This document shows positions 1 to 64,000 of a stretch of DNA of 64,000 nucleotides, piece by piece. The DNA comes from a virus (Duplodnaviria; Heunggongvirae; Uroviricota; Caudoviricetes), in the IMG/VR virus record IMGVR_UViG_3300035659_000001; one strand, written 5' to 3'. Position numbers and translations under genes: made by a program. The notes below the pieces were generated by a model, which was not told the DNA's origin, did not search any database, and saw only the letters and a list, made by a program, of their open reading frames with translations. Position 1 is the first letter of the stretch. Each line of letters starts with the position of its first letter.

Positions 1-2
1 AT

Positions 3-599
3 TCAGATTTGAATGATTCAATTACTTTGCAAGAGCAACTTGGGTTTTTAGTATATGTTGTGTTTGATATTATGGCTATAGATAATATTTGGATAACTGA
101 TCATTCATTATCTGTTAGAAAGTTAAAACTAGGAAAGATTATTTATCCTACTTGTAGTATTGAATTAATTAAAATTATTGATGATAAAGCAGAATATTGG
201 CAAAAAATAAAAAAATCAAACTGTGAAGAAAAAGGTATTGTTTTTAAGTTTATTGAATCTAGATATGAGAGTAAAAAATCAAAATGGTGGAGAAAATTAA
301 AAGATTCAGAAACTTATGATGGTGTGATAATGTCATTTAAGCTTAATAATAGATATCCAGAAGATTTTGTGTCATCAATAAAAGTTGGTCAATATAGACG
401 AAATAGATTAGTAGAAGTAGCAAATGTTAGTAGTTTGACAAAAGAGCAAGCATCAGATTTTAGATCAAACATTGAGTATTATACAGGTAAAGTCATTCAA
501 TTTAAATCAGAGTCAAAAACATCAAATAGTTACAAAAATCCGAGATATGATTGTCTTAGATTAGATAAATTACCTCAATCATGTTTATGGGAGGGTTAA
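3..599 (+). CDS. ATP-dependent DNA ligase, C-terminal part (5'-truncated by window edge)
   Basis: Frame open to window start; 'FDIMAIDN', 'EKGIVFK...YESKK...WRKLK' (motifs IIIa/IV/V) then OB-fold 'VANVSSLT...NPRYDCLRLDK'. Confidence 0.85.
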   Translation, partial: SDLNDSITLQEQLGFLVYVVFDIMAIDNIWITDHSLSVRKLKLGKIIYPTCSIELIKIIDDKAEYWQKIKKSNCEEKGIVFKFIESRYESKKSKWWRKLKDSETYDGVIMSFKLNNRYPEDFVSSIKVGQYRRNRLVEVANVSSLTKEQASDFRSNIEYYTGKVIQFKSESKTSNSYKNPRYDCLRLDKLPQSCLWEG

Positions 600-755
600 A
601 TGTTTAATAAGACAGGTTCGCCTCAACCATTAAACGTTGTTAATAGATGTTGTATTTGTGACAGGCCTGCGTCTGTGTCAAAAGATGGTAAATTATATTG
701 TTTAGAGTGTTCACCTGCAATTGAGTTAAAGGGTGAAGATGATATGATAGTATGA
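600..755 (+). CDS. Small zinc-finger protein, 51 aa (not in ORF track)
   Basis: MFNKTG...CCICDRPA...YCLEC...; starts right after the ligase stop and ends in an ATGA overlap with the next gene. Confidence 0.7.
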   Translation: MFNKTGSPQPLNVVNRCCICDRPASVSKDGKLYCLECSPAIELKGEDDMIV

Positions 756-1693
756 ACCGAAGTTTTTTTAGAGAGTTGCCTAAAGATTTAGTAGATAATC
801 CAGATACTTCAGCTGATGTCATTTTTCATGCACTAAATGATATGACAATTGATCCCACTGCTGCTCGCACTAGAAATAATTATATAAAATCTACGTTTAA
901 ATTTATAGGTTTTAAAAAAGAAATCAATCTTGATAATGCAACTTTGTCAACTTTTTTTTGTGAAACTGAAAATATCACATCAAAGACTTCAAATTATGAA
1001 GAAGATGATGAGAAATTAACTGAAGTTAGGTTTATCATTCACAATTTATTGCCTGACTTTGAACGTGACATAATGTCATTGATATTTGATTATAATAAGA
1101 TTCAAGAAGATATAGGCGTGATTTTAGGACTATCACAAGAGATGGTTAATTATTATAAAAAAAGAGCGATACATAGGATTCATCATTTTTTCGATAACAG
1201 AAAGATAGACGTGAATGATATGAGAAGTTGTTTGTCTCATTATGTTTCTAAAAAACAATTAGAAGCAATGATGTTATATTTTTTGAAACATAATCAACGA
1301 ATAGTTTCAAAAGAATTAGGCATTTCACAATCTGCTGTTTCAGCTAGATTAAAACAGGGATTGAAGAAAATTAAAAGACGAATAAAGACTGATGATAGAG
1401 TTGCAAAGTATTATGAAGTTTTTTATAATTTGACAAAACAGAAATCATTATACAATTCACAAACTAGAATGAAAGTCATTACTAATGTTGATAATTATGC
1501 TCAATTTGATTGTGATAATCAACGAATTGAAGCACAAAAACTCGCTAAGACTATCATCAAGAAAAAAGTAAAATCTACAAAAATTAAACATTTCAAGATT
1601 GAGCACAAAAAGGTAAAGCAAGCGCCATCTAAGAAAATACGATTTGATAGAAGTAAGTTTACAAAGCTTAGACAGTTTTTTAAGAAAAAATAG
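752..1693 (+). CDS. Sigma-factor-like DNA-binding protein with two region-4-type HTH motifs
   Basis: 'ERDIMSLIF...QEDIGVILGLSQEMVNYYKKRA' and 'QRIVSKELGISQSAVSARLKQG'; Lys-rich tail. Confidence 0.65.
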   Translation: MNRSFFRELPKDLVDNPDTSADVIFHALNDMTIDPTAARTRNNYIKSTFKFIGFKKEINLDNATLSTFFCETENITSKTSNYEEDDEKLTEVRFIIHNLLPDFERDIMSLIFDYNKIQEDIGVILGLSQEMVNYYKKRAIHRIHHFFDNRKIDVNDMRSCLSHYVSKKQLEAMMLYFLKHNQRIVSKELGISQSAVSARLKQGLKKIKRRIKTDDRVAKYYEVFYNLTKQKSLYNSQTRMKVITNVDNYAQFDCDNQRIEAQKLAKTIIKKKVKSTKIKHFKIEHKKVKQAPSKKIRFDRSKFTKLRQFFKKK

Positions 1694-1770
1694 ATAATTA
1701 ATATTGACAAATTAACTCTAGATATGAAATATAGTTTGAAACAAATTTGTTTTATCTTTATTAGGTGTTT

Positions 1771-2256
1771 ATGACACATAGTGAATGTCGTAAAATTTAT
1801 TGGAAAGCACTTAAAGATAAAAAAATTATTAGATCAACTGTCTGCTCTAAATGTAATAAAATTGGAGGAGTTTAAGGAACTAGAAAAATTCAAGGTCATC
1901 ATATAGATTATGAAAAATCTTTAGAAGTTATTTGGCTTTGCGTTGGTTGTCATTCAGATGAGCATAGTAAAGACGGAGCATACGCTAGATTTACTACAAG
2001 CAGAAAGCATCGTATAATTTCCGAAGAAACAAAAAGAAAAATTGGTTTAGCAAATAGCGTAGTATTTAAAGGATACAAAGTGTCTGAAAAAACTAAAATA
2101 AAAATCAGTAATACAGTTCTAAGTAAAATGTTATTAAAGTTTAGGGTTGTGACTGAAACTGTGAATTTATATACAATTAAACACGGTATTTTAAGTAAAG
2201 CTAAAAAAGACTTAATTAAAAGCTTAGAAACGCTTAAAACAGAAATACAATTTTAA
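1771..2256 (+). pseudogene. HNH homing endonuclease with NUMOD3-like motif, interrupted by an in-frame TAA at 1873-1875
   Basis: AGGTG RBS plus ATG 1771; CSKC...*...GHHIDYEKSLEVIWLCVGCHSDEH...SEETKRKIG; terminal TAA 2254-2256. Confidence 0.8.
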
Positions 2257-2333
2257 AGACACCTTAATAGAAACTTTATCATGTCATATAATATTATAGT
2301 AGACTTTCAAGTATTTGTTAATAGGAGGATTTT

Positions 2334-2795
2334 ATGTCTATACTGAATCTTAAAGAAAATAGTAACATTGTTGACAGTATCATAAACGCAATTGTTTCGG
2401 GATACAGAGACGATCTGTTACTGGAGGAATTGGCCGATGCTGTTGAGACTGAAAAAATTACTAAAGATGATTTTACGTCAGCTGTTGATGCTCTGAAATT
2501 GTATTCGGCAAGATTTTCAACGTCTATTCAAAAGATTGTTGATTCTATGGCACAATTTGAATTTAATGATAAACAGTCTATTATCAAAAATAGACCAATG
2601 AATCTTGCACAGCAAGTGTTACAAGATGTTGATGGTTTCAATAAAGCAACAAATGAATATTATGCTGATGAAAATCCGAAAGAAAAAGAAGCTGACTTTA
2701 AAAAGCCTCAACCTAAAGAAGTAAAAGTACCACCTACTAAAGTGCCCGTTATACCTCCTAAAGCACCTGCAAAAATACAGGAACAAAAAAAATAA
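2334..2795 (+). CDS. Hypothetical protein with Pro/Lys-rich tail
   Basis: AGGAGG RBS; first gene of a tight operon. Confidence 0.75.
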   Translation: MSILNLKENSNIVDSIINAIVSGYRDDLLLEELADAVETEKITKDDFTSAVDALKLYSARFSTSIQKIVDSMAQFEFNDKQSIIKNRPMNLAQQVLQDVDGFNKATNEYYADENPKEKEADFKKPQPKEVKVPPTKVPVIPPKAPAKIQEQKK

Positions 2796-2796
2796 T

Positions 2797-3063
2797 ATGA
2801 ACACCATTGACAGAATAGCAGAAGATCATTTTGATTTGATCAAAGATGAAATGCCAGTAGATGATTCTCAGAATTATTTTTCTGAAATGATGATAGATAC
2901 GTCTGATGAAAAAGAAGAACCATTTGATAAACAAGCATATTCATTATTAAAAATTGCATTACAGTCTGATATTGATTATCATCAAAATGATAAAACAAAA
3001 GATTTTTGGAATATCAATGGTAGTAAGATATTACGAACAGTATCGAGTATAGTGAAAGGATAA
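2797..3063 (+). CDS. Hypothetical protein
   Basis: Tight operon spacing. Confidence 0.7.
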   Translation: MNTIDRIAEDHFDLIKDEMPVDDSQNYFSEMMIDTSDEKEEPFDKQAYSLLKIALQSDIDYHQNDKTKDFWNINGSKILRTVSSIVKG

Positions 3064-3066
3064 TTT

Positions 3067-3366
3067 ATGTTAAGAGAAGGTAATTCAGATTTTTTAGATA
3101 AACTCGTTACAAGTAAACTAAAAGACGAGTTGAATACTATAATTAAAACTGCCAGTTCAAGTGAAACTCATCCAATAATAAAATCTACTAAAGATAAAAT
3201 GACTTTGCATGAAGCAAGAGTCGCACGTAGAGCAGGTGCGTTTGTTAAAGTTGCCGGTAGAATTAATTTATATCAAAATACAGCAACAAATGATTTTTGG
3301 AAAATATCTGATGATAAAAAACATGTTGAACGATTATTTGATGAAAATAATGGTGTTTTAGCATAA
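3067..3366 (+). CDS. Hypothetical protein
   Basis: Tight operon spacing, AAGGA RBS. Confidence 0.7.
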   Translation: MLREGNSDFLDKLVTSKLKDELNTIIKTASSSETHPIIKSTKDKMTLHEARVARRAGAFVKVAGRINLYQNTATNDFWKISDDKKHVERLFDENNGVLA

Positions 3367-3376
3367 AGGACAAACA

Positions 3377-5263
3377 ATGAAAAAGAAATCTATTTTTGAT
3401 GACCAACATCAGCCAATGTCTGATTGGTTAGACAAATTAGCAAATGATGAATCAGCTAATGTAACCGATTTTAAAGATGAAGATATACCTGAAAAGAGTC
3501 GTGTAAAATATGCAGGTATTTCATCTACTTGGAGTAAAAGACAATTTGTTGAACCGCCAAAACTTAATGATTCAACAAGAGTAATCGAAAATAGACCAAG
3601 AAAATCGTCTATTGAGCAGATTGAAAAAGAAGCTAGAAGACTGTTGCAAATCGGCGTAAGTCTAGAAAAAATAGCATCTATTTTAAAAAGACGAGTTGCT
3701 AAAGAAGACTTAAAAACTTTTAATATGACCACGCTTGAATCAGAGTTTGGTAAATTAGGCCATATCTATTTAGATGCATCATTAGTGGATGATTGTAATG
3801 ATCTGTCATTGATCTCAAAGAATGCTACAGTTGCTTTTAAATCATTACTTCAAAACGTTAAAAAAATAGCAAAATGTGAAACATGTTTATGTAATAAAAA
3901 AGGTCATTGCTCTAAATTAGACCTAAATATTACTGATGATTTAACAATTAAGACTGCAGAACAAGCAAAGAATATTCTTAATAAATTTGCTTCAATGAAA
4001 TATGTAAATTCGTATTTTGTAAAAGCAACTGATCTTACAAAATATTATAATAAACTTGCAAATGAAAATCCCGATAAAGTTGTATCAGAATTTCTTAGCG
4101 ACATAAGCAGCAGAAGAGCATCGCAAAAAGAAAGCTTACGTCTTGATGCAAAAAATATAAATAGTACATTTGAAAATAATGTTCATCATATCAAATATGG
4201 TAAAAATGATAATGAAATTTCAATTGCATTTAAACAAGCACTATTACAAAATCCATCAATTCGTGCTGCAAAATCTGAACTTTCTAAAAAATACGGTCAT
4301 GAAAGAGTTACTACATATTTTAATGAAGCTAGAACAGACATCAAAAAATATGCAAAATTCATTACTATAAAATTTAATGAAACAGTTAATAGAGTTGGCA
4401 GTATTGAATCAAAACTATCAATGGAATTAACTGAAAAACCTGCAAATTTTATTATGCCTACAAAACAGGCTACGATTAATAGTGCTACAAAAGCAGCTTA
4501 TTCTTTATATACAGTTCATCAACCAATTGAATTTATTAAAAAGTCATTAGCTAGTGTATATGGAAAAGCTATTACAGATCAAGTAATTGAAAAATTAGCT
4601 AGCGATAAAGAAGCTCAAATGCTTGGTCTAACTTATATTGATTCTAATTTGTATGCAACACCGTCTGAACTTAAAGAAGCTGTTAGTATGTTAAATCGTA
4701 GAGCATGCAATATGATTTTTCAAATTAAAGAAGGACCTTTATGCAAATCTGCATCTGATATATGTCAGATAACGGGTTTAAATATTGTAAAAAATGCAGC
4801 TGCTGATACAAAACAGCAGGCATTGAAAGTTGTATCTCAGGCACGTAAAGTTGGATTTGATGTTAATTCATTGATGTCAAAGTTGCGTGATAAAGATAAT
4901 ACGTTAACAATAAAATCATTTTTGAATGCTTCAATTAGTAATCGTATGGGTGTTAATAAGACTACTAAGAGAATGAGTTCTGAAGCTGTTAGTGAAATTG
5001 TTGAAATTGCAACAAAACATTCAAATGGTAAAATTGATTTTAAGAAAGTCGCAGCAGTTCACTGGTCAAATCCGTCTTCATTAGTTAATGTATTGAAAAA
5101 GAATATAATTAATAAGACAGCATTTGTTAATGAGGTCAATCCTGTCATTAATAAAAATACAGATGGTATTAGCAACTTTTTAAATTCGCCAAACTTTTTT
5201 AATACTGATATTTATCAGCCGCATCAAGAAGACACTGACATTGCATTTGGTAAAACCATATAA
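3377..5263 (+). CDS. Large hypothetical protein with an internally duplicated Cys-containing domain (possibly virion-associated)
   Basis: 628 aa; 'LGHIYLDASL...C..C.C....C..LDLNI' and 'LGLTYIDSNL...C.....CQITGLNI'. Confidence 0.75.
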   Translation: MKKKSIFDDQHQPMSDWLDKLANDESANVTDFKDEDIPEKSRVKYAGISSTWSKRQFVEPPKLNDSTRVIENRPRKSSIEQIEKEARRLLQIGVSLEKIASILKRRVAKEDLKTFNMTTLESEFGKLGHIYLDASLVDDCNDLSLISKNATVAFKSLLQNVKKIAKCETCLCNKKGHCSKLDLNITDDLTIKTAEQAKNILNKFASMKYVNSYFVKATDLTKYYNKLANENPDKVVSEFLSDISSRRASQKESLRLDAKNINSTFENNVHHIKYGKNDNEISIAFKQALLQNPSIRAAKSELSKKYGHERVTTYFNEARTDIKKYAKFITIKFNETVNRVGSIESKLSMELTEKPANFIMPTKQATINSATKAAYSLYTVHQPIEFIKKSLASVYGKAITDQVIEKLASDKEAQMLGLTYIDSNLYATPSELKEAVSMLNRRACNMIFQIKEGPLCKSASDICQITGLNIVKNAAADTKQQALKVVSQARKVGFDVNSLMSKLRDKDNTLTIKSFLNASISNRMGVNKTTKRMSSEAVSEIVEIATKHSNGKIDFKKVAAVHWSNPSSLVNVLKKNIINKTAFVNEVNPVINKNTDGISNFLNSPNFFNTDIYQPHQEDTDIAFGKTI

Positions 5264-5264
5264 T

Positions 5265-6092
5265 ATGAAAACTGCTAATTTTTTAAATCAGAGAAAACGA
5301 TTATTATATAATGATGGTAATTTTATCATGCTTGGTGATCATGTAGAGTATGAAGGTAAAGTTGGTAGAATTATTGGTACCGATCGTCAGTCAGTGAACA
5401 TAAAATTTGATGATGGAACTGAAAAAGATTTTGTTCAAATTGAAAATATAAAAAAAATAACGAAAGAAACAAACATGAAGCATTTAGCAGCTATTCAAAC
5501 CGAATTTTTAAAAAATGCTAGGCAATGGAACAATTTATCGTATGATGAACAAACGAACTATCTTATGCATCATCCAAATAGTAATAGACGTATAACTGCT
5601 AGACCCGGTGATGTAGTTAAAAAACATGAAAGTTTTAAAAATGAACCTTCTTTTGATCAGTGGATTGCTAATAAAAAATTTATTAATATGCAAACTAAAC
5701 AGCATGATGTATTTGAAAATCTTTCACAATCACAGAAAGAAGCAATAACTAAACAATTTCAATCTGATCTTTCTGATTGGAAAATAAGAGCTCAACAATA
5801 TAAAGACCAAAAAAAGTCTGAAAAATCAGAACATAAGAAAGAAAAAAAACAGTTTAAACATGAACATCCTGAATTAAAATGGACTGATAAATCGTTTTTA
5901 AGGTTAATTAAAAGAAATATAAGAAAACAAAAACATGACACGACATCAATAGATAAAGATCTTAATTCTGCAATTGATGTAATTCAAATTCCCGGCATAA
6001 GACAATGGATTGAAAACACTAAAGACATCAAAGATCCCAATGAACAAAGGAATTTTATAATAAAACAAATAAAAGACTATAAATTAAAATAA
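5265..6092 (+). CDS. Hypothetical protein: SH3/KOW-like N-terminus plus internal EFxKxA leader and HP modules
   Basis: 'LGDHVEYEGKVGRIIG...VNIKFDDG'; internal 'MKHLAAIQTEFLKNARQW...HHP' from 5475; start 5265 inferred. Confidence 0.7.
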   Translation: MKTANFLNQRKRLLYNDGNFIMLGDHVEYEGKVGRIIGTDRQSVNIKFDDGTEKDFVQIENIKKITKETNMKHLAAIQTEFLKNARQWNNLSYDEQTNYLMHHPNSNRRITARPGDVVKKHESFKNEPSFDQWIANKKFINMQTKQHDVFENLSQSQKEAITKQFQSDLSDWKIRAQQYKDQKKSEKSEHKKEKKQFKHEHPELKWTDKSFLRLIKRNIRKQKHDTTSIDKDLNSAIDVIQIPGIRQWIENTKDIKDPNEQRNFIIKQIKDYKLK

Positions 6093-6113
6093 CTTAAGAT
6101 TTAAGAAGATTCA

Positions 6114-6512
6114 ATGAAAAAAATCACTGCAATACCATCAAAAAAGATTTGTTTTAAAAATGTGCCTATTACTGGTTTATTCTTTTACAAACGCACTTTA
6201 TATAGAAAAATAAGTTTAAGAGATGCAGCATATTATTTAGAACAAACTGGCATTTTTTTTGATGCTAATAAATTAGTTAGATTTATTGCAAAACAACATG
6301 AAAATGTGGCTATCGAAATATATGAAAATAAAGTTAAAGATGAAATAGATCATAATTTTTGTATAAATGATACTGTTGAGATTCTTAAAAAAGTGACATT
6401 GGGCAAAATTGTATCAGTAAACAAGAATACATGTCTAGTTCAATACAAAAATAAAGATGCAATAAGTTTTGATGAATTTGCTTTCGATCAATTAAAAAAA
6501 ATAAGTAAATAA
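6114..6512 (+). CDS. Hypothetical protein with a C-terminal SH3/KOW-like segment
   Basis: 'INDTVEIL...GKIVSVNKNTCLVQY'. Confidence 0.6.
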   Translation: MKKITAIPSKKICFKNVPITGLFFYKRTLYRKISLRDAAYYLEQTGIFFDANKLVRFIAKQHENVAIEIYENKVKDEIDHNFCINDTVEILKKVTLGKIVSVNKNTCLVQYKNKDAISFDEFAFDQLKKISK

Positions 6513-6563
6513 ATTAATGCAGATGCATTATAATATAATTATTGATGAATTAAATACCTTAAT

Positions 6564-6860
6564 ATGAGGTTTATGATGAATATAACGAATGTACAAATCA
6601 TTTTCCCTAAAAAAACTGATCTAAAAGAAAAACTTAAATGTTTTGTAAACGTTATTTTTGATGATTCTTTTATTGTAAGAAATTTAAGAATAATTGAAGG
6701 ATCTAACGGCTTCTTTGTTGTAATGCCCAATTATAAGAAAAAAGATGGAAGTTTTCAAGACGTTGCTCATCCTCTAACAAATGTATTTCGTCAAACAATA
6801 GACGATAAAGTTTTAGAAGCTTATGAAAATGCGTTAAATCGGTCTACAAATACTGTTTGA
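6564..6860 (+). CDS. spoVG: SpoVG family nucleic-acid-binding protein
   Basis: 'VNVIFDDSFIVRNLRIIEGSNGFFVVMPNYKKKDGSFQDVAHPL...VLEAY' matches the SpoVG signature. Confidence 0.92.
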   Translation: MRFMMNITNVQIIFPKKTDLKEKLKCFVNVIFDDSFIVRNLRIIEGSNGFFVVMPNYKKKDGSFQDVAHPLTNVFRQTIDDKVLEAYENALNRSTNTV

Positions 6861-6877
6861 GGAAAAGGTGGGATTTT

Positions 6878-7207
6878 ATGAAAGCAGCTTGTGTATCTTT
6901 TATTTGTCCTACATGTAGTTTAAACGTCGAAATATTTCTTAAAAGAAGTGCAAAATTAATTGCTCTTAGTTGTCCTACTTGCAAAAACATTATAGCTGTC
7001 TATAATGGAACAGTAATTGTAAATAATAATTTAAATGAAAAATTGAAAAAATTGAAATCTAAATCCGATGTTATTGATTTATTTTGTGATTTAAATAAAC
7101 TATTAAAGCAAGAACCAATAAAAAATGAGGATATAACAAATTTTAAAATAGATTTAAATTTATGCAATTCATTTGATGAAGTATTTAAATTAATATGCCA
7201 AGTATAG
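6878..7207 (+). CDS. Zinc-ribbon protein
   Basis: Two CPTC motifs; C-terminal 'IKNEDITNFKIDL'; ATG start 6878 inferred. Confidence 0.7.
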   Translation: MKAACVSFICPTCSLNVEIFLKRSAKLIALSCPTCKNIIAVYNGTVIVNNNLNEKLKKLKSKSDVIDLFCDLNKLLKQEPIKNEDITNFKIDLNLCNSFDEVFKLICQV

Positions 7208-7258
7208 TGTTCTTTCACAATAATCATGACAACTAATTAAAAAAGCTGCTAAAAGGCT

Positions 7259-7582
7259 ATGAGCGACTCAAGAAGATATCATAGAATAATTGAAAATCAA
7301 GTAGACATATTTGTTGACTTGTGTAAAAAGATCATTGATGCAAAAGGTCTTAAAGATAAAATATGGGTCATAAAAGATGAAGACATGTCAGTAGTCAGTG
7401 TAGGCGATCCTGATAAAATGAGTCATAATAAAGATTTTGGGTTCACGATGTACTATGAAATGATTGTCAATAGATTATCAGAAGCTGCTGAAGAATTTGA
7501 CTTTAAGTTAGAGCATTTCATAAAAGTAGCAAATTCAACTGATAGATTTAAACGATTTAAAAACAATGATTCAAAAGATTAA
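7259..7582 (+). CDS. Hypothetical protein
   Basis: ORF in operon. Confidence 0.7.
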   Translation: MSDSRRYHRIIENQVDIFVDLCKKIIDAKGLKDKIWVIKDEDMSVVSVGDPDKMSHNKDFGFTMYYEMIVNRLSEAAEEFDFKLEHFIKVANSTDRFKRFKNNDSKD

Positions 7583-8054
7583 TAAAAATTCGAATGTTGA
7601 CGAAATAGAAGAATATTTAGACTCATTAAGTATTACCGACCAGGATGTTGATTTTATTGAAGTTACTTTTAAAGACAAGCTTAATGAAGATAAATTTTTT
7701 AAAATCAAAAATATTTTGAATTTATTAGACATAACTGATCACGATCAACAACTAATTACAAAAGCTGCTAAAAAAGGCAGCTTTTGTAGTTTAATAACAT
7801 GCGGTTTATTAACTCGACTAGATATTGTTTATTATGTCAAAAATGATTTAGTAACTAATGAAGACATTGAAACTGTTTTTGATGAGATAATTAATCGAGA
7901 TTTAGCCGATATTGTATTACGATGGAAACCTCAATTATTTGAAACTACTCTCAGTAAATATTGCGAAAAATACAGTATATCAATCAACATGATAGATGAA
8001 TCAAAACAAAAATTATTAACTCTAGAAAAATTTAAATTTATAAATTCAATATGA
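7566..8054 (+). CDS. Hypothetical protein
   Basis: Overlapping operon ORF. Confidence 0.7.
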   Translation: MIQKINKNSNVDEIEEYLDSLSITDQDVDFIEVTFKDKLNEDKFFKIKNILNLLDITDHDQQLITKAAKKGSFCSLITCGLLTRLDIVYYVKNDLVTNEDIETVFDEIINRDLADIVLRWKPQLFETTLSKYCEKYSISINMIDESKQKLLTLEKFKFINSI

Positions 8055-8389
8055 ATACAGATTTTGATAATCCAGTTACGACGTTTGAAGGTCAAAATTT
8101 AATGCAACACTTTGAAGAAGCGTATAAAGCATTAACTCAAAATGTTGAAAGATCACAAGCATGTAGTAATTTAGGTAGTGCTAATTGCATTAGTACAGAG
8201 TGTGTGAGTTGTTCTGATTATTCTAAATCAAATGAATTGAATAAATTTAACTTTGCAATGCAGCAAGATAGCATTGGTATACTATCAACTGTAAACGATA
8301 TAAACGTGATTTTAAGCGAGTATTTGCCAAGTAATACGATTGTTGTTAGTAAAGACATTTTTGAACAAATCAGAAAGAGTACACTATGA
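8051..8389 (+). CDS. Hypothetical Cys-containing protein
   Basis: ATGA overlaps at both ends. Confidence 0.7.
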   Translation: MNTDFDNPVTTFEGQNLMQHFEEAYKALTQNVERSQACSNLGSANCISTECVSCSDYSKSNELNKFNFAMQQDSIGILSTVNDINVILSEYLPSNTIVVSKDIFEQIRKSTL

Positions 8390-9294
8390 AAAAAATATTG
8401 GTTCTTGACGGTGGCGGAGCAATGGGCGTTATTCAGTGCGCTTTTTTAACTGAATTAGAAAAACGTATAGGACGAAGATTAAGTGAAGAATTTGATCTTA
8501 TTATAGGTACGTCTGTAGGTTCAATAATTGGAGGAGCTATTGCTACAAATTATTATGCAATGGACTTTCTTACAAAAATAATAATTAGCAATTTACCATT
8601 AGTATTTAAGAAAAATCCGTGGTATAAGAAATATAAGTATGATAGAAATAACGTTAAACAACTTTTTGATGTTAATTTTCCAAATGCTTACATGAAAAAA
8701 CTACAAACAAAGTTTATTTGCACATCAGTAAATGCAGTAGACAGTAGAACTCATTTTTTCAAATCATGGGAAGAAAAAGATGGTGAGCTATTGCTATATA
8801 AAGCAATTGAAAGAAGTTTTGCAGCTCCTTATTATTTTGGCCCAATTGTTGACGAAGAAAATCAAGCTGTATGGCTAGATGGCGGCACTGGTATTGATAA
8901 TTCACCAACATTAGAATCATTGATTGAATGTATTAGACAATTATGGTTTCAAAAAGAAAAAGTTTTTGTGTTGTCAGTTGGTACTGGATCACCTGATTTG
9001 TCACAATCATTTTCTGATGCAAAGAAACTTGTAAGTTTAATAAGACAATTGTTATATTTTATGGATCCAGATGATGGTGGATTAGCAAGAAAACAAGCAA
9101 CACAGACAAAGTGCTATACATTGTCTTGTTTGAGTGACAATTTGGATAATTTTAAGTTTTATCGCGTAGATAAGATTGTTGATAAAAAATTGAATACAAT
9201 GGACGGAATTCAGCATATAAGAGAATATATAGATATTGGTAATGAATTAGCTGCTATACATGTTGATAAAATAATGCAGTTAATAAAAGAATAA
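8386..9294 (+). CDS. Patatin-like phospholipase
   Basis: 'LVLDGGGAMG', nucleophile 'GTSVG', 'SFAAPYYF', 'WLDGG'. Confidence 0.92.
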   Translation: MKKILVLDGGGAMGVIQCAFLTELEKRIGRRLSEEFDLIIGTSVGSIIGGAIATNYYAMDFLTKIIISNLPLVFKKNPWYKKYKYDRNNVKQLFDVNFPNAYMKKLQTKFICTSVNAVDSRTHFFKSWEEKDGELLLYKAIERSFAAPYYFGPIVDEENQAVWLDGGTGIDNSPTLESLIECIRQLWFQKEKVFVLSVGTGSPDLSQSFSDAKKLVSLIRQLLYFMDPDDGGLARKQATQTKCYTLSCLSDNLDNFKFYRVDKIVDKKLNTMDGIQHIREYIDIGNELAAIHVDKIMQLIKE

Positions 9295-9316
9295 TATCAT
9301 TGAAAGTAAAGAATAA

Positions 9317-10318
9317 ATGAATCTTTTAAGAGATGATGATCTTGAACATCATGAACAAATTGACAATCTTGATGTTGGTCGAGTACGAGATGCAGATACA
9401 CAAGATGCAGTTATAATTGATGAGCCAAAGAATGAGCCTAGATTTAAGCAAGATGAAGAAAAGCTTGATTCTGAATTAATACGAGAATTTTTAAAGCCCA
9501 ATAGTACTTGTGTTCTTTGTACAACACCTTTATGGGCTTTTAGAATTAATAAAGCATATTTAGACGGTTTGACTTACCCTCAGATGATTGAACAATTTTC
9601 AATTAAGTTTGAAGAACGTGTTAACAGAGCATTAAGCGTATCATTATTGCATAGACACTTTCGATCACACTTTGACGCTAGAGGCGCAGCAATAGCTCAA
9701 TATAATGGCCGTAAAATAAATAAAAATACTATTGCTCCAAATGCAGGTCAACGTGATATTTTCAAATTGACGTCAAAGAAGTATATTGATGAGTTAGAAA
9801 TGTATGATACTACTGCTAAAGAATTAATTAATAAGTATAGAGAGATAGAAGATATAATTGAAGATAAAAGAGAGAATGGTAAGAAATTTGGTATAGATGA
9901 TTTGATACTTAAACAAGCTCAAATGTTAGCACTTCTTAATAAACAAGCAATTTCAAAATTTAAAGCATTATCTAGAGTTGATTTAGAAAGTAAGCAAGGT
10001 CAATTGTTATCTCAATTGAGCTTTATAGGCAATAAAGCGCTTGTAGGAATTTCACAAATTGATCAAAAAATGTTGTTAAGTCCCAAAGAAATGGAAGAAG
10101 TTTATTTAAGTGTAGTCATAAAACAGATTCTTGCTAGAATGGACGATCCTTTAAAAATATTAGTTAAAGATATTTCAAAAGATCAGAAACAATTGTTTTA
10201 TAGAGAATTGAAAAAGTCAATTGATGGTATGCAAGAGGGCATTAATGTAGACTTTGAAAAACAAATAAAAACGTTATCACAAAAATCTATTGTTGATAAG
10301 CGTGATTCAGAAGAATAA
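9317..10318 (+). CDS. Zn-binding HTH plus coiled-coil protein, possibly terminase small-subunit-like
   Basis: 'CVLC...INKAYLDGLTYPQMIEQF...LLHRHFRSH' followed by helical region; family assignment is inference. Confidence 0.45.
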   Translation: MNLLRDDDLEHHEQIDNLDVGRVRDADTQDAVIIDEPKNEPRFKQDEEKLDSELIREFLKPNSTCVLCTTPLWAFRINKAYLDGLTYPQMIEQFSIKFEERVNRALSVSLLHRHFRSHFDARGAAIAQYNGRKINKNTIAPNAGQRDIFKLTSKKYIDELEMYDTTAKELINKYREIEDIIEDKRENGKKFGIDDLILKQAQMLALLNKQAISKFKALSRVDLESKQGQLLSQLSFIGNKALVGISQIDQKMLLSPKEMEEVYLSVVIKQILARMDDPLKILVKDISKDQKQLFYRELKKSIDGMQEGINVDFEKQIKTLSQKSIVDKRDSEE

Positions 10319-10344
10319 ACAATTTTCAAAAAGGAGTGTTTTAT

Positions 10345-10584
10345 ATGTCTGATGTAACAAAGTATCTTGATGAAGTGACTGAGGCAGTAAATGAAGCAAA
10401 AAATAACTGCGTAATGTTTGTTGATGAAGGTATCATGTCTGCAGGATCAAATGCTCGTAAATCATTGATAACTGCAAGAAAGTCGATTAATGCATTGCGG
10501 AAAGTAATTCTTGCAAGCCAAAAAGAAACAAAGCAAGCAAGGAAAGCTGCAAAAATTGACAAATCAAAAAAGAAATCAGAATAA
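10345..10584 (+). CDS. Histone H1-like (Hc1 family) nucleoid protein
   Basis: 'SAGSNARKSLITARKSINALRKVI', basic tail; AAGGAG RBS. Confidence 0.65.
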   Translation: MSDVTKYLDEVTEAVNEAKNNCVMFVDEGIMSAGSNARKSLITARKSINALRKVILASQKETKQARKAAKIDKSKKKSE

Positions 10585-10593
10585 GAGGTTAAA

Positions 10594-10851
10594 ATGATAG
10601 TAAGACAAATAGGTGATTCTGCTTGTGGAGAATTAGTAGTTACACCTGATGACAAAATTGGTAGAGCTGATGCACGATTGGTTTCATTATTGACTAGAAT
10701 TAATCGAGTGATAAAAGGAACAGATTCTTTTTATCACTGCGAAGACGTGTTCAAAACTGGTGATCATACGATTTTGAAATTTGATTGGGCAAAGAAAGAT
10801 GAACTAATAAGGATTGTCAGATTGAATTCATTTTCTGTGACTACAAAATGA
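10594..10851 (+). CDS. Hypothetical protein
   Basis: GAGG RBS, operon. Confidence 0.7.
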   Translation: MIVRQIGDSACGELVVTPDDKIGRADARLVSLLTRINRVIKGTDSFYHCEDVFKTGDHTILKFDWAKKDELIRIVRLNSFSVTTK

Positions 10852-11075
10852 AAGAATTAACAAGAGCAGAAATTAGAAAACAAACAAGTATTTGGATACA
10901 ATTATTATTTGATAATAATTTGCATCCAAATACTGTTAATCATTATGCAGAACTTTTGTCTGAAGAAATTTATAATGTTGAAATAAAAGGTGATAAAATA
11001 ACTGATATAAAATTGAAATCACTGTTTAAAGATATTGAAGAAAAGGAAAAAGATAATGGAAGAGAAAAAAGCTGA
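10848..11075 (+). CDS. Hypothetical protein
   Basis: ATGA overlap. Confidence 0.7.
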   Translation: MKELTRAEIRKQTSIWIQLLFDNNLHPNTVNHYAELLSEEIYNVEIKGDKITDIKLKSLFKDIEEKEKDNGREKS

Positions 11076-11289
11076 AAAAACTGAAAGTATAACAATACCT
11101 CTGACTGACTACGTTTCAATTCAATTAACAACATTTGATGATGAAATAGCTGCCCAAGAAGTTATAAAGGCTCAAGCTAATTTAGCTATCGCTCAATTAA
11201 AGAAAAAGAAAACAGAAGCTATTATAAACTTTCATCATGATAGATTGACAAAGCAGATTGATGCTGGAAAAAAGAAAAAAGAAAATTAA
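11056..11289 (+). CDS. Hypothetical coiled-coil protein
   Basis: Overlapping operon ORF; ends in KKKEN. Confidence 0.65.
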   Translation: MEEKKAEKTESITIPLTDYVSIQLTTFDDEIAAQEVIKAQANLAIAQLKKKKTEAIINFHHDRLTKQIDAGKKKKEN

Positions 11290-11356
11290 TTATTTCTACT
11301 GCTCTTTAATAGAATATTTAAAAGTAATTATTGACATATAAGGATATAGAAAACTT

Positions 11357-11608
11357 ATGACAAACTTTGAAGATTCTTATGATCAAGACGGTGAGCTCTA
11401 TTTTGTTGATAGTTTTTCTGATGAAGAAGAATTTATTATTAATGATGATGAAGTAGATCCTGACATTGAAGACATAGTCAAGTTACATAATGAATGTATT
11501 GACGATGATGTTATTATTGACTGTGATGAAGACAGTGAATTTGACCAATCAGAATATGAAGAAGATTCTAGCCCTCAAAATTCCCAAGAAGATTACGAAA
11601 ATTTGTAA
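11357..11608 (+). CDS. Highly acidic small protein (DNA-mimic candidate)
   Basis: About 40% Asp/Glu, one Lys, no Arg in 83 aa. Confidence 0.7.
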   Translation: MTNFEDSYDQDGELYFVDSFSDEEEFIINDDEVDPDIEDIVKLHNECIDDDVIIDCDEDSEFDQSEYEEDSSPQNSQEDYENL

Positions 11609-11720
11609 TTACATTTCAAAAGCTTTTTAATCTTTTTATCTTTATTATTATAGTGTATTTATAATTTCTAAAATAATTAGCAATGCGATTGACATGTAAA
11701 CTTCTATAGGAGAATATTCT

Positions 11721-12488
11721 ATGTGGTCTTTTTCACCAAAAATTAATTACATAAAATATGGATGGAAACCTGATTTACCTGATCATAGAGATTTTGAATA
11801 TGCATTGCATTTTACTGCACCGGCAGTAATTCCCCAAACTGTTGATTTAAGAAAACAATGTTCAAAAGTAGAAGATCAAGGACAATTAGGCTCTTGCACT
11901 GCTAATGCTTTAGTAGGAAATTTAGAGCTTTTAGAAATCAAATCTGCAACTAGTTTTATTGATTTATCTCGTCTTTTTGTTTATTACAATGAAAGAGAAC
12001 TAGATTATACTACTTCTCAAGACAGTGGATCTTACTTAAGAACTGGTATCAAAACATTAGCGGCAAAAGGCATCTGTACTGAAAAAAGTTGGCCCTATGA
12101 TATAAAAAAATTTACAAATAAACCATTGCCAAAATGTTATCAAGAAGCATTATCTCATAAAATAACAAAATATGTTAGAATAAATACTCTTAATGAGATG
12201 CTTCAATGTTTAGCTGATGGTTATCCCTTTGTATTTGGTTTTACTGTATATGATTATTTTGAGTCTGCTGACATGGCAAATACAGGCATTTTACATATAC
12301 CAACAAAATATGAACAAGTTTTAGGTGGTCATGCAGTTATGGCTTGTGGATATGATCAATCAAAAAAGATGATACTTGCTCGTAATTCATGGGGCACATT
12401 ATGGGGATTAGAAGGATATTTTTGGATGCCATTTGATTATGTTTCAAATAGATCTTTATCTGACGATTTTTGGACAATAAGAAAGTAA
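11721..12488 (+). CDS. Papain-family (C1A) cysteine protease
   Basis: 'DQGQLGSCTANA', 'GGHAVMACGY', 'RNSWG..WG..GYF'. Confidence 0.93.
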   Translation: MWSFSPKINYIKYGWKPDLPDHRDFEYALHFTAPAVIPQTVDLRKQCSKVEDQGQLGSCTANALVGNLELLEIKSATSFIDLSRLFVYYNERELDYTTSQDSGSYLRTGIKTLAAKGICTEKSWPYDIKKFTNKPLPKCYQEALSHKITKYVRINTLNEMLQCLADGYPFVFGFTVYDYFESADMANTGILHIPTKYEQVLGGHAVMACGYDQSKKMILARNSWGTLWGLEGYFWMPFDYVSNRSLSDDFWTIRK

Positions 12489-12499
12489 TAGGAGAAAAT

Positions 12500-13822
12500 A
12501 TGTACAAACATTTTGCTCAAATTTGTAATGAGTTTTTAAAAATAGCTACGCCATGGTGGTCAGGTCAAACATTTATGCACCCAGAAACCAAGCATAGAGT
12601 TAAGTTTAAATCATTACCTATTGAAGAACAAAAAAGGTTAAATGATCTTCATAAAAAGACAACTCAAAAATTAGATGATAAAAGCAAATTACGTTCTATG
12701 AAAGAAGAAATGAAACAAAAGCGCAAGCAAGATCGTGAAGAAGAAAAAGTGCAAAAGCTTAAAAATATTAAACCAGAAACACATCCAAATTTTTTTACTG
12801 ATGATGGTACTCGTTTAGACACTACACATGGTATAAGAACTGGTTTTAAAGTTGTAAAAAATCCAGAATGGAATGCTAAAAAAGATGATAATTTTTATGC
12901 ACTTGATGTTAATCCTAAAACTAACAGGCAGACTTATTACTATACAGAAAATTACATGAAAAAGCATAAAAAAGTTAAGTTTGCTAATGTAAAGCGTTTT
13001 ATGGAGTTATTATCTGGAATTCGTGAAAAATATATGAAAGATTTAAAAAGTTCAGAATCAAGGCGAAGAACTTATTCAACAGCTATTGCTCTTGTTGACA
13101 AATGTGCAATGAGAGTTGGTAATAAAAAGAGTGAACAAAATGATGTTAGAGGTCTTCATAACTTAGAAGTAAAACACATGGATATTTCTGGTAATCAGAT
13201 AAGTCTTCATTATACTGGAAAAGACAAAGTTGAACAACATCATAAGTTTATTGTAGATGATACAATTAAAAACAACTTATTAGATTTAGTGAAGGACAAA
13301 GGACCTGAAGACTCTATTTTTACTTTTGAAAAATTAGGTCGTGTAAAAAGAATAACACCAAGATTTGTTAATAGATATTTAAAGAATGATTTAGGTTCTA
13401 ATGTCACTGTCCATAAATTTAGACATGCAAATGGTACTAGAATTGCAAAAGAGTATTTAGATGGTATAGATACAAATAAAATGACTACTAATGATGTTAA
13501 GTTGGTAATGAGTGATGCAATTAGTAAAGTAGCTGATTTTTTAGGTAATACACCAGTAGCAGCTAAAAAACATTATATTGATACTACAATTTTTGAAGAT
13601 TTTCTTAAGAAGGGAAATTTTAAAGTGAAACTAAAAGACGTGCTTAAAGGAGTAGCTTCTTCAAGTAATATGAAAAAGACAGCAAGTGATTCTTCTTTTG
13701 TATTTTCAGCAACATCAACTAATTCGTCTTTAACGTCTGAAGAGAAAAAATTTGCTGATGATATTAATGAAATTAAGCTTGAAGAGCTTCAACCTTATGA
13801 AGATCTTGAAAGTATTGATTAA
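12500..13822 (+). CDS. topIB: DNA topoisomerase IB with N-terminal EFxKxA/HP leader
   Basis: 'AMRVGN', 'YTGKDK', 'HKFRH', 'LGNTPVAAKKHYID'; GGAG RBS plus ATG 12500. Confidence 0.92.
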   Translation: MYKHFAQICNEFLKIATPWWSGQTFMHPETKHRVKFKSLPIEEQKRLNDLHKKTTQKLDDKSKLRSMKEEMKQKRKQDREEEKVQKLKNIKPETHPNFFTDDGTRLDTTHGIRTGFKVVKNPEWNAKKDDNFYALDVNPKTNRQTYYYTENYMKKHKKVKFANVKRFMELLSGIREKYMKDLKSSESRRRTYSTAIALVDKCAMRVGNKKSEQNDVRGLHNLEVKHMDISGNQISLHYTGKDKVEQHHKFIVDDTIKNNLLDLVKDKGPEDSIFTFEKLGRVKRITPRFVNRYLKNDLGSNVTVHKFRHANGTRIAKEYLDGIDTNKMTTNDVKLVMSDAISKVADFLGNTPVAAKKHYIDTTIFEDFLKKGNFKVKLKDVLKGVASSSNMKKTASDSSFVFSATSTNSSLTSEEKKFADDINEIKLEELQPYEDLESID

Positions 13823-13920
13823 ATTTGTAACAATTGACAAAAAATGACATATTATTATAATAATAATATACGGTAGTGATTATCGGAAGTGCTTTTGGAG
13901 TTGTCTAGTTGTAAATAGAA

Positions 13921-14340
13921 GTGTTGAAGAGAGAAGTTACTTTTGATATACTGATTTTGGCAATTATGAAAAAAGAAGAATTACAAAAGCTCATTAATTT
14001 AGCAATTAGCAAATGTAATGATTCTATAACAACTGATTGGTTAGCATATTGTATGCTCTCATCAGTTGATTTTGAAGTTTTAGATGAGAAAATTGTAGAA
14101 ATTAAAAAATCAATTAAGGACGGTATTCCGCCCGTCGGTCAAATATTATTAATTGACAACGACTTTTATGACAGTCAAAGTCAAAATTGGAAAGATGAAT
14201 ATCGATTAATATGTATAAATGAATTTTCAATTTGTATCGAAGAGATAATTGATATTAACTTTTTTGATGAAAATTTTGTTGTCATAAAAATCAGAAAAAT
14301 TTTTCTAAAATTTGATGATCCCGATAAAAACCTACAATAA
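13921..14340 (+). CDS. Hypothetical protein
   Basis: ORF; start uncertain. Confidence 0.55.
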   Translation: MLKREVTFDILILAIMKKEELQKLINLAISKCNDSITTDWLAYCMLSSVDFEVLDEKIVEIKKSIKDGIPPVGQILLIDNDFYDSQSQNWKDEYRLICINEFSICIEEIIDINFFDENFVVIKIRKIFLKFDDPDKNLQ

Positions 14341-14393
14341 TTTCTACTTTTCTCACCTATCTTGTAAATAAATTTTAACGTTTTGGAAAAATT

Positions 14394-15884
14394 ATGTATG
14401 TAAATGAGCAACAGAAGCGTGCCATTATAGATGTAATTAGTTTGCTCAAAAATCAGTTTGACATTAAAGATAATGATTCAACTGTTATTGATCAATCATT
14501 AAATGAAAAACAACTGCAAATTGATAAAAAAGATCAAGAATTAACTATAAAAGAAAATAAATTTAGACAGTTGACTAGCAAGGAACTTAATCAGATTAGA
14601 CAACATAAAAATAGTATAAGAAAGCAACAATTTGAAATTAAGCAACAATTAGAAGATATTAATAAAAAACTATACGCTTTATCGAGTCAAGAACAATCTG
14701 TAAAAAAAGCATTTGATGAATTAAAAGAAAAAGATCAAGAATTTTTTCAACAGCTTGAACAAATATCAGGTATTTCAAAAGATGATGCAATAAAATTACT
14801 TTGCTCTAAATTAGAAAATGAAGCGAGAATAAGAGCAAACAATATAATCAAACAAATTATTAATGAAGCTAATAATAATGCTCAAGTTGAAGCAAAAAAT
14901 ATTTTACTGTATGCAATTCAAAAAGAAGCAATTAATGTTGTTTCTGAATTTGCAACTTGCACAATTGATCTACCCAATGAAGCAATAAAGGGTAAGATTA
15001 TTGGTAGAGAAGGTCGAAATGTTAGGCTATTTGAAGAATTAACAGGTGTGTCAGTTATAATTGATGATTCACCTGAAATTGTTGTTTTATCGTGTTATGA
15101 TCCTATTAAAAGAGATATTGCTAAGATAGCAATGCAAAAATTAATTTCAGATGGCAGAATTCATCAAAAAAGAATTGAAGAAGTTATAGAGCAGGCAACA
15201 AAACAAATTGATGATGAAATGAAAAATGTTGCAATTAAGACGTTGAATAAATTTCAAATAGTTGATATTCATCCTGAAATTATAAAATTAATTGGCAAAT
15301 TGAAATATAGATCAAGCTATTCACAGAATGTGTTAGATCATAGTTGTGAAGTTGCATTTATTGCAGGTAATATTGCAGCAGAGTTAAAATTAGATAAAAA
15401 GTTATTAACAAGGGCAGGCCTACTTCATGATATTGGTAAATCAGTTGATAGATTATTGCCTGGGTCACACCCAGAGTTAGGTGCAGAAATTGCTAAAAAT
15501 TTTAGTGAATCAGATCAAATTTGTAAAATGATTGTTGAGCATCATGAAGAGAAAGTGACGTCTATAAATTCATGGATAATTAAAACAGCAGATGTTTTAT
15601 CATCTGCTAGACCGGGTGTTAGACAAGATACATTTGATACATATATAAAGAGATTGGAAGATTTAGAAAAAATAGCATTATCATTTAATGGAATAAAAAC
15701 AGCCTTTGCCATATCAGCAGGAAGAGAGTTAAGAATAATAGTCAATGCTGAACAAGTAAATGATTCAGACGTTAATGTGTTAGCAGAAAACATTAAAGAA
15801 AAAATTGAGAAGACAATGACATATCCTGGACAAATTAACGTTGTAGTAGTACGTGAGACAAAATGTTTTAAAATTGCAAACTAA
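14394..15884 (+). CDS. rny: Ribonuclease Y (coiled coil, KH, HD), lacking the N-terminal membrane anchor
   Basis: 'KGKIIGREGRNVR', 'DGRIHQKRIEE', 'SYSQNVLDHSCEV', 'GLLHDIGK', 'ADVLSSARPG', 'AISAGRELRIIV', 'YPGQINVVVVRE'. Confidence 0.95.
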   Translation: MYVNEQQKRAIIDVISLLKNQFDIKDNDSTVIDQSLNEKQLQIDKKDQELTIKENKFRQLTSKELNQIRQHKNSIRKQQFEIKQQLEDINKKLYALSSQEQSVKKAFDELKEKDQEFFQQLEQISGISKDDAIKLLCSKLENEARIRANNIIKQIINEANNNAQVEAKNILLYAIQKEAINVVSEFATCTIDLPNEAIKGKIIGREGRNVRLFEELTGVSVIIDDSPEIVVLSCYDPIKRDIAKIAMQKLISDGRIHQKRIEEVIEQATKQIDDEMKNVAIKTLNKFQIVDIHPEIIKLIGKLKYRSSYSQNVLDHSCEVAFIAGNIAAELKLDKKLLTRAGLLHDIGKSVDRLLPGSHPELGAEIAKNFSESDQICKMIVEHHEEKVTSINSWIIKTADVLSSARPGVRQDTFDTYIKRLEDLEKIALSFNGIKTAFAISAGRELRIIVNAEQVNDSDVNVLAENIKEKIEKTMTYPGQINVVVVRETKCFKIAN

Positions 15885-15930
15885 AAAGGAGGTTATGAAA
15901 GTATGTAATGTAAATTTGTAATTTAAACAA

Positions 15931-16716
15931 TTGTACAAGGAGGCTGTTTTGAAGAAATTAAAGATAATTCTTTTTATTGTAGTTTGTGCTTGCGTTACTT
16001 TTACAGTATATTATTTTATCACAGAGCTTGATACAAAGCTTGATGCATTAAAATTTATACAAATAAAACAACAGGAGGAACACGCAAAAACAAATCAGTT
16101 TTTGTTATCGACTATAGATTGGGCTACAAAACGACAAAAAATGATATTGTTTTCACGAGATATTATTTTCTGTGAACGAAAAAATGTTAAAAATTTCCCT
16201 GTAATGCCTCTAGAAGAAGCATACTTAATTGCAGAAAGTAATATTAGTGAATGTGAAAAATATGTAAATGTAAATCCGCTTGTACTACTTGCAATGCAAC
16301 GTTGCGAGTCATTTTTTAATAAAAAAGCAAAAAGTCCTGCAGGCGCTCTTGGTCTTAATCAGATAATGTCATCAACTGCAAAATTACTTAGTTCAGCAAT
16401 GCAATTAGATTATAATGATACGTTGTTATTTGATATTAAATATAGTGACAAACTTGCTGTTAAATATTTAGATGTGTTGTATACTACATATATGAGCACT
16501 GAATTAGCTTTAGCTGATTATAATGGCGGTCCAAGAGTTGCGTATTATTATAAAACAAAAAATGAATTGTTACCAAAAGAAACAGCAGAATATGTTCCTT
16601 GTGTAATTGACGCATGGAAAAATTATGAAAAATTATTTGAAGTATATAAAGTTGATTCAACACTTTTAAATCTTGACTCAACTTTGCGATTTAAAACGAT
16701 TAAAACCAAAGGATGA
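15931..16716 (+). CDS. Membrane-anchored lytic transglycosylase (SLT domain)
   Basis: N-terminal TM helix; 'ESFFNKKAKSPAGALGLNQIM', 'ALADYNGGP'. Confidence 0.88.
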   Translation: MYKEAVLKKLKIILFIVVCACVTFTVYYFITELDTKLDALKFIQIKQQEEHAKTNQFLLSTIDWATKRQKMILFSRDIIFCERKNVKNFPVMPLEEAYLIAESNISECEKYVNVNPLVLLAMQRCESFFNKKAKSPAGALGLNQIMSSTAKLLSSAMQLDYNDTLLFDIKYSDKLAVKYLDVLYTTYMSTELALADYNGGPRVAYYYKTKNELLPKETAEYVPCVIDAWKNYEKLFEVYKVDSTLLNLDSTLRFKTIKTKG

Positions 16717-17633
16717 TTAATATGAAAAAATTCAATGACGGCGAAATAATTTCAGCAATTGTTTTAATAAAATCAGTTGTAAAAGATACTGCAAAATCAG
16801 GCAATGATTATTTACGACTTGAAATCTATGACGGTCAATCTACTATAAATGCATTTGTCTGGGACACTTCAATTTATAATTTCAAAGAAGGCGAAGTCGT
16901 CAAATTAAAAGGTAAATATGGTACATATAATAACAAAGCAAAATTAGATGTGATTGACGTATCTAAAACAACTGAGAAATTAAAATTACCGTCATTGAAT
17001 TCTTCAGAAAAAGCTGACCTCATTAAAAGGTTTAATAAGCTACGAGAATTGATTATTGATGATGATTTCAAATCAATCTTTAGTTCTATATTTGATAATG
17101 AAAAAATATGGGAAATGTTTATAGCAGCACCTGCAGCAAAATCAAATCATCAAGCATATCTTGGAGGTCTACTTCAACATAGTGTTGAAGTAACTGAATT
17201 AGCTTATAATCTATACGAAAAAGACAAAGCAAATATAAATCTTAGTTTATTAATTACTGGTGCATTATTACATGACATTGGTAAAATAAAAGAATATATA
17301 TTTGATACTAAGATTGACAGGTCAACATCAGGTAAATTAGTAGGTCATACGTCACTTGGCTTATTAATCGTAGTCAATTTTTTACCTGAAGAAATACCTG
17401 TTAAAAAATCAACAGAATTGTTTCATTTAATTCTTTCTCATCATGGAAAACGAGAATGGGGCGCACCAATAGAACCTTTAATGAAAGAATCAGTTATCTT
17501 ACACAATTGTGATATGATTAATTCGTATAGTAGTAGATTTAATGAAGTGAAAGAACAAACAAATAACGAATTCTCTGAGTTTGACGAAATTTATAAAAGA
17601 AACTGGTATTTGTGGTCAAGTCATGAAAATTAG
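16713..17633 (+). CDS. yhaM: YhaM/Cbf1-type 3'-5' exoribonuclease (OB plus HD)
   Basis: 'GNDYLRLEIYDGQSTINAFVW', 'PAAKSNHQAYLGGLLQHS', 'LLHDIGK', 'SHHGKREWGAP', 'HNCD'. Confidence 0.9.
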   Translation: MINMKKFNDGEIISAIVLIKSVVKDTAKSGNDYLRLEIYDGQSTINAFVWDTSIYNFKEGEVVKLKGKYGTYNNKAKLDVIDVSKTTEKLKLPSLNSSEKADLIKRFNKLRELIIDDDFKSIFSSIFDNEKIWEMFIAAPAAKSNHQAYLGGLLQHSVEVTELAYNLYEKDKANINLSLLITGALLHDIGKIKEYIFDTKIDRSTSGKLVGHTSLGLLIVVNFLPEEIPVKKSTELFHLILSHHGKREWGAPIEPLMKESVILHNCDMINSYSSRFNEVKEQTNNEFSEFDEIYKRNWYLWSSHEN

Positions 17634-17769
17634 CTTTTTCTTTGCATTATATGATTTTTGGATTGGGTTGTTCTATGATAAGAAAAAACGAATAATCTAT
17701 GTGTGTTTAATACCTTGTTGCGTTATAAAAATAACTCGGATTGAAGCAGATAAGAAAAAAGAAAATTAA
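17623..17769 (+). CDS. Small hypothetical protein
   Basis: 'MKISFFFALYDFWIGLFYD...'; ends in KKKEN. Confidence 0.55.
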   Translation: MKISFFFALYDFWIGLFYDKKKRIIYVCLIPCCVIKITRIEADKKKEN

Positions 17770-17802
17770 TGTTTCTACTTCTTTTTAATAGAATAATAAT
17801 TT

Positions 17803-19416
17803 ATGTTAACATATAAATTGAAAATTAAAATTTGTAGCAATTCTAGTTATGTTTTTAAAATGCAGCAAGATTATTCTTTTGCTTTTAGAAAATTGTATTC
17901 TAATTTTGATAAAATTAAAGACAAAGATTTTATTAAAGAACTTTGTAATAAATATTCTTTAGATTCTTGGCAATTTGAGTCGTTGAGAACAGAAGTTGAG
18001 TCAAAAATTTCTAAAACAAATGCTTTAAAATTAAATAATATAAAACAGCAAGAAGAATGTTTAGAAGAATTAGAATTACTAAAAGAAAAAGCAGGAAAAA
18101 AAGTAAAAAGAAAGAAATTTAAGTTGCAGGATAAATTGAATAGGTTGAAGCAATTTAGTGATATTGTTTTTGGCAGTAAAGTGTTATTACGAAAGTTGTC
18201 TTTTTTGTGTAATGATAAATTAAATGAAGACGAGATTAAAAAAATAAAAGCCGAGTATCAAAACAAAAGAATTCTACCAATAACAATTGGAGGTGAGACA
18301 TATCATAAAGGTAATAGAAAGTTTGATTTTGAATTAGAAAACAATAAAATCATTTTTAAACCAGTTTACAAAACTAAAATACATGTTGAATTCATTTGTT
18401 CTAGCAAACAACACACTATTTTATTACAACTACAAAATTTAATTGATCAAAATAACATTTTACCTGTTACTATAAGATTGTCGACAGAATATATTTGGCT
18501 TATGTTTGATGAGGAGATATTGAATGGTTACGGTTTGAAAGAGAAAGAGTTAAAGCAAGAGTTGAAGTTAGTTGCAAAAGAATGTAAAGAGATGAGAAAA
18601 GAGATAGCGAAAAAGTATTATAGGGAGCAAGAAAGTAGAAAGTTAGTTGGTAAGATTGGAAATAGGTATTTAGCAATAGATTTGAATCCTGAGTATATTG
18701 GTTGGAGTGTTTGTGATAAGATTGATGAAGGAATGAAAGTAATTGAAAAATGTTGTTATGATTTGAAAGAGTTATCTAAAAAGCTAAACGTTGAATCTGC
18801 GCATCTTGATCAAATTTATCAGAACAATAAGAGAAAGCATGAAATTTGTTGCTTGATTAAAGATTTGTTTACAAAAGCTACTTATTATAGAGTAGCTTAT
18901 TTTTGTATAGAAGATTTGAATTTTAAGAGTCCAGTTGTAAATGAATTTAGTAAACAATTTAATAGTAAAGTAAAGAATATCTGGCATAGAAATTTGACGT
19001 GCAATTTGATAAAGAAGTATTGTAATTGTTTAGGCATACAAAAGATAGAAGTTAATCCAACTTACACAAGTTTTATTGGAAATATACAGTATGAATATTT
19101 TGATCCAATTAATGCTAGTTTAGAAATTTGTAGAAGAAGTATGTATAAGTTTGAAAAAGGTGCTTTCTTGCCAAAAGTAACTAAAGAAGATCTTGACACC
19201 ATGAGTAGATTGATTAGTGATGATCAGTTGAGGGATGTTCAAGATAAAATTGAGTTATTGAGAAAGTTAAAGTCTTTGAGTAGTTGGCGAGACTTTTTTA
19301 ATCTTTTCAAACAGATGGGAGTTAAGTACCGTCGATCGTTGAATGATTTTAAAAAATCATTTGAAAGATATAGTCTTTTTTCATTAAAAAGTAAAGTGCT
19401 TTTTTATATTTTTTAA
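17803..19416 (+). mobile_element. tnpB: TnpB-like (IS200/IS605/IS607 OrfB) RuvC nuclease, 537 aa, with no tnpA nearby
   Basis: RuvC-I 'YLAIDLNPEYIG', RuvC-II 'FCIEDLNF', 'EVNPTYTS', RuvC-III 'DPINASLEI'; 3' half is G-rich and C-poor relative to its flanks. Confidence 0.85.
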
Positions 19417-19450
19417 TAAAATTGATACTTAATAGTGTTGAAATAACTTT

Positions 19451-19837
19451 ATGACTGAAACAGCTAGAAAAAAATTTAATAGTGTTGAAATAATTAGGAA
19501 ATATAATAAAATCAGCCTTGAATTGTCGAAGCACTATATAAAATTTCTATTATTTCAAAACAATAAAAAGCCAGTTATCTGTACAGGCAAAATTGTTAAC
19601 GTTCAACGTTTGCGAGCAACAGCTGAAAAATTTAATTATATTTTAACTATAAGAAATTATAAAACAAAAAAACATTTTGCTCGTAGACAATATGTACCAT
19701 TAAAAAATATACGAATATATGAAAAAAACTTTTTACAATTTATTAACTCAGACAAAGTTCTTATGAATTTTTTTCAAAATCATTTAATTCTAGAAGAACA
19801 ACAACAATTAACCAAGTTCGATTTTTTAACCATGTGA
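19451..19837 (+). CDS. Hypothetical basic protein
   Basis: 128-aa ORF. Confidence 0.55.
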   Translation: MTETARKKFNSVEIIRKYNKISLELSKHYIKFLLFQNNKKPVICTGKIVNVQRLRATAEKFNYILTIRNYKTKKHFARRQYVPLKNIRIYEKNFLQFINSDKVLMNFFQNHLILEEQQQLTKFDFLTM

Positions 19838-20010
19838 TGAGGGTTGTCGTGTATGACAGGTTCGCGATGTCAGAAACTGTTTAAATATTATTATATGGGT
19901 AACTGATAAGTAGTAGTATTATTCATTATATATTGAATCAATACAAAAAACTTAACTCTTATCACATGGTTTTTCTTATAAAATCTTGTACAAGATAAAG
20001 GACTACAATA

Positions 20011-20760
20011 ATGAATATTAAAGGTATAAACATAAAACCTGCTGAAGAAATAAAACAAACAAATGTGCAGTTACTTGCACGATTAAAAGAAATACCGATC
20101 ATAGTATTTTGTTTTCCTGGACTACAATTTTCAGGTGATTTTTTAAGATGCTGGACTGCGACAATGCATTATTTATTGACAGAAAAAATACGTTTTGTCA
20201 TGTCGACAGAATATTCTAGCGTAGTTCATTTAGCAAGAGCAAAATGTCTTTCATGTAATGTTCTTAATGGGCAACAGCAAAAGATATTTAATGGTATTAA
20301 TTATACACATATTATGTGGATTGACTCTGACATTGTTTGGCATCCAGAACAAATAGGTGAATTATTATTAAGAGATGTTGATGTTGTATCTGGCTTATAT
20401 TCACATAATGGCGAACAATTCATAGCATATAAAAACATTAATGATATTCAATATTTTAAAGAACATGGACATTTTGAATGTCTAACATTAAAAGATATTG
20501 AAAATGTAAATGATCTCATTGAAGTTTCTTATAGTGGTATGGGTTTTATGATGGTCAAAAAAGGAGTTTTTGAATCATTAGCATATCCATATTTTACATC
20601 AGAAGTAATTCATCTTGGTAATGATTTAACGGACATAATAAGCGAAGACACTTCTTTTTGTATGAAAATTAAAGAAAAAGATTTCAAAATATTTGTTGAT
20701 CCTTTAGTTGAAGTTGGTCATGAAAAATCTTTAATTGTTAGGTCAACTAAAAAAGTATAA
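20011..20760 (+). CDS. GT-A fold glycosyltransferase-like protein
   Basis: 'MWIDSDI', 'VVSGLY', 'GMGFMMVKKGVF', 'SEDTSFC', 'VGHEK'. Confidence 0.82.
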   Translation: MNIKGINIKPAEEIKQTNVQLLARLKEIPIIVFCFPGLQFSGDFLRCWTATMHYLLTEKIRFVMSTEYSSVVHLARAKCLSCNVLNGQQQKIFNGINYTHIMWIDSDIVWHPEQIGELLLRDVDVVSGLYSHNGEQFIAYKNINDIQYFKEHGHFECLTLKDIENVNDLIEVSYSGMGFMMVKKGVFESLAYPYFTSEVIHLGNDLTDIISEDTSFCMKIKEKDFKIFVDPLVEVGHEKSLIVRSTKKV

Positions 20761-20824
20761 AGAGATATCATGTCTAAAGTAGTAGTGCAACCAGAACTTA
20801 TTTAAACTAATAAAAGGAGTTGTC

Positions 20825-21943
20825 ATGAAAAAAGTTGCAAACACACTAGTAAACATCTTAGATAATCCTAATATGCAAAACATTTTAGATTTATCTAAAC
20901 CAATCCAACCAGTCGTCGATAATATGCTTAACTATTGGAGTTATAATCTGTATTCAAGAAAACCAGGCGCAGCATACACAGAAGATGATGTTTTTGTTGG
21001 AACTGACTTAGATTTAGCTTGTTTCTTATTTGCATTGGCCGAAAGAAATGCTGTTATAAACATTCCAAAATATGAAGGTCGTCGTGTAAAAACTGTAGCA
21101 GAAGGTGAAAGAGTTGTTTCAAATGAAAACAGACATGGTAAAATTTTAGCTGTTTTATCAAATAAAGAAAATTTTGCATTTTCAATTAGAATAAACGACG
21201 CAAATGTGATAACATCAGATTCAGTTGGCAATTTCAGAAATTTTATGATTGTTGACATTGATGGTTCTTGGTATGATGGGTGGAGTTCAGTTGAATTTGT
21301 GCCTGATGCAAAAGAAAACGACTTTTTGACAAATAACAAACTATGGACAGGCAACACAGTCGTTTTTAAAAATTTCATTCATCCAAACAGGTGGATCTCT
21401 TTTTACGGTCAATATTACTTTCAAACAAAAGCTCTTCTTGAAAGACTTGAAATGGAAGCTGTACATATTACTGAATGCATTCAAAAAATGAAAGATAGAG
21501 GCGTAAAGCTTCCACTAGCAGATATTAAAGAATGGCCTCAAAAAACAGTCGTCGGTGAAAGCAAGTCAATCAAAGTTTCAGTGATGGAAGCTGAAATTGA
21601 GATTCCGAACTTTATTAATAACTATTGTGATCATACAGACGGTTTGCTACCAGGTTTTACTGGCAAAAATGATGCTGATTTATTGAAAGCCTACATGAAT
21701 AGAAAAAGAGAGATCACATACACTATCAATCCAAAGCTGAGATTTGCTACACGTGCAACAGAGCTTGCATTCTTTAAGTATGGTAATAATGGCGAAAAGA
21801 TGCCTGCATGGATTGAAAATGCAAATTGGGAGCGTGGACATGTTCAAACCGGAAAACGTAAGGAATGGAATAGATTAGTTTTTACACGAGGTATTGCTCT
21901 ACGGTATAGAATATACGATAAAAGTGAAATTGTTGCAAAATAA
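20825..21943 (+). CDS. Hypothetical protein
   Basis: 372 aa, AAGGAG RBS, followed by a terminator. Confidence 0.8.
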   Translation: MKKVANTLVNILDNPNMQNILDLSKPIQPVVDNMLNYWSYNLYSRKPGAAYTEDDVFVGTDLDLACFLFALAERNAVINIPKYEGRRVKTVAEGERVVSNENRHGKILAVLSNKENFAFSIRINDANVITSDSVGNFRNFMIVDIDGSWYDGWSSVEFVPDAKENDFLTNNKLWTGNTVVFKNFIHPNRWISFYGQYYFQTKALLERLEMEAVHITECIQKMKDRGVKLPLADIKEWPQKTVVGESKSIKVSVMEAEIEIPNFINNYCDHTDGLLPGFTGKNDADLLKAYMNRKREITYTINPKLRFATRATELAFFKYGNNGEKMPAWIENANWERGHVQTGKRKEWNRLVFTRGIALRYRIYDKSEIVAK

Positions 21944-21959
21944 AGTAAAGAATATGAAC

Positions 21960-21994
21960 AAAGCATGCAGGAAATTAAACTGTATGCTTTTTTT
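21960..21994 (+). terminator. Rho-independent terminator
   Basis: AAAGCATGCAG-loop-CTGTATGCTTT followed by a T-run. Confidence 0.75.
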
Positions 21995-22120
21995 ATTAAC
22001 CTGGCACTGGAAAATCTACTATTCTAAGAAAAATTGAAGTAATGACTAATAGATTTGTTGTGACTGACCTCAATTGTTTGATAAAATTGAAGAAGAAGAC
22101 ATATAATAAAGGAGTAAACT

Positions 22121-23128
22121 ATGAGTGGTGCAAGTTTTGATGATTACAAAGAAACTATTAATCGTCGTAGCAAAGAAATAACTAGAGGTGATTATTCTGG
22201 ATATACAGAAAGATCAAAGATCAGTAAAAAGTGTGTTACTGAAAAATCAGCTGAACCCAGAAAAGAAAGAGATAAATCCGACTTATATGACAATAATCTT
22301 GTAAAATTAGAAATAACAAAACCAAAAAATGACGTCACAAGACTTCATATTATTTTAATTGACAATTCTGGATCAAATTCAATCATAGCAAGGCATGTTC
22401 GAGACAGTTCAGGTTATTTCATGAGCGTTTTAAGTACAATTGATCCACAATCACAAGTAGCTTTTATGTATTGTAGTGATCATGGTGATGGGCCAAACTT
22501 CATTCAATCTATTGATTATTTGTTTCCAGACAAAGAAGGTGATAAAGCTCTCTATTCAACATTACAACATGTAAAGCCTGCAAATGGACAAGATGCTGCT
22601 GAAGCTTTTGAATGTGCTCTTTGGCAAGCATGTGAAATTAATTTTGGTAATGCAATACAAAAACATCTATATTTGGCAACAGACGTAGTTGGTCATGGAA
22701 TGGGAATGAGTAGTGATGATGGATGTCCTTTTCAAAGAGATTGGAAAGATTCAAAAGAAAAAGTATATACTACATTTACATCGTTTGAAGTCATTGGCTG
22801 TGGTAATAATGCTAGTACAGGCAGATTGCAGGCTCAGTTTTTAAAAGACGATAGAATTCAATATGATTTGATTGATTTATCTTCTATCGAAGAAGATCGT
22901 CATAGAGCAGCTATAACAATAAATGCAATATTATTTCTTATTGCGCGAAAAACTGGTCGTCAAGGCATTGAATTATTTTTGTCGTTCTTGTATGAAAAGT
23001 GGTTAGAAGATCCAATTTTCGGTAGTGAAACAGAAGACAGAGCAAAAGATATGATCAGACGTTTTGGAAAATTCATAGAATTGCCTGAAAATGAAGTCGA
23101 TGAAATAATGAAAAAGATTTTAGTCTAA
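22121..23128 (+). CDS. von Willebrand factor A domain protein
   Basis: MIDAS-like 'ILIDNSGSN', 'ANGQDAAEAFECAL', 'LATDVVGHG'. Confidence 0.75.
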   Translation: MSGASFDDYKETINRRSKEITRGDYSGYTERSKISKKCVTEKSAEPRKERDKSDLYDNNLVKLEITKPKNDVTRLHIILIDNSGSNSIIARHVRDSSGYFMSVLSTIDPQSQVAFMYCSDHGDGPNFIQSIDYLFPDKEGDKALYSTLQHVKPANGQDAAEAFECALWQACEINFGNAIQKHLYLATDVVGHGMGMSSDDGCPFQRDWKDSKEKVYTTFTSFEVIGCGNNASTGRLQAQFLKDDRIQYDLIDLSSIEEDRHRAAITINAILFLIARKTGRQGIELFLSFLYEKWLEDPIFGSETEDRAKDMIRRFGKFIELPENEVDEIMKKILV

Positions 23129-24696
23129 TGAAAAATGCTGAATTTATACGTTCGTGTGAAGAATGCAATATTGATGTAATTTCACAATTACAAGAGTCAG
23201 ATAATGGTAAAGATCATAAATCAGCTATTTGGCTTATAAGAGACAACGATAAATTATTCAAAGTTTTGAAAAGCATTACAAATTATCCTGAACCTTATCT
23301 TAGTGAAGATCAAATTTTTTTACAATTACCCACTTTATCATTTATACCAAAATTTTATGGTGTAACAGAAATTTGTGGTCAAAGATTTCTTAGACGATCT
23401 TTTGTTAGAGGGCCAACACTTGCAGACAATATCATTCATTTTTTATTAGCTGCAAATGATTCATCATCATACATAATTTATCTTATTCTTGAAAAAATAA
23501 AAATCTTACTTGATAACAATCTTCTTTTTTTAGATTTAAAACCAAGTAACATCATATTGACAAATGATAATGACATCAACTTAATTGATTTTGGTTTATC
23601 TCAATTTGTCAGTAATAAAAATCAGATTGTAAAATCGATTTTGTCACATCCCAGATATTGTGCTCCTGAAAATTGTGACAATGTTTCAAGCGCGAAGTCA
23701 ATTGTTTTTCAGTTAGGCATCATTGCGCATGAACTACTTACTGGACAACATCCTTTTGAAAGTGAAAATGAGTTGTCATTTACAACTAATTGGCAACAAT
23801 GCATCTTTCGATATCTTCATCCTATTGTTAAAAATGAGTCAAAAATACTTACAGATAACATTGTCTCAAAAATGCTTGAATTTCAGCCCGATGATAGACC
23901 ATCATTAGATGATTGCATTAAAGAATTTGAAAACACTCCAAAAGTATTTATACAAAAATCAATTACTATAGATACTAAAAAGACAGTATTATTTCCAGCA
24001 AGAATGGGCATTCCGCACAAAGGTCACATTGACTACATTTCGGGCCTCATAGACTTAGGCTACTATGTTATAATTTCAATCCAAAGGTCTTATACAATTA
24101 CTGATAAAGATCCTATATCTAAATGGTTTGTGATGAAAATAGTTGAACATTCACTTTTGAAGTTAGGCTATTCTAAAAATAATTTTAAATTTTATTTTAC
24201 ACCTTTTTACAAAACTGTTAATGAGTTAAAAATGCATTTTGCAATGATGCCTGATAGTTTTTCAACTGTTGTATCTTCTAATCCGTCAATTCGTGATTTA
24301 TTTGAATATCATGACATAATTGAACAAAAAGATGTTCTAGGTTATGAAAATGAGCCGTTTGATGCTCGATCATGGGGTGAAATAATTAGGACAGCTATTA
24401 AAAATAATGATTATCTAATGTTTAAAAGATATGCTGCTATTGGTCTTGAAGATATTATTACATTTAAACAAATTAAAGAGATGTACTGCAAACCATTAAT
24501 TGAATTTGTTCCAGGAAATGTTTTTGTTGTAGTTAAAAATGAAGAACTAAGAGTGAATAAATACTCAAATCCAGAAGAAACTATTATAAAACATTTCAGT
24601 TGTCAAAATGATAAAATTATGTATGAATATACAGAATTTGATGGTACTAATGAAAAAATTCATTTTAATTTAAAGGAGGACGTATGTCATATTTAG
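23128..24696 (+). CDS. Ser/Thr protein kinase fused to a NadM/NMNAT-like HxGH nucleotidyltransferase
   Basis: 'DLKPSNI', 'DFG', 'YCAPE', 'ELLTGQHPF'; then 'FPARMGIPHKGH', 'ISIQRS', 'SWGEIIR'. Confidence 0.8.
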   Translation: MKNAEFIRSCEECNIDVISQLQESDNGKDHKSAIWLIRDNDKLFKVLKSITNYPEPYLSEDQIFLQLPTLSFIPKFYGVTEICGQRFLRRSFVRGPTLADNIIHFLLAANDSSSYIIYLILEKIKILLDNNLLFLDLKPSNIILTNDNDINLIDFGLSQFVSNKNQIVKSILSHPRYCAPENCDNVSSAKSIVFQLGIIAHELLTGQHPFESENELSFTTNWQQCIFRYLHPIVKNESKILTDNIVSKMLEFQPDDRPSLDDCIKEFENTPKVFIQKSITIDTKKTVLFPARMGIPHKGHIDYISGLIDLGYYVIISIQRSYTITDKDPISKWFVMKIVEHSLLKLGYSKNNFKFYFTPFYKTVNELKMHFAMMPDSFSTVVSSNPSIRDLFEYHDIIEQKDVLGYENEPFDARSWGEIIRTAIKNNDYLMFKRYAAIGLEDIITFKQIKEMYCKPLIEFVPGNVFVVVKNEELRVNKYSNPEETIIKHFSCQNDKIMYEYTEFDGTNEKIHFNLKEDVCHI

Positions 24697-25832
24697 AGAG
24701 TTGGACAAATAGGATTGAACCATTTGCAAAAGCAATTGGCAAAACTATTGAAGAAGTAACCGAGTGTCTTACGAGCGAAGTTGGCGAACCAAATGACCAA
24801 GCTTTAGAGGCCTTAGGCAATGAAGAATTTACACCGTTTGAATCATTGCAAGTTGTGTTTAAGCCTTTGAACATTCCACCAGCAATTCTTCGTAAAAATG
24901 TGAATCTCTTACGAGTAAAAGCTGTCGAGAAAGCTGCGCCAACAAATATTGTTATGACAAATGTTTTGCCGCCTATTGCAGATGATGAGAGTTTTGTTAA
25001 AGCTTTGAAAGTTGGCGGTGAACTAAAAGTCAATACAATTGAAGTAATCGCAGCAGTCAAAGCTGCTCTTGCAGATCATATTGGATTGTATGATTTGCCA
25101 GATATGTTGAAATCAAGAATGGAAGAAGTGTCAGAGTCGCTTGAAGAACCGTGCAGTAAAGAATTTCTTGAAATGCGTAATTTAGTTACGAAAAGAACTT
25201 ATGCAGACATTATGTCTGTTCTTGGTATTGAAGGCCATTTTATAAACGATACAAGAAAAACTGCTTTTTTAAAGAAACTAAATGACTTACTGTGGACTGA
25301 AACAATAAGCTTTCATACTCAATTATCAAACTGGAATACTACCTGGCTCAATACTGCGAGTAATCCCGGAATGATTTCGACTGCAATTTTGTCGGCTGTT
25401 TCTGGCAATGCAGCATCTCCTGTAGCTTCGATGATGCAACCACCCGATACAGCATTTCTTAGAGATGCAGCTGAAAAAGTGATAATGACAATTAACAAAA
25501 TTTTTGCTGGCTTTGGAATACCAATTGCAAGAGCTTTAGCTTATGAAGCTCTTGAAATCAAAAAAGTATTAGAGAAAAGCACGTTGCCTGCATTGGTCGG
25601 TGCATTAAATAGAGATTCAATGCTTAAAATGTTGAATGTGAGTGTTGCTGGAGATTATGTGCGTCTTGAGAGAAATTTAGTTCAGTATGTTGTTGCAATT
25701 ATGGAATTTCCAAAAGTTGAGCCACAAACTGAAATATTATATTTATCATCTTTGTATCAGTTAGGCATGTCAATTGACTGGAATAAATTTTCAAAAGCAG
25801 ACAATAAATTTACGAAACATAGAGCATATTAA
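24684..25832 (+). CDS. Hypothetical protein
   Basis: 382 aa, AGGAGG RBS, overlaps the kinase gene. Confidence 0.8.
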   Translation: MSYLESWTNRIEPFAKAIGKTIEEVTECLTSEVGEPNDQALEALGNEEFTPFESLQVVFKPLNIPPAILRKNVNLLRVKAVEKAAPTNIVMTNVLPPIADDESFVKALKVGGELKVNTIEVIAAVKAALADHIGLYDLPDMLKSRMEEVSESLEEPCSKEFLEMRNLVTKRTYADIMSVLGIEGHFINDTRKTAFLKKLNDLLWTETISFHTQLSNWNTTWLNTASNPGMISTAILSAVSGNAASPVASMMQPPDTAFLRDAAEKVIMTINKIFAGFGIPIARALAYEALEIKKVLEKSTLPALVGALNRDSMLKMLNVSVAGDYVRLERNLVQYVVAIMEFPKVEPQTEILYLSSLYQLGMSIDWNKFSKADNKFTKHRAY

Positions 25833-25879
25833 ACGATTTAAACAGATTAAAGCAAATTAAATTTGTAAGGAGTGAAACT

Positions 25880-26569
25880 ATGAATGAAAATATATTAAAA
25901 GTTGAAAAAACAAACGTAAATTTGAAAATGGATTTTGATGCACGTGATGTTATTGACATTTTAGTATCTGAACAAGAACAAAGTATCGAAAATATCATTA
26001 AAAATCTAGAATTAGATTTGAAAGACTTGCAAAATGAATTAACTACAAATGCAAAAGAAATTGACGCTTATATAAAAGCGTTTGTGGACAAAAAATATAG
26101 CAGCCATGTCAATTCTATTGACAAAATGTTCAATGAAATGGGACTTGATGCGCTTGTCAGATTTGAAATTATTGATAGTAAAGACATGGTCAACAAACGA
26201 CCAAAATTGATGAGTAATCCAAGCGCACAGTTAGAAGATACAGATAAAATTATCTTCGCGCTTGTTATTACTAATAAAGCTTTTGATCGTAATGTAGTTG
26301 ATAGCACTATATCATTTTTTCTTGAGTCTGATTATGATGACAAATTGAAAAATCTTAATAAAAAGCGCGAAACAATTCTTGAAACCGTTAACACAATCAG
26401 AAATCAGATAAAAGGCTATCAAACACAACTTAGTGGGACTGATAGATTAGTAAGAAGAGCTAAAGCTGCTGCTGTTACCAAAAAAGCAATAGGACAAAGT
26501 GTAGATGAATTACTAGCAGATTTTAGACAGGCTTATCCACAAATTGAATTGAAAAAAGACAAGTTTTAA
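25880..26569 (+). CDS. Hypothetical coiled-coil protein
   Basis: AAGGAG RBS; heptad-rich termini. Confidence 0.75.
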   Translation: MNENILKVEKTNVNLKMDFDARDVIDILVSEQEQSIENIIKNLELDLKDLQNELTTNAKEIDAYIKAFVDKKYSSHVNSIDKMFNEMGLDALVRFEIIDSKDMVNKRPKLMSNPSAQLEDTDKIIFALVITNKAFDRNVVDSTISFFLESDYDDKLKNLNKKRETILETVNTIRNQIKGYQTQLSGTDRLVRRAKAAAVTKKAIGQSVDELLADFRQAYPQIELKKDKF

Positions 26570-26664
26570 AGGATTTTAATTATGTGTGATAAACCTCTTA
26601 ATTTTACTGGTGATACTTCATTGACTCAAAAAAAGACAATGAAACAGAAAATAAAGGAGGTATC

Positions 26665-27453
26665 TTGTCCAGTAAACATGCTATAAAAAAGATGAAGATG
26701 TTAAGTAAAAAGTATGAAGTTCAGACTGAGATTGTAGCAGGGTACTTCCGAACGAAAGTATTCTATGCAGCTAAAGAATCCGGAGACCCTGCACTTATCC
26801 TGGCTGAAAAAGAAAAACTAAGGAAGATGCCCTTTTGTGCAGAGAAAGTTTTAATGTTTAAAGAATTAACGCTGGGTAATGAAGAAGACTGTAAAAAAGA
26901 AAAAGAAAGATTGGAAATGACAATAACTGACAAAGATCTTGGAATACCTCACGATAGTGAAAAATTTAGAGACGTTAGAGCTCGTGCAAAAGATGAAGAA
27001 TTTATTCGCAAAACTCGAAAAGACTCAAAACAAATTCAACCACCTTATAAAATTGATGATGAAATTGTTTTAACTAACACTGGTATGGGCAGAGCTAGAC
27101 ATTATGTGCTCATAAAAATTGTTGATTTTGATGAATCAAGGGGATCAACAAATGATTTTGAATATTTTGGAATAGTTTTAAAATTGACTGATCCTAAGTT
27201 AGAACATAGGCTTGGTCGATTATTAATTTTTTCAACTAGAAAATGGATAATTGGATGGAATTATTCACCTGCAAACGTCAAAAATGAAAATATAAAATGG
27301 CATGCACAATTAACTAAAGAAGAACCTATCATTGCTTCATTTCCAGCACTCATACAATATATTGACAACCAAGAAACTTGTATTATTTCATCATTTGACG
27401 AAATAATTAATAATCGAAATTTCAAAGTTTTAAAACTAAACTACAAACAATAA
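26665..27453 (+). CDS. Hypothetical protein
   Basis: AGGAGG RBS plus TTG start. Confidence 0.7.
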   Translation: MSSKHAIKKMKMLSKKYEVQTEIVAGYFRTKVFYAAKESGDPALILAEKEKLRKMPFCAEKVLMFKELTLGNEEDCKKEKERLEMTITDKDLGIPHDSEKFRDVRARAKDEEFIRKTRKDSKQIQPPYKIDDEIVLTNTGMGRARHYVLIKIVDFDESRGSTNDFEYFGIVLKLTDPKLEHRLGRLLIFSTRKWIIGWNYSPANVKNENIKWHAQLTKEEPIIASFPALIQYIDNQETCIISSFDEIINNRNFKVLKLNYKQ

Positions 27454-27544
27454 ATGTCAATAGCATGTAGTTGACACACTTCAAAATATAATTTTTTAAT
27501 CTTTTTTATATAATTCTTTCATAATATTATGAAAGGATTTTATA

Positions 27545-28015
27545 ATGAAGTATAGCCAACAAATTAACAAAGAATTCTTAAAAAAATCTTTTGTCAAGAC
27601 AGCTGCTATTCAAGCGCTTCCAGTCATTAAGAAATATCGTGTTTCAGATGAATCATACGATGTTTGTCCTCATTGTCATAATGAAATTGGTGAAAAATCA
27701 GTCTTTTTTGATATGAAAGGTATTTACGGACAGCCTGAAATATGGTATCATAGACAATGTAGTAAGCCAATAAACTTCCCTGACGAAAATAAAACAGGTC
27801 AAGTATTTTATTTTCGTATTCGTACATTTGGTAAAATAGATAATAAACATGATTTTGGTGAATGTCATCCTGAATGCGAATATCTTTCATGGAAAGAATC
27901 TGGTTATGGCTTTTGTAAATTATTTAAAAAAGATTTAGGCAAATGCCGGTGTAAATATGGTTCAGGTGCTATAAGATGTAGTGAATGTCAGAGTGCAACG
28001 GATGGTCAAACATGA
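27545..28015 (+). CDS. Cys-rich zinc-binding protein with EFxK leader
   Basis: 'MKYSQQINKEFLKKSFVKTAA'; CPHC, CHPEC and C..C motifs. Confidence 0.7.
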   Translation: MKYSQQINKEFLKKSFVKTAAIQALPVIKKYRVSDESYDVCPHCHNEIGEKSVFFDMKGIYGQPEIWYHRQCSKPINFPDENKTGQVFYFRIRTFGKIDNKHDFGECHPECEYLSWKESGYGFCKLFKKDLGKCRCKYGSGAIRCSECQSATDGQT

Positions 28016-28827
28016 AAACTGCAAAATGGCAAGACCTATCTTTTGAACAACAACAACAATATATGAAACATCATCCAAAAACTAAGTTTCATGTTACTGG
28101 TATGCCGTCGGATCCTCAGAATATTGAATTGTTTAATATTAAAAAGACTATGAATGGTTTAAATAGTGTAGTTGAGGGTAAATTGCCTATTGTACAAGAA
28201 AAAGCTAATGAATGGTCTGAGACATTACAATCGCTGGGATTTGAAAAAGTAAAAGAGAGTGAAGAATCTACAACTTTAGTAAAAGACGATTTACAAGCTG
28301 AAGTAGGCGTCAAAAAAGGAAAAATGAGATATTTCAGTTACTTTGAAATTAAACCAATGGAAGTAAATATGGAAAAAGCTGCAACTATTAATGATGAAAA
28401 TATTATTAACTTTGTTAAAGCTGCAACAGCTGATGATAGCAAAAAAGGCTTAGTAATAGATATTGAAAAAGAAACTGCCAATAATAATAATTTTCGTAAA
28501 GTAATATATACTGGCGAGCATAGTCAACTTGTTTTAATGTCACTAAATCCTGGCGAAGAAATTGGTGAAGAGATACATGAAGAAACAGATCAATTTTTTA
28601 GAATAGATAAAGGTTCAGGATTTGTTGTCATTAATGATGAAAAACATACAATTAATGATGGCTTTGCTATTGTGATTCCTGCTGGAGCAAAACATAATGT
28701 CATAGCAGGTAAAGACGGACTGAAGTTATATTCGATTTACTCGCCGCCGCACCACGCTGATAAAACTATTCATAAAACAAAAGAAGATGTTGAAGAAGAG
28801 CATTTTGACGGTAAGACAACAGAATAA
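28012..28827 (+). CDS. Cupin-domain protein with N-terminal W..L..EQ..Y..HHP module
   Basis: 'LVLMSLNPGEEIGEEIHEETDQFF...IPAGAKHNV...LYSIYSPPHH'; ATGA overlap start. Confidence 0.88.
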   Translation: MKTAKWQDLSFEQQQQYMKHHPKTKFHVTGMPSDPQNIELFNIKKTMNGLNSVVEGKLPIVQEKANEWSETLQSLGFEKVKESEESTTLVKDDLQAEVGVKKGKMRYFSYFEIKPMEVNMEKAATINDENIINFVKAATADDSKKGLVIDIEKETANNNNFRKVIYTGEHSQLVLMSLNPGEEIGEEIHEETDQFFRIDKGSGFVVINDEKHTINDGFAIVIPAGAKHNVIAGKDGLKLYSIYSPPHHADKTIHKTKEDVEEEHFDGKTTE

Positions 28828-28839
28828 CTGGAGATCAAA

Positions 28840-29103
28840 ATGACAAAATTCATTAAAGACATCGTGTCTGCAAATGGTAATGCCTCTACTACTAGAGTAT
28901 GTACGCTTTTAATTGTTGCAATTATTTTAATTGTTTATGTTGCAGTTAACGTAGTTGCAATGATCAAAGGATCAGGCTATCAAGATTTTCCTACAAATTC
29001 TGTTATGGTCTTACTCGTGGCATTGGGTGCAAAAGTAGGCCAGCATATATCTGAGACATTTGAAAAGAAAAAAATTGAACAGATAGATGAACAACCTAAA
29101 TAA
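28840..29103 (+). CDS. Putative holin
   Basis: Two hydrophobic helices, charged tail, directly upstream of the endolysin. Confidence 0.7.
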   Translation: MTKFIKDIVSANGNASTTRVCTLLIVAIILIVYVAVNVVAMIKGSGYQDFPTNSVMVLLVALGAKVGQHISETFEKKKIEQIDEQPK

Positions 29104-29116
29104 AGGAGAGATTAAA

Positions 29117-29623
29117 ATGGATTCAAATTTTGAAAAATCATTGCAGTTGATACTTAAATTTGAGGGTGGATATGTTAATGACCCGAATGATCATGGCGGA
29201 GCAACTAATAAAGGTGTAACTCAAACAGTATATGATGAATACAGAAAATCGTTAAATAAATCAAGTCAATCAGTAAAAGATATAACTGATGAAGAAGTAA
29301 AAGATCTTTATTATAAAAAATATTGGATAGTGGCAATGTGTGATAAATTGCCACTTGACGTTGACACAGTTCATTTTGATATGGCTGTAAATGCAGGACC
29401 AAAACAAGCTGCAAAATTGCTACAAAGAAGTGTCGGAGTAGCTGATGACGGAGTGATTGGACCAGAAACATTAGCAAAAATAATATTAATAAAAGATTTA
29501 AAAACGCTTGTAAAGCAATATATAAATAAAAGAATTGAATTTTATATTGACATAGTTGTTAAAGATACATCACAAATCAAATTTTTAAAAGGATGGATTT
29601 TAAGAGCAAATTCATTTCAGTAA
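29117..29623 (+). CDS. Endolysin, glycoside hydrolase family 108 with peptidoglycan-binding domain
   Basis: 'FEGGYVNDPNDHGGATNKGVT', 'FDMAVNAG', 'DDGVIGPETL', 'FLKGWILR'. Confidence 0.93.
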   Translation: MDSNFEKSLQLILKFEGGYVNDPNDHGGATNKGVTQTVYDEYRKSLNKSSQSVKDITDEEVKDLYYKKYWIVAMCDKLPLDVDTVHFDMAVNAGPKQAAKLLQRSVGVADDGVIGPETLAKIILIKDLKTLVKQYINKRIEFYIDIVVKDTSQIKFLKGWILRANSFQ

Positions 29624-29667
29624 TTGTTGATTGAAAACATAAGAATTACTCAAAAAGGAGATATAGT

Positions 29668-30807
29668 TTGAATACCGACATTCTTGTCGAAAATGATCCA
29701 GACCCGCTTAGTAAAAACAATGACTTTAATCAATTTTTTTCTTTTACTCCGTATAATTGGTCTAATTGGCGATGGCAAATAAAAAATAAAATTACTTCAA
29801 TTGATCGTTTATCTAAAATAATCAAACTAACACTTGAAGAAAAAGAAGTAATAACAGTCAATAAATCATTTCCATTTGCTGTAACTCCCTATTACTTGAA
29901 AATCATTTATGACAATCCTTTGTCATCATTAAGAAAAACAATTATTCCCACTATCAAAGAACTCAATTTTCAAGACTGTGAAAATGAAGATCCCTTACAA
30001 GAAAAAAGCCACAGTCCGTGCAAATGTATAGTTCATAGATATCCTGATCGAGTACTATTTCTAACTACAAGCGTTTGTTCTACATATTGTCGATATTGCA
30101 CAAGATCAAGAGTCGTTGGCAAAACGTGTATCACAACATGTGACTGGATTGACGCAATTGATTATATTAAAGCACACGTTGAAGTGAGAGATGTTTTATT
30201 ATCAGGTGGAGATCCATTAACATTATCAAACGATAGCATAGACTGGTTATTATCACAAATAAGAGCAATTAAGCATGTTGAAGTAATAAGAATAGGTACA
30301 AAAGTTCCAGTAGTTTTACCTCAACGACTTTATGATAAAGAATTGTTAAATATATTAAAACGATATCATCCTTTGTTTATGAGTATTCATTTTGTTCATC
30401 CAGATGAATTATCTAAAGAAACAATTACTGCATGTTCAAATCTGGCAAATGCAGGCATTCCGTTAGGCAGTCAAACAGTTTTATTAAAAGACGTCAATGA
30501 CGACACTAAACTTATGACAAAATTAATGCAAGGTTTATTAAAAATCCGTGTTAAACCATATTATTTGTACCAATGTGATCCTATTTTAGGCTCATCTCAT
30601 TTTAGAACAAAAGTTGAAAAAGGCATAGAAATAATAAAAAGCTTGCGAGGATTTACATCTGGATATGCAGTTCCCACTTTTGTAATAGATGCTCCTGGTG
30701 GTGGCGGTAAAATACCAATAATGCCAGAATATGTTGTTGAAAGTAGTAGCAATATAATAACTTTAAAAAACTATGAAAACAACATATACTATTATCCAAA
30801 TGAATGA
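29668..30807 (+). CDS. kamA: KamA-family radical SAM enzyme (lysine 2,3-aminomutase-like)
   Basis: 'HRYPDRVL', CxxxCxxC 'CSTYCRYC', 'VLLSGGDPL', 'SQTVLLKDVND', 'PYYLYQCD', 'IDAPGGGGKIP'. Confidence 0.92.
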   Translation: MNTDILVENDPDPLSKNNDFNQFFSFTPYNWSNWRWQIKNKITSIDRLSKIIKLTLEEKEVITVNKSFPFAVTPYYLKIIYDNPLSSLRKTIIPTIKELNFQDCENEDPLQEKSHSPCKCIVHRYPDRVLFLTTSVCSTYCRYCTRSRVVGKTCITTCDWIDAIDYIKAHVEVRDVLLSGGDPLTLSNDSIDWLLSQIRAIKHVEVIRIGTKVPVVLPQRLYDKELLNILKRYHPLFMSIHFVHPDELSKETITACSNLANAGIPLGSQTVLLKDVNDDTKLMTKLMQGLLKIRVKPYYLYQCDPILGSSHFRTKVEKGIEIIKSLRGFTSGYAVPTFVIDAPGGGGKIPIMPEYVVESSSNIITLKNYENNIYYYPNE

Positions 30808-30813
30808 ACGATA

Positions 30814-31308
30814 ATGACAATTTATATTACAATAGGCTTTCCTGGTTCAGGCAAAAGTACTTGGGCACGTAAAAAAGCTGCAGAAGAAAAAGATTTAATT
30901 ATAATCAACAGAGATTCAATCAGATCGATGATCAAAAACAATTACACTTTTGATTTTACTCTAGAACCTATGATCAAATGTATGACAATTGAATGCTTGA
31001 AAACTGCACTTAATTATAGCAAAAATGTAATTATTGATGAAACTAATATAACAAAACAACAAAGAAAAGTGTGGCTCAATATAGTAAAAAATAGACTATG
31101 TAATGATACAAATTGTTGTAAAATAATTTTTACTTGGTTTATAGAAAACACTAATAATGTATTGTATAGAATGAATGATGCTAGAGGCTATACTGAATCA
31201 AAATGGCAATCAATAATTAATGACATGAAACAAAAATTTGAAGAGCCTTCATTAGATGAAGGAGTAAACGAAATCATCAAAATAGGAATTATGAATGAAA
31301 AAAATTGA
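30814..31308 (+). CDS. AAA_33/polynucleotide-kinase-like P-loop protein
   Basis: 'GFPGSGKSTWA', 'INRDSIR', 'IIDETN'. Confidence 0.85.
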   Translation: MTIYITIGFPGSGKSTWARKKAAEEKDLIIINRDSIRSMIKNNYTFDFTLEPMIKCMTIECLKTALNYSKNVIIDETNITKQQRKVWLNIVKNRLCNDTNCCKIIFTWFIENTNNVLYRMNDARGYTESKWQSIINDMKQKFEEPSLDEGVNEIIKIGIMNEKN

Positions 31309-31821
31309 TTTTCCATCATTACGTCAGGCTTTTTCTTTTTCATGTGTGCAAGCGCAGTACAAACAATCTTGTCGTATTACGGTATAGATGAAGAAGAACA
31401 AAAATTAATGATTGACTTAAATACGCAAAATGATGGAACGCTACCTAAGAACATTATTTCACTATTTGAACGATTTGAGTTCAAAGTTAAATTTGGACAA
31501 ACAGGAATTAAAGGACTAAAACTTTGTATTGATAAAAATTTACCAATATTAATAAGCTTACAAGCATATCCTAAAACAATATACAAAGACTGGGAAAAAA
31601 ATAATGACAGTGGTCATTATGTTGTAGTCATTGGATATACATCAAATACAATAATTTTTTCAGACCCTTCTTGTATATATGATACTTATTTGACAAACGA
31701 TGAATTATTAGCTAGATGGCATGATATAGATCAAGAAAACAATAAATTAAAACAACATTATATTTTACCATACGGAAAACGTATTCACTACAATTCAAAT
31801 TTAATTAAGCACATGAAATAA
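31295..31821 (+). pseudogene. C39-like cysteine peptidase with an apparent 1-bp deletion at about 31346
   Basis: ATG 31295 gives MKKIDFPSLRQAFSFSC, and the shifted frame continues ASAVQ...GHYVVVIGY...FSDPS; one added G restores SCGASA. Confidence 0.75.
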
Positions 31822-31822
31822 A

Positions 31823-32572
31823 ATGAAAACTACTGACTATATATATTTTCAAGCACTATTAAATAAACGCTTGCCCAAAACTCATAAAATAACTATATTG
31901 GGTAATATTGATAATAAGCCAATGCTATGCATTCAACCAAAAATCATAAATCATGACAAAAACATTTTAATAACTGCAGGTTTTCATGGTGAAGAACGCG
32001 CTCCTTGTTGGGGCTTGTTACTCTGGTTACGTGAAATGTCTTTAATTAAAGCGAATGTGACAATAATACCTGTTGTTAATCCAGACGGTTTTAGTAAAGG
32101 CACTAGATACAATCAATGGAATGAAATAGATAATGATGGATTTATTGATGAAAATCCTAATTTATCACATGAAGGAAAAATATTATGGAAATGCAAACAA
32201 CAATTAATATTTGCTGCAAAAGATGGATTTATTTCATTACATGAAAGTCCACGACAATCAGGTTGTTATTACTATTTATTAGCTGAAAAAAATATACCAG
32301 CATTAGATGAAGCATTTAAAAAAGCAGTTTATCCTTTGACAATACTACCAAATGGCAAATATCATAATGAACTTGAAGGCTCTTATACAGTTCATAATGG
32401 CTGCGTTTTAAATCAAAAAGATAATTCATTTGAACATTATTTAAAATTGCACGAAATACCTATTTGCATTACGTCTGAAACTTCGATGATTTCAACAAGT
32501 TTTAAAAATAGAGTAGTTGTTACTCAAAGAATAATTCATTTATTTATAGAGTACATGGTGAATCATTGCTAG
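31823..32572 (+). CDS. M14-family Zn carboxypeptidase / succinylglutamate-desuccinylase-like
   Basis: 'AGFHGEE', 'VNPDGF', 'ISLHES', terminal 'SET'. Confidence 0.82.
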   Translation: MKTTDYIYFQALLNKRLPKTHKITILGNIDNKPMLCIQPKIINHDKNILITAGFHGEERAPCWGLLLWLREMSLIKANVTIIPVVNPDGFSKGTRYNQWNEIDNDGFIDENPNLSHEGKILWKCKQQLIFAAKDGFISLHESPRQSGCYYYLLAEKNIPALDEAFKKAVYPLTILPNGKYHNELEGSYTVHNGCVLNQKDNSFEHYLKLHEIPICITSETSMISTSFKNRVVVTQRIIHLFIEYMVNHC

Positions 32573-32673
32573 CATCTCTTCAACAACAATAGAGCATTTC
32601 CAGTGATTCCTAATAATTTATTTATACGTTGCGATTATTATATACTTTCAACAAGTCAAAAATAGGAGATATA

Positions 32674-33189
32674 ATGAAACATTTAGCTATTATTCAAGCA
32701 GAGTTTGAAAAATTTGCTAGAAAATGGGAAAGATTGCCACATGAATATCAAGTTGCATATATTAAACGGCATCCAGGTACAAAAAGACATGTAACAAATG
32801 CACCAACACCAAAGTCAGAGACTAATGGTCTTAAAATTCATGAACCTGCAAGAAGTCAATCACGCGTTATTTTAGACACATTAAGAGTACAAACAAATGC
32901 TGAATCAAGTAAGCCAGAAGTGCGTGAATATGTGACAATGAGAGAAGGCAATCATAATAAATATCATTATTTTGCTGTTTTTAAAGACAAGACAGGCAAT
33001 TATGTAGCAGCTAATGCTTATGGTCGAATTGGTTATCCCAATGTAAATATAGCTATTGTTGGAAGCAGTCCAAATAGAGGCAAAGCTATTGAAATTATGG
33101 CTGAAAAATTAAATAAAAAATTGAAAAAGGGTTATCAAACTACACAATTGCCAGCTGAAGCACCTAAAGTTGAGTCTTTAACTAAATAA
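32674..33189 (+). CDS. WGR-like domain protein with EFxKxA/HP leader
   Basis: AGGAG RBS; 'MKHLAIIQAEFEKFARKW'; 'NHNKYHY...AYGRIG'. Confidence 0.7.
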   Translation: MKHLAIIQAEFEKFARKWERLPHEYQVAYIKRHPGTKRHVTNAPTPKSETNGLKIHEPARSQSRVILDTLRVQTNAESSKPEVREYVTMREGNHNKYHYFAVFKDKTGNYVAANAYGRIGYPNVNIAIVGSSPNRGKAIEIMAEKLNKKLKKGYQTTQLPAEAPKVESLTK

Positions 33190-33227
33190 AAAGTTACGAC
33201 ATTTAAATTTCGTAAATCATTTGAATC

Positions 33228-33262
33228 AAAAAGGGAACTATAATCTATAGTTTCCTTTTTTT
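33228..33262 (+). terminator. Rho-independent terminator
   Basis: AAGGGAACTATA-ATC-TATAGTTTCCTT plus T-run. Confidence 0.7.
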
Positions 33263-33273
33263 ATTAAGGAGGC

Positions 33274-33513
33274 ATGTTTATGAGTCACTATCATAATACA
33301 AATGTTCCCTTTGGCAATTCGCATTTTGCATTTTCAATTAAACAAACTCCAAATGGGAATTTTATGTGGATTGCTACAGAAAAAGCTTCTGGTGCTAAAA
33401 TAATTCAAGAACAAAATGCGCAAGGATTTTTATTTGCGTCAATAGACGAAGCAAAAAAGGACTGGAATTTATTTCAAAAACATAACTGTCTTACGTGGGA
33501 GACTGTTTATTGA
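33274..33513 (+). CDS. Hypothetical protein
   Basis: AAGGAGG RBS. Confidence 0.7.
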   Translation: MFMSHYHNTNVPFGNSHFAFSIKQTPNGNFMWIATEKASGAKIIQEQNAQGFLFASIDEAKKDWNLFQKHNCLTWETVY

Positions 33514-33526
33514 ATGACATTATTAA

Positions 33527-33628
33527 ATGAACGTTGACGTTGATTATTTTAAGGAATTTGTAGCTTTATCAAAATCTCTTGAAAATAGAACACTAAAAGA
33601 ACTCCATAGATATTTATTAAGCTTATGA
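33527..33628 (+). pseudogene. Truncated paralog of the N-terminus of ORF 34193
   Basis: MNVDVDYFKEFVALSKSLENRTLKELHRYLLSL* versus NVDVDYFKKELAALSQSLENRTPDELQRYLMKL. Confidence 0.75.
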
Positions 33629-33673
33629 TGCATAAAAGTAAAATGCTACAATTTTTTAAATGAATAATAATAT

Positions 33674-34051
33674 ATGAATCCAACAATAACTGAAAAAATA
33701 ATTGATAGCTTGCTTAATCAAGGAACTGAAGGTTATGAAAATGCAGCATTCTATACAATAGTTTCAATGAGTTTAATACCTAATTATTTTAAAAATAATT
33801 CGCCAACAATTAATACTTTGCAATCATTAGGAATAAAATTAATTGAAAATGTTCAATATCCAAAAGCTACACCTATTTTTAATGTTCCTGGTCCTATATG
33901 GTGGAAAGTAAAATTACCAAAAAAATGGAAATATGTTAAACAATCTTTTATGAGTTGTTGTCTTACTGATGAAAATAATAAACCCATTCTATCAATTTTT
34001 TATAAGCAATCAATGTACGATCCAAAAGCTTATGTTGATGAAATCTTTTAA
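33674..34051 (+). CDS. Hypothetical protein
   Basis: 'VKLPKKW...LTDENNKP...IFYKQSMYDPKA'. Confidence 0.7.
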   Translation: MNPTITEKIIDSLLNQGTEGYENAAFYTIVSMSLIPNYFKNNSPTINTLQSLGIKLIENVQYPKATPIFNVPGPIWWKVKLPKKWKYVKQSFMSCCLTDENNKPILSIFYKQSMYDPKAYVDEIF

Positions 34052-34192
34052 GTGAAAGGAAAGCTATGGGACCTGTATTTTTTTCTATGTGTGTGATTTT
34101 TCTTTTGATTTTGTGTGTAGTAATTGAGTGTTGTGGACCAACTGAAAGATAAAATATCAATGCATTAATATAATAATTTACAAGGACGTACA

Positions 34193-34816
34193 ATGAAAAA
34201 CAGAAATAATGTTGATGTTGATTATTTTAAAAAAGAACTTGCAGCTTTGTCGCAATCTCTTGAAAATAGAACGCCTGATGAATTACAACGCTATTTAATG
34301 AAATTAGCTGACGTTGCAAAACCAGTAACATTTAGAATTGATTATGATGATGACCCAATTATCGTTCTTGCTAAAACTGAAAAAGCTTTAAATGCTATTG
34401 GCTTTAACATTGAATTTAAAGATGATGATTTATCACATGCTAAACAATATTTTTTAATGAGAGAACCGGCATCAGAAATGAACAAACCTGCAAAAGAACA
34501 ATTATTCAAAACACTTGATTTGGTCTATGATGTTAAAAAAGATAAAAATGGTTTTTCATTTGAAGATGTTACAGGCAAGCATAGAAATAATGTTGCATGG
34601 GATTATGAGTTAGCTGAGTATACGCCTGAGAATTACAAAATGGCAATTGAATATTTTGCTCAATATGAAGCGTATCGTTATTTTAACAAATTTATTAAAC
34701 GAATGAAGCAAGTCATAAAGTTAGATAAAGAAGAGTTTAGTTGTGCTAAGGACGAGCCTGTTAATTGGATAGATGCACAAATGAAAGCAAACGAACAATA
34801 TAAGAGTAAATTATGA
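34193..34816 (+). CDS. Hypothetical protein
   Basis: AAGGA RBS, 207 aa. Confidence 0.75.
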   Translation: MKNRNNVDVDYFKKELAALSQSLENRTPDELQRYLMKLADVAKPVTFRIDYDDDPIIVLAKTEKALNAIGFNIEFKDDDLSHAKQYFLMREPASEMNKPAKEQLFKTLDLVYDVKKDKNGFSFEDVTGKHRNNVAWDYELAEYTPENYKMAIEYFAQYEAYRYFNKFIKRMKQVIKLDKEEFSCAKDEPVNWIDAQMKANEQYKSKL

Positions 34817-34861
34817 AAAATCAATGTGTAAAATATTAAAAGAATCTATGAGGAGTAAATT

Positions 34862-35206
34862 ATGACATTTGAATTCGCGTCTTTATTTAATGCAATAGAA
34901 AACATAAATAAAGATATTACTAATGAATTTGCTGCTGGACGTAACTTGAAAGGAATACCATATCCGGGGGACCTTGTTTCAATCAAATTTAAGAATTTAA
35001 ATGATCCAAGAATATATCCAGGTTCTACAATATTACCAATTATTGCCGTAGAATTTTTAGGGCAACTTCTTTGGACATCAACTCATGATTATCGAAAATT
35101 GCTTGAAAATAGTCTGGTTCGCGAACCATTTGAACCTTTTTTACGAAGAGCATGTTTAGCAGTTATTGAAAAATCAAATTATTTAACGGAGGCTATAAAA
35201 AAATGA
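34862..35206 (+). CDS. Hypothetical protein
   Basis: GAGGAG RBS. Confidence 0.7.
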   Translation: MTFEFASLFNAIENINKDITNEFAAGRNLKGIPYPGDLVSIKFKNLNDPRIYPGSTILPIIAVEFLGQLLWTSTHDYRKLLENSLVREPFEPFLRRACLAVIEKSNYLTEAIKK

Positions 35207-35802
35207 GTGAGAATTTTACATTTTTTTGGAAAGGCCTATTTTCACAATGGCATAAGTCACCATTTATCATGTACGGCACTCTTTACAATTGTGCTGAACA
35301 ATTTATGATGGCATCAAAAGCTCGACTATTTAATGATCAACAAACTTTAAAAATGATAATGGACGAAGACAGTGCTAAAGAGCAGCAAGCTCTCGGTCGA
35401 CAAGTGAACGGCTTTGATAAAACAAAATGGGAACGTGTTGCTAGACATTTAGTTTATAGAGGAAATATTGCAAAGTTTTCTCAAAATCCATTAATTTGCA
35501 AAAAACTTGTTGCTACTGAGGGCACTACTCTAGTTGAAGCTAGTCCTATAGATAAAATTTGGGGCATAGGATTAGCTGATGATGATCCATTAGCAAAAGA
35601 TCGATTAACATGGAAAGGAAAAAATTGGTTAGGAGAAACCCTAACAAAAGTACGTGATGATATAATGAGTGGTTTTATTGGAGAATGTCGTTATTGTGTC
35701 AATAGTTCGATTTGTGTACGTTTTGATTTAATGTCAAAATGGCCAAAAGACTGTTTAGTTGAGATTAAAGACTGTATAGCTTTTAAAGATGTAATTGAAT
35801 GA
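35203..35802 (+). CDS. NADAR (YbiA) family protein
   Basis: 'FSQW', 'AEQFMMASKARLF', 'EASPIDKIWGIG', 'GKNWLG'. Confidence 0.92.
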   Translation: MSENFTFFWKGLFSQWHKSPFIMYGTLYNCAEQFMMASKARLFNDQQTLKMIMDEDSAKEQQALGRQVNGFDKTKWERVARHLVYRGNIAKFSQNPLICKKLVATEGTTLVEASPIDKIWGIGLADDDPLAKDRLTWKGKNWLGETLTKVRDDIMSGFIGECRYCVNSSICVRFDLMSKWPKDCLVEIKDCIAFKDVIE

Positions 35803-36224
35803 ACAAATTTCAAGTAGTCTTAGACGTAAAACCAACAGCCAAAGAAGAACGACAACAACTACAAGAATCTTGTGATCATAAATTTGTACATGATTCAGGT
35901 CATTGGTTTATGTGTACTAAGTGTACTTATAGAGTCAAACTTGATAGTACATTGTCGCAAGTGCGCAACAAACGGATATGGTTATTAATTACATTTTATG
36001 GGCTATTACAAATATTTCAACTGTTTTGTCTTATTTGTTTTTTCAATAAACATTTTGTAAATTACATTTTTATTTTCACAGTTTTAACATGTATAAGTTT
36101 ATTAATTTTGCGAAAATTTTATGAAAAAGAATTTAAGAAATTATCGTTATTAGAACTGATAGCAAATATATGTATTATTTCTATAGGCTGCAGTGGATTG
36201 TTAAGATTAATAAGTATTCTTTAA
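35799..36224 (+). CDS. Membrane protein with MNKF leader and Zn-ribbon
   Basis: 'MNKFQVVLD', C..C motif, three hydrophobic helices. Confidence 0.65.
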   Translation: MNKFQVVLDVKPTAKEERQQLQESCDHKFVHDSGHWFMCTKCTYRVKLDSTLSQVRNKRIWLLITFYGLLQIFQLFCLICFFNKHFVNYIFIFTVLTCISLLILRKFYEKEFKKLSLLELIANICIISIGCSGLLRLISIL

Positions 36225-36231
36225 AAAGGTA

Positions 36232-36585
36232 ATGAAAACGTTTATGTCAGATAAAGAGCTTATGCAACTAACTGAACAAGATGCACTTGAAATCACCATC
36301 TTGTTGTTCCAAGATTTGGTGGAAATAAAATCTTTTAGAAAACAAAGTAGCAAATACTTTGAAAAAGTAAAAAATTATCGTGGTCATTGTGCACTATGCG
36401 AGGTATACAAAAAAATTGCATGTGGCTGCTGTCCACTCACGCACACTAACACTAATTGTGATCTCTATGATGAATTTTGTTTTAACCACGATATTTCAGC
36501 GGCAGAAAAAATAATAAGCCTTTGCAAAAATAAACTTAGAAGTACTAATGAAAATTCGAAAGTAATGTATGGTGAAGCTCCATAA
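36232..36585 (+). CDS. Cys-rich hypothetical protein
   Basis: 'CALCE...CGCCPL...C'. Confidence 0.7.
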   Translation: MKTFMSDKELMQLTEQDALEITILLFQDLVEIKSFRKQSSKYFEKVKNYRGHCALCEVYKKIACGCCPLTHTNTNCDLYDEFCFNHDISAAEKIISLCKNKLRSTNENSKVMYGEAP

Positions 36586-36610
36586 CATTATTTTATGAAG
36601 GAGTATAAAA

Positions 36611-36940
36611 GTGGGCAAAGAAGATGGACATTTTAGGGCGTGTAGTCAATCAAATGAAGAACATGCAAGATTTGTTAGAAAAAATAAACAATTAGCACTT
36701 GCAGAAACGCCAATTGAAAAAGATCAGCGTGGTCTTGCAATTACAACCAGAACATGTAAAAATTGTGATAGAAGAATTTCATGTTCTAAAAAGAAAACAA
36801 TTGTAGTAGCAGGTAGTGCCTCTATTAGTGCTGATGACAAAGAATGCGATAATTGGAAAGAAATTCGTAGCAATGTAGTTCGAGTAAAAGAACAAAAAGC
36901 TTTGTTAAAACAATTTTCTAAGAATTTAAGAAAAAAATAA
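36611..36940 (+). CDS. Cys-containing basic hypothetical protein
   Basis: AAGGAG RBS plus GTG start; 'CKNC...C...C'. Confidence 0.7.
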   Translation: MGKEDGHFRACSQSNEEHARFVRKNKQLALAETPIEKDQRGLAITTRTCKNCDRRISCSKKKTIVVAGSASISADDKECDNWKEIRSNVVRVKEQKALLKQFSKNLRKK

Positions 36941-37665
36941 TGCAACTTGATAAATTCAATATCCTTATTAACAATAACGACGTAGTGTCACCTCATACTG
37001 CATTGTGCAAATATGCAGGCTTTAATATTAACAGATTACTTGAAAATAACAATGCTATTATATTTGGTGGTGCATTACGAGATATAGCGGCTGATGAAAG
37101 CGAACAAATTTGTGATGTTGATATTCTTTGTGATAAACATTGTATCGAGACAATTAAAATTTTTTTATTGAAGCAGCACTATGTGCAATATGACTTGTAC
37201 AAACGGTTATTAATAGATTTACAAACTGAAAATATTATAGAACTGCCATTAACATTTATTAAAGACAAAAAAATAATTCAATTAATTCAAATGAGTGATT
37301 ATTGGACATACAATAACGACGACCCATTTAAAGAAGATGAACCAAAACAAGATTTTGACAAATTACTGTCTTTTGTTTCTCAAGTTGATCTCTCATGCTG
37401 TGGACTTGCATATCATCCTAAAATGCAATGCAAATCGATTATTCAAGATGCGTTTGAAGCTTGCGTAACAAAAACAATATTTACAATGCCAAAAAGCAGA
37501 CTTTATGATTGTGTGCGAGCATCTGCAAGAATTGAAAAATTAACAAAAAGAGGCTGGGAGCTTGGCGATGTTATAAAAATAACAAATGACGACATTGATA
37601 GTATGATTTCACCAAATACGTTTGAACGACAACAGCAGGCTTTTGAAGAAGATTTGCCTTTTTAA
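36940..37665 (+). CDS. Class II-like nucleotidyltransferase (CCA-adding/poly(A) polymerase head)
   Basis: 'IFGGALRD', 'DVDIL', 'VDLSCCGLA'. Confidence 0.75.
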   Translation: MQLDKFNILINNNDVVSPHTALCKYAGFNINRLLENNNAIIFGGALRDIAADESEQICDVDILCDKHCIETIKIFLLKQHYVQYDLYKRLLIDLQTENIIELPLTFIKDKKIIQLIQMSDYWTYNNDDPFKEDEPKQDFDKLLSFVSQVDLSCCGLAYHPKMQCKSIIQDAFEACVTKTIFTMPKSRLYDCVRASARIEKLTKRGWELGDVIKITNDDIDSMISPNTFERQQQAFEEDLPF

Positions 37666-37840
37666 GGAGAAAATAAAATTATGATCAAAATTAACGCAAT
37701 AGTTACTATTCAAAACGATTTGAAACCACCCACTCGAAAACAATACTTTTCTCATTATTTATTTTGTATTTTAACTTGCATTCATTTTAAAAAAGCAAGT
37801 AGTCGAAAAATTCCTTTATTAGAACCGGAGCAAGAGTTAA

Positions 37841-38179
37841 ATGAAACAAACTGAATGTGTCGGATTAAGTGCATGTGGAGGACCTTGCGATGAAAGTTGT
37901 CCTGTAATTAGAGAAAATCAACAAGTTGTTTCTCATGTTGCTCGCAGCGATGTTGGAATGAAACAAGTTGAATCTAAACAGTCAAGACTAATTCTTTGTA
38001 GAAACTGTAATGAATGGCAACAAGCTCCAAACCCAGAACAAGGAACGTGCGCGGTCTCAGAAACAAATAATGCAACAAACTATGACACTCGATGTTTAAT
38101 GGGATTATCTGAAAAAGTTGAAGTACATAAGCATATCTACACTCTTAAAAACAGTCGATATGAAACACGAATCGAGTAA
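37841..38179 (+). CDS. Cys-rich hypothetical protein
   Basis: Multiple Cys clusters. Confidence 0.65.
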   Translation: MKQTECVGLSACGGPCDESCPVIRENQQVVSHVARSDVGMKQVESKQSRLILCRNCNEWQQAPNPEQGTCAVSETNNATNYDTRCLMGLSEKVEVHKHIYTLKNSRYETRIE

Positions 38180-38182
38180 ATA

Positions 38183-38350
38183 ATGAAACGACCTTACATG
38201 AAATGTCATGATAAAATTAAAAAAACATGCAAACGAACTGGCAATGATTGCAATCACGCTGTCAAACATAAGAAAAATAGATGGTGTGATATCGTAGACA
38301 AACTGTGCTCAACTTGTGTCCCATATAAAGGAAAACAAAATGTCTTGTAA
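38183..38350 (+). CDS. Small Cys-rich protein, 55 aa (not in ORF track)
   Basis: MKRPYMKCHD...CSTCVPYKGKQNVL. Confidence 0.55.
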   Translation: MKRPYMKCHDKIKKTCKRTGNDCNHAVKHKKNRWCDIVDKLCSTCVPYKGKQNVL

Positions 38351-38585
38351 ACTTGTACATGAAAATGGCATAGCGGCTTTCGTATGTGAAAGAGGCTCAA
38401 TGAAAACAAAAGCAAAAAGCACAGTAACTCTAAAATCCGGTGAAGAAAGATTCATCTTCAAAAACAAAAAAGACTTTAATGCGCTGTCTGAAAACAGTCC
38501 AGTTACTGTCTCAGAAAACAAATATATGTCAGAACCAAAAAATTACATTAAAAAATTCTTAACATTTAAAGAAGAACTAGAATGA
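38340..38585 (+). CDS. Hypothetical protein
   Basis: Operon ORF; start MSCKL inferred. Confidence 0.6.
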   Translation: MSCKLVHENGIAAFVCERGSMKTKAKSTVTLKSGEERFIFKNKKDFNALSENSPVTVSENKYMSEPKNYIKKFLTFKEELE

Positions 38586-38794
38586 AAGAATGTGAAAAGA
38601 AAGACGAAAATGATAGAATGTGTAAGTGTTGTACTTTCGGATTTTATAAGACAGATCTAAGTCTTTCATTTCCATATATACCACTCATAGTCACAAACAT
38701 AGTTGAAGACGGAAAAATAATGAAACAGGGCGTCTCAAGAATATCATGTCTATATGGAAAAAAGAATCGAGAGATAAATGATAAAAAATTTTAA
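38582..38794 (+). CDS. Small Cys-rich hypothetical protein
   Basis: ATGA overlap. Confidence 0.6.
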   Translation: MKECEKKDENDRMCKCCTFGFYKTDLSLSFPYIPLIVTNIVEDGKIMKQGVSRISCLYGKKNREINDKKF

Positions 38795-39191
38795 AAACTT
38801 ATTTATTAAGAAAAACTGTAGTAATTGCAATTTCAATGAAACTACACATTGCTCATGTTTCTACACTCATTCAAAATATTGCTATGACAAAGAATTTTGG
38901 CAGAAAAAACAATCATTTAAAATAAAGACACCTTGTGAAAGATTAACTGAATATCATTTAAATACATTTGGAAAATTTTCAATGAATAGAATGTGGCAAT
39001 TAAAGTCAAAGATATTTAACAAAGAACTATTAACAGACGAAGAAATCTCAATGGCAATGGTTTGCATACTACACGCTCATTCTATTTTTATTAACAATAA
39101 GAATAAAATTAAATTAGATTTACGATCACATGAATTGCTTATAGATGATAATAAATTTTATGAATGCAAACAACCTAACAGTTTTTCCTGA
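38778..39191 (+). CDS. Hypothetical protein with Cys-rich N-terminus
   Basis: 'CSNC...CSC...C'. Confidence 0.65.
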   Translation: MIKNFKNLFIKKNCSNCNFNETTHCSCFYTHSKYCYDKEFWQKKQSFKIKTPCERLTEYHLNTFGKFSMNRMWQLKSKIFNKELLTDEEISMAMVCILHAHSIFINNKNKIKLDLRSHELLIDDNKFYECKQPNSFS

Positions 39192-39251
39192 ACAATATGA
39201 AATCAATAAACTATTACCAGATAAAATCAAAAACCTGTTATAGGAGTCTAT

Positions 39252-39716
39252 ATGAAAAAGTCAAATCAATTACAATTGTTTGCTTTAAAATTACAAGCCC
39301 AAATAAAAGAAGATTTATATCGAAATAGTCCTCTTAGAAATAAATTTCAAGTTAGACCAGTTGAACAAGGCGAAGTAAAAACTTTTGAAAACGCAAAAAA
39401 CGCTAGAATAATGAATGAATCTTTTTTAATTGAAAAAATAAAAAACAAGAGTGCGATAGTGCCGTTTTTTCAACTTGATTGTTCAGATAAACTTCTCATA
39501 ACTCTTGAATCATACAAAAGTAAAAGTAATTATAAAACTATTTATGAAGATATGTTAAACCAAGAAAAAATGATATTTAAAGCATTTAAAAAACATCTTA
39601 CAAAAAAGAAACAAGGAATTTTATTGATATTAAGTGATTTTAAAGTCTATGTGAATGATAAAAATATAGGTTTCACAGCATCTGAACAAATTGGCGTGAT
39701 AGTTTTAAATAAATAG
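39252..39716 (+). CDS. Hypothetical protein
   Basis: AGGAG RBS. Confidence 0.7.
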   Translation: MKKSNQLQLFALKLQAQIKEDLYRNSPLRNKFQVRPVEQGEVKTFENAKNARIMNESFLIEKIKNKSAIVPFFQLDCSDKLLITLESYKSKSNYKTIYEDMLNQEKMIFKAFKKHLTKKKQGILLILSDFKVYVNDKNIGFTASEQIGVIVLNK

Positions 39717-39724
39717 GAGAATCT

Positions 39725-40291
39725 ATGACAAACTTATTCAAAAATATAAACAATCTTCAAACTGTTGCTAACTGTTTAAGAACATTAGCAAACACATTCA
39801 TAGCAACTAACAGTCAACTATCAACAAATTTGTACACGCTTGCTGACAATGTTATTGAAGAAATGAACACGATTAGCCGAAAAATTAATGAAAATGACTC
39901 TCAAACCACACAAAATACTCCTAATACAACTTTGGTCGATGTTGAATTAGCATCTAAATCAATTCCAACTGCTGCACTCACTTCAAATTTCTGTGAACAA
40001 TTTAACTCAAACTGTGCCTGTCTAAATTGTCACCCAATTGACTATTGTGTAGAAGATCCTTGCGTACATTGTGACGGTCCAACTAATATTATATGTGAAC
40101 CACCAAATTTAACTGATGATTTTGAATTTTGTGAAAAATGTGGTAATGTAATCGAATATCTATCATGTGAGTGCGATGAAAAACCAACAAAAATGAAAGT
40201 TTGTTTAGTCTGTAGAACATTATTATATTTTCCGTTAAAAAAATGTCCAAAATGTATGCGTGATACAACAACAGTATTAATTGAAAGATAG
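39725..40291 (+). CDS. Multi-zinc-finger protein
   Basis: AGGAG RBS; several CxxC pairs in the C-terminal half. Confidence 0.72.
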   Translation: MTNLFKNINNLQTVANCLRTLANTFIATNSQLSTNLYTLADNVIEEMNTISRKINENDSQTTQNTPNTTLVDVELASKSIPTAALTSNFCEQFNSNCACLNCHPIDYCVEDPCVHCDGPTNIICEPPNLTDDFEFCEKCGNVIEYLSCECDEKPTKMKVCLVCRTLLYFPLKKCPKCMRDTTTVLIER

Positions 40292-40301
40292 GAGGTAAAA
40301 A

Positions 40302-40469
40302 ATGGAAGATTTTATGATAGATTGGTCTAATTTACACCAAGTGTCAATGAATGAAGACACTCATTGTGGCGGTCCAAACGGGTGTGAGAGTCGAAAATTT
40401 GATGAGTCAAAGAAAGATTGTCAAGATTGCCTGGCTGAAGCTGGTGCAGAGGAAGATGATGATATATGA
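40302..40469 (+). CDS. Small acidic Cys-containing protein, 55 aa (not in ORF track)
   Basis: AGGAGG RBS; ATGA overlap with the next gene. Confidence 0.7.
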   Translation: MEDFMIDWSNLHQVSMNEDTHCGGPNGCESRKFDESKKDCQDCLAEAGAEEDDDI

Positions 40470-40732
40470 ATAAATTTTGGTATGCTACTGAACAAAGAAT
40501 CTTAAACAAATCAGGCAATATCTATTTTGCAGGAGCAACTTTATGTATTGACCACGAAAACAGAAGCGGCGGCATAGCAATAAATCAAAACGGCACAGGC
40601 TTTGTTTATGGCACATTATCTCGATTACCATATAAAAAAGAAAACGGAAAAATTTACATTCCAGACGATATCATGACTTTAGCAAAACAACTATATTACG
40701 AAACGAAAGGTCGTCATTATGTCGAAAAATAA
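40466..40732 (+). CDS. Hypothetical protein
   Basis: Operon ORF. Confidence 0.65.
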   Translation: MNKFWYATEQRILNKSGNIYFAGATLCIDHENRSGGIAINQNGTGFVYGTLSRLPYKKENGKIYIPDDIMTLAKQLYYETKGRHYVEK

Positions 40733-41138
40733 CATTTTACATATTCATAAATTCATGAAAGGTAATGAGTATTATCTAGATGACAATGAAACATATCTTG
40801 GCACAAAATCTGAAAACAGTAAACACAATTGCATGCACATTGATGAAGATGAAGCTGTTCTTCAATTTTATTTTAACTGTCTTGACTCTGGCGGAGAACA
40901 CACAACAGTTCTCGAATACTTATTCAAATACTTAACTTTAATAAAAGATAAAAATTGGCCATCAGAACACTCTGGTGAATATTATTGCATCATGCATATT
41001 TTAGAAAAAAATGATTTAATTAAAAGCGATGTCAGTATTCGTGTGCCATGGCTAACTGAAAAAGGACAATTAGCATACGATGATATTAAAAATGTCATAG
41101 AAATCCCAGAAATTATCTATCCTGAACCTATTATGTAA
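40719..41138 (+). CDS. Hypothetical protein
   Basis: C-terminal 'SIRVPWLTEKG' suggests a winged-helix-like end. Confidence 0.65.
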   Translation: MSKNNILHIHKFMKGNEYYLDDNETYLGTKSENSKHNCMHIDEDEAVLQFYFNCLDSGGEHTTVLEYLFKYLTLIKDKNWPSEHSGEYYCIMHILEKNDLIKSDVSIRVPWLTEKGQLAYDDIKNVIEIPEIIYPEPIM

Positions 41139-41171
41139 AAGTATGAGTACACCATAAATGAAAGGTAAACT

Positions 41172-41516
41172 ATGAAAAAAGCAAAACCCAAGACTAAAGT
41201 TCTTTGCCCAGATCATTTAGAAGAATTAATTTGGATAAATAAAAACGGACTAAAACATACAAAATTTGTTGAAAAATGTCATGAAATTCCTAAAGATATA
41301 ATAAGCAAACTAAAATTTGAACCATACAAAGCTTTAGGGCACATGTCAGGTCTTACTGATACAAAAGTTTATCCAAGATTAAAAGCCGGAGATGTTCTTA
41401 AATTAAAATCTAGAAAATACGTTTTAGTTGGACACGTAAACAAGAATCTTGGAGTTTGTGACGATTGCACAGATTTTAAAGAAGAAGACATTAAAGAAAT
41501 TGCGTCATTCTTCTAA
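41172..41516 (+). CDS. Hypothetical protein
   Basis: AAGGT RBS. Confidence 0.7.
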   Translation: MKKAKPKTKVLCPDHLEELIWINKNGLKHTKFVEKCHEIPKDIISKLKFEPYKALGHMSGLTDTKVYPRLKAGDVLKLKSRKYVLVGHVNKNLGVCDDCTDFKEEDIKEIASFF

Positions 41517-41577
41517 TGTAATTAATGTTTTTTGTTGTTTAATTCGGTTAAAGTAAACTTTTACAAAAGAGAAAAAC

Positions 41578-41913
41578 ATGGAAAATCTAAAAGAAGCAAC
41601 TGAATTTCTTGATGAATTTTTTAATGATCCAGTCTGGCCCACTGAATATAAAAACGCTTGGCTCATCGTTAAAAAAGAATTAGAAAAATCACTACCCAAA
41701 TTATCAGACGTTGTTGATTATGTCTTTCTTGAACCAGACGCTCAATCTCCAAGAATTGCTGTAGATCGAGCTTACAGATTTATTGACGGCTATTTAAACC
41801 CTATCAAAAACTCAAAACCTCTTAACCTACAAATCTATGAATTAATTAAAAACAAAAACAAATGCACGTATGATGCAGTGATTGTCAAACTATTAGAGAA
41901 TCAAAATGAGTAA
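41578..41913 (+). CDS. Hypothetical protein
   Basis: Operon ORF. Confidence 0.65.
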   Translation: MENLKEATEFLDEFFNDPVWPTEYKNAWLIVKKELEKSLPKLSDVVDYVFLEPDAQSPRIAVDRAYRFIDGYLNPIKNSKPLNLQIYELIKNKNKCTYDAVIVKLLENQNE

Positions 41914-42190
41914 ATTCAATTTCATATTAGATCAACCCATTGAAAAAGAACTCACTCTGCCAACAGACAGATTCACTATCACTTTCATCGACAACTCACA
42001 ACTCACAAAAGACGTCATCTTAGACCCTGAATCAAAAACTATGCTCTTACTCTCTGAACATGAACCTGAACCCTCAGGCTATGGCATAATTGTTGATATC
42101 ACAGACTCAAAAGGTAATCATCTTTACAACATTACCAAAGAACAACCATTGGTCAAAACTCCTTCAATAACAATAGATCTGAATATATGA
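41906..42190 (+). CDS. Hypothetical protein with MSKFNFILD leader
   Basis: Shared N-terminus. Confidence 0.72.
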   Translation: MSKFNFILDQPIEKELTLPTDRFTITFIDNSQLTKDVILDPESKTMLLLSEHEPEPSGYGIIVDITDSKGNHLYNITKEQPLVKTPSITIDLNI

Positions 42191-42540
42191 ATAAATTCAA
42201 CTTTATATTATTAGATGATGACACTATTAAACAGGTATCAGACGAATCCAGTCACGTAATTGAAAAGTCTAATGATGATATTAAAGTAATTGAAGCACTT
42301 GAAAAACACGGTGTGTATAGTAAGAATTGCATTTTTGGTATTAATACTTTTGGATATTATAGCGGACATATTGTATCAGATTCATTCAATGAAAAATCTG
42401 AAGAAGAAAGACAAGCGTTTATCTGGAATATTATTAGACAAGAAATAAGCCCAGAAGATATTGCAAAAATAGCTGGAATAATGCCATTAACTATAGAAGA
42501 ATATAATCGAATTGTCATGGACGTCAATTTCAATGAATAA
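42187..42540 (+). CDS. Hypothetical protein with MNKFNFILL leader
   Basis: Shared N-terminus; C-terminal 'ERQAFIWNII' resembles a BolA-like segment (weak). Confidence 0.72.
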   Translation: MNKFNFILLDDDTIKQVSDESSHVIEKSNDDIKVIEALEKHGVYSKNCIFGINTFGYYSGHIVSDSFNEKSEEERQAFIWNIIRQEISPEDIAKIAGIMPLTIEEYNRIVMDVNFNE

Positions 42541-42664
42541 ATTCAATTTCATACTAGACAGCGTTATTGAACAAACTTCGTTGACTGAAAGATTCATCAC
42601 ATTTCTTGACGGCACACAAATAATAAAAGACATAGACATAAATAATGAAATCATTGTTATCTGA
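42533..42664 (+). CDS. 43-aa protein with MNKFNFILD leader (not in ORF track)
   Basis: MNKFNFILDSVIEQTSLTERFITF..., similar to the N-terminus of ORF 41906. Confidence 0.7.
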   Translation: MNKFNFILDSVIEQTSLTERFITFLDGTQIIKDIDINNEIIVI

Positions 42665-42899
42665 AGACGAACTAACTGATCGCCATCCAAGAAGCGAAGG
42701 TCTAATCACTAAAATAGTTAACTCAAAAAATCATTTCATATTTGATCTATATCCTCTCAACAAACTTGATCAATGCCAACTCATATTCAACACAAAAACT
42801 AATCAAATATACCAATCGGTCAAGCAAATCAGTCTCACTTGGATTGGCATAAAGGCCAATACCTCACCTAAAACTACAACAAATCAAACAAATTCTTGA
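42645..42899 (+). CDS. Hypothetical protein
   Basis: Operon ORF. Confidence 0.55.
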   Translation: MKSLLSEDELTDRHPRSEGLITKIVNSKNHFIFDLYPLNKLDQCQLIFNTKTNQIYQSVKQISLTWIGIKANTSPKTTTNQTNS

Positions 42900-42942
42900 A
42901 ATATAATCTTAAATCTACGACTCAAAACATGAATAATATATT

Positions 42943-43785
42943 ATGAATCCTAAATGGCTAATAGAAAACTTTGACGCTGACAATAACACTGTTAATAACC
43001 TAATCAATGAAGTCAAACGCCAAGGTCTACAACATGAAATTGTAAAATATCTACCATTCGGCTCAGGCAAATATGACAAATTCTCTAACGAAGACTGCGT
43101 AATATATCAAGGCAGCATTAATCTCGCTCAACAACTAATAAAAGAAAAACATTATATTCCGGGACCTTGGCTAACTGCTACAAACTATGAATGTACAACT
43201 TATTATTCTTATCTTGGCAAATACTTATTTAACAATGACTATTTAATATTGCCCAGAGCAGAAGTATTACGAAAAAAATTATGGCTCTACAACGAAGCTT
43301 TCAACAAACACTATGAACAATTATTTTTCAGACCAAACTCAGGCCTCAAACCATTCACTGCTAAATTATTTAACGAATACAATGATTTTGACTCGCAATG
43401 GTCCTGGATCGAAAACTTCACCGAACCAAACTCACTAATTATCATATCAACACCCAAAATAATTCTTGCTGAATATAGATTCATTTGCGCAGAATATGAA
43501 ATAATATCTGGCTGCCAATATCGCAAAAATGATAACATTAACCATAATACTTATACTACAGAAGCACTTGAACTTGCTAAAAAAATAGCTGCTGAAGACT
43601 TTCAACCAGACCCTATGTTCACAATTGACATTTGCTACGACGGCAACTACCACTTACTAGAAATAAACTCTTTCTCATGTGCAGGCCTCTATACTTGCCC
43701 ATTAGAACCAATAATAACTACTGCAAACAAAATTGCACTAAAAGAATGGACTGATGTTGACAACATCAAATGGAAAAAATCATGA
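42943..43785 (+). CDS. ATP-grasp domain protein
   Basis: 'LFFRPNSGLKPFT', 'EYRFI', 'FTIDI', 'LLEINSFSCAGLY'. Confidence 0.82.
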   Translation: MNPKWLIENFDADNNTVNNLINEVKRQGLQHEIVKYLPFGSGKYDKFSNEDCVIYQGSINLAQQLIKEKHYIPGPWLTATNYECTTYYSYLGKYLFNNDYLILPRAEVLRKKLWLYNEAFNKHYEQLFFRPNSGLKPFTAKLFNEYNDFDSQWSWIENFTEPNSLIIISTPKIILAEYRFICAEYEIISGCQYRKNDNINHNTYTTEALELAKKIAAEDFQPDPMFTIDICYDGNYHLLEINSFSCAGLYTCPLEPIITTANKIALKEWTDVDNIKWKKS

Positions 43786-44057
43786 TTAATCTAAATGACA
43801 AAATTATTTTCTTAATAGTCGCTATCATTGCAATAGTAGTAATAGTACAAACTATTGTCAACAGTCGAAGACCCATAATCACTTATACCAAAAATCCAAC
43901 TGACCCAATAACACAAAGAATAATCGCAATAAAAGAACTTTCAGAAAACTCATACTTATCTGCATCACAAATAGAAAACTTAATCAAACTTGCTTTAGAA
44001 AATAAACCTGAAAAAATAGAAATGAAAACTCAAATTAATGCGCCAAAAAAAGAGTAA
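43770..44057 (+). CDS. Single-TM membrane protein
   Basis: N-terminal hydrophobic helix. Confidence 0.65.
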   Translation: MEKIMINLNDKIIFLIVAIIAIVVIVQTIVNSRRPIITYTKNPTDPITQRIIAIKELSENSYLSASQIENLIKLALENKPEKIEMKTQINAPKKE

Positions 44058-44062
44058 AAATC

Positions 44063-44176
44063 ATGAGTCCATCAGTTGTAATATGTCCAATTTGTAGATA
44101 CCAACATTGGAACTGTTTTACTTGCGCAGAAACACAAGGAACCGAATACTGGAAAAAGGCGAAGGATATACCATGA
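44063..44176 (+). CDS. 37-aa zinc-finger peptide (not in ORF track)
   Basis: CPIC...CFTC; ATGA overlap with the next gene. Confidence 0.6.
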   Translation: MSPSVVICPICRYQHWNCFTCAETQGTEYWKKAKDIP

Positions 44177-44643
44177 TCTCAAAACAAGACGTTGAATCAA
44201 CAAAATCAGAAATAAATCAACTACAAACAATCATTAACCAAACTCTCAATCAACAATCTCAAAAAATAAAAGAACTCCTATCAAAAGTTCTATCATGCGA
44301 AGAAATCCTAAACCAATCTCCCTGGAATCTCCAACCAAAAAACACTCTATTCTCTACAACTATTCGTCATTCTATACTAGCAGATTTCTTACAATCAGAT
44401 TACCACTGCGCTCTTGAAAATGAAACTGTCAATTTATGCTTTAGTGACTCTGACATATATCTATACTTCAACAACAAAGACTCACTTACACAACTAATAG
44501 AAAAATATCACATCAAACTTGAAACTGATCACTTACTTCGCCAAGCAAAAAACTTACAAAAAACTATTCAAACAAACCAAAAAGAACTTGACATAATCAA
44601 CCAAGAAATTAACAAAATTCAACAAATAAACAACAAACTATGA
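44173..44643 (+). CDS. Coiled-coil hypothetical protein
   Basis: Start 44173 inferred from the ATGA overlap. Confidence 0.65.
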   Translation: MISKQDVESTKSEINQLQTIINQTLNQQSQKIKELLSKVLSCEEILNQSPWNLQPKNTLFSTTIRHSILADFLQSDYHCALENETVNLCFSDSDIYLYFNNKDSLTQLIEKYHIKLETDHLLRQAKNLQKTIQTNQKELDIINQEINKIQQINNKL

Positions 44644-44915
44644 AAATAACTACCTCAACTCTCAAATCCCTCGGCTTCACCAAACTACCTCTCTCATCTA
44701 CTCATGACGTTTTTGTCAACAACACAACTCATTACCCACTCAATCAACTCAGACTCCTCTACATCAAAAAACTAAAACTATCATATTACAACAACAACAC
44801 TAACTATAAATGTACTGACCTCAAATCTCTAATCTCAGCGATCTACTTCTCCGGCGTCAATTACGGCCACAACCAAAAACTACAACAAATAAAAAAACTA
44901 CTCGAACTCCAATAA
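44640..44915 (+). CDS. Hypothetical protein
   Basis: ATGA overlap; G-depleted codons. Confidence 0.6.
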   Translation: MKITTSTLKSLGFTKLPLSSTHDVFVNNTTHYPLNQLRLLYIKKLKLSYYNNNTNYKCTDLKSLISAIYFSGVNYGHNQKLQQIKKLLELQ

Positions 44916-44925
44916 AGGACTTTCT

Positions 44926-45168
44926 ATGATCTACTTATTCAACTACCCAGCAAAATGCCCAAACCAAATAAGCTCTACCATAACTCTCAATCTCGACAAC
45001 ATCACATTCATCGGATCTATACGCCAAACATGCGACGGCGCTACTTTCCCTATCATTTTCTCTAAAAAATCTATCACTATCTCTTGCCCATCTGAAGCTG
45101 CAGAACTTCTTGAAACAGAACGCATAAAACTAATCACAACTCTACAAAAACATATCAAGACATCATGA
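44926..45168 (+). CDS. Hypothetical protein
   Basis: AAGGA RBS. Confidence 0.65.
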   Translation: MIYLFNYPAKCPNQISSTITLNLDNITFIGSIRQTCDGATFPIIFSKKSITISCPSEAAELLETERIKLITTLQKHIKTS

Positions 45169-45591
45169 ACAAATTCAACTTCATCCTCAACGATCAACCC
45201 ATCGAATTATCAAAAACACCTCACGACATTCTCTCTGACTACATTGAACTCGACGTCAACTACCTCCTCTCTAACAAACTCGCTCTCATCTTCGGCGGCT
45301 GCCTCCGCGACATCATCTCAAACGCTTCCCATCCAAACCCTTCAACGTTGACATAGACATAGTCACTTTCAACCCATCCTGCAACGAAATAACACAATCT
45401 CTCTCATCATACACACCGGCGGCTACTCAATAACCTCATCAAACTCTGACTCTCTCCACCTCTACTCAACTCACAACATCAACGAACCAATTACACTCAC
45501 AAAACACACTAAAACAATCCCCAACGCGGCTGGACACAAACTAAATACTAACTTTATATTCTCTCTCTCTATATATATTTCACAACAATAA
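45165..45591 (+). pseudogene. Frameshifted paralog of nucleotidyltransferase 36940, with MNKFNFIL leader
   Basis: 'LIFGGCLRD' in one frame, 'DIDIV' in a second frame (about 45350) and 'HNINEPITL' in a third (about 45475). Confidence 0.65.
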
Positions 45592-45611
45592 CAAAACTCA
45601 CGGAGAACTCT

Positions 45612-45896
45612 ATGCAACCTAATAACATAAACAAAGAATTTATCAAAATCGCTATCTCAATCTCAAACCCACTCTCATCCTTCAACTCCTACACAAAAAA
45701 CAAATACTTCATCCACCCACACACTCGCAACAAAGTCAAATTCGAATCCCTCCCTATCCATACTCAAAAATTCATCAAATCTAAATGGCTCTCTCTACAA
45801 CCCTCAAGAGACAAAAACCTCTTCCTATCCATCGAATCAGACTTACAATACAAAAACCCTAAAGAAAACCAACTAGAATCTCAACTCGCTTACTAA
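45612..45896 (+). CDS. Small protein consisting mainly of the EFxKxA leader plus HPxTxxKVKFxSLP module
   Basis: GGAG RBS; 'INKEFIKIA...FIHPHTRNKVKFESLP'. Confidence 0.75.
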   Translation: MQPNNINKEFIKIAISISNPLSSFNSYTKNKYFIHPHTRNKVKFESLPIHTQKFIKSKWLSLQPSRDKNLFLSIESDLQYKNPKENQLESQLAY

Positions 45897-45898
45897 TC

Positions 45899-46213
45899 AT
45901 GAAACACTCAAAATCTATACAAACAGAATTCATAAAACACGCTATCACTATCACTAACCCTCACAAAACCTTCACAGACTTCATCTACAACAAAACCTTC
46001 ATCCACCCACACACTCGCAACAAAGTCAAATTCTCCTCTCTCCCACTCTCTACTCAAAAATTCATCAAAACACAATACGAACACCAAAGAATCCAAGAAC
46101 TCTACAACCTAACTCACAAAACTTTCTCACAAAAACCTCTTGACTTCTACCCCGGCGCTCAACACTCACCCCAACTAAAACACATCCTCGGCTACCCATC
46201 TTGGGCTTATTAA
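45899..46213 (+). CDS. Tandem paralog of ORF 45612
   Basis: 'IQTEFIKHA...FIHPHTRNKVKFSSLP'. Confidence 0.75.
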   Translation: MKHSKSIQTEFIKHAITITNPHKTFTDFIYNKTFIHPHTRNKVKFSSLPLSTQKFIKTQYEHQRIQELYNLTHKTFSQKPLDFYPGAQHSPQLKHILGYPSWAY

Positions 46214-46762
46214 CTACAATAATAAACCACACACTATATTAAAATCTACACTAAAATAAATCACACCCCCCTTAATCTACATAACCCTCTACAAACTCCC
46301 TCACTACATCTACTTAATTATTACAAGAACAATCTACTTTCCAAACCCACTAATAACTCACTCTATTAATAATCACTATACTCTTCTCACTCTCTATATA
46401 ACCTCAATCTATATTAAATAACCCTAAAACAACAAATCTATCCCATATCCTTCAATTACATAACCCTCTACAAAACTCGCTCCCAATCCAATAATAATAT
46501 CCCTTTAACCAATATAACCTCTAACACAACTATAAATCATTACAACTAGTCCCACAACTCTTTATTTAACATAATAATAACATGCCAGTATCTTACAGGC
46601 TACTACATAATAACAAAAACTAAAAAACATGAATACTACCCAATTCATAAACAATTATCTAGTAGAACAACAAAAACCAGATCTATAACAATAACAATAA
46701 AACATTAAAGTAATATAAATACAGATAACAAGAACCCAAATATCAAACAACATATTGTGGCA

Positions 46763-46957
46763 GTAAGGTAACAAGAGCCATTAAACTGTTGTTTCACCAC
46801 CACTTACACTAGCAATAACAATTTCACCTATAATTGTGACCCAACATATTTGTAGGGTAGGGTAGCAAGAGCCCCCAAATAAGAAACAAAACTTCCTATT
46901 TTAGAGCCTTAAACTCATGAAAACCCTACATCTATATGCGGTAGGGTAGCAAGGGCC
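46763..46957 (+). repeat. Three 17-bp direct repeats GTA(A/G)GGTA(A/G)CAAG(A/G)GCC
   Basis: Copies at 46763, 46857 and 46941; spacings 94 and 84 bp. Confidence 0.85.
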
Positions 46958-47020
46958 AGGCCCACACTCAACTTTCACGGCTCATTCTCAGACGCTCACT
47001 TCACATTACAGCTCACACTA

Positions 47021-48000
47021 TATTATCGATTATCACTTGTAAACCATTTCGGCGAATCGTCTAGAGATAATGTGCGGTTTAAAAAGTTGCTGTTAAAACA
47101 CAAGCACATTTACAGTTGGCCTGCTTTGAGAATCGCGTGTAATCTATTCGTGATTTTTTAAAAAAATGTAATATTTTAGGACTTGATAAAATATTTAGTA
47201 CTTGTGAAAAATACCCTAGAGAGAATAGTAACTGATAAAGTGAGATTCTAGAGAGTTATTTTTTAAAATATAAAGCGATCGTGCGCGATTAATGAAACGA
47301 GTTTACAAAAGAGTACTGAAAAAGACTGAAATTTGAGTGTGCTTTTTGAAGCTGATCTAGAGATAATGTGCGATTAACGAAAGTTGTTTACGAAATGGAT
47401 ATGAATTGTGAGTGTATAAATTTTGAATCACGAAGTGATAGTTCGTGAATAGCGAAAATCGAGTGAGTTATTTTTGAACTAGTACGTATGAGTGATTTTT
47501 TAAAATCGTGTGAGCTTTGTGGGCGAATTGTGAAAATATTTATAATAGATAAATAGCTACATTTTGAAGAGATTAATATTGTTTTATTATCTATTATCAC
47601 TTGTAAACTATTTCAGCGAGTCGTCAACACTTTGTGTGCGATTTAAAAATAGGTAGTAATTTGACATGAAAAATCGTTTGTAGTTTATTTTGATAATTAT
47701 ACATGACGTGTTCACGATTTTAAAAAAATGATGTATGAAAATGGTGAATAATAAGATTGTTTACATGTGTAAGTCTGGCCTATAGAAAAAAGACGCTAAA
47801 AAATATGATCTTTTTGACTTATTTTTTAATGAGATGAGGTAATGATGCGTGTTTTGCAAAACGAGTATACAAATGTGAACTGAAATGTGCTGTTTTTTGC
47901 TCACTGTTTTTTTAAATTGATCTAGAGATAATGTGTAAAAGACGAAAAGTAGTTTACTAAATGAACATTAATCATGAGTGCTTTTTTTTATGATCATGAT
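47021..48000 (+). repeat. Degenerate tandem duplication, period about 565 bp, with TCTAGAGATAATGTG cores
   Basis: 47021 matches 47585, 47148 matches 47712, 47353 matches 47918; cores at 47060, 47356, 47921. Confidence 0.8.
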
Positions 48001-48138
48001 GTACTGTGAGTGATTTGTAAAAAAATAGATTGTGATAGTAAGAATTAAGTGTTAAAAATATGTTTGAGTTTTTAGAAGTATAAAGACTGTGTGAGTGTAA
48101 TGCGAAAAAGCTTACAGTAAATAAGCAGTAGTTTTATC

Positions 48139-48235
48139 CATTTGTACATACGAGCTGCAGCTTAGTCTCAAAAATCAAAAATGTTATCAGTGACTGTTGT
48201 TAGAGAATTTTATGAAATGGGTCGAACTAGTACAA
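48139..48235 (+). repeat. About 97-bp dispersed repeat, copy 1
   Basis: Aligns end to end with 54572-54668. Confidence 0.8.
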
Positions 48236-48321
48236 ATTAAATCTAATTTGATGAGTGTTGTCTTTATAATCACACATAAATTTGTATGAGATGTAGTAGT
48301 GTACAAATAGAAAACGGCCAT

Positions 48322-49146
48322 TTATTGATAGTTTTTAGTTTTTTTAATATGAATTGCTAGTTTGGTAAGGGCTTGAACTTTAATTTGTCTGATGCGTTCA
48401 CGTGATAAATTGTGTAGTTTGCTTAGATTGTCTAATGTATAATTGTTGTCGTCTAGATAGTTATAATATTTTACTATTATGTCATATTCTATTTTAGTTA
48501 GTTTGTTTAGAGCGTAATCTATTAATAATTTGATTGATTGAATGTTATTTGAATCTTCTTGTTTTGAATCTATTATTGTGTCATGAAGAGTGAGTTCTGA
48601 ATCATTATGGATAATTGTATCCATTGATGTATAGTTGTAGATAGTTAAATAAATATTCTTGAGAGCTTTTTTGTTAGTAGTTGGTATCGTTTTTTTAAGA
48701 TGGTTTATTATTTCATGGTTAGTTGGAATTAATCCAGTTTGTTCAAGTTCATACTTAGTTTTGATATATTTATTTATTATGTTAAAATAATTAATAGGCG
48801 TTCGAATAATATCTATATTAGCAAGTTCATTCATAATTTCTCTTACAATATAGTGTCCAGCATAAGATACGAATTTACAATTTTGTTTTGAGTCAAAAAG
48901 TTTAGTTGCTTTAATCAATCCAAGATTTCCTGCACTAATTAATCTGTCTACATCTATATTATATTTTTTACTATATTTATTTGCAATAGTAGCTACGAAT
49001 AATAAATTAGATGTTATTAAAGTGTTTAAAGCTGTTTTGTTGCCGTTTTTAATTTTAACGGCTAGATCTAGCTCTTCATCTTTTGATAATAAACGATATT
49101 TTGTTAATTTTTTATAATAGTTATTTAGATTTTTATTAACACGCAT
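48322..49146 (-). CDS. Sigma-70 family RNA polymerase sigma factor (regions 1.2, 2, 3, 4)
   Basis: 'LLSKDEELDLA', 'LITSNLLFVATIA', 'AGNLGLIKATKLFD...KFVSYA', 'TLDNL...LSRERIRQI'. Confidence 0.93.
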   Translation of the reverse strand: MRVNKNLNNYYKKLTKYRLLSKDEELDLAVKIKNGNKTALNTLITSNLLFVATIANKYSKKYNIDVDRLISAGNLGLIKATKLFDSKQNCKFVSYAGHYIVREIMNELANIDIIRTPINYFNIINKYIKTKYELEQTGLIPTNHEIINHLKKTIPTTNKKALKNIYLTIYNYTSMDTIIHNDSELTLHDTIIDSKQEDSNNIQSIKLLIDYALNKLTKIEYDIIVKYYNYLDDNNYTLDNLSKLHNLSRERIRQIKVQALTKLAIHIKKTKNYQ

Positions 49147-49304
49147 TTTAGACTCAGTTTTTAGATTATTTAATATATTTGTATATGAAAGATATTATTT
49201 AGTTTTTATGTTTATTTGTAAACATGTGTACAAATGGCAAACAGCCATTTTTGTGCGAGATCATAGCACCGATGATAGTTGATTTTTCAGCATGACTGTT
49301 ACAC

Positions 49305-49571
49305 TTATGACATTTGTTTGTTGATAGAATTTAGTGCAGTTTGAAAAGCATTCCAAACAGATATTGGATCAGCTGTCCATAAAGTAAGGTCGTTATTTTG
49401 AGTTTGCATGATGTCTATATGCCCGCCAACTGATGCACCAATACGGCCAATAACATTCTTATTTTCATCAACAACGTCACCAAAACAATCAGCGATGTAC
49501 ACGTGTAATTGTCCGCCGTGTTTGTCACATATTTTTTCAAAAGTAATAGGTATTGTGATTTTCATTTCCAT
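49305..49571 (-). CDS. Hypothetical protein
   Basis: Operon ORF. Confidence 0.65.
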   Translation of the reverse strand: MEMKITIPITFEKICDKHGGQLHVYIADCFGDVVDENKNVIGRIGASVGGHIDIMQTQNNDLTLWTADPISVWNAFQTALNSINKQMS

Positions 49572-49762
49572 CAGCCTGATAGAGATTTGAAGTTAGTTTC
49601 TAGGCAGCAATATTTTTTATTACCGCATTCGGGACAAATTATTTGTTTAGTATGCTTAAATATACAGCCCTTACCATTACAAAGATCACAAACTACAAAT
49701 ACTTTGACGTCATTGCTATACACAATAAATAGACATGTTATTAATAATAATAATGTTTTCAT
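49571..49762 (-). CDS. Signal-peptide-bearing DnaJ-type zinc-finger peptide
   Basis: 'MKTLLLLITCLFIV', 'CDLCNGKG...CPECG'; TAATG coupling to the ligase stop. Confidence 0.6.
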   Translation of the reverse strand: MKTLLLLITCLFIVYSNDVKVFVVCDLCNGKGCIFKHTKQIICPECGNKKYCCLETNFKSLSG

Positions 49763-50997
49763 TAGTCTTCTGATTTGAATTTGAGTTGAGAGATCGTACA
49801 TTCAGAAATATCAATATCATCTCTGAGTTCTTTGAAAGCTGGCTGATATAAGCAACCACCGCGATAAGCGTATAGGTATTTAATTTCTCCTATAGAGTTT
49901 ATGGGAGGTCGACGGTTGCAAGAGCAATAGCCTACAAATTCACGTTGGCCTTGATCATTAATGAGCTCCATACCAATAGAAGCTTTATTGGGACGACCTG
50001 CTACAATAATAACTGAGCATTCTGCGTAGAATTTGAGTTTGAAAGCGTCTGTGTTTTTGCCGGATGAGTAGGTAGCTGAGAGGCGTTTGAAAACGATACC
50101 TTCTTTACATGATGTCCATAAGTAGTTATAGAGAGCACGTTTTTCTTCTTTGGTAGAAGCGTATTTGAGGATTTTGATATTAAGGCCGAAAGAGAGTGAA
50201 GATAGTTTAGCATGGCGCATGTGATAGGGTAAGTTACGCATGTTGATGCCGTCGAGTTCAAGGATATCCCAGGTCCAGAAAGTGCTGTTGACTTGTTCAC
50301 CGTCTATTAGAAGTTCATGATTGCATTGACGGAGTGAGGGTTCAAATTCAGGAGCACAGCCGCAAGAGATTCCTTTTCTGTTTCGGACGATGAGTAGGTT
50401 GTTTTTGATTTGAAGGGTTAAGTGTTTGCCGTCTTTTTTCTCTTGGGCACAGAAATCACGGTTATTGAGATATTGTTCGAGTTCTGATTTATCGATTTCA
50501 GTGAGCAGTTGAGGTGTTATTAAATCAGTTAGTACAGTTGGCATTTTATAACAAGAACATGTATCACAGTTTGGTTTATGACCATGATCATCTGTAAGTT
50601 GGCAACCTTTTTTGTGAGCACAATCAGTGTTAGAGTTATTCATAGCTCTTGTAGTGTTCATATCTCTGTCAACTTCAACTTGTTTTCGAGGATGACGCAT
50701 GTTCATGATGGTGTCATAAGCAGTTTGAATTTTTAAAAATTCAGTAGGGTCATCACCGTCACGATCTGCTCGATGTAATTTTACAAGACGTCTGTATGAT
50801 TTTTTGACAGCTTCATCGTCTGCTGTTGGTTCAAGTTCAAGAATCATGAAAGCAGACATGCCGAGTATAGATTGAATAGTGTTTGATTTTGCAAAAACGT
50901 CTCCAAAAGTGGCTGCCCATTGAGTAGGATTGCCGTTTGGGCCGGTGTAAGTGCCGTATTTTGAAGTTGAATCAGTCCATATAGATTTTTTTGGCAT
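49762..50997 (-). CDS. J-domain (degenerate HPD) fused to an ATP-dependent ligase
   Basis: 'AFMILEL...VKKSYRRLVKLHRADRDG...FLKIQTAY'; 'EKKDG', 'IDGE', 'WDIL', 'EGIVFK', 'KLK', OB-fold; AAGGAG RBS at MPKK. Confidence 0.8.
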   Translation of the reverse strand: MPKKSIWTDSTSKYGTYTGPNGNPTQWAATFGDVFAKSNTIQSILGMSAFMILELEPTADDEAVKKSYRRLVKLHRADRDGDDPTEFLKIQTAYDTIMNMRHPRKQVEVDRDMNTTRAMNNSNTDCAHKKGCQLTDDHGHKPNCDTCSCYKMPTVLTDLITPQLLTEIDKSELEQYLNNRDFCAQEKKDGKHLTLQIKNNLLIVRNRKGISCGCAPEFEPSLRQCNHELLIDGEQVNSTFWTWDILELDGINMRNLPYHMRHAKLSSLSFGLNIKILKYASTKEEKRALYNYLWTSCKEGIVFKRLSATYSSGKNTDAFKLKFYAECSVIIVAGRPNKASIGMELINDQGQREFVGYCSCNRRPPINSIGEIKYLYAYRGGCLYQPAFKELRDDIDISECTISQLKFKSED

Positions 50998-51042
50998 GGA
51001 TATCTCCTTATAGATATAATCAGTTATTTTCAATGATTTTGG

Positions 51043-51234
51043 TCAGCAATTATGATATTCGTTATAAGATAAAGTGCCGCCTTTTTTTACGTATTGTTTG
51101 TAGCTCGCTTCTTTTTGCGAGGTGTACATATTTGTTTTGCATTTGAGACCGTCACTGTGAATATTGTGAGTGCAAGTTGTATATTCGGGACAGTCCCAAT
51201 TACAGCAAGTCGTTTTGTGATTGATATTTACCAT
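51043..51234 (-). CDS. Small Cys-rich protein
   Basis: Operon ORF. Confidence 0.55.
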   Translation of the reverse strand: MVNINHKTTCCNWDCPEYTTCTHNIHSDGLKCKTNMYTSQKEASYKQYVKKGGTLSYNEYHNC

Positions 51235-51503
51235 AAGTCTTCACTTGTTAAATTGAAAAATTTTGTATTTGTATTTTTGAGTTGACCAGCGTTTAGAGCG
51301 ATGCTTTTTGCTTCTATGCGATCGACGTATCGACCGGTAGAAGTGACAAAGCCGAATTCCATGACTAATAAGTCAAAGCTTTTTTGAACTAAAAATTTTA
51401 TAATGTCATTGTGACGACCAGGTTTTGGTAATACAGTGACGTCGTTATTTACTCGAATTGCTGCTAGTTGAATTGATTCAAGAGTAGTTGTAGATGTGTT
51501 CAT
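51228..51503 (-). CDS. Hypothetical phage protein
   Basis: 'GFVTSTGRYVDRIEA...AGQ...SEDLW'; AGGAG RBS. Confidence 0.75.
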   Translation of the reverse strand: MNTSTTTLESIQLAAIRVNNDVTVLPKPGRHNDIIKFLVQKSFDLLVMEFGFVTSTGRYVDRIEAKSIALNAGQLKNTNTKFFNLTSEDLW

Positions 51504-51787
51504 ATATTCTCCTTAGTATTTTGAACAGTTACTGTGTAGAAAGTATTGTCTTGTTTTTTGGCTGTTACAGTTCCGTCCGTGAAATGAAGGACAAAAATGT
51601 CAGCATCGTTTTTGTATTCAGAGAGAGTGCCGACAGGTCCATTGACTTTCATTGTGAATTCCATAGAGTGTTTGATTGCTTTGACGCAATTGACGCCTTG
51701 TTCTGGATAAGCAGTCAAGTTTGTGATTGCTTTATCACAAGTTTTCGTTTTGGAATAGATTGTTCGGTATAAATGTAATGTTTTCAT
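51500..51787 (-). CDS. Hypothetical protein
   Basis: GAGG RBS. Confidence 0.7.
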   Translation of the reverse strand: MKTLHLYRTIYSKTKTCDKAITNLTAYPEQGVNCVKAIKHSMEFTMKVNGPVGTLSEYKNDADIFVLHFTDGTVTAKKQDNTFYTVTVQNTKENI

Positions 51788-51796
51788 TTTGCCTCT

Positions 51797-52126
51797 TCAT
51801 TTGGTTTTTGATAATTGACATGCGTCAAAGTCCTTTTTTATGATTGAAATTTCATTTTCTATTTTTTTAGTTGCAGTTTTAAAGATCTCTGTTTTTAATG
51901 ATTGAGGTGTAGTCCAGTTTACTGAACTTTCATATACTTCACTTATTTCTTTTTGACGTTCTTGCTGATATTTGTCAAGTAGCGAGTTGAATTGTTTTTT
52001 GATTTCTTGGTTTTCAGCTTGCACTATGTTGATGATGTGTTTGGTCATATTTTCGATATATCGACCGTACGCATCTCGACCTAAGCAAGCGACGTTTTCA
52101 AGAATTGCAGTGATTTCTTGTTCCAT
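51797..52126 (-). CDS. Hypothetical protein
   Basis: AAGGA RBS. Confidence 0.7.
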   Translation of the reverse strand: MEQEITAILENVACLGRDAYGRYIENMTKHIINIVQAENQEIKKQFNSLLDKYQQERQKEISEVYESSVNWTTPQSLKTEIFKTATKKIENEISIIKKDFDACQLSKTK

Positions 52127-52128
52127 GA

Positions 52129-52353
52129 TTATTCCTTTACAAGCGATAAAGAACGCGATTTGTGAGATTTTTTCCGGTTGTCTTTTGTGAGCCAGCGATA
52201 AGCTGTTGATTTACTGACTGGTTTTACTTCACCGGAGACCTGACCGTATTTCGATTTTGTTGATGTCCAGATACTCATATAGATACTCCTATTTGTTTCA
52301 TGATTTTCAAAACTGATGTATTGCCTGTGATAGTTATTGTTTTTTCTTTCCAT
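52129..52353 (-). CDS. Hypothetical basic protein
   Basis: Operon ORF. Confidence 0.6.
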   Translation of the reverse strand: MERKNNNYHRQYISFENHETNRSIYMSIWTSTKSKYGQVSGEVKPVSKSTAYRWLTKDNRKKSHKSRSLSLVKE

Positions 52354-52510
52354 TTTGAATTACAGTTAACTTATCGTCAAACTTGCCATGCTTTTTGATT
52401 GTAAAATTCACTTTTGCTTCTTTTAAAGTGTTTAACAAAATTGTTGCAAAACTTGGCGACATGTTAAAGTTACCATAAGTTTTCGGAATATGCAAAAGTG
52501 AATTAAGCAT
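52334..52510 (-). CDS. Small hypothetical protein (true start probably 52510)
   Basis: AAGGAG RBS before MLNSLL; longer track ORF overlaps the SWIM gene. Confidence 0.55.
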   Translation of the reverse strand: MLNSLLHIPKTYGNFNMSPSFATILLNTLKEAKVNFTIKKHGKFDDKLTVIQNGKKKQ

Positions 52511-52784
52511 GAGTGAGAGCTCCTTTAATGTACGATTCAAGCGACTGACGGCCGTAAGCGCGACCTTTGAGACCAGCAGCGGTAAGATGTTTGCACTGGC
52601 CATGCCGGATATTTCCGCGACAGCTGCAGGTCCAGTATTGAGCACCGGGAGCGTTGTCATAAGAAACAAGATAAAGGTTGTTTGAAGATTCTGACCTGAC
52701 TTTGAAGCGAACTTTGTAACGGTCTGAATCGGGAAGAAGTTCAACTGCTGTTGCTTTGATTTTTGCTAAAAAGTTCATGATCAT
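52503..52784 (-). CDS. SWIM zinc-finger protein
   Basis: 'WTCSCRG...CKHL'. Confidence 0.82.
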   Translation of the reverse strand: MIMNFLAKIKATAVELLPDSDRYKVRFKVRSESSNNLYLVSYDNAPGAQYWTCSCRGNIRHGQCKHLTAAGLKGRAYGRQSLESYIKGALTHA

Positions 52785-52812
52785 CTCCTTGTTAATTATT
52801 ATTTCCTTATAA

Positions 52813-52874
52813 TAATATAATCATGTTATCTGCGTGTGCGGGCACAAAAAATGGCCGTATAAGGCGTTGATTCT
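52813..52874 (-). promoter_or_regulatory. Promoter-like motif P1
   Basis: AGAATCAA-N9-CGGCCATTTTTTG-N21-TGATTATATTA upstream of 52784. Confidence 0.75.
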
Positions 52875-53107
52875 GTTAGATCTACAATATCAAAACAGTA
52901 TTACAAGTTTTTACTTCAAAATCAAGCCAGCCGTTGTCACTTGGTCCGTAACTTATTGATTTTAAATAACTTATAGAGTATAGGTATTAGAAGACGACAG
53001 AGGTCAATAGAGAAGATAGAAAATTAGAGGTATTAGACTATTAACCATAGGCTTAGAGTTAACGGAGAAAGACGGTGTGTTTAGGATTAGTGGGCTATAG
53101 TGATAAT

Positions 53108-53169
53108 AGAATCAATAGGTTAAGCGGCCATTTTTTGAGCATGTTTTCATACGTTAATTGATTATATTA
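53108..53169 (+). promoter_or_regulatory. Promoter-like motif P2
   Basis: AGAATCAA-N9-CGGCCATTTTTTG-N21-TGATTATATTA upstream of 53189. Confidence 0.75.
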
Positions 53170-53188
53170 ATAGGAAAAGGAGAAAATT

Positions 53189-53371
53189 ATGAATCCATTT
53201 AAAACGCCCTACAAAGTAAAAAAGATCGATCGAAAGATTGAGATGTTTGATGGACGGCCAGATCGCAATGAAAAAATCAATGAAGACGATCTTATTAATC
53301 TGAAAATTGCGATGGAGTTGAAAGCGCCAAAAGGAAATGATCCTTTATACTTTTTTCTTATGAATGTTTGA
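53189..53371 (+). CDS. Small hypothetical protein
   Basis: AAGGAG RBS; 'INEDDLINLKIA' resembles the C-terminus of ORF 6878. Confidence 0.7.
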   Translation: MNPFKTPYKVKKIDRKIEMFDGRPDRNEKINEDDLINLKIAMELKAPKGNDPLYFFLMNV

Positions 53372-53570
53372 GGAAATTATGAAAACAGATCCCACACTTA
53401 AAGTTTTAAAAACAATGTGCAATGAAATTAAAAACGCACATGTAACGCTTGACAATGAAACGCTTGATATGTATATGAAAAAGTATTTAATTGACATAAT
53501 GGTTTTACTGGATTACTGGGAAATATTTGATCGGCTAACAATATCAGTACCGAAAAAAATGAGTACATAA
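53364..53570 (+). CDS. Hypothetical protein
   Basis: Operon ORF. Confidence 0.6.
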   Translation: MFEEIMKTDPTLKVLKTMCNEIKNAHVTLDNETLDMYMKKYLIDIMVLLDYWEIFDRLTISVPKKMST

Positions 53571-53587
53571 TTAACAAGGAGAGATTT

Positions 53588-54442
53588 ATGGCTACTATCG
53601 AATTGAATGACGCTGAACTTGCTCTCATTGAGAGTCAGAGAAAAAAGAAAGCAGCTGAAGACGAAGTAAAAGCTGCTCAGAAAAAAGTTGAAGATGCTCG
53701 GAGAGTGCAAGCCATGAAAGCTGAAATTGAGAAATTCGTTTCTCATACTCAGACTGAAAAATCTTTACTTAGCAGTTTGTATAACGATTTGCATTCAATG
53801 GATTCACGTTGGAAAATTGAAGTTGCTAAAAAGGATCGTACATTTAAATGCGAAAATCACAACTTTGGTGCTCACACTGTTCCAGAACTTATCGCAAAAG
53901 AAACTGTTGTTGTTGATAGCGTTAAATTGATGTTTGTGTGGGCAGTCGGTGCAGTTGTTTCAGTCAATGCAGAATATGATGATGGTGAATGGAAATATAG
54001 AACTGATCATCATTCAATAACGCCGTATGGAAAGTATTTCAAAACTGCTCGCGGGTTACATGAAAAGATTTTCAAACATTTTGACGAAATTGAGCAGCAG
54101 AAAATCATGAAGGCCAAGACTCTATCTCTTCAGGATGAAGCTGTCAATCTTTTGCAGACAATGTTTCCAGATATGAACGTGACAAAGTCAATGGATTATA
54201 CGCCGGATTACAATTCTCGATGTGATCGTTATGGACATTATGCAAACCGAAAAGAACGACAACTCGTTGTTGTTGAATTTTTGAATGGCGTGAAAGCTAC
54301 TTACACATTTTCAAAAGCAACAATCGTCACGGCCTTAGATGTAAATGAAGTGAAAGTGTCACTTATGACTTTGGATTACAGTTCAGTCAATTTCACAAGG
54401 GAAATGCTTTTAAACATCGTTAAAGATCTTCCTAAAAAATAA
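53588..54442 (+). CDS. Hypothetical protein with N-terminal coiled coil
   Basis: AAGGAG RBS, 284 aa. Confidence 0.8.
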   Translation: MATIELNDAELALIESQRKKKAAEDEVKAAQKKVEDARRVQAMKAEIEKFVSHTQTEKSLLSSLYNDLHSMDSRWKIEVAKKDRTFKCENHNFGAHTVPELIAKETVVVDSVKLMFVWAVGAVVSVNAEYDDGEWKYRTDHHSITPYGKYFKTARGLHEKIFKHFDEIEQQKIMKAKTLSLQDEAVNLLQTMFPDMNVTKSMDYTPDYNSRCDRYGHYANRKERQLVVVEFLNGVKATYTFSKATIVTALDVNEVKVSLMTLDYSSVNFTREMLLNIVKDLPKK

Positions 54443-54467
54443 TTCTCCTTATATTTTCTCCTTGAAG

Positions 54468-54496
54468 AAGGGAGGCCAACTTGGGCCTCTCTTTTT
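54468..54496 (+). terminator. Rho-independent terminator
   Basis: AAGGGAGGCC-loop-GGCCTCTCTT plus Ts. Confidence 0.75.
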
Positions 54497-54571
54497 GTTG
54501 CGAGCTCTAAAAGTGGTTGTGGTTTTTTTGAGTGATGTAACGCTGATTTGGCAGCACTTTTTCAACGTGTT

Positions 54572-54668
54572 CATTTGTAAACACGAACTGCAGCTCACGT
54601 TCAAAAATTGAAAATGCTGTCAGCAGAGACCGTTAGAGTTTTTATAAAAATGATTCGAGCTAGTTCAA
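54572..54668 (+). repeat. About 97-bp dispersed repeat, copy 2
   Basis: Aligns with 48139-48235. Confidence 0.8.
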
Positions 54669-54721
54669 GAATACTAAAGGGAAAACGGCCATTTTTTGAG
54701 GCTGCAAACGAGATCAAAAAT

Positions 54722-54746
54722 AAAGGCGGTTAGTAAGACCGCCCTT
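54722..54746 (-). terminator. Hairpin terminator downstream of ORF 54769
   Basis: AAGGCGGT-loop-ACCGCCCTT. Confidence 0.6.
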
Positions 54747-54768
54747 AGTTCAAAAGGATATAGAGGTT

Positions 54769-55515
54769 TTATTCTGCAGTGCTTTTCTTTTCTTTTTTCT
54801 CTTTCTTCTCTTTGAGTTCGTCAAAAACTGAAGTTTTTTGTGTAATAGTAATATCACAAAGCTTCTTTAGAGAGTCCATAACTTTAGTGACATCCTTATC
54901 AAAAGTTTCACTAAAGATCGTTTTATCGAGTTTGAATTCGATAGGTTCGATCGGGTCCGAAATTTGAACTGAGCATCGGCCGAATTTTGAAGAAGAAGCA
55001 CCGAGTATTTCTTTGACATATTTTTTAGTTTCTTTATGAATGCCAAAGTAGAAAATGACTCGGGATTTACCGGAAACAGATTTGGTTTTTTTTCTTGCTT
55101 TGTAAGCAATCATTCTGAAATCTTTGTCAGTACCATCAACATTTGCTGGCAAACCAAAAATGATTTTACCACATTTGTATCCGAGCTTTACGATTTTATA
55201 ACCGGCAAGACTGAGAGTTTCTATATACGTATCAAAGTCACGAACAATTTGTTCTATTGGAGGTCTAATATAACTTTCTTTGACTTCATCAATTTCTTTG
55301 GACTCGACTTTTGTTTCGGGTTTTTTGACAACCGGCTTCGGTTTAACTTTCTTTTCTTCATTGATAACAGTTGCTTCAATCGGTTTGACTTTTACTGTTG
55401 AAGTATCAGTATCAGTTTTGACAGCTGTCGGAGTTGCTTCAATTGGCTTGGTTGGTTTTTTGAGAGCCGAAGCAACTGGAGTTTTTTTGTCTATTATTTG
55501 CTGAAGTTCAGGCAT
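54769..55515 (-). CDS. Hypothetical protein with K/P/T-rich N-terminus
   Basis: GGAGG RBS. Confidence 0.75.
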   Translation of the reverse strand: MPELQQIIDKKTPVASALKKPTKPIEATPTAVKTDTDTSTVKVKPIEATVINEEKKVKPKPVVKKPETKVESKEIDEVKESYIRPPIEQIVRDFDTYIETLSLAGYKIVKLGYKCGKIIFGLPANVDGTDKDFRMIAYKARKKTKSVSGKSRVIFYFGIHKETKKYVKEILGASSSKFGRCSVQISDPIEPIEFKLDKTIFSETFDKDVTKVMDSLKKLCDITITQKTSVFDELKEKKEKKEKKSTAE

Positions 55516-55527
55516 TTTTATCCTCCA

Positions 55528-55968
55528 TTAAATTGAGATTTGTTTTTGTTCTAAAGTTTTTAAGAAAAAATTGACGATAACTGCTGATTTATTTTCAAAG
55601 TTTTCTCTATGATTAATATCTTTTAATGTTGATCGTATTAAACTAAGCTGTTTCATTAAAAAAGACGCTTTAATAGTATTTGGCATTTTCTCGTTTTTAA
55701 GTTCTTTTAACATTTGTAAACGTCTTTCTAATACATTACATTTCAAATTAGCTAACTCAACTCGATTCACTGCTCGATTATATATTGACCTCCCATTTTG
55801 AAACTCTTTCATTATTATAAACAATTCATTAACAATATTCATCTGGTAATTCATAGAAACAGTAATCAAATCTAACTCTTCAACTCGATCCTCAAGTGAC
55901 TTAATTTTTTGGACGATGACTTGCTGGTTGTTCATTCTTAATCCTATCTGGTTAATAACATTCATCAT
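55528..55968 (-). CDS. Coiled-coil hypothetical protein
   Basis: GAGGA RBS. Confidence 0.65.
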   Translation of the reverse strand: MMNVINQIGLRMNNQQVIVQKIKSLEDRVEELDLITVSMNYQMNIVNELFIIMKEFQNGRSIYNRAVNRVELANLKCNVLERRLQMLKELKNEKMPNTIKASFLMKQLSLIRSTLKDINHRENFENKSAVIVNFFLKTLEQKQISI

Positions 55969-56039
55969 CCTCTATATCCTTTATTACTAATCATTTAAAT
56001 AATCAAAGCAAGATTCCCTCAATAGTATAATCATTTAAA

Positions 56040-56702
56040 TCAATGACTTTGGTCAACTTTTGCTGAATTATCTTCTTTCTTCACCTTTATCCAATCTAAA
56101 ATGTCTACGCCTTTTCTAGCAAAATATGAGTATGGTGATGATTTCTTTTTAAAGACAATGCCTTCTTCTAAAGGATCAGCGCGTTTTATGATGTCGAAAT
56201 AAAGAGCTCTGATCTCTCTATTGTATTGTGTGATTCTATAGATTTTGCCCGTAGATTGTGTGTTGAAAAATTTTGGTTGTTTATCAAAGTCGTTGAGATA
56301 TTTGCGTCTTTCTAAAAGTGGTAGCGAACGTAGATCTTTTCCTTTGTAAAACATGCAGTCAAATAGAACTATAATATTTTTCACATCTTTGGTGCGGAAG
56401 TTAATTAATTCACCATCGAATATAGTATTCCTTGGTATGCCTTTAAAAGCTAAACTGAATAAGTCTTGTGGGACGTCAATGATAGTGCCGTTCCTATTGT
56501 AAAGTTTTAATGTGTCATCGATATGTGGCAGAATACGCCAACCATTTGCTTTAATTTCAGCATCATATCCTGAATTATTACACAATGACTTGAAAATGTC
56601 AGAGTCGGGCCATATTCTGCTAGGCTGAGGTGGATAGAAAAAATTCATGTTTCTCCAAAAGTGGCTGTTATTTTCTTTTCCAAATTTCTTTTTCTCGATC
56701 AC
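56040..56702 (-). CDS. ATP-dependent ligase adenylation domain without OB-fold
   Basis: 'EIKANGWR', 'YNRNG', 'FDGEL', 'LFDCMF', 'ERRKYL', 'EGIVFK', 'WIKVK'. Confidence 0.82.
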   Translation of the reverse strand: MIEKKKFGKENNSHFWRNMNFFYPPQPSRIWPDSDIFKSLCNNSGYDAEIKANGWRILPHIDDTLKLYNRNGTIIDVPQDLFSLAFKGIPRNTIFDGELINFRTKDVKNIIVLFDCMFYKGKDLRSLPLLERRKYLNDFDKQPKFFNTQSTGKIYRITQYNREIRALYFDIIKRADPLEEGIVFKKKSSPYSYFARKGVDILDWIKVKKEDNSAKVDQSH

Positions 56703-56895
56703 GACCAGCTAAATAAAAATATTTGCTCAAACAAAATACTAAAAGGCCTATGAAAATTATAGTCATCAAGCCGTACCAAGGATTTGCCCATGTTGCATCA
56801 TTGACTGCTTTTGTTTCATCTTTGAAAATTAAATTAAAAAGACAAAACATTGTTGCAAGCGCGAACCACGCATTTTTATAAAATCTTCGTGTCAT
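56668..56895 (-). CDS. Two-TM membrane protein
   Basis: Two hydrophobic helices. Confidence 0.65.
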   Translation of the reverse strand: MTRRFYKNAWFALATMFCLFNLIFKDETKAVNDATWANPWYGLMTIIFIGLLVFCLSKYFYLAGRDREKEIWKRK

Positions 56896-56984
56896 TATTC
56901 AACCTCAAGATAAGCTGCACCTAAAGCTCCTTTCCTGCTGCACCCTATAATTTCAGAGCCCGGCAAATTGAAAACAACGTCCTG

Positions 56985-57254
56985 CTAAACGGCTGATAGT
57001 TGCAGCAGTTTGTCGATACACTCAGACGCCTCGACCAAGTTGCCATTTCGTAACGCAACAAAAGCTGGCACCATGAGAGCGGCAATTTCAGCCCTTAGCT
57101 GTTGTATGTTATTTTTCTTTTGATTTCGATTACTGTTTCTTCCTGCTTCAAAAGCAGCTTTACATACTTTACAAGCTCCATCACAACAGCTGTTTGAAGA
57201 TGAAGAATTGCAAAAGTCATCATGAGTTTTAATTTTCTTTGATTGAATACTCAT
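56985..57254 (-). CDS. Cys-containing hypothetical protein
   Basis: 'QQLRAEIAAL...QLSAV'. Confidence 0.65.
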   Translation of the reverse strand: MSIQSKKIKTHDDFCNSSSSNSCCDGACKVCKAAFEAGRNSNRNQKKNNIQQLRAEIAALMVPAFVALRNGNLVEASECIDKLLQLSAV

Positions 57255-57571
57255 ACTTCAACCTGCTTTTCTTTCAAAAAGTTAAGTACACTATTTGCAA
57301 AAAATCTGCAATCTTTAGATGGATGCTTTGTACGTAAAATATTTGCTTCTTCTATAATAGCTTTTTTAATTTCAGCTCTTAACTGCGATTGTAGACCGTC
57401 AGCAACACACTTAATGTCTTGCAATGTTTGCATTACTGGGTGATGTTTGACTGCGTATGTTAGACCACATCCAGAACATGACCGCAAAATAGTTTGTTCT
57501 TCAAAGGAAGTATCGGTACTGCACTTAGGGCAAATACTGCTAGATGTAATTTTTTCTTCTATATTGCTCAT
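57251..57571 (-). CDS. Zn-ribbon protein
   Basis: CPKC...CSGC; 'SQLRAEI' shared with its neighbour. Confidence 0.7.
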   Translation of the reverse strand: MSNIEEKITSSSICPKCSTDTSFEEQTILRSCSGCGLTYAVKHHPVMQTLQDIKCVADGLQSQLRAEIKKAIIEEANILRTKHPSKDCRFFANSVLNFLKEKQVEV

Positions 57572-57592
57572 AAGCTTTTCCTTTTGTAAAAC

Positions 57593-57949
57593 TTAATTTG
57601 CTTGACGACCGTTGCTGTTAAACAACAATGACATTAACATTTGCTGAGCATGTTGTTTAAGTTTTTCAGTTTTAACGATTATGTACGCGTCGTAATCATT
57701 GTCGATATCCGGTGTGTCTTTGTAATCTTTTTCATAAGTATGACCGGTTTTACCGTTTTCATTGACCCAAATATGAAAGCCTTTAGTCTCAGCTTTCTCA
57801 GCTAGTTGCTTTAACAATGTGCAAAGCTGCATAAATTTATTACTATTATTTTCTTTGTTAGCAGTGCCTGCTTCTTTGTTAATAGTCCGGAACACTTTAA
57901 TGAGTTTGACTTTTTCATCAGAATCAATTTTTACAATCGTTTTAGACAT
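57593..57949 (-). CDS. Hypothetical protein
   Basis: AGGAGG RBS. Confidence 0.72.
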   Translation of the reverse strand: MSKTIVKIDSDEKVKLIKVFRTINKEAGTANKENNSNKFMQLCTLLKQLAEKAETKGFHIWVNENGKTGHTYEKDYKDTPDIDNDYDAYIIVKTEKLKQHAQQMLMSLLFNSNGRQAN

Positions 57950-58017
57950 TTGTCCTCCTGATTTGAGAAATTTACTGGTTGAAGTTGATCACAACTCTTC
58001 TTTTACCAGTATTTCAA

Positions 58018-58626
58018 TTATTTTGGATATCGTACTGACGGTGTCGACTGACAAGCATCAATAACTTTCTTGATAACATCTTTCTGTGTCGATGATAAAG
58101 TATCACGTAATGTAAAATATGTCTGTTGAAATTCTTTCGATGGTTTTACAGCTTCGTCAGTTAAGAAAAACTCTGACCAGCGAGTACCAAGAAGAACTTT
58201 GAGTTCTTTGATTTTTTCTTCATTTTCAACGAGTGTATTGACTTCAATGTCGGTGAACATGATTAGATATTTGTCGGTGAAGATTTCTTTTAATGGAACT
58301 CGCATGGCTTTATCCATTTTGGAATAAGCATCTTTGATCTGAATCTGGATTTTCAATTCTTCACCAGCAAGATTAACAGTTTTTGCAAAATTACCAGAAT
58401 CTTCAGCTTTTTTCTTGGCAGCTACAGCAGCAGCAATAAGATCGACTTCCATAATGGCAAGTTCAGTTTCCAGACTTTCAATAGTTCTGGCTTTTTCAAT
58501 AGCAGCATCGACCAATGCTTTTTTGTTCTCGATTAGCAATTGATCCGGTTTATTTTTCTTGTTACTAATCGAAGCTGTTAATTTTACTGAAAATTCGTCC
58601 AATACAACTTTTTCTTTTTTAGCCAT
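58018..58626 (-). CDS. Hypothetical protein
   Basis: AAGGAG RBS, 202 aa. Confidence 0.78.
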   Translation of the reverse strand: MAKKEKVVLDEFSVKLTASISNKKNKPDQLLIENKKALVDAAIEKARTIESLETELAIMEVDLIAAAVAAKKKAEDSGNFAKTVNLAGEELKIQIQIKDAYSKMDKAMRVPLKEIFTDKYLIMFTDIEVNTLVENEEKIKELKVLLGTRWSEFFLTDEAVKPSKEFQQTYFTLRDTLSSTQKDVIKKVIDACQSTPSVRYPK

Positions 58627-58644
58627 CTACATCTCCTTTGTTAT

Positions 58645-58690
58645 TAATATATTCAATCAAATCGTGTGAATTGGCCTCATAAAATGGCTG
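58645..58690 (-). promoter_or_regulatory. Promoter-like motif P3
   Basis: CAGCCATTTTATG-N22-TGAATATATTA upstream of 58626. Confidence 0.7.
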
Positions 58691-58824
58691 TTTCTACGTT
58701 TTTTAATAGGTTTATATTATAGACAAGATTTCATTAATAGTAATCCATTAACTAAAGGCTTCAACTTACTCTAATGACTTCTAATACGTTAAAACTTTCA
58801 ATACACTATTTGTCTATGTTGTTT

Positions 58825-58887
58825 AGAATCAATAGGTTAGACGGCCATTTATTGAGCACGCAAGTGCAAATATAAGTGATTATATTA
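58825..58887 (+). promoter_or_regulatory. Promoter-like motif P4
   Basis: AGAATCAA-N9-CGGCCATTTATTG-N22-TGATTATATTA upstream of 58901. Confidence 0.75.
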
Positions 58888-58900
58888 TTAGGAGATAATT

Positions 58901-60091
58901 ATGACTATACAAATTGGATGTGACCCGGAATTCTTACTCATGACTGGCAATAGCCGCATGAATGTAGACTTCTCTAAAAACACTGAACACGGTGAAATTG
59001 GATCGGACCATGGAAATCGAGTTGGTGAATTAAGACCGAAACATGGTCATCCAAAAAATGTTACTGAAAATATTTGCAGTCTTATTCGCACATTAAAAAG
59101 CGATTTAGAGCAACGTGAACGTAATGTTAAAATGATTGGTGGTGGTGGCGCTGACAAAAGTCATGACAGTATTGGTGGTCATATTCATATATCTGGATTA
59201 AATAATTTCAACTATAGTTGCTGTTACTGCGGCTATAAAGAGTTTTCGACAACTAGTTCAAATGAAGATAAGCTAATTTTAGCATTAGATTTTTTTATCG
59301 GTCGCAGGATGACACGAATTCCAGGTGGCAAAAGAGCAAGTAGCAATTACGGTAAACCTTCAGACGTGCGACAACAAAATTGGGGCATTGAATATAGAAC
59401 ACCTCCATCATGGTTATGTGAACCTAAACTTACTGAATCAACTTTAGCACTCGCATATTTAATTGCCCAAATTTGGTCAGAAAATCCGACAATTTTTGAC
59501 GAATTATTATCACAACGTGTGATGGCTCGTAAAATGGATTATGGAAAATTAACGTTGATATCAAGAAATAATGTTGAAAATGAATATTTTACAACTCAAA
59601 TAGATAACTTCAAAAAAATCGTATTTGACAAAACATATCACATGAGTGAAATGAATTGTTTTGATTCTTGGACGACATCAATTCTAAGCAATACGACAGA
59701 AATAACATCTATTGAACTTAAATTTTGTCAAATAAAAATAGTTAATTATCAAGACAGCATTGAATCTGAAATGGTATCAAAAATATGCCAATTCGTAACT
59801 ACTGAAGTAAAAGTTTATGTATGTAACGGCATATATGCACCGTACTATATGCGTAGAACAAGAACGTCTCGATTGCGGACAGATACTATTTATATTAGTA
59901 GGGAATTACGACCATATTTGAAAATAAAACGTGAAGTTGGAATTCATGTTCGTTTTATCAATTTCATTTCTGATGAACGTGTGCCAATTACGAATGCTTT
60001 CATGTTTACAAAACATAACATGAAAACTGATTTGCAATCAGTTGTAGAAATAATAATAAATAATTGTGTCAGAAAAAAATTAAAAAAATAG
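58901..60091 (+). CDS. phiEco32-like COOH-NH2 ligase type 2 (amidoligase)
   Basis: 'IGCDPEF', 'GSD...ELRP', 'GGHIH', 'YGKPSDVR', 'IEYRTPPSW'. Confidence 0.85.
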   Translation: MTIQIGCDPEFLLMTGNSRMNVDFSKNTEHGEIGSDHGNRVGELRPKHGHPKNVTENICSLIRTLKSDLEQRERNVKMIGGGGADKSHDSIGGHIHISGLNNFNYSCCYCGYKEFSTTSSNEDKLILALDFFIGRRMTRIPGGKRASSNYGKPSDVRQQNWGIEYRTPPSWLCEPKLTESTLALAYLIAQIWSENPTIFDELLSQRVMARKMDYGKLTLISRNNVENEYFTTQIDNFKKIVFDKTYHMSEMNCFDSWTTSILSNTTEITSIELKFCQIKIVNYQDSIESEMVSKICQFVTTEVKVYVCNGIYAPYYMRRTRTSRLRTDTIYISRELRPYLKIKREVGIHVRFINFISDERVPITNAFMFTKHNMKTDLQSVVEIIINNCVRKKLKK

Positions 60092-60140
60092 GCCAAAAAC
60101 TCAATAAGCAGTTGATTAAACATATAACAGGAGGTCTCGT

Positions 60141-60569
60141 ATGAAAATTGTTAATCTCAGTTTCAATCATCCGGAAGATGAAGGACTCAATCTTACTGGT
60201 ACAGTATCTTTTGCAGACGCAGTCGGCATCACTATCGATACACTTTCGATTCGCGGTCTGGCAGCATGGCGTCATGTTCCATCCAATGTTATCCACGCGA
60301 ATGAGCAAACGATTGAAAATCTGCATTTAGTCGAAAAATCGCAAGCTCTTTCGAAAGTCGGCCTTAATTGGATTGGTATAAAAGCCAGCCATGATTTGCT
60401 GTTATCTTCTACCGTTCGTTCGGGTCGTAACGGAATCAAAAAAGTTCAAGAGCAATTGACGAAGTTTTTCAAAGCAATCGGCGCTTCAAAAATATCGTTC
60501 AACGTTATCGATCCCGAAAACTTTGACATTGACGGTAATCCTGATGATGACACTAACGATTCTGATTAG
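60141..60569 (+). CDS. Hypothetical protein
   Basis: AGGAGG RBS. Confidence 0.75.
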   Translation: MKIVNLSFNHPEDEGLNLTGTVSFADAVGITIDTLSIRGLAAWRHVPSNVIHANEQTIENLHLVEKSQALSKVGLNWIGIKASHDLLLSSTVRSGRNGIKKVQEQLTKFFKAIGASKISFNVIDPENFDIDGNPDDDTNDSD

Positions 60570-60688
60570 GAAGAGAAGTTAATCGGCCGCATACATTTTA
60601 CAATGACCGGTGCAACGTCAGTTACAGATTTTCTCAACTGATTTAAAGTTCTCAATTCATTTCATAAATTTTTCAAAGGAGTTTTTGT

Positions 60689-61048
60689 ATGACCGAAAAG
60701 CTTGAACGCAAACCAAAAGAACCCAAAGTCAATCTTCGTATTGTACGGAAGAAAAAAGAAAAAAAGGAAAAACCCAAACGCCGGCCCAAAAAACGAACGT
60801 CATTCAAAACTTCACGCATGAAAATGGTCAGGTCTTGCTTAAAAATAAAAGCTCTTGTTCGAAAAGCCATGAAAACAGCACTCAAAGGCAAAAACGTTCC
60901 CGTCAAAATGTACAGGCGAGCTGATAACTTGATCGCAAAATCTGAGAGTTTCAAGAACGCGATTCAGGCGGTTGTCGTTGAAAGCGTCAATACAATGTAT
61001 CCAGTAGTTGCAAATGATACAAAGAAAATCAAGGAAGTCAAATCGTAA
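60689..61048 (+). CDS. Lys/Arg-rich basic protein (nucleic-acid-binding candidate)
   Basis: AAGGAG RBS; strongly basic. Confidence 0.72.
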   Translation: MTEKLERKPKEPKVNLRIVRKKKEKKEKPKRRPKKRTSFKTSRMKMVRSCLKIKALVRKAMKTALKGKNVPVKMYRRADNLIAKSESFKNAIQAVVVESVNTMYPVVANDTKKIKEVKS

Positions 61049-61072
61049 ATTTTGCTTTAAACTATCACCGAC

Positions 61073-61105
61073 AAAAGAGCAGTTTGAAAAACTGCTCTTT
61101 TTTTT
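61073..61105 (+). terminator. Rho-independent terminator
   Basis: AAAAGAGCAGTTT-GA-AAACTGCTCTTTT plus Ts. Confidence 0.8.
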
Positions 61106-61113
61106 GTTTGATA

Positions 61114-61159
61114 CAGCCATTTTTGGAGCCAGCTCTGTCGGTATTGCATGATTATATTA
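61114..61159 (+). promoter_or_regulatory. Promoter-like motif P5
   Basis: CAGCCATTTTTGG-N22-TGATTATATTA directly after the terminator. Confidence 0.72.
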
Positions 61160-61161
61160 TT

Positions 61162-61839
61162 ATGAAAGCAACTACAATTACCTTATTAGAAATGAAAAAA
61201 TGTCTGTATGAAGCTGTTCGAATTAAATGGATAGAAGTTACAGGAACAAGCAGTTGCCATGAATATGCTTATGACTATATTCTTTCAGATAATCCACAGA
61301 TTGTAGTCCGAGTTTTTACCAGCATTCAAAAAGAAACTGATGTTAGTCGTAGAAAAGGAAGTGATGCTATTCGAATCTGTGCAATAAACATTACTGGTCG
61401 TGAAGGCTGGATTAAAACTACAAAAGTTTTGCGTGTAGAATGTTGGAGAAAAAATCTTATAAGAGCTATTAATAACTGCACAAAAAATGCTCGCTTAAGA
61501 ATGAATAAAACACAAGTGAAAAAAATTGTTCCTCTGATCTTAGCAAAAGAAAATGAACAACAACAAGAATTATTTTCACTGAAGCCGGTCACAAAAGCAA
61601 CTGCCACTGAACTTAAAGATTTTATTTGGACAAAAACGGACAACGGCTTCTGCACTGAGGCTTCTGACCTTGAAGCTAATAAGGAAAACTGGCCCAGGAA
61701 TAAATGTCATTGTGAGGGATATTATCAGAACAAAGACTTGATAAAAGTGATAAAAACTGATGATGAAGATTATGAAACTAGAGGCTGGGAATTCAAATGT
61801 CTAAACTGTCATGCAACGCTAACAATTTTCAATGATTGA
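61162..61839 (+). CDS. Hypothetical phage protein with C-terminal Zn-ribbon
   Basis: 'VRVFTSI...SRRKGSDAIRI...WRKNL'; the track's 61084 start lies in the terminator, so a later start is inferred. Confidence 0.7.
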   Translation: MKATTITLLEMKKCLYEAVRIKWIEVTGTSSCHEYAYDYILSDNPQIVVRVFTSIQKETDVSRRKGSDAIRICAINITGREGWIKTTKVLRVECWRKNLIRAINNCTKNARLRMNKTQVKKIVPLILAKENEQQQELFSLKPVTKATATELKDFIWTKTDNGFCTEASDLEANKENWPRNKCHCEGYYQNKDLIKVIKTDDEDYETRGWEFKCLNCHATLTIFND

Positions 61840-62096
61840 GAGTTTTTATGAACGCAACTACAAGAGTTATGAGAAGTTTATTTGATTTCCCACCACACAA
61901 AATACATTATGTTATCAGATTAAAAGACTATAACGACGGCATTTGGGAAACTCTTAAATGTTACAATATCCCTCATACAAAAGAAACTCATGAAATGCTT
62001 GTTGAAGTCGTTCAAGATATTTTAGTAGGACCAGATTTAGAATGTGAGTGGACTGAAGAAGAATACGAAAATTTTGTTCGATATAAAGGAGAATAA
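61836..62096 (+). CDS. Hypothetical protein
   Basis: Operon ORF. Confidence 0.65.
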   Translation: MRVFMNATTRVMRSLFDFPPHKIHYVIRLKDYNDGIWETLKCYNIPHTKETHEMLVEVVQDILVGPDLECEWTEEEYENFVRYKGE

Positions 62097-62990
62097 ATGT
62101 GTGGTATTTTTGGATGGATCAAACCAAAAATCGACTCTAAAACTGATCTCAATCTGCGAGATTCTTTAATAAAAGGTCTCATACAAACTCAAACCAGGGG
62201 AACTGATGCAACTGGTTTATATACTACTAATCACGGTGTCATTAAAGCTGCTACAAAAGCATCTGATTTCGTTAAAGACAATATTCCAACAAACTTAAGT
62301 AATTGCCGGTTTGTAATTGGTCATTGTCGTGCAGCTTCTGTCGGTGACGCTAAAAAAGATAAAAATGCTCACCCTTTCGAATCAAAGTCGTGGATATTAG
62401 TTCACAATGGACATGCTGACGTGAAGCTTGTACCAGGATATATATATACAAGTGAATGTGATTCAGAGCTTTTATTAGCGCAAATTGAGATTAATGGAAT
62501 TACTAAAGTGCTTAAAAGTTTTTCTGGAACTGCTGCCATCGTTTTATTCAACAAAAAAACAAACAAACTGTATTTTTGGACAGATTCAACAAAGCCTTTT
62601 GCATTAGCATATTATCATGGAATTATTTTCTTTGCGTCAACTAAATCGATCATTCGTAATACATTGAAAATAAAACATGATTTAAACATTTTTCCAAAAA
62701 TCAGTTTTGCTACTATTTATGAATTTGAATTACTCGAATTTGATATGGCAAAAGGCACGTTCCTACGCAAAGCTGAAATCGAACCAAGACCAAAATACAT
62801 TGATGACTTTAAAGAAATCATGTCAACAGACTCTGTTCCCAGTTTTGACTTTGTACCCGCAGAACCAATAAGAAATATTATTACAAAAAATGCAACTTAT
62901 GCCAACTATAAACGGCCTCCTCTAAAAAAAGGTTGTTGGGTTTCTAACGGACCACGGCCATTTTTGGAGAATGGAGTTAAAAATGAATAA
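62097..62990 (+). CDS. Class II (Ntn) glutamine amidotransferase
   Basis: N-terminal 'MCGIFG', 'RGTDATG', 'GHCRAAS', 'NAHPF', 'HNG', 'CDSE'. Confidence 0.92.
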   Translation: MCGIFGWIKPKIDSKTDLNLRDSLIKGLIQTQTRGTDATGLYTTNHGVIKAATKASDFVKDNIPTNLSNCRFVIGHCRAASVGDAKKDKNAHPFESKSWILVHNGHADVKLVPGYIYTSECDSELLLAQIEINGITKVLKSFSGTAAIVLFNKKTNKLYFWTDSTKPFALAYYHGIIFFASTKSIIRNTLKIKHDLNIFPKISFATIYEFELLEFDMAKGTFLRKAEIEPRPKYIDDFKEIMSTDSVPSFDFVPAEPIRNIITKNATYANYKRPPLKKGCWVSNGPRPFLENGVKNE

Positions 62991-63768
62991 AAAAAGTCCA
63001 ATTAGAAAATGTATACATAACATTAACATTGCAAAATGCAGTTCATGTCAAATACAAAAAGCTTTTGAAAATCAACTTGCAGACGCTCGAGCAGAAGTGA
63101 CTCTTTGTTTGGGCGAGCCTACTTATCATTTTTTAGTTGGTGAAAAAGCTTTATACGGTCATAATGAATTAATCATTGAAGATAAACTTGACAATGGTAC
63201 TATTTATGTTGGCAAAAACATTGCAGGTGATCTAATGGCTGAGCCGTGGTTCAGATTAGCCCGAGTTGATGTTGAGAAAAAGCCATTGGTAAACAAATGG
63301 CCCATACAAATTACTTATCTCCAGCAATCTATCGATGCCCTGTATTCATACTTCTATCATTTTAGATTGGACATGGATACTGATTACCAAAGAGGTAATG
63401 TTTGGAATGAAAACGATGAAGTAAGTTTGATTAATTCAATTTTCAATGACATTGAAATCGGCAAATTTTGTATCATAAGAAGAGATTATTCGTTTCAGGG
63501 CCCTTTATATGAAGTGCTTGATGGCAAACAAAGAATAACTGCAATTATCAGATTCAGAGAAAGCCGGTTCAAATATAAAGGTAAATTCTTTTATCAATTA
63601 CATCCTTTGGATAGATATCATTTTGATTCATTTCCTATTGCTGTCGGCGTCACTCAACAACTCTCACAAAAACAAAAGTATGAATACTTTTTGCGTTTGA
63701 ATACGACTGGTAAAGCTCAAGACATAAGTCATTTGAAGTATGTTGAGTCATTATTAACTGCAGTTTGA
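62983..63768 (+). CDS. DUF262 (ParB/Srx-like) domain protein
   Basis: 'DYQRGNVW', 'LINSIF', 'EVLDGKQRITAI', 'FLRLN'. Confidence 0.88.
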   Translation: MNKKSPIRKCIHNINIAKCSSCQIQKAFENQLADARAEVTLCLGEPTYHFLVGEKALYGHNELIIEDKLDNGTIYVGKNIAGDLMAEPWFRLARVDVEKKPLVNKWPIQITYLQQSIDALYSYFYHFRLDMDTDYQRGNVWNENDEVSLINSIFNDIEIGKFCIIRRDYSFQGPLYEVLDGKQRITAIIRFRESRFKYKGKFFYQLHPLDRYHFDSFPIAVGVTQQLSQKQKYEYFLRLNTTGKAQDISHLKYVESLLTAV

Positions 63769-63779
63769 AAGGATAAAAT

Positions 63780-64000
63780 ATGACATTAATTTAAAAACAA
63801 ATGGTGAGAAAATAAATTTAGAGTTGAGTGCCACTGGAAGTAGCGACTACGAAGCCACTGTAACATTAAAGCAGCTTCAAGATGCAGTCGGAGGTTTTAT
63901 AGAACGTGTTGCTATACCGAATTTAAATGTTTTTTTACTTGTTGATGAAGATATTAGAAAGAATCTGCCTATAAATGAACAAGCATCGATAATAGCTAAA
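63780..64000 (+). pseudogene. DUF3846-like protein, 3'-truncated by the window, with an apparent 1-bp deletion near its start
   Basis: ATG ACA TTA ATT TAA stops at once; the adjacent frame reads LKTNGEK...LKQLQDAVGGFIE...LVDED...LPINEQAS. Confidence 0.65.

What the first reader, a model, noticed from the sequence alone, without database searches (positions are those of the whole stretch)
41900..50500. Extreme, symmetric, distance-dependent strand asymmetry centred at about 46.8 kb
Approaching 46.6 kb the + strand loses G and gains C (3 G in 46261-46560; codons shift to C/A endings from about 42 kb). After about 47 kb the pattern inverts (for example 15 G versus 4 C in 48061-48120) and fades outward. 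On both sides the coding strand is the C/A-rich one, so this is not ordinary coding-strand bias. The pattern (C to T plus A to G on one strand) is what prolonged single-strandedness produces, as in mitochondrial heavy strands. Inference: a bidirectional or strand-displacement origin, or two linear ends joined in the assembly, strong enough to reshape proteins and decay nearby genes.
Basis: partly seen in the sequence, partly recalled or inferred. Interest (0 to 1): 0.82.

Follow-up and report, generated by a model that had tools for sequence, protein, structure and literature searches.

The report
Strand-skew dipole at phage origin-like site
In a very large uncultured sediment phage, one DNA strand almost loses guanine on approaching a conserved gene-free element and the pattern mirrors on the other side; this is most likely the mutational footprint of DNA that is repeatedly single-stranded where DNA synthesis starts, which could mark origins or genome ends in uncultivated phages.

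Summary
There are 3 G against 97 C in 46261-46560. GC skew reaches -0.85, flips at 47,050, and reaches +0.5. On the left the C-ending codon fraction climbs from 0.16 to 0.75 over about 10 kb (rho -0.81, p 6e-9). It is not a chimera: at least five independent assemblies bridge the flip. Four related phages (85%, 72%, 49%, 46% marker identity) show the same dipole. In three of them it sits at a conserved core (TGYGGTAGG..AGGCCC..TTTC.CG) inside a long gene-free gap between convergent gene blocks.

The bias follows position, not gene family, is strongest in non-coding DNA, and ranks 3rd > 1st > 2nd codon position. That points to a strand-specific mutation bias like that of mitochondrial DNA. Its polarity fits synthesis starting at the core and moving outward while displacing one strand.

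Whether the core is an internal origin, the boundary of a roughly 21-kb terminal repeat (contig depth doubles there in three samples), or both, cannot be settled without raw reads. The relative's whole-genome skew shows no origin-type V. The stretch right of the core is conserved functional DNA, not decayed genes. Earlier notes of this scan describe similar mirror-skew islands in other phages.

The parts
36000..46213 (+). Left arm: tightly packed small + strand genes. Their composition shifts progressively toward C/A and away from G/T as they approach the core. Includes the ATP-grasp gene 42943-43785 and the paralog pair 45612-45896 / 45899-46213. Almost none have counterparts in the 416-kb relative.
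   Evidence: Codon-position composition; gradient statistics; synteny; family control
45707..45743 (+). 37-nt exact repeat shared by the two paralog genes, with its second copy near 46000-46036. It breaks the short-read contigs. It is unrelated to the skew flip itself.
   Evidence: Contig pieces and depths; repeat family D1
46214..46560 (+). Nearly G-free C/A-rich trailer after the last left-arm gene (A 0.40, C 0.31, G 0.009, T 0.28). Relatives have an equally G-poor stretch here that cannot be aligned with it.
   Evidence: relatives
46561..46744 (.). A+T-rich block (GC 0.24, A 0.52 on the + strand); candidate DNA-unwinding element
   Evidence: inference from position next to the iterons
46745..46957 (+). 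Three 35-nt direct repeats (iterons) ending in GGTAGGGTAGCAAGRGCC, spaced 94 and 84 nt apart
   Evidence: Repeat family D4
46938..47020 (+). Conserved core at the skew switch: TGCGGTAGG..AGGCCC..TTTCACGGCTCATTCTCAGACGCTCACT. The 22-nt block 46979-47000 occurs once here and once each in relatives L032 and L033. The cumulative G-C minimum falls at 47,050.
   Evidence: Alignment A2; uniqueness; minimum
47021..48250 (+). Conserved gene-free region with internal repeats: TCTAGAGATAATGTG at 47060, 47356 and 47921, and 65-nt units at 47021 and 47585. The + strand is G/T-rich (G 0.20, C 0.10).
   Evidence: Repeat families D2, D3, D7; 90.4% identity to L032; units present in L032 and L033 only in this gap; no ORF over 70 aa; no Rfam or tRNA match
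48299..48323 (-). Copy of the phage promoter-like motif AAATGGCnGTTTnCnATTTGTACAC, just after the sigma gene's stop codon and pointing into the gene-free region. It is not conserved in L032.
   Evidence: (D18)
48322..52744 (-). Right arm: minus-strand genes converging on the core (sigma-70 family factor 48322-49146; DnaJ + ATP-dependent ligase fusion 49762-51033; small ORFs). Coding-strand GC skew runs from -0.24 next to the gap to about -0.1 at 5.5 kb.

Best explanation
The 2.1-kb gene-free gap (46214-48321) holds a conserved cis-acting DNA element: an A+T-rich block, three iterons, a conserved core at 46.94-47.02 kb, and conserved repeat units.

I propose that DNA synthesis starts at this element and runs outward in both directions, with complementary-strand synthesis delayed for the first few kilobases (strand-displacement, D-loop or R-loop type initiation). 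On each side the displaced strand is the one whose 5' end faces the core: the minus strand on the left, the plus strand on the right. That strand is single-stranded for longest near the core.

Single-stranded DNA deaminates C to U and A to hypoxanthine faster than duplex DNA. The displaced strand therefore drifts toward G+T and its partner toward C+A, with strength fading over 3-10 kb. Because both flanking gene blocks point at the core, their coding strands are the C/A-rich ones, and their codons and amino acids are dragged along.

Shown here: the composition, its gradient, its positional nature, the conserved core, and recurrence in relatives. Inferred: that single-strandedness causes it, and that the core starts DNA synthesis. 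Open: whether the core is an internal origin, the left boundary of a roughly 21-kb terminal repeat from which end-primed synthesis starts, or both.
For: - Spectrum. Unconstrained sites in the left arm reach A 0.38-0.40, C 0.31-0.46, G 0.01-0.03, T 0.15-0.28. The shift ranks 3rd > 1st > 2nd codon position and is strongest in non-coding DNA. This order matches the deamination gradients described for mitochondrial genomes (PMC3269015).
- Monotonic distance dependence on the left (rho -0.81, p 6e-9).
- Positional, not gene-specific. The relative's homologue of the gap-adjacent paralogs lies in its main body with skew -0.18 and C3 fraction 0.19, against -0.72 and 0.75 here. The widely distributed ATP-grasp gene has the value expected for its position.
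- The flip (47,050) coincides with a core conserved in phages whose marker protein is 85%, 72% and 46% identical. The flanking G-poor sequence there cannot be aligned, so the composition is renewed rather than inherited.
- The same dipole appears in L006/G001 (-0.42/+0.43), L033 (-0.54/+0.81) and L035 (-0.44/+0.79, decaying within about 3 kb on both sides). It is absent where the marker gene sits without a long gap (L034, L036), and absent at the 17 ordinary convergent junctions of G001.
- Origin-like furniture: an A+T-rich block plus iterons here, and four TGAGATCYC copies within 260 nt at the relative's switch against 0.39 expected in 21 kb.
- Precedent for scale. T4 R-loop origins give leading-strand-only synthesis of about 2.5 kb when the helicase is missing (PMC3016281).
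- Polarity. Models that expose 3' tails (resection, end-replication gaps) predict the opposite sign. Outward displacement predicts the observed sign (reasoning from the coordinates).
Against: - No initiator, primase-loader or terminase gene was found beside the gap. DnaA boxes are not enriched.
- The 416-kb relative has no V-shaped cumulative skew. Its genome looks unidirectional, so the site is not a classical bidirectional origin for the whole replicon.
- Both gene blocks would meet outward-moving forks head-on, which is unusual for an origin.
- The arms are unequal, and in G001 adjacent genes differ widely (-0.54, -0.13, -0.49, +0.04). This needs gene turnover as an extra assumption.
- Every skewed arm is also the sense strand of genes, so selection on transcripts cannot be fully separated from mutation.
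- T5, whose terminal-repeat boundary has the same gap-between-convergent-genes architecture, shows no such skew.
- Too few polymorphisms were available to polarise substitutions.
Confidence: 0.5

Rival explanations
1. The core is a physical genome end. It would be the left boundary of a long direct terminal repeat of about 21 kb (about 46.9 to about 68 kb) and/or the packaging start site. The skew would then come from end-related DNA transactions: recombination-dependent replication primed by invading ends, and duplication of the repeat by displacement synthesis during concatemer processing. This overlaps the best explanation in chemistry but differs in what the element is.
For: - Contig depth steps from 27.3 to 51.5, from 36.8 to 67.8-70.2, and from about 4 to 7.1-8.8 at about 46.0 kb in three samples. 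One 23.7-kb contig carries the double depth to about 69.7 kb.
- No alternative branch or loose end appears at the step. The 37-nt repeat unitig has only about twice single depth.
- A second long repeat-rich gap with a C-rich + strand to its left begins at about 67.4 kb, and three assemblies end there.
- The homologous pair of gaps in G001 is also about 21 kb apart.
- Contigs of L032 and L033 end 0.2-0.5 kb beyond the core.
- The segment carries host-takeover-like accessory genes: sigma factor, ligases, GmrSD-like.
- T5's repeat boundary lies in a 1.8-kb gene-free gap between convergent blocks.
- Earlier notes of this scan tie similar mirror-skew islands to mapped ends (unchecked).
Against: - Depth is one figure per contig, so the step cannot be placed better than 46.0-47.3 kb.
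- A variant strain in a fourth sample shows no doubling.
- A unidirectional origin firing rightward predicts nearly the same depth ratio.
- The 46% relative has the core and dipole but no second gap.
- The core sequence is absent from the second gap.
- T5 lacks the skew.
- Models based on 3' tails at ends predict the wrong sign for the two end-proximal arms.
Confidence: 0.25
2. The single-stranded DNA comes from transcription, not replication. Transcripts of each convergent block read through the core into the opposite arm. There the nascent RNA is G-rich on a C-rich template and forms R-loops that stall and terminate it. The looped-out non-template strand is deaminated, which deepens the skew in a self-reinforcing way. 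The element would then be a mutual termination zone.
For: - No intrinsic terminator lies between the converging blocks.
- A promoter-like motif at 48323-48299 fires into the gene-free region.
- Leftward read-through RNA over 46214-46560 would be 31% G and 0.9% C.
- GC skew co-oriented with transcription predicts R-loops and is linked to termination at closely spaced genes (PMC3787257).
- The polarity and the decay with distance are as observed.
Against: - Ordinary convergent junctions in the relative show nothing of the kind.
- The promoter copy is not conserved in the 85% relative.
- It does not explain the conserved core, the iterons, or the depth step.
- Read-through of 5-10 kb antisense to packed genes is a strong assumption.
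- No RNA data were available.
Confidence: 0.12
3. The composition is selected, not mutational. Genes and trailers near the gap would need G-poor, C-rich transcripts, for example as strong Rho-loading (rut-like) RNA, as unstructured RNA, or as RNA resistant to a G-dependent endoribonuclease. The phage encodes an RNase Y homologue at 14394-15884.
For: - In every arm the C-rich strand is the sense strand.
- Surviving G's sit in start codons and Shine-Dalgarno-like GGAG.
- Adjacent genes in G001 differ in degree.
- The G-poor trailer is kept in composition though not in sequence in three relatives.
Against: - A smooth 10-kb gradient across unrelated genes is hard to obtain by selection.
- Purging G does not require replacing T by C, yet the C/T ratio at third positions changes about 15-fold.
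- Amino-acid composition is distorted, with first-position G falling from 0.25 to 0.10, which is costly.
- The same family elsewhere in a genome is not G-poor.
Confidence: 0.08
4. Assembly artefact: two unrelated genomes, or two ends wrongly joined, at 46.2-48.3 kb.
For: Short-read contigs break at 45.7-46.03 kb.
Against: - That break is caused by a 37-nt repeat in two paralog genes.
- Contigs of three runs run uninterrupted from 46004 through the flip to 49.2-69.7 kb.
- Two JGI contigs of 122 and 136 kb from other samples span 33-51 kb at 99.9% identity.
- Four related phages have the same flip.
Confidence: 0.01

Closest known systems
Strand-displacement mutational gradient of animal mitochondrial DNA (A+C-rich light strand, G+T-rich heavy strand; PMC3269015)
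   Same: The same pair of changes, C to T and A to G on the exposed strand. The end composition of free sites is similar (A about 0.4, C 0.3-0.45, G 0.01-0.03 here; the mitochondrial values are from my own knowledge). Strength depends on distance from a start point and ranks 3rd > 1st > 2nd codon position.
   Different: Here it is local, fading within 3-10 kb of a genome of at least 262 kb, and two-sided around one point. It lies in a double-stranded DNA phage with a DnaE-type replicase. No single-stranded intermediate is documented.
GC-skew switch at bacterial and phage replication origins, including huge phages (PMC7162821)
   Same: The sign change has origin polarity: the + strand is C-rich to the left and G-rich to the right. 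Iterons and an A+T-rich block lie at the switch.
   Different: Classical skew is a step of about 0.05-0.2 that holds across a whole replichore. This one is a spike of up to 0.85 that decays. The relative's genome-wide curve has no V here, and genes converge on the site instead of diverging.
R-loop-primed origins: T4 oriF/oriG, ColE1, mitochondrial LSP/CSB (PMC3016281)
   Same: A transcript entering an A+T-rich or skewed element could prime leading-strand synthesis and leave the non-template strand single-stranded. Leading-strand-only tracts of a few kilobases are documented for T4 in vitro.
   Different: No promoter-plus-DUE unit is demonstrated here. The T4 minimal origins are about 100 bp, and I know of no report of a compositional footprint around them.
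Long terminal repeats of T5 (10.2 kb) and SPO1-type phages carrying early host-takeover genes
   Same: There is a roughly 21-kb segment at double depth that carries accessory and takeover-like genes. In T5 the repeat's inner boundary lies in a 1.8-kb gene-free, repeat-rich gap (injection stop signal, site-specific nick) between convergent gene blocks.
   Different: T5's arms have ordinary G-rich coding strands. Termini of this phage are not mapped. One relative has the core but no second gap.
Two-armed pac sites (SPP1 pacL-pacC-pacR, P1 pac), as named in earlier notes of this scan
   Same: A protein-binding core flanked by repeat-bearing arms in a gene-free stretch.
   Different: No terminase gene is nearby. 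Pac sites span hundreds of base pairs, and I know of no report that they imprint kilobases of coding sequence.

Membership tests
Replication origin marked by a GC-skew switch | Sign change of GC skew with origin polarity (+ strand C-rich on the left, G-rich on the right) | tested here: met
   cumulative minimum at 47,050
Replication origin marked by a GC-skew switch | The switch is the global minimum of the replicon's cumulative skew (V shape) | tested here: not met
   The relative G001 (416 kb) falls monotonically with no V at its homologous junction. Within the window the + strand is G-rich both at 1-40 kb and at 49-54 kb. The window's own whole genome was not available.
Replication origin marked by a GC-skew switch | A+T-rich unwinding element plus repeated initiator-binding sites | tested here: met
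   46561-46744 has GC 0.24. There are three 35-nt iterons at 46745-46957, and TGAGATCYC x4 in the relative. Binding was not tested.
Replication origin marked by a GC-skew switch | Adjacent initiator gene or DnaA boxes | tested here: not met
   No initiator family appeared in Pfam or PHROG scans of flanking ORFs. DnaA boxes are below chance. There is only a weak, sub-threshold DnaA_C-like hit in G001.
Replication origin marked by a GC-skew switch | Supports initiation of replication (nascent strands, 2D gels, autonomous replication) | not testable with these tools
   Needs experiments or raw reads.
Mitochondrial-type single-strand deamination gradient | One strand A+C-rich and its partner G+T-rich at unconstrained sites | tested here: met
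Mitochondrial-type single-strand deamination gradient | Strength scales with distance from the start point | tested here: met
   Left arm rho -0.81, p 6e-9; right arm coding skew rho 0.83, p 0.01; L035 decays on both sides
Mitochondrial-type single-strand deamination gradient | Effect ranks 3rd > 1st > 2nd codon position and is independent of gene identity | tested here: met
   family control
Mitochondrial-type single-strand deamination gradient | Directional excess of C-to-T and A-to-G substitutions on the exposed strand | tested here: inconclusive
   Only a handful of SNPs fall in the arms. The two-sequence comparison with L032 cannot be polarised.
Direct terminal repeat boundary (T5/SPO1 type) | Repeat at twice the depth of the unique region | tested here: inconclusive
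   About 1.7-1.9x in three runs from 46.0 to at least 53 kb (to 69.7 kb in one run), and about 1x in a fourth. These are contig means only.
Direct terminal repeat boundary (T5/SPO1 type) | Fixed read starts or ends at the boundaries | not testable with these tools
Direct terminal repeat boundary (T5/SPO1 type) | The model phage shows the same compositional dipole at its boundary | tested here: not met
   T5 boundaries at 10,219 and 111,532 have ordinary coding-strand skew.
R-loop-primed origin (T4 oriF/oriG, ColE1) | Promoter whose transcript enters the unwinding element, conserved among relatives | tested here: inconclusive
   A motif at 48323-48299 points into the gap but is absent at that place in L032.
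R-loop-primed origin (T4 oriF/oriG, ColE1) | Persistent RNA-DNA hybrid at the site | not testable with these tools
   Needs DRIP-type or nuclease footprinting.

The most novel reading that the evidence does not exclude
This is a self-reinforcing R-loop origin built from two convergent operons. Each operon's transcripts run through the conserved core into the other arm. There the RNA turns G-rich on a nearly G-free template and forms a stable hybrid that primes outward leading-strand synthesis. The displaced strand deaminates, which deepens the skew and makes the next R-loop easier. The resulting kilobase-scale hypermutable zone is where the phage keeps its fastest-evolving small genes: the hypervariable left arm with shared N-terminal leaders. 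If so, a compositional dipole of this kind would be a sequence-only marker of replication or packaging start sites in uncultivated phages.
Probability: 0.2. Interest if true: 0.85.

Novelty: new variant of a known kind. Interest (0 to 1): 0.62.

Why it matters
Origins and genome ends of uncultivated large phages are almost never known, and their genome-wide skew often carries no usable signal. If this local dipole with a conserved core marks where DNA synthesis or packaging starts, such sites could be found from sequence alone.

It would also show that single-strand exposure can drive a stretch of a double-stranded DNA virus to mitochondrial-like composition. That is strong enough to shift codon choice about 15-fold and to strip G-starting codons from proteins, creating a local fast-evolving zone. 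The prediction is directly testable with read-terminus analysis, long reads, and nascent-strand or R-loop mapping on the sediment samples that hold this phage at 27-70x depth.

Tried and rejected
- **Chimeric assembly:** rejected.
- **Inverted terminal repeat or hairpin telomere joined in the assembly:** no inverted-repeat homology between the arms and no long palindrome at the core.
- **tRNA, tmRNA or a known RNA family in the gap:** none. Folding of the core as DNA is unremarkable (z -1.9).
- **Sigma-70 promoters or intrinsic terminators:** no enrichment.
- **DnaA boxes:** fewer than chance.
- **General effect of convergent transcription:** rejected. 17 ordinary convergent junctions in G001 have normal G-rich coding strands.
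- **A 'one-sided' junction at the start of G001:** this was my own error. That region is one giant minus-strand repeat gene of at least 1666 codons.
- **Second copy of a 51-nt element seen in run X1:** not in the window. Two metagenome scans gave nothing or an unrelated chance hit, L029.
- **Shared sequence between gap A and the second gap or G001's gaps:** nothing beyond a promoter motif and a few 11-12-mers near chance level.
- **Whole genome of the window:** not held. The 262-kb contig was never served.
- **Viral-contig searches** with the ATP-grasp and sigma proteins found no relatives. Megablast against phage records found nothing.
- **T5 as a positive control** for skew at terminal-repeat boundaries: negative.
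- **Tsamsa and UAB_Phi87 records:** inconclusive, because the records do not start at mapped ends.
- **Substitution polarity from strains:** too few SNPs.
- **Initiator or terminase genes near the gap:** none found.

Full report
**Context.** The window is part of a very large uncultured phage from sediment metagenomes. Earlier notes of this scan call it a megaphage with a split DnaE polymerase. The ATP-grasp gene of the window also sits on a 261,940-nt contig. GC content is about 0.30. Genes at 1-46.2 kb lie on the + strand. They include a type IB topoisomerase, an RNase Y homologue, a Ser/Thr kinase and a radical-SAM aminomutase. From 48.3 to 52.7 kb the genes lie on the minus strand, including a sigma-70 family factor and a DnaJ + ATP-dependent ligase fusion. 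The two blocks converge on a 2.1-kb stretch without credible ORFs.

**The observation.**
- GC skew in 300-nt windows falls from about 0 at 41.5 kb to -0.85 at 46.3-46.6 kb, rises to +0.44 to +0.51 at 47.2-48.1 kb, and fades by 49.3 kb.
- The extreme lies 6.8 sd from the rest of the window. Only 1 of 1386 windows of a 416-kb relative reaches |0.7|.
- Base frequencies on the + strand go from A 0.395, C 0.127, G 0.169, T 0.31 at 1-40 kb to A 0.40, C 0.31, G 0.009, T 0.28 at 46214-46560.
- At third codon positions C rises from about 0.1 to 0.42-0.58 while T falls from about 0.37 to 0.15. First-position G falls from about 0.25 to 0.10, and second positions move least.
- The C-ending share of pyrimidine-ending codons climbs from 0.16 (37 genes more than 17 kb away) through about 0.25 at 9-10 kb to 0.75 at 1 kb (Spearman -0.81, p 6e-9).
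- The cumulative G-C minimum is at 47,050 and the keto-amino minimum at 47,046.
- The right arm is weaker: G 0.20 and C 0.10 in the gene-free part, and coding skew from -0.24 to about -0.1 over 5.5 kb.

**Not an artefact.** Logan contigs of four runs from four studies were laid on 40-53 kb.
- They break at 45707-45743 and 46004-46026. The cause is a 37-nt exact repeat inside two paralogous genes (family D1).
- From 46004 single contigs run through the flip to 49.2, 52.3 and about 69.7 kb in three runs.
- Two JGI contigs of 122 and 136 kb from other samples cover 33-51 kb or more at 99.9% identity.

**Anatomy of the gap**.
- 46214-46560: nearly G-free trailer.
- 46561-46744: A+T-rich block (GC 0.24).
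- 46745-46957: three 35-nt iterons, spaced 94 and 84 nt.
- 46938-47020: core.
- 47021-48250: gene-free DNA with internal repeats (TCTAGAGATAATGTG three times; 65-nt units at 47021 and 47585).
- 48299-48323 (minus strand): a copy of the phage promoter-like motif, pointing into the gap.
- No tRNA, no Rfam family, no excess of sigma-70 promoters, and no intrinsic terminator between the blocks.

**Relatives.** The DnaJ-ligase protein has 744 relatives. Five neighbourhoods with DNA were informative.
- **L032** (85% protein identity) aligns to 50997-48308 at 87% and to the gene-free 48246-46937 at 90.4%. The right half of the gap is therefore under purifying selection and is not decayed genes. Homology stops at the third iteron. 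Beyond it L032 has unalignable but G-poor sequence, and the contig ends 215 nt later.
- **L033** (72%) flips from -0.54 to +0.81 within 600 nt, has about 340 nt almost free of G, and ends there.
- **L035** (46%, a genome of about 45% GC) flips from -0.44 to +0.79 across a 1.4-kb gap and decays within about 3 kb on both sides.
- **L006/G001** (49%, a 416-kb IMG/VR contig) goes from -0.42 to +0.43 across a 0.9-kb gap. That gap holds four TGAGATCYC copies within 260 nt, against 0.39 expected in 21 kb.
- A Logan contig at 73% identity has the same gene layout: the ligase, then a 1.9-kb gap, then a converging array of small ORFs.

An alignment of the window, L032, L033 and L035 shows an invariant TGYGGTAGG, then AGGCCC, then TTTC.CG, exactly at the switch. 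The 22-nt block GGCYCATTCTCAGRCGCTCACT occurs once each in the three closest phages and nowhere else in any sequence fetched. Two phages that carry the ligase in another context, without a long gap, have no dipole (L034, L036).

**Position, not gene class.**
- In G001 only the two convergent junctions with long gaps (125.6-126.5 kb and 147.0-147.8 kb) have C-rich coding arms. The other convergent junctions have gaps under 400 nt (most under 250 nt) and ordinary G-rich coding strands.
- I first counted a third, one-sided case at the start of G001. It is in fact one giant minus-strand repeat gene of at least 1666 codons and must be discarded.
- The G001 homologue of the two paralogs that abut the gap lies in G001's main body with skew -0.18 and C-ending fraction 0.19, against -0.72 and 0.75 here.
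- The ATP-grasp gene, a widespread family, has the value expected for its distance.
- Between relatives the G-poor trailer keeps its composition but not its sequence.

These points, the codon-position ranking and the non-coding maximum argue for a strand-specific mutation bias tied to distance from the core. The changes needed are G to A and T to C on the + strand of the left arm, which equals C to T and A to G on the minus strand, with the mirror image on the right. These are the deaminations favoured in single-stranded DNA and held responsible for mitochondrial gradients (PMC3269015).

**Which strand, which process.** On both sides the affected strand is the one whose 5' end faces the core. 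That is the strand displaced by a polymerase starting at the core and moving outward.
- Exposed 3' tails, from 5' resection of ends or from unreplicated lagging-strand ends, would give the opposite sign.
- Non-template-strand deamination by the arms' own sense transcription would also give the opposite sign.
- Three processes fit: an origin whose first kilobases are copied as leading strand only; end-primed or nick-primed displacement synthesis at a terminal-repeat boundary; and R-loops formed by transcripts that read through the core into the opposite arm. In the third case the RNA becomes G-rich on a C-rich template, the configuration known to favour R-loops (PMC3787257).
- T4 origins work through R-loops and give about 2.5 kb of leading-strand-only synthesis without the helicase (PMC3016281). 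That matches the scale seen here.

**Origin or end?**
- *For an origin:* the polarity, the A+T-rich block and the iterons.
- *Against a classical origin:* G001's cumulative skew falls monotonically over 416 kb with nearly all genes on one strand. About 30% of huge phages show such a pattern, read as unidirectional replication (PMC7162821). Genes converge on the site, and no initiator gene or DnaA-box cluster was found.
- *For a physical boundary:* contig depth is 27.3 left of 45.7 kb and 51.5 from 46.0 to about 69.7 kb in X1. It is 36.8 against 67.8-70.2 in X2, and about 4 against 7.1, 7.7 and 8.8 in X4. No alternative branch or loose end appears at the step, and the repeat unitig has only about twice single depth.
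- The double-depth contig ends in a second long repeat-rich gap that starts at about 67.4 kb. The + strand is again C-rich to its left (-0.2 to -0.54), and three assemblies stop there.
- Synteny equates these two gaps with G001's two gaps. Both pairs are about 21 kb apart, and the main body is inverted relative to the segment between the two phages.
- T5 offers an architectural precedent. Its 10.2-kb repeat ends inside a 1.8-kb gene-free gap with the injection stop signal and a nick, between convergent blocks.
- T5 nevertheless has ordinary skew there. The 46% relative lacks a second gap. A variant strain in X5 shows no doubling. A rightward-firing unidirectional origin would give nearly the same depth ratio.
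- Depth is a single mean per contig, so the step can only be placed between 46.0 and about 47.3 kb.

I therefore keep one mechanism, outward displacement synthesis from the core, as the best explanation. The identity of the element stays open.

**Prior knowledge.** Five literature searches found no description of a local, decaying, near-total strand purge around a site in a double-stranded DNA phage. Earlier notes of this scan, unchecked AI notes, report comparable mirror-skew islands in other phages, some linked to packaging sites or terminal repeats. My one completed test of that link, on T5, was negative for the skew and positive for the architecture.

**Verdict.** 'Decay of genes' and 'chimera' are rejected. 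This is a new variant of replication-associated strand asymmetry, with moderate to high interest.

Noticed in passing
L003:14350-15357 and L004:14350-14641 (window-equivalent about 67.35-68.3 kb, beyond the window's end): A second long gene-free, repeat-rich region. It follows a + strand copy of the promoter-like motif and holds a roughly 330-nt tandem duplication and about ten TTTACAAnnnGCAAT-like motifs. Three independent assemblies end within it or about 1.4 kb past the end of the sequence seen (67.6, 68.3, 69.7 kb). The + strand is C-rich for 3 kb to its left.
   Followed up: partly
L008:1-5000 (G001 contig start): The minus strand carries one uninterrupted frame of at least 1666 codons, made of VDIQ.. 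/ VEFQDLVVIILDHQDIQDK-type repeats. It is a giant repetitive protein gene running off the contig end.
   Followed up: no
L015:14234-16699 (minus strand; G001 154234-156699): An 821-aa phage protein matches the major vault protein shoulder and repeat domains (PF11978 at E 7e-21, PF17795 at E 7e-10). This is unusual for a phage.
   Followed up: no
window 12470-13822, 14394-15884, 23128-24696: A eukaryotic-type topoisomerase IB (E 4e-35), a full-length RNase Y homologue (N-terminal region, KH and HD domains) and a Ser/Thr protein kinase are encoded in the phage's main body.
   Followed up: no
window 49762-51033 (minus strand): A DnaJ domain fused to an ATP-dependent ligase domain. The family has 744 relatives at E < 1e-20, many on contigs of 100-570 kb, and some sources annotate it as LigD-like. 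Function unknown.
   Followed up: partly
window 34206-34437, 37816-37819, 51064-51245: Strain-level structural variation. L002 lacks about 190 nt near 34.2-34.4 kb and has about 990 extra nt at 37.8 kb. Run X4 carries a 180-nt deletion at 51064-51245, and one JGI contig ends at 51,065.
   Followed up: no
window 46786-46836: In run X1 an 18-kb contig at single phage depth (28.2) holds a 51-nt near-copy of this stretch, followed by a similar CAACATATTTGTA. A second copy of part of the core region therefore exists elsewhere in this or a related genome. It could not be retrieved.
   Followed up: partly
Run X1, contig of 17,090 nt (record 6) and protein P0103: A second, related large phage (DnaJ-ligase 52% identical) co-occurs in the same sediment sample at about 21x depth.
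   Followed up: no
L037:11300-14925: The 46% relative encodes a PolX-PHP family polymerase and an NAD-dependent DNA ligase directly after the island genes. The window's phage has its second gene-free gap at that position.
   Followed up: no
L014:2341-2940 (G001 122341-122940): A 199-aa protein 3.5 kb from the relative's gap has a weak, sub-threshold match to the DnaA C-terminal helix-turn-helix domain (E 1.3e-4). It is a possible origin-binding protein candidate.
   Followed up: no
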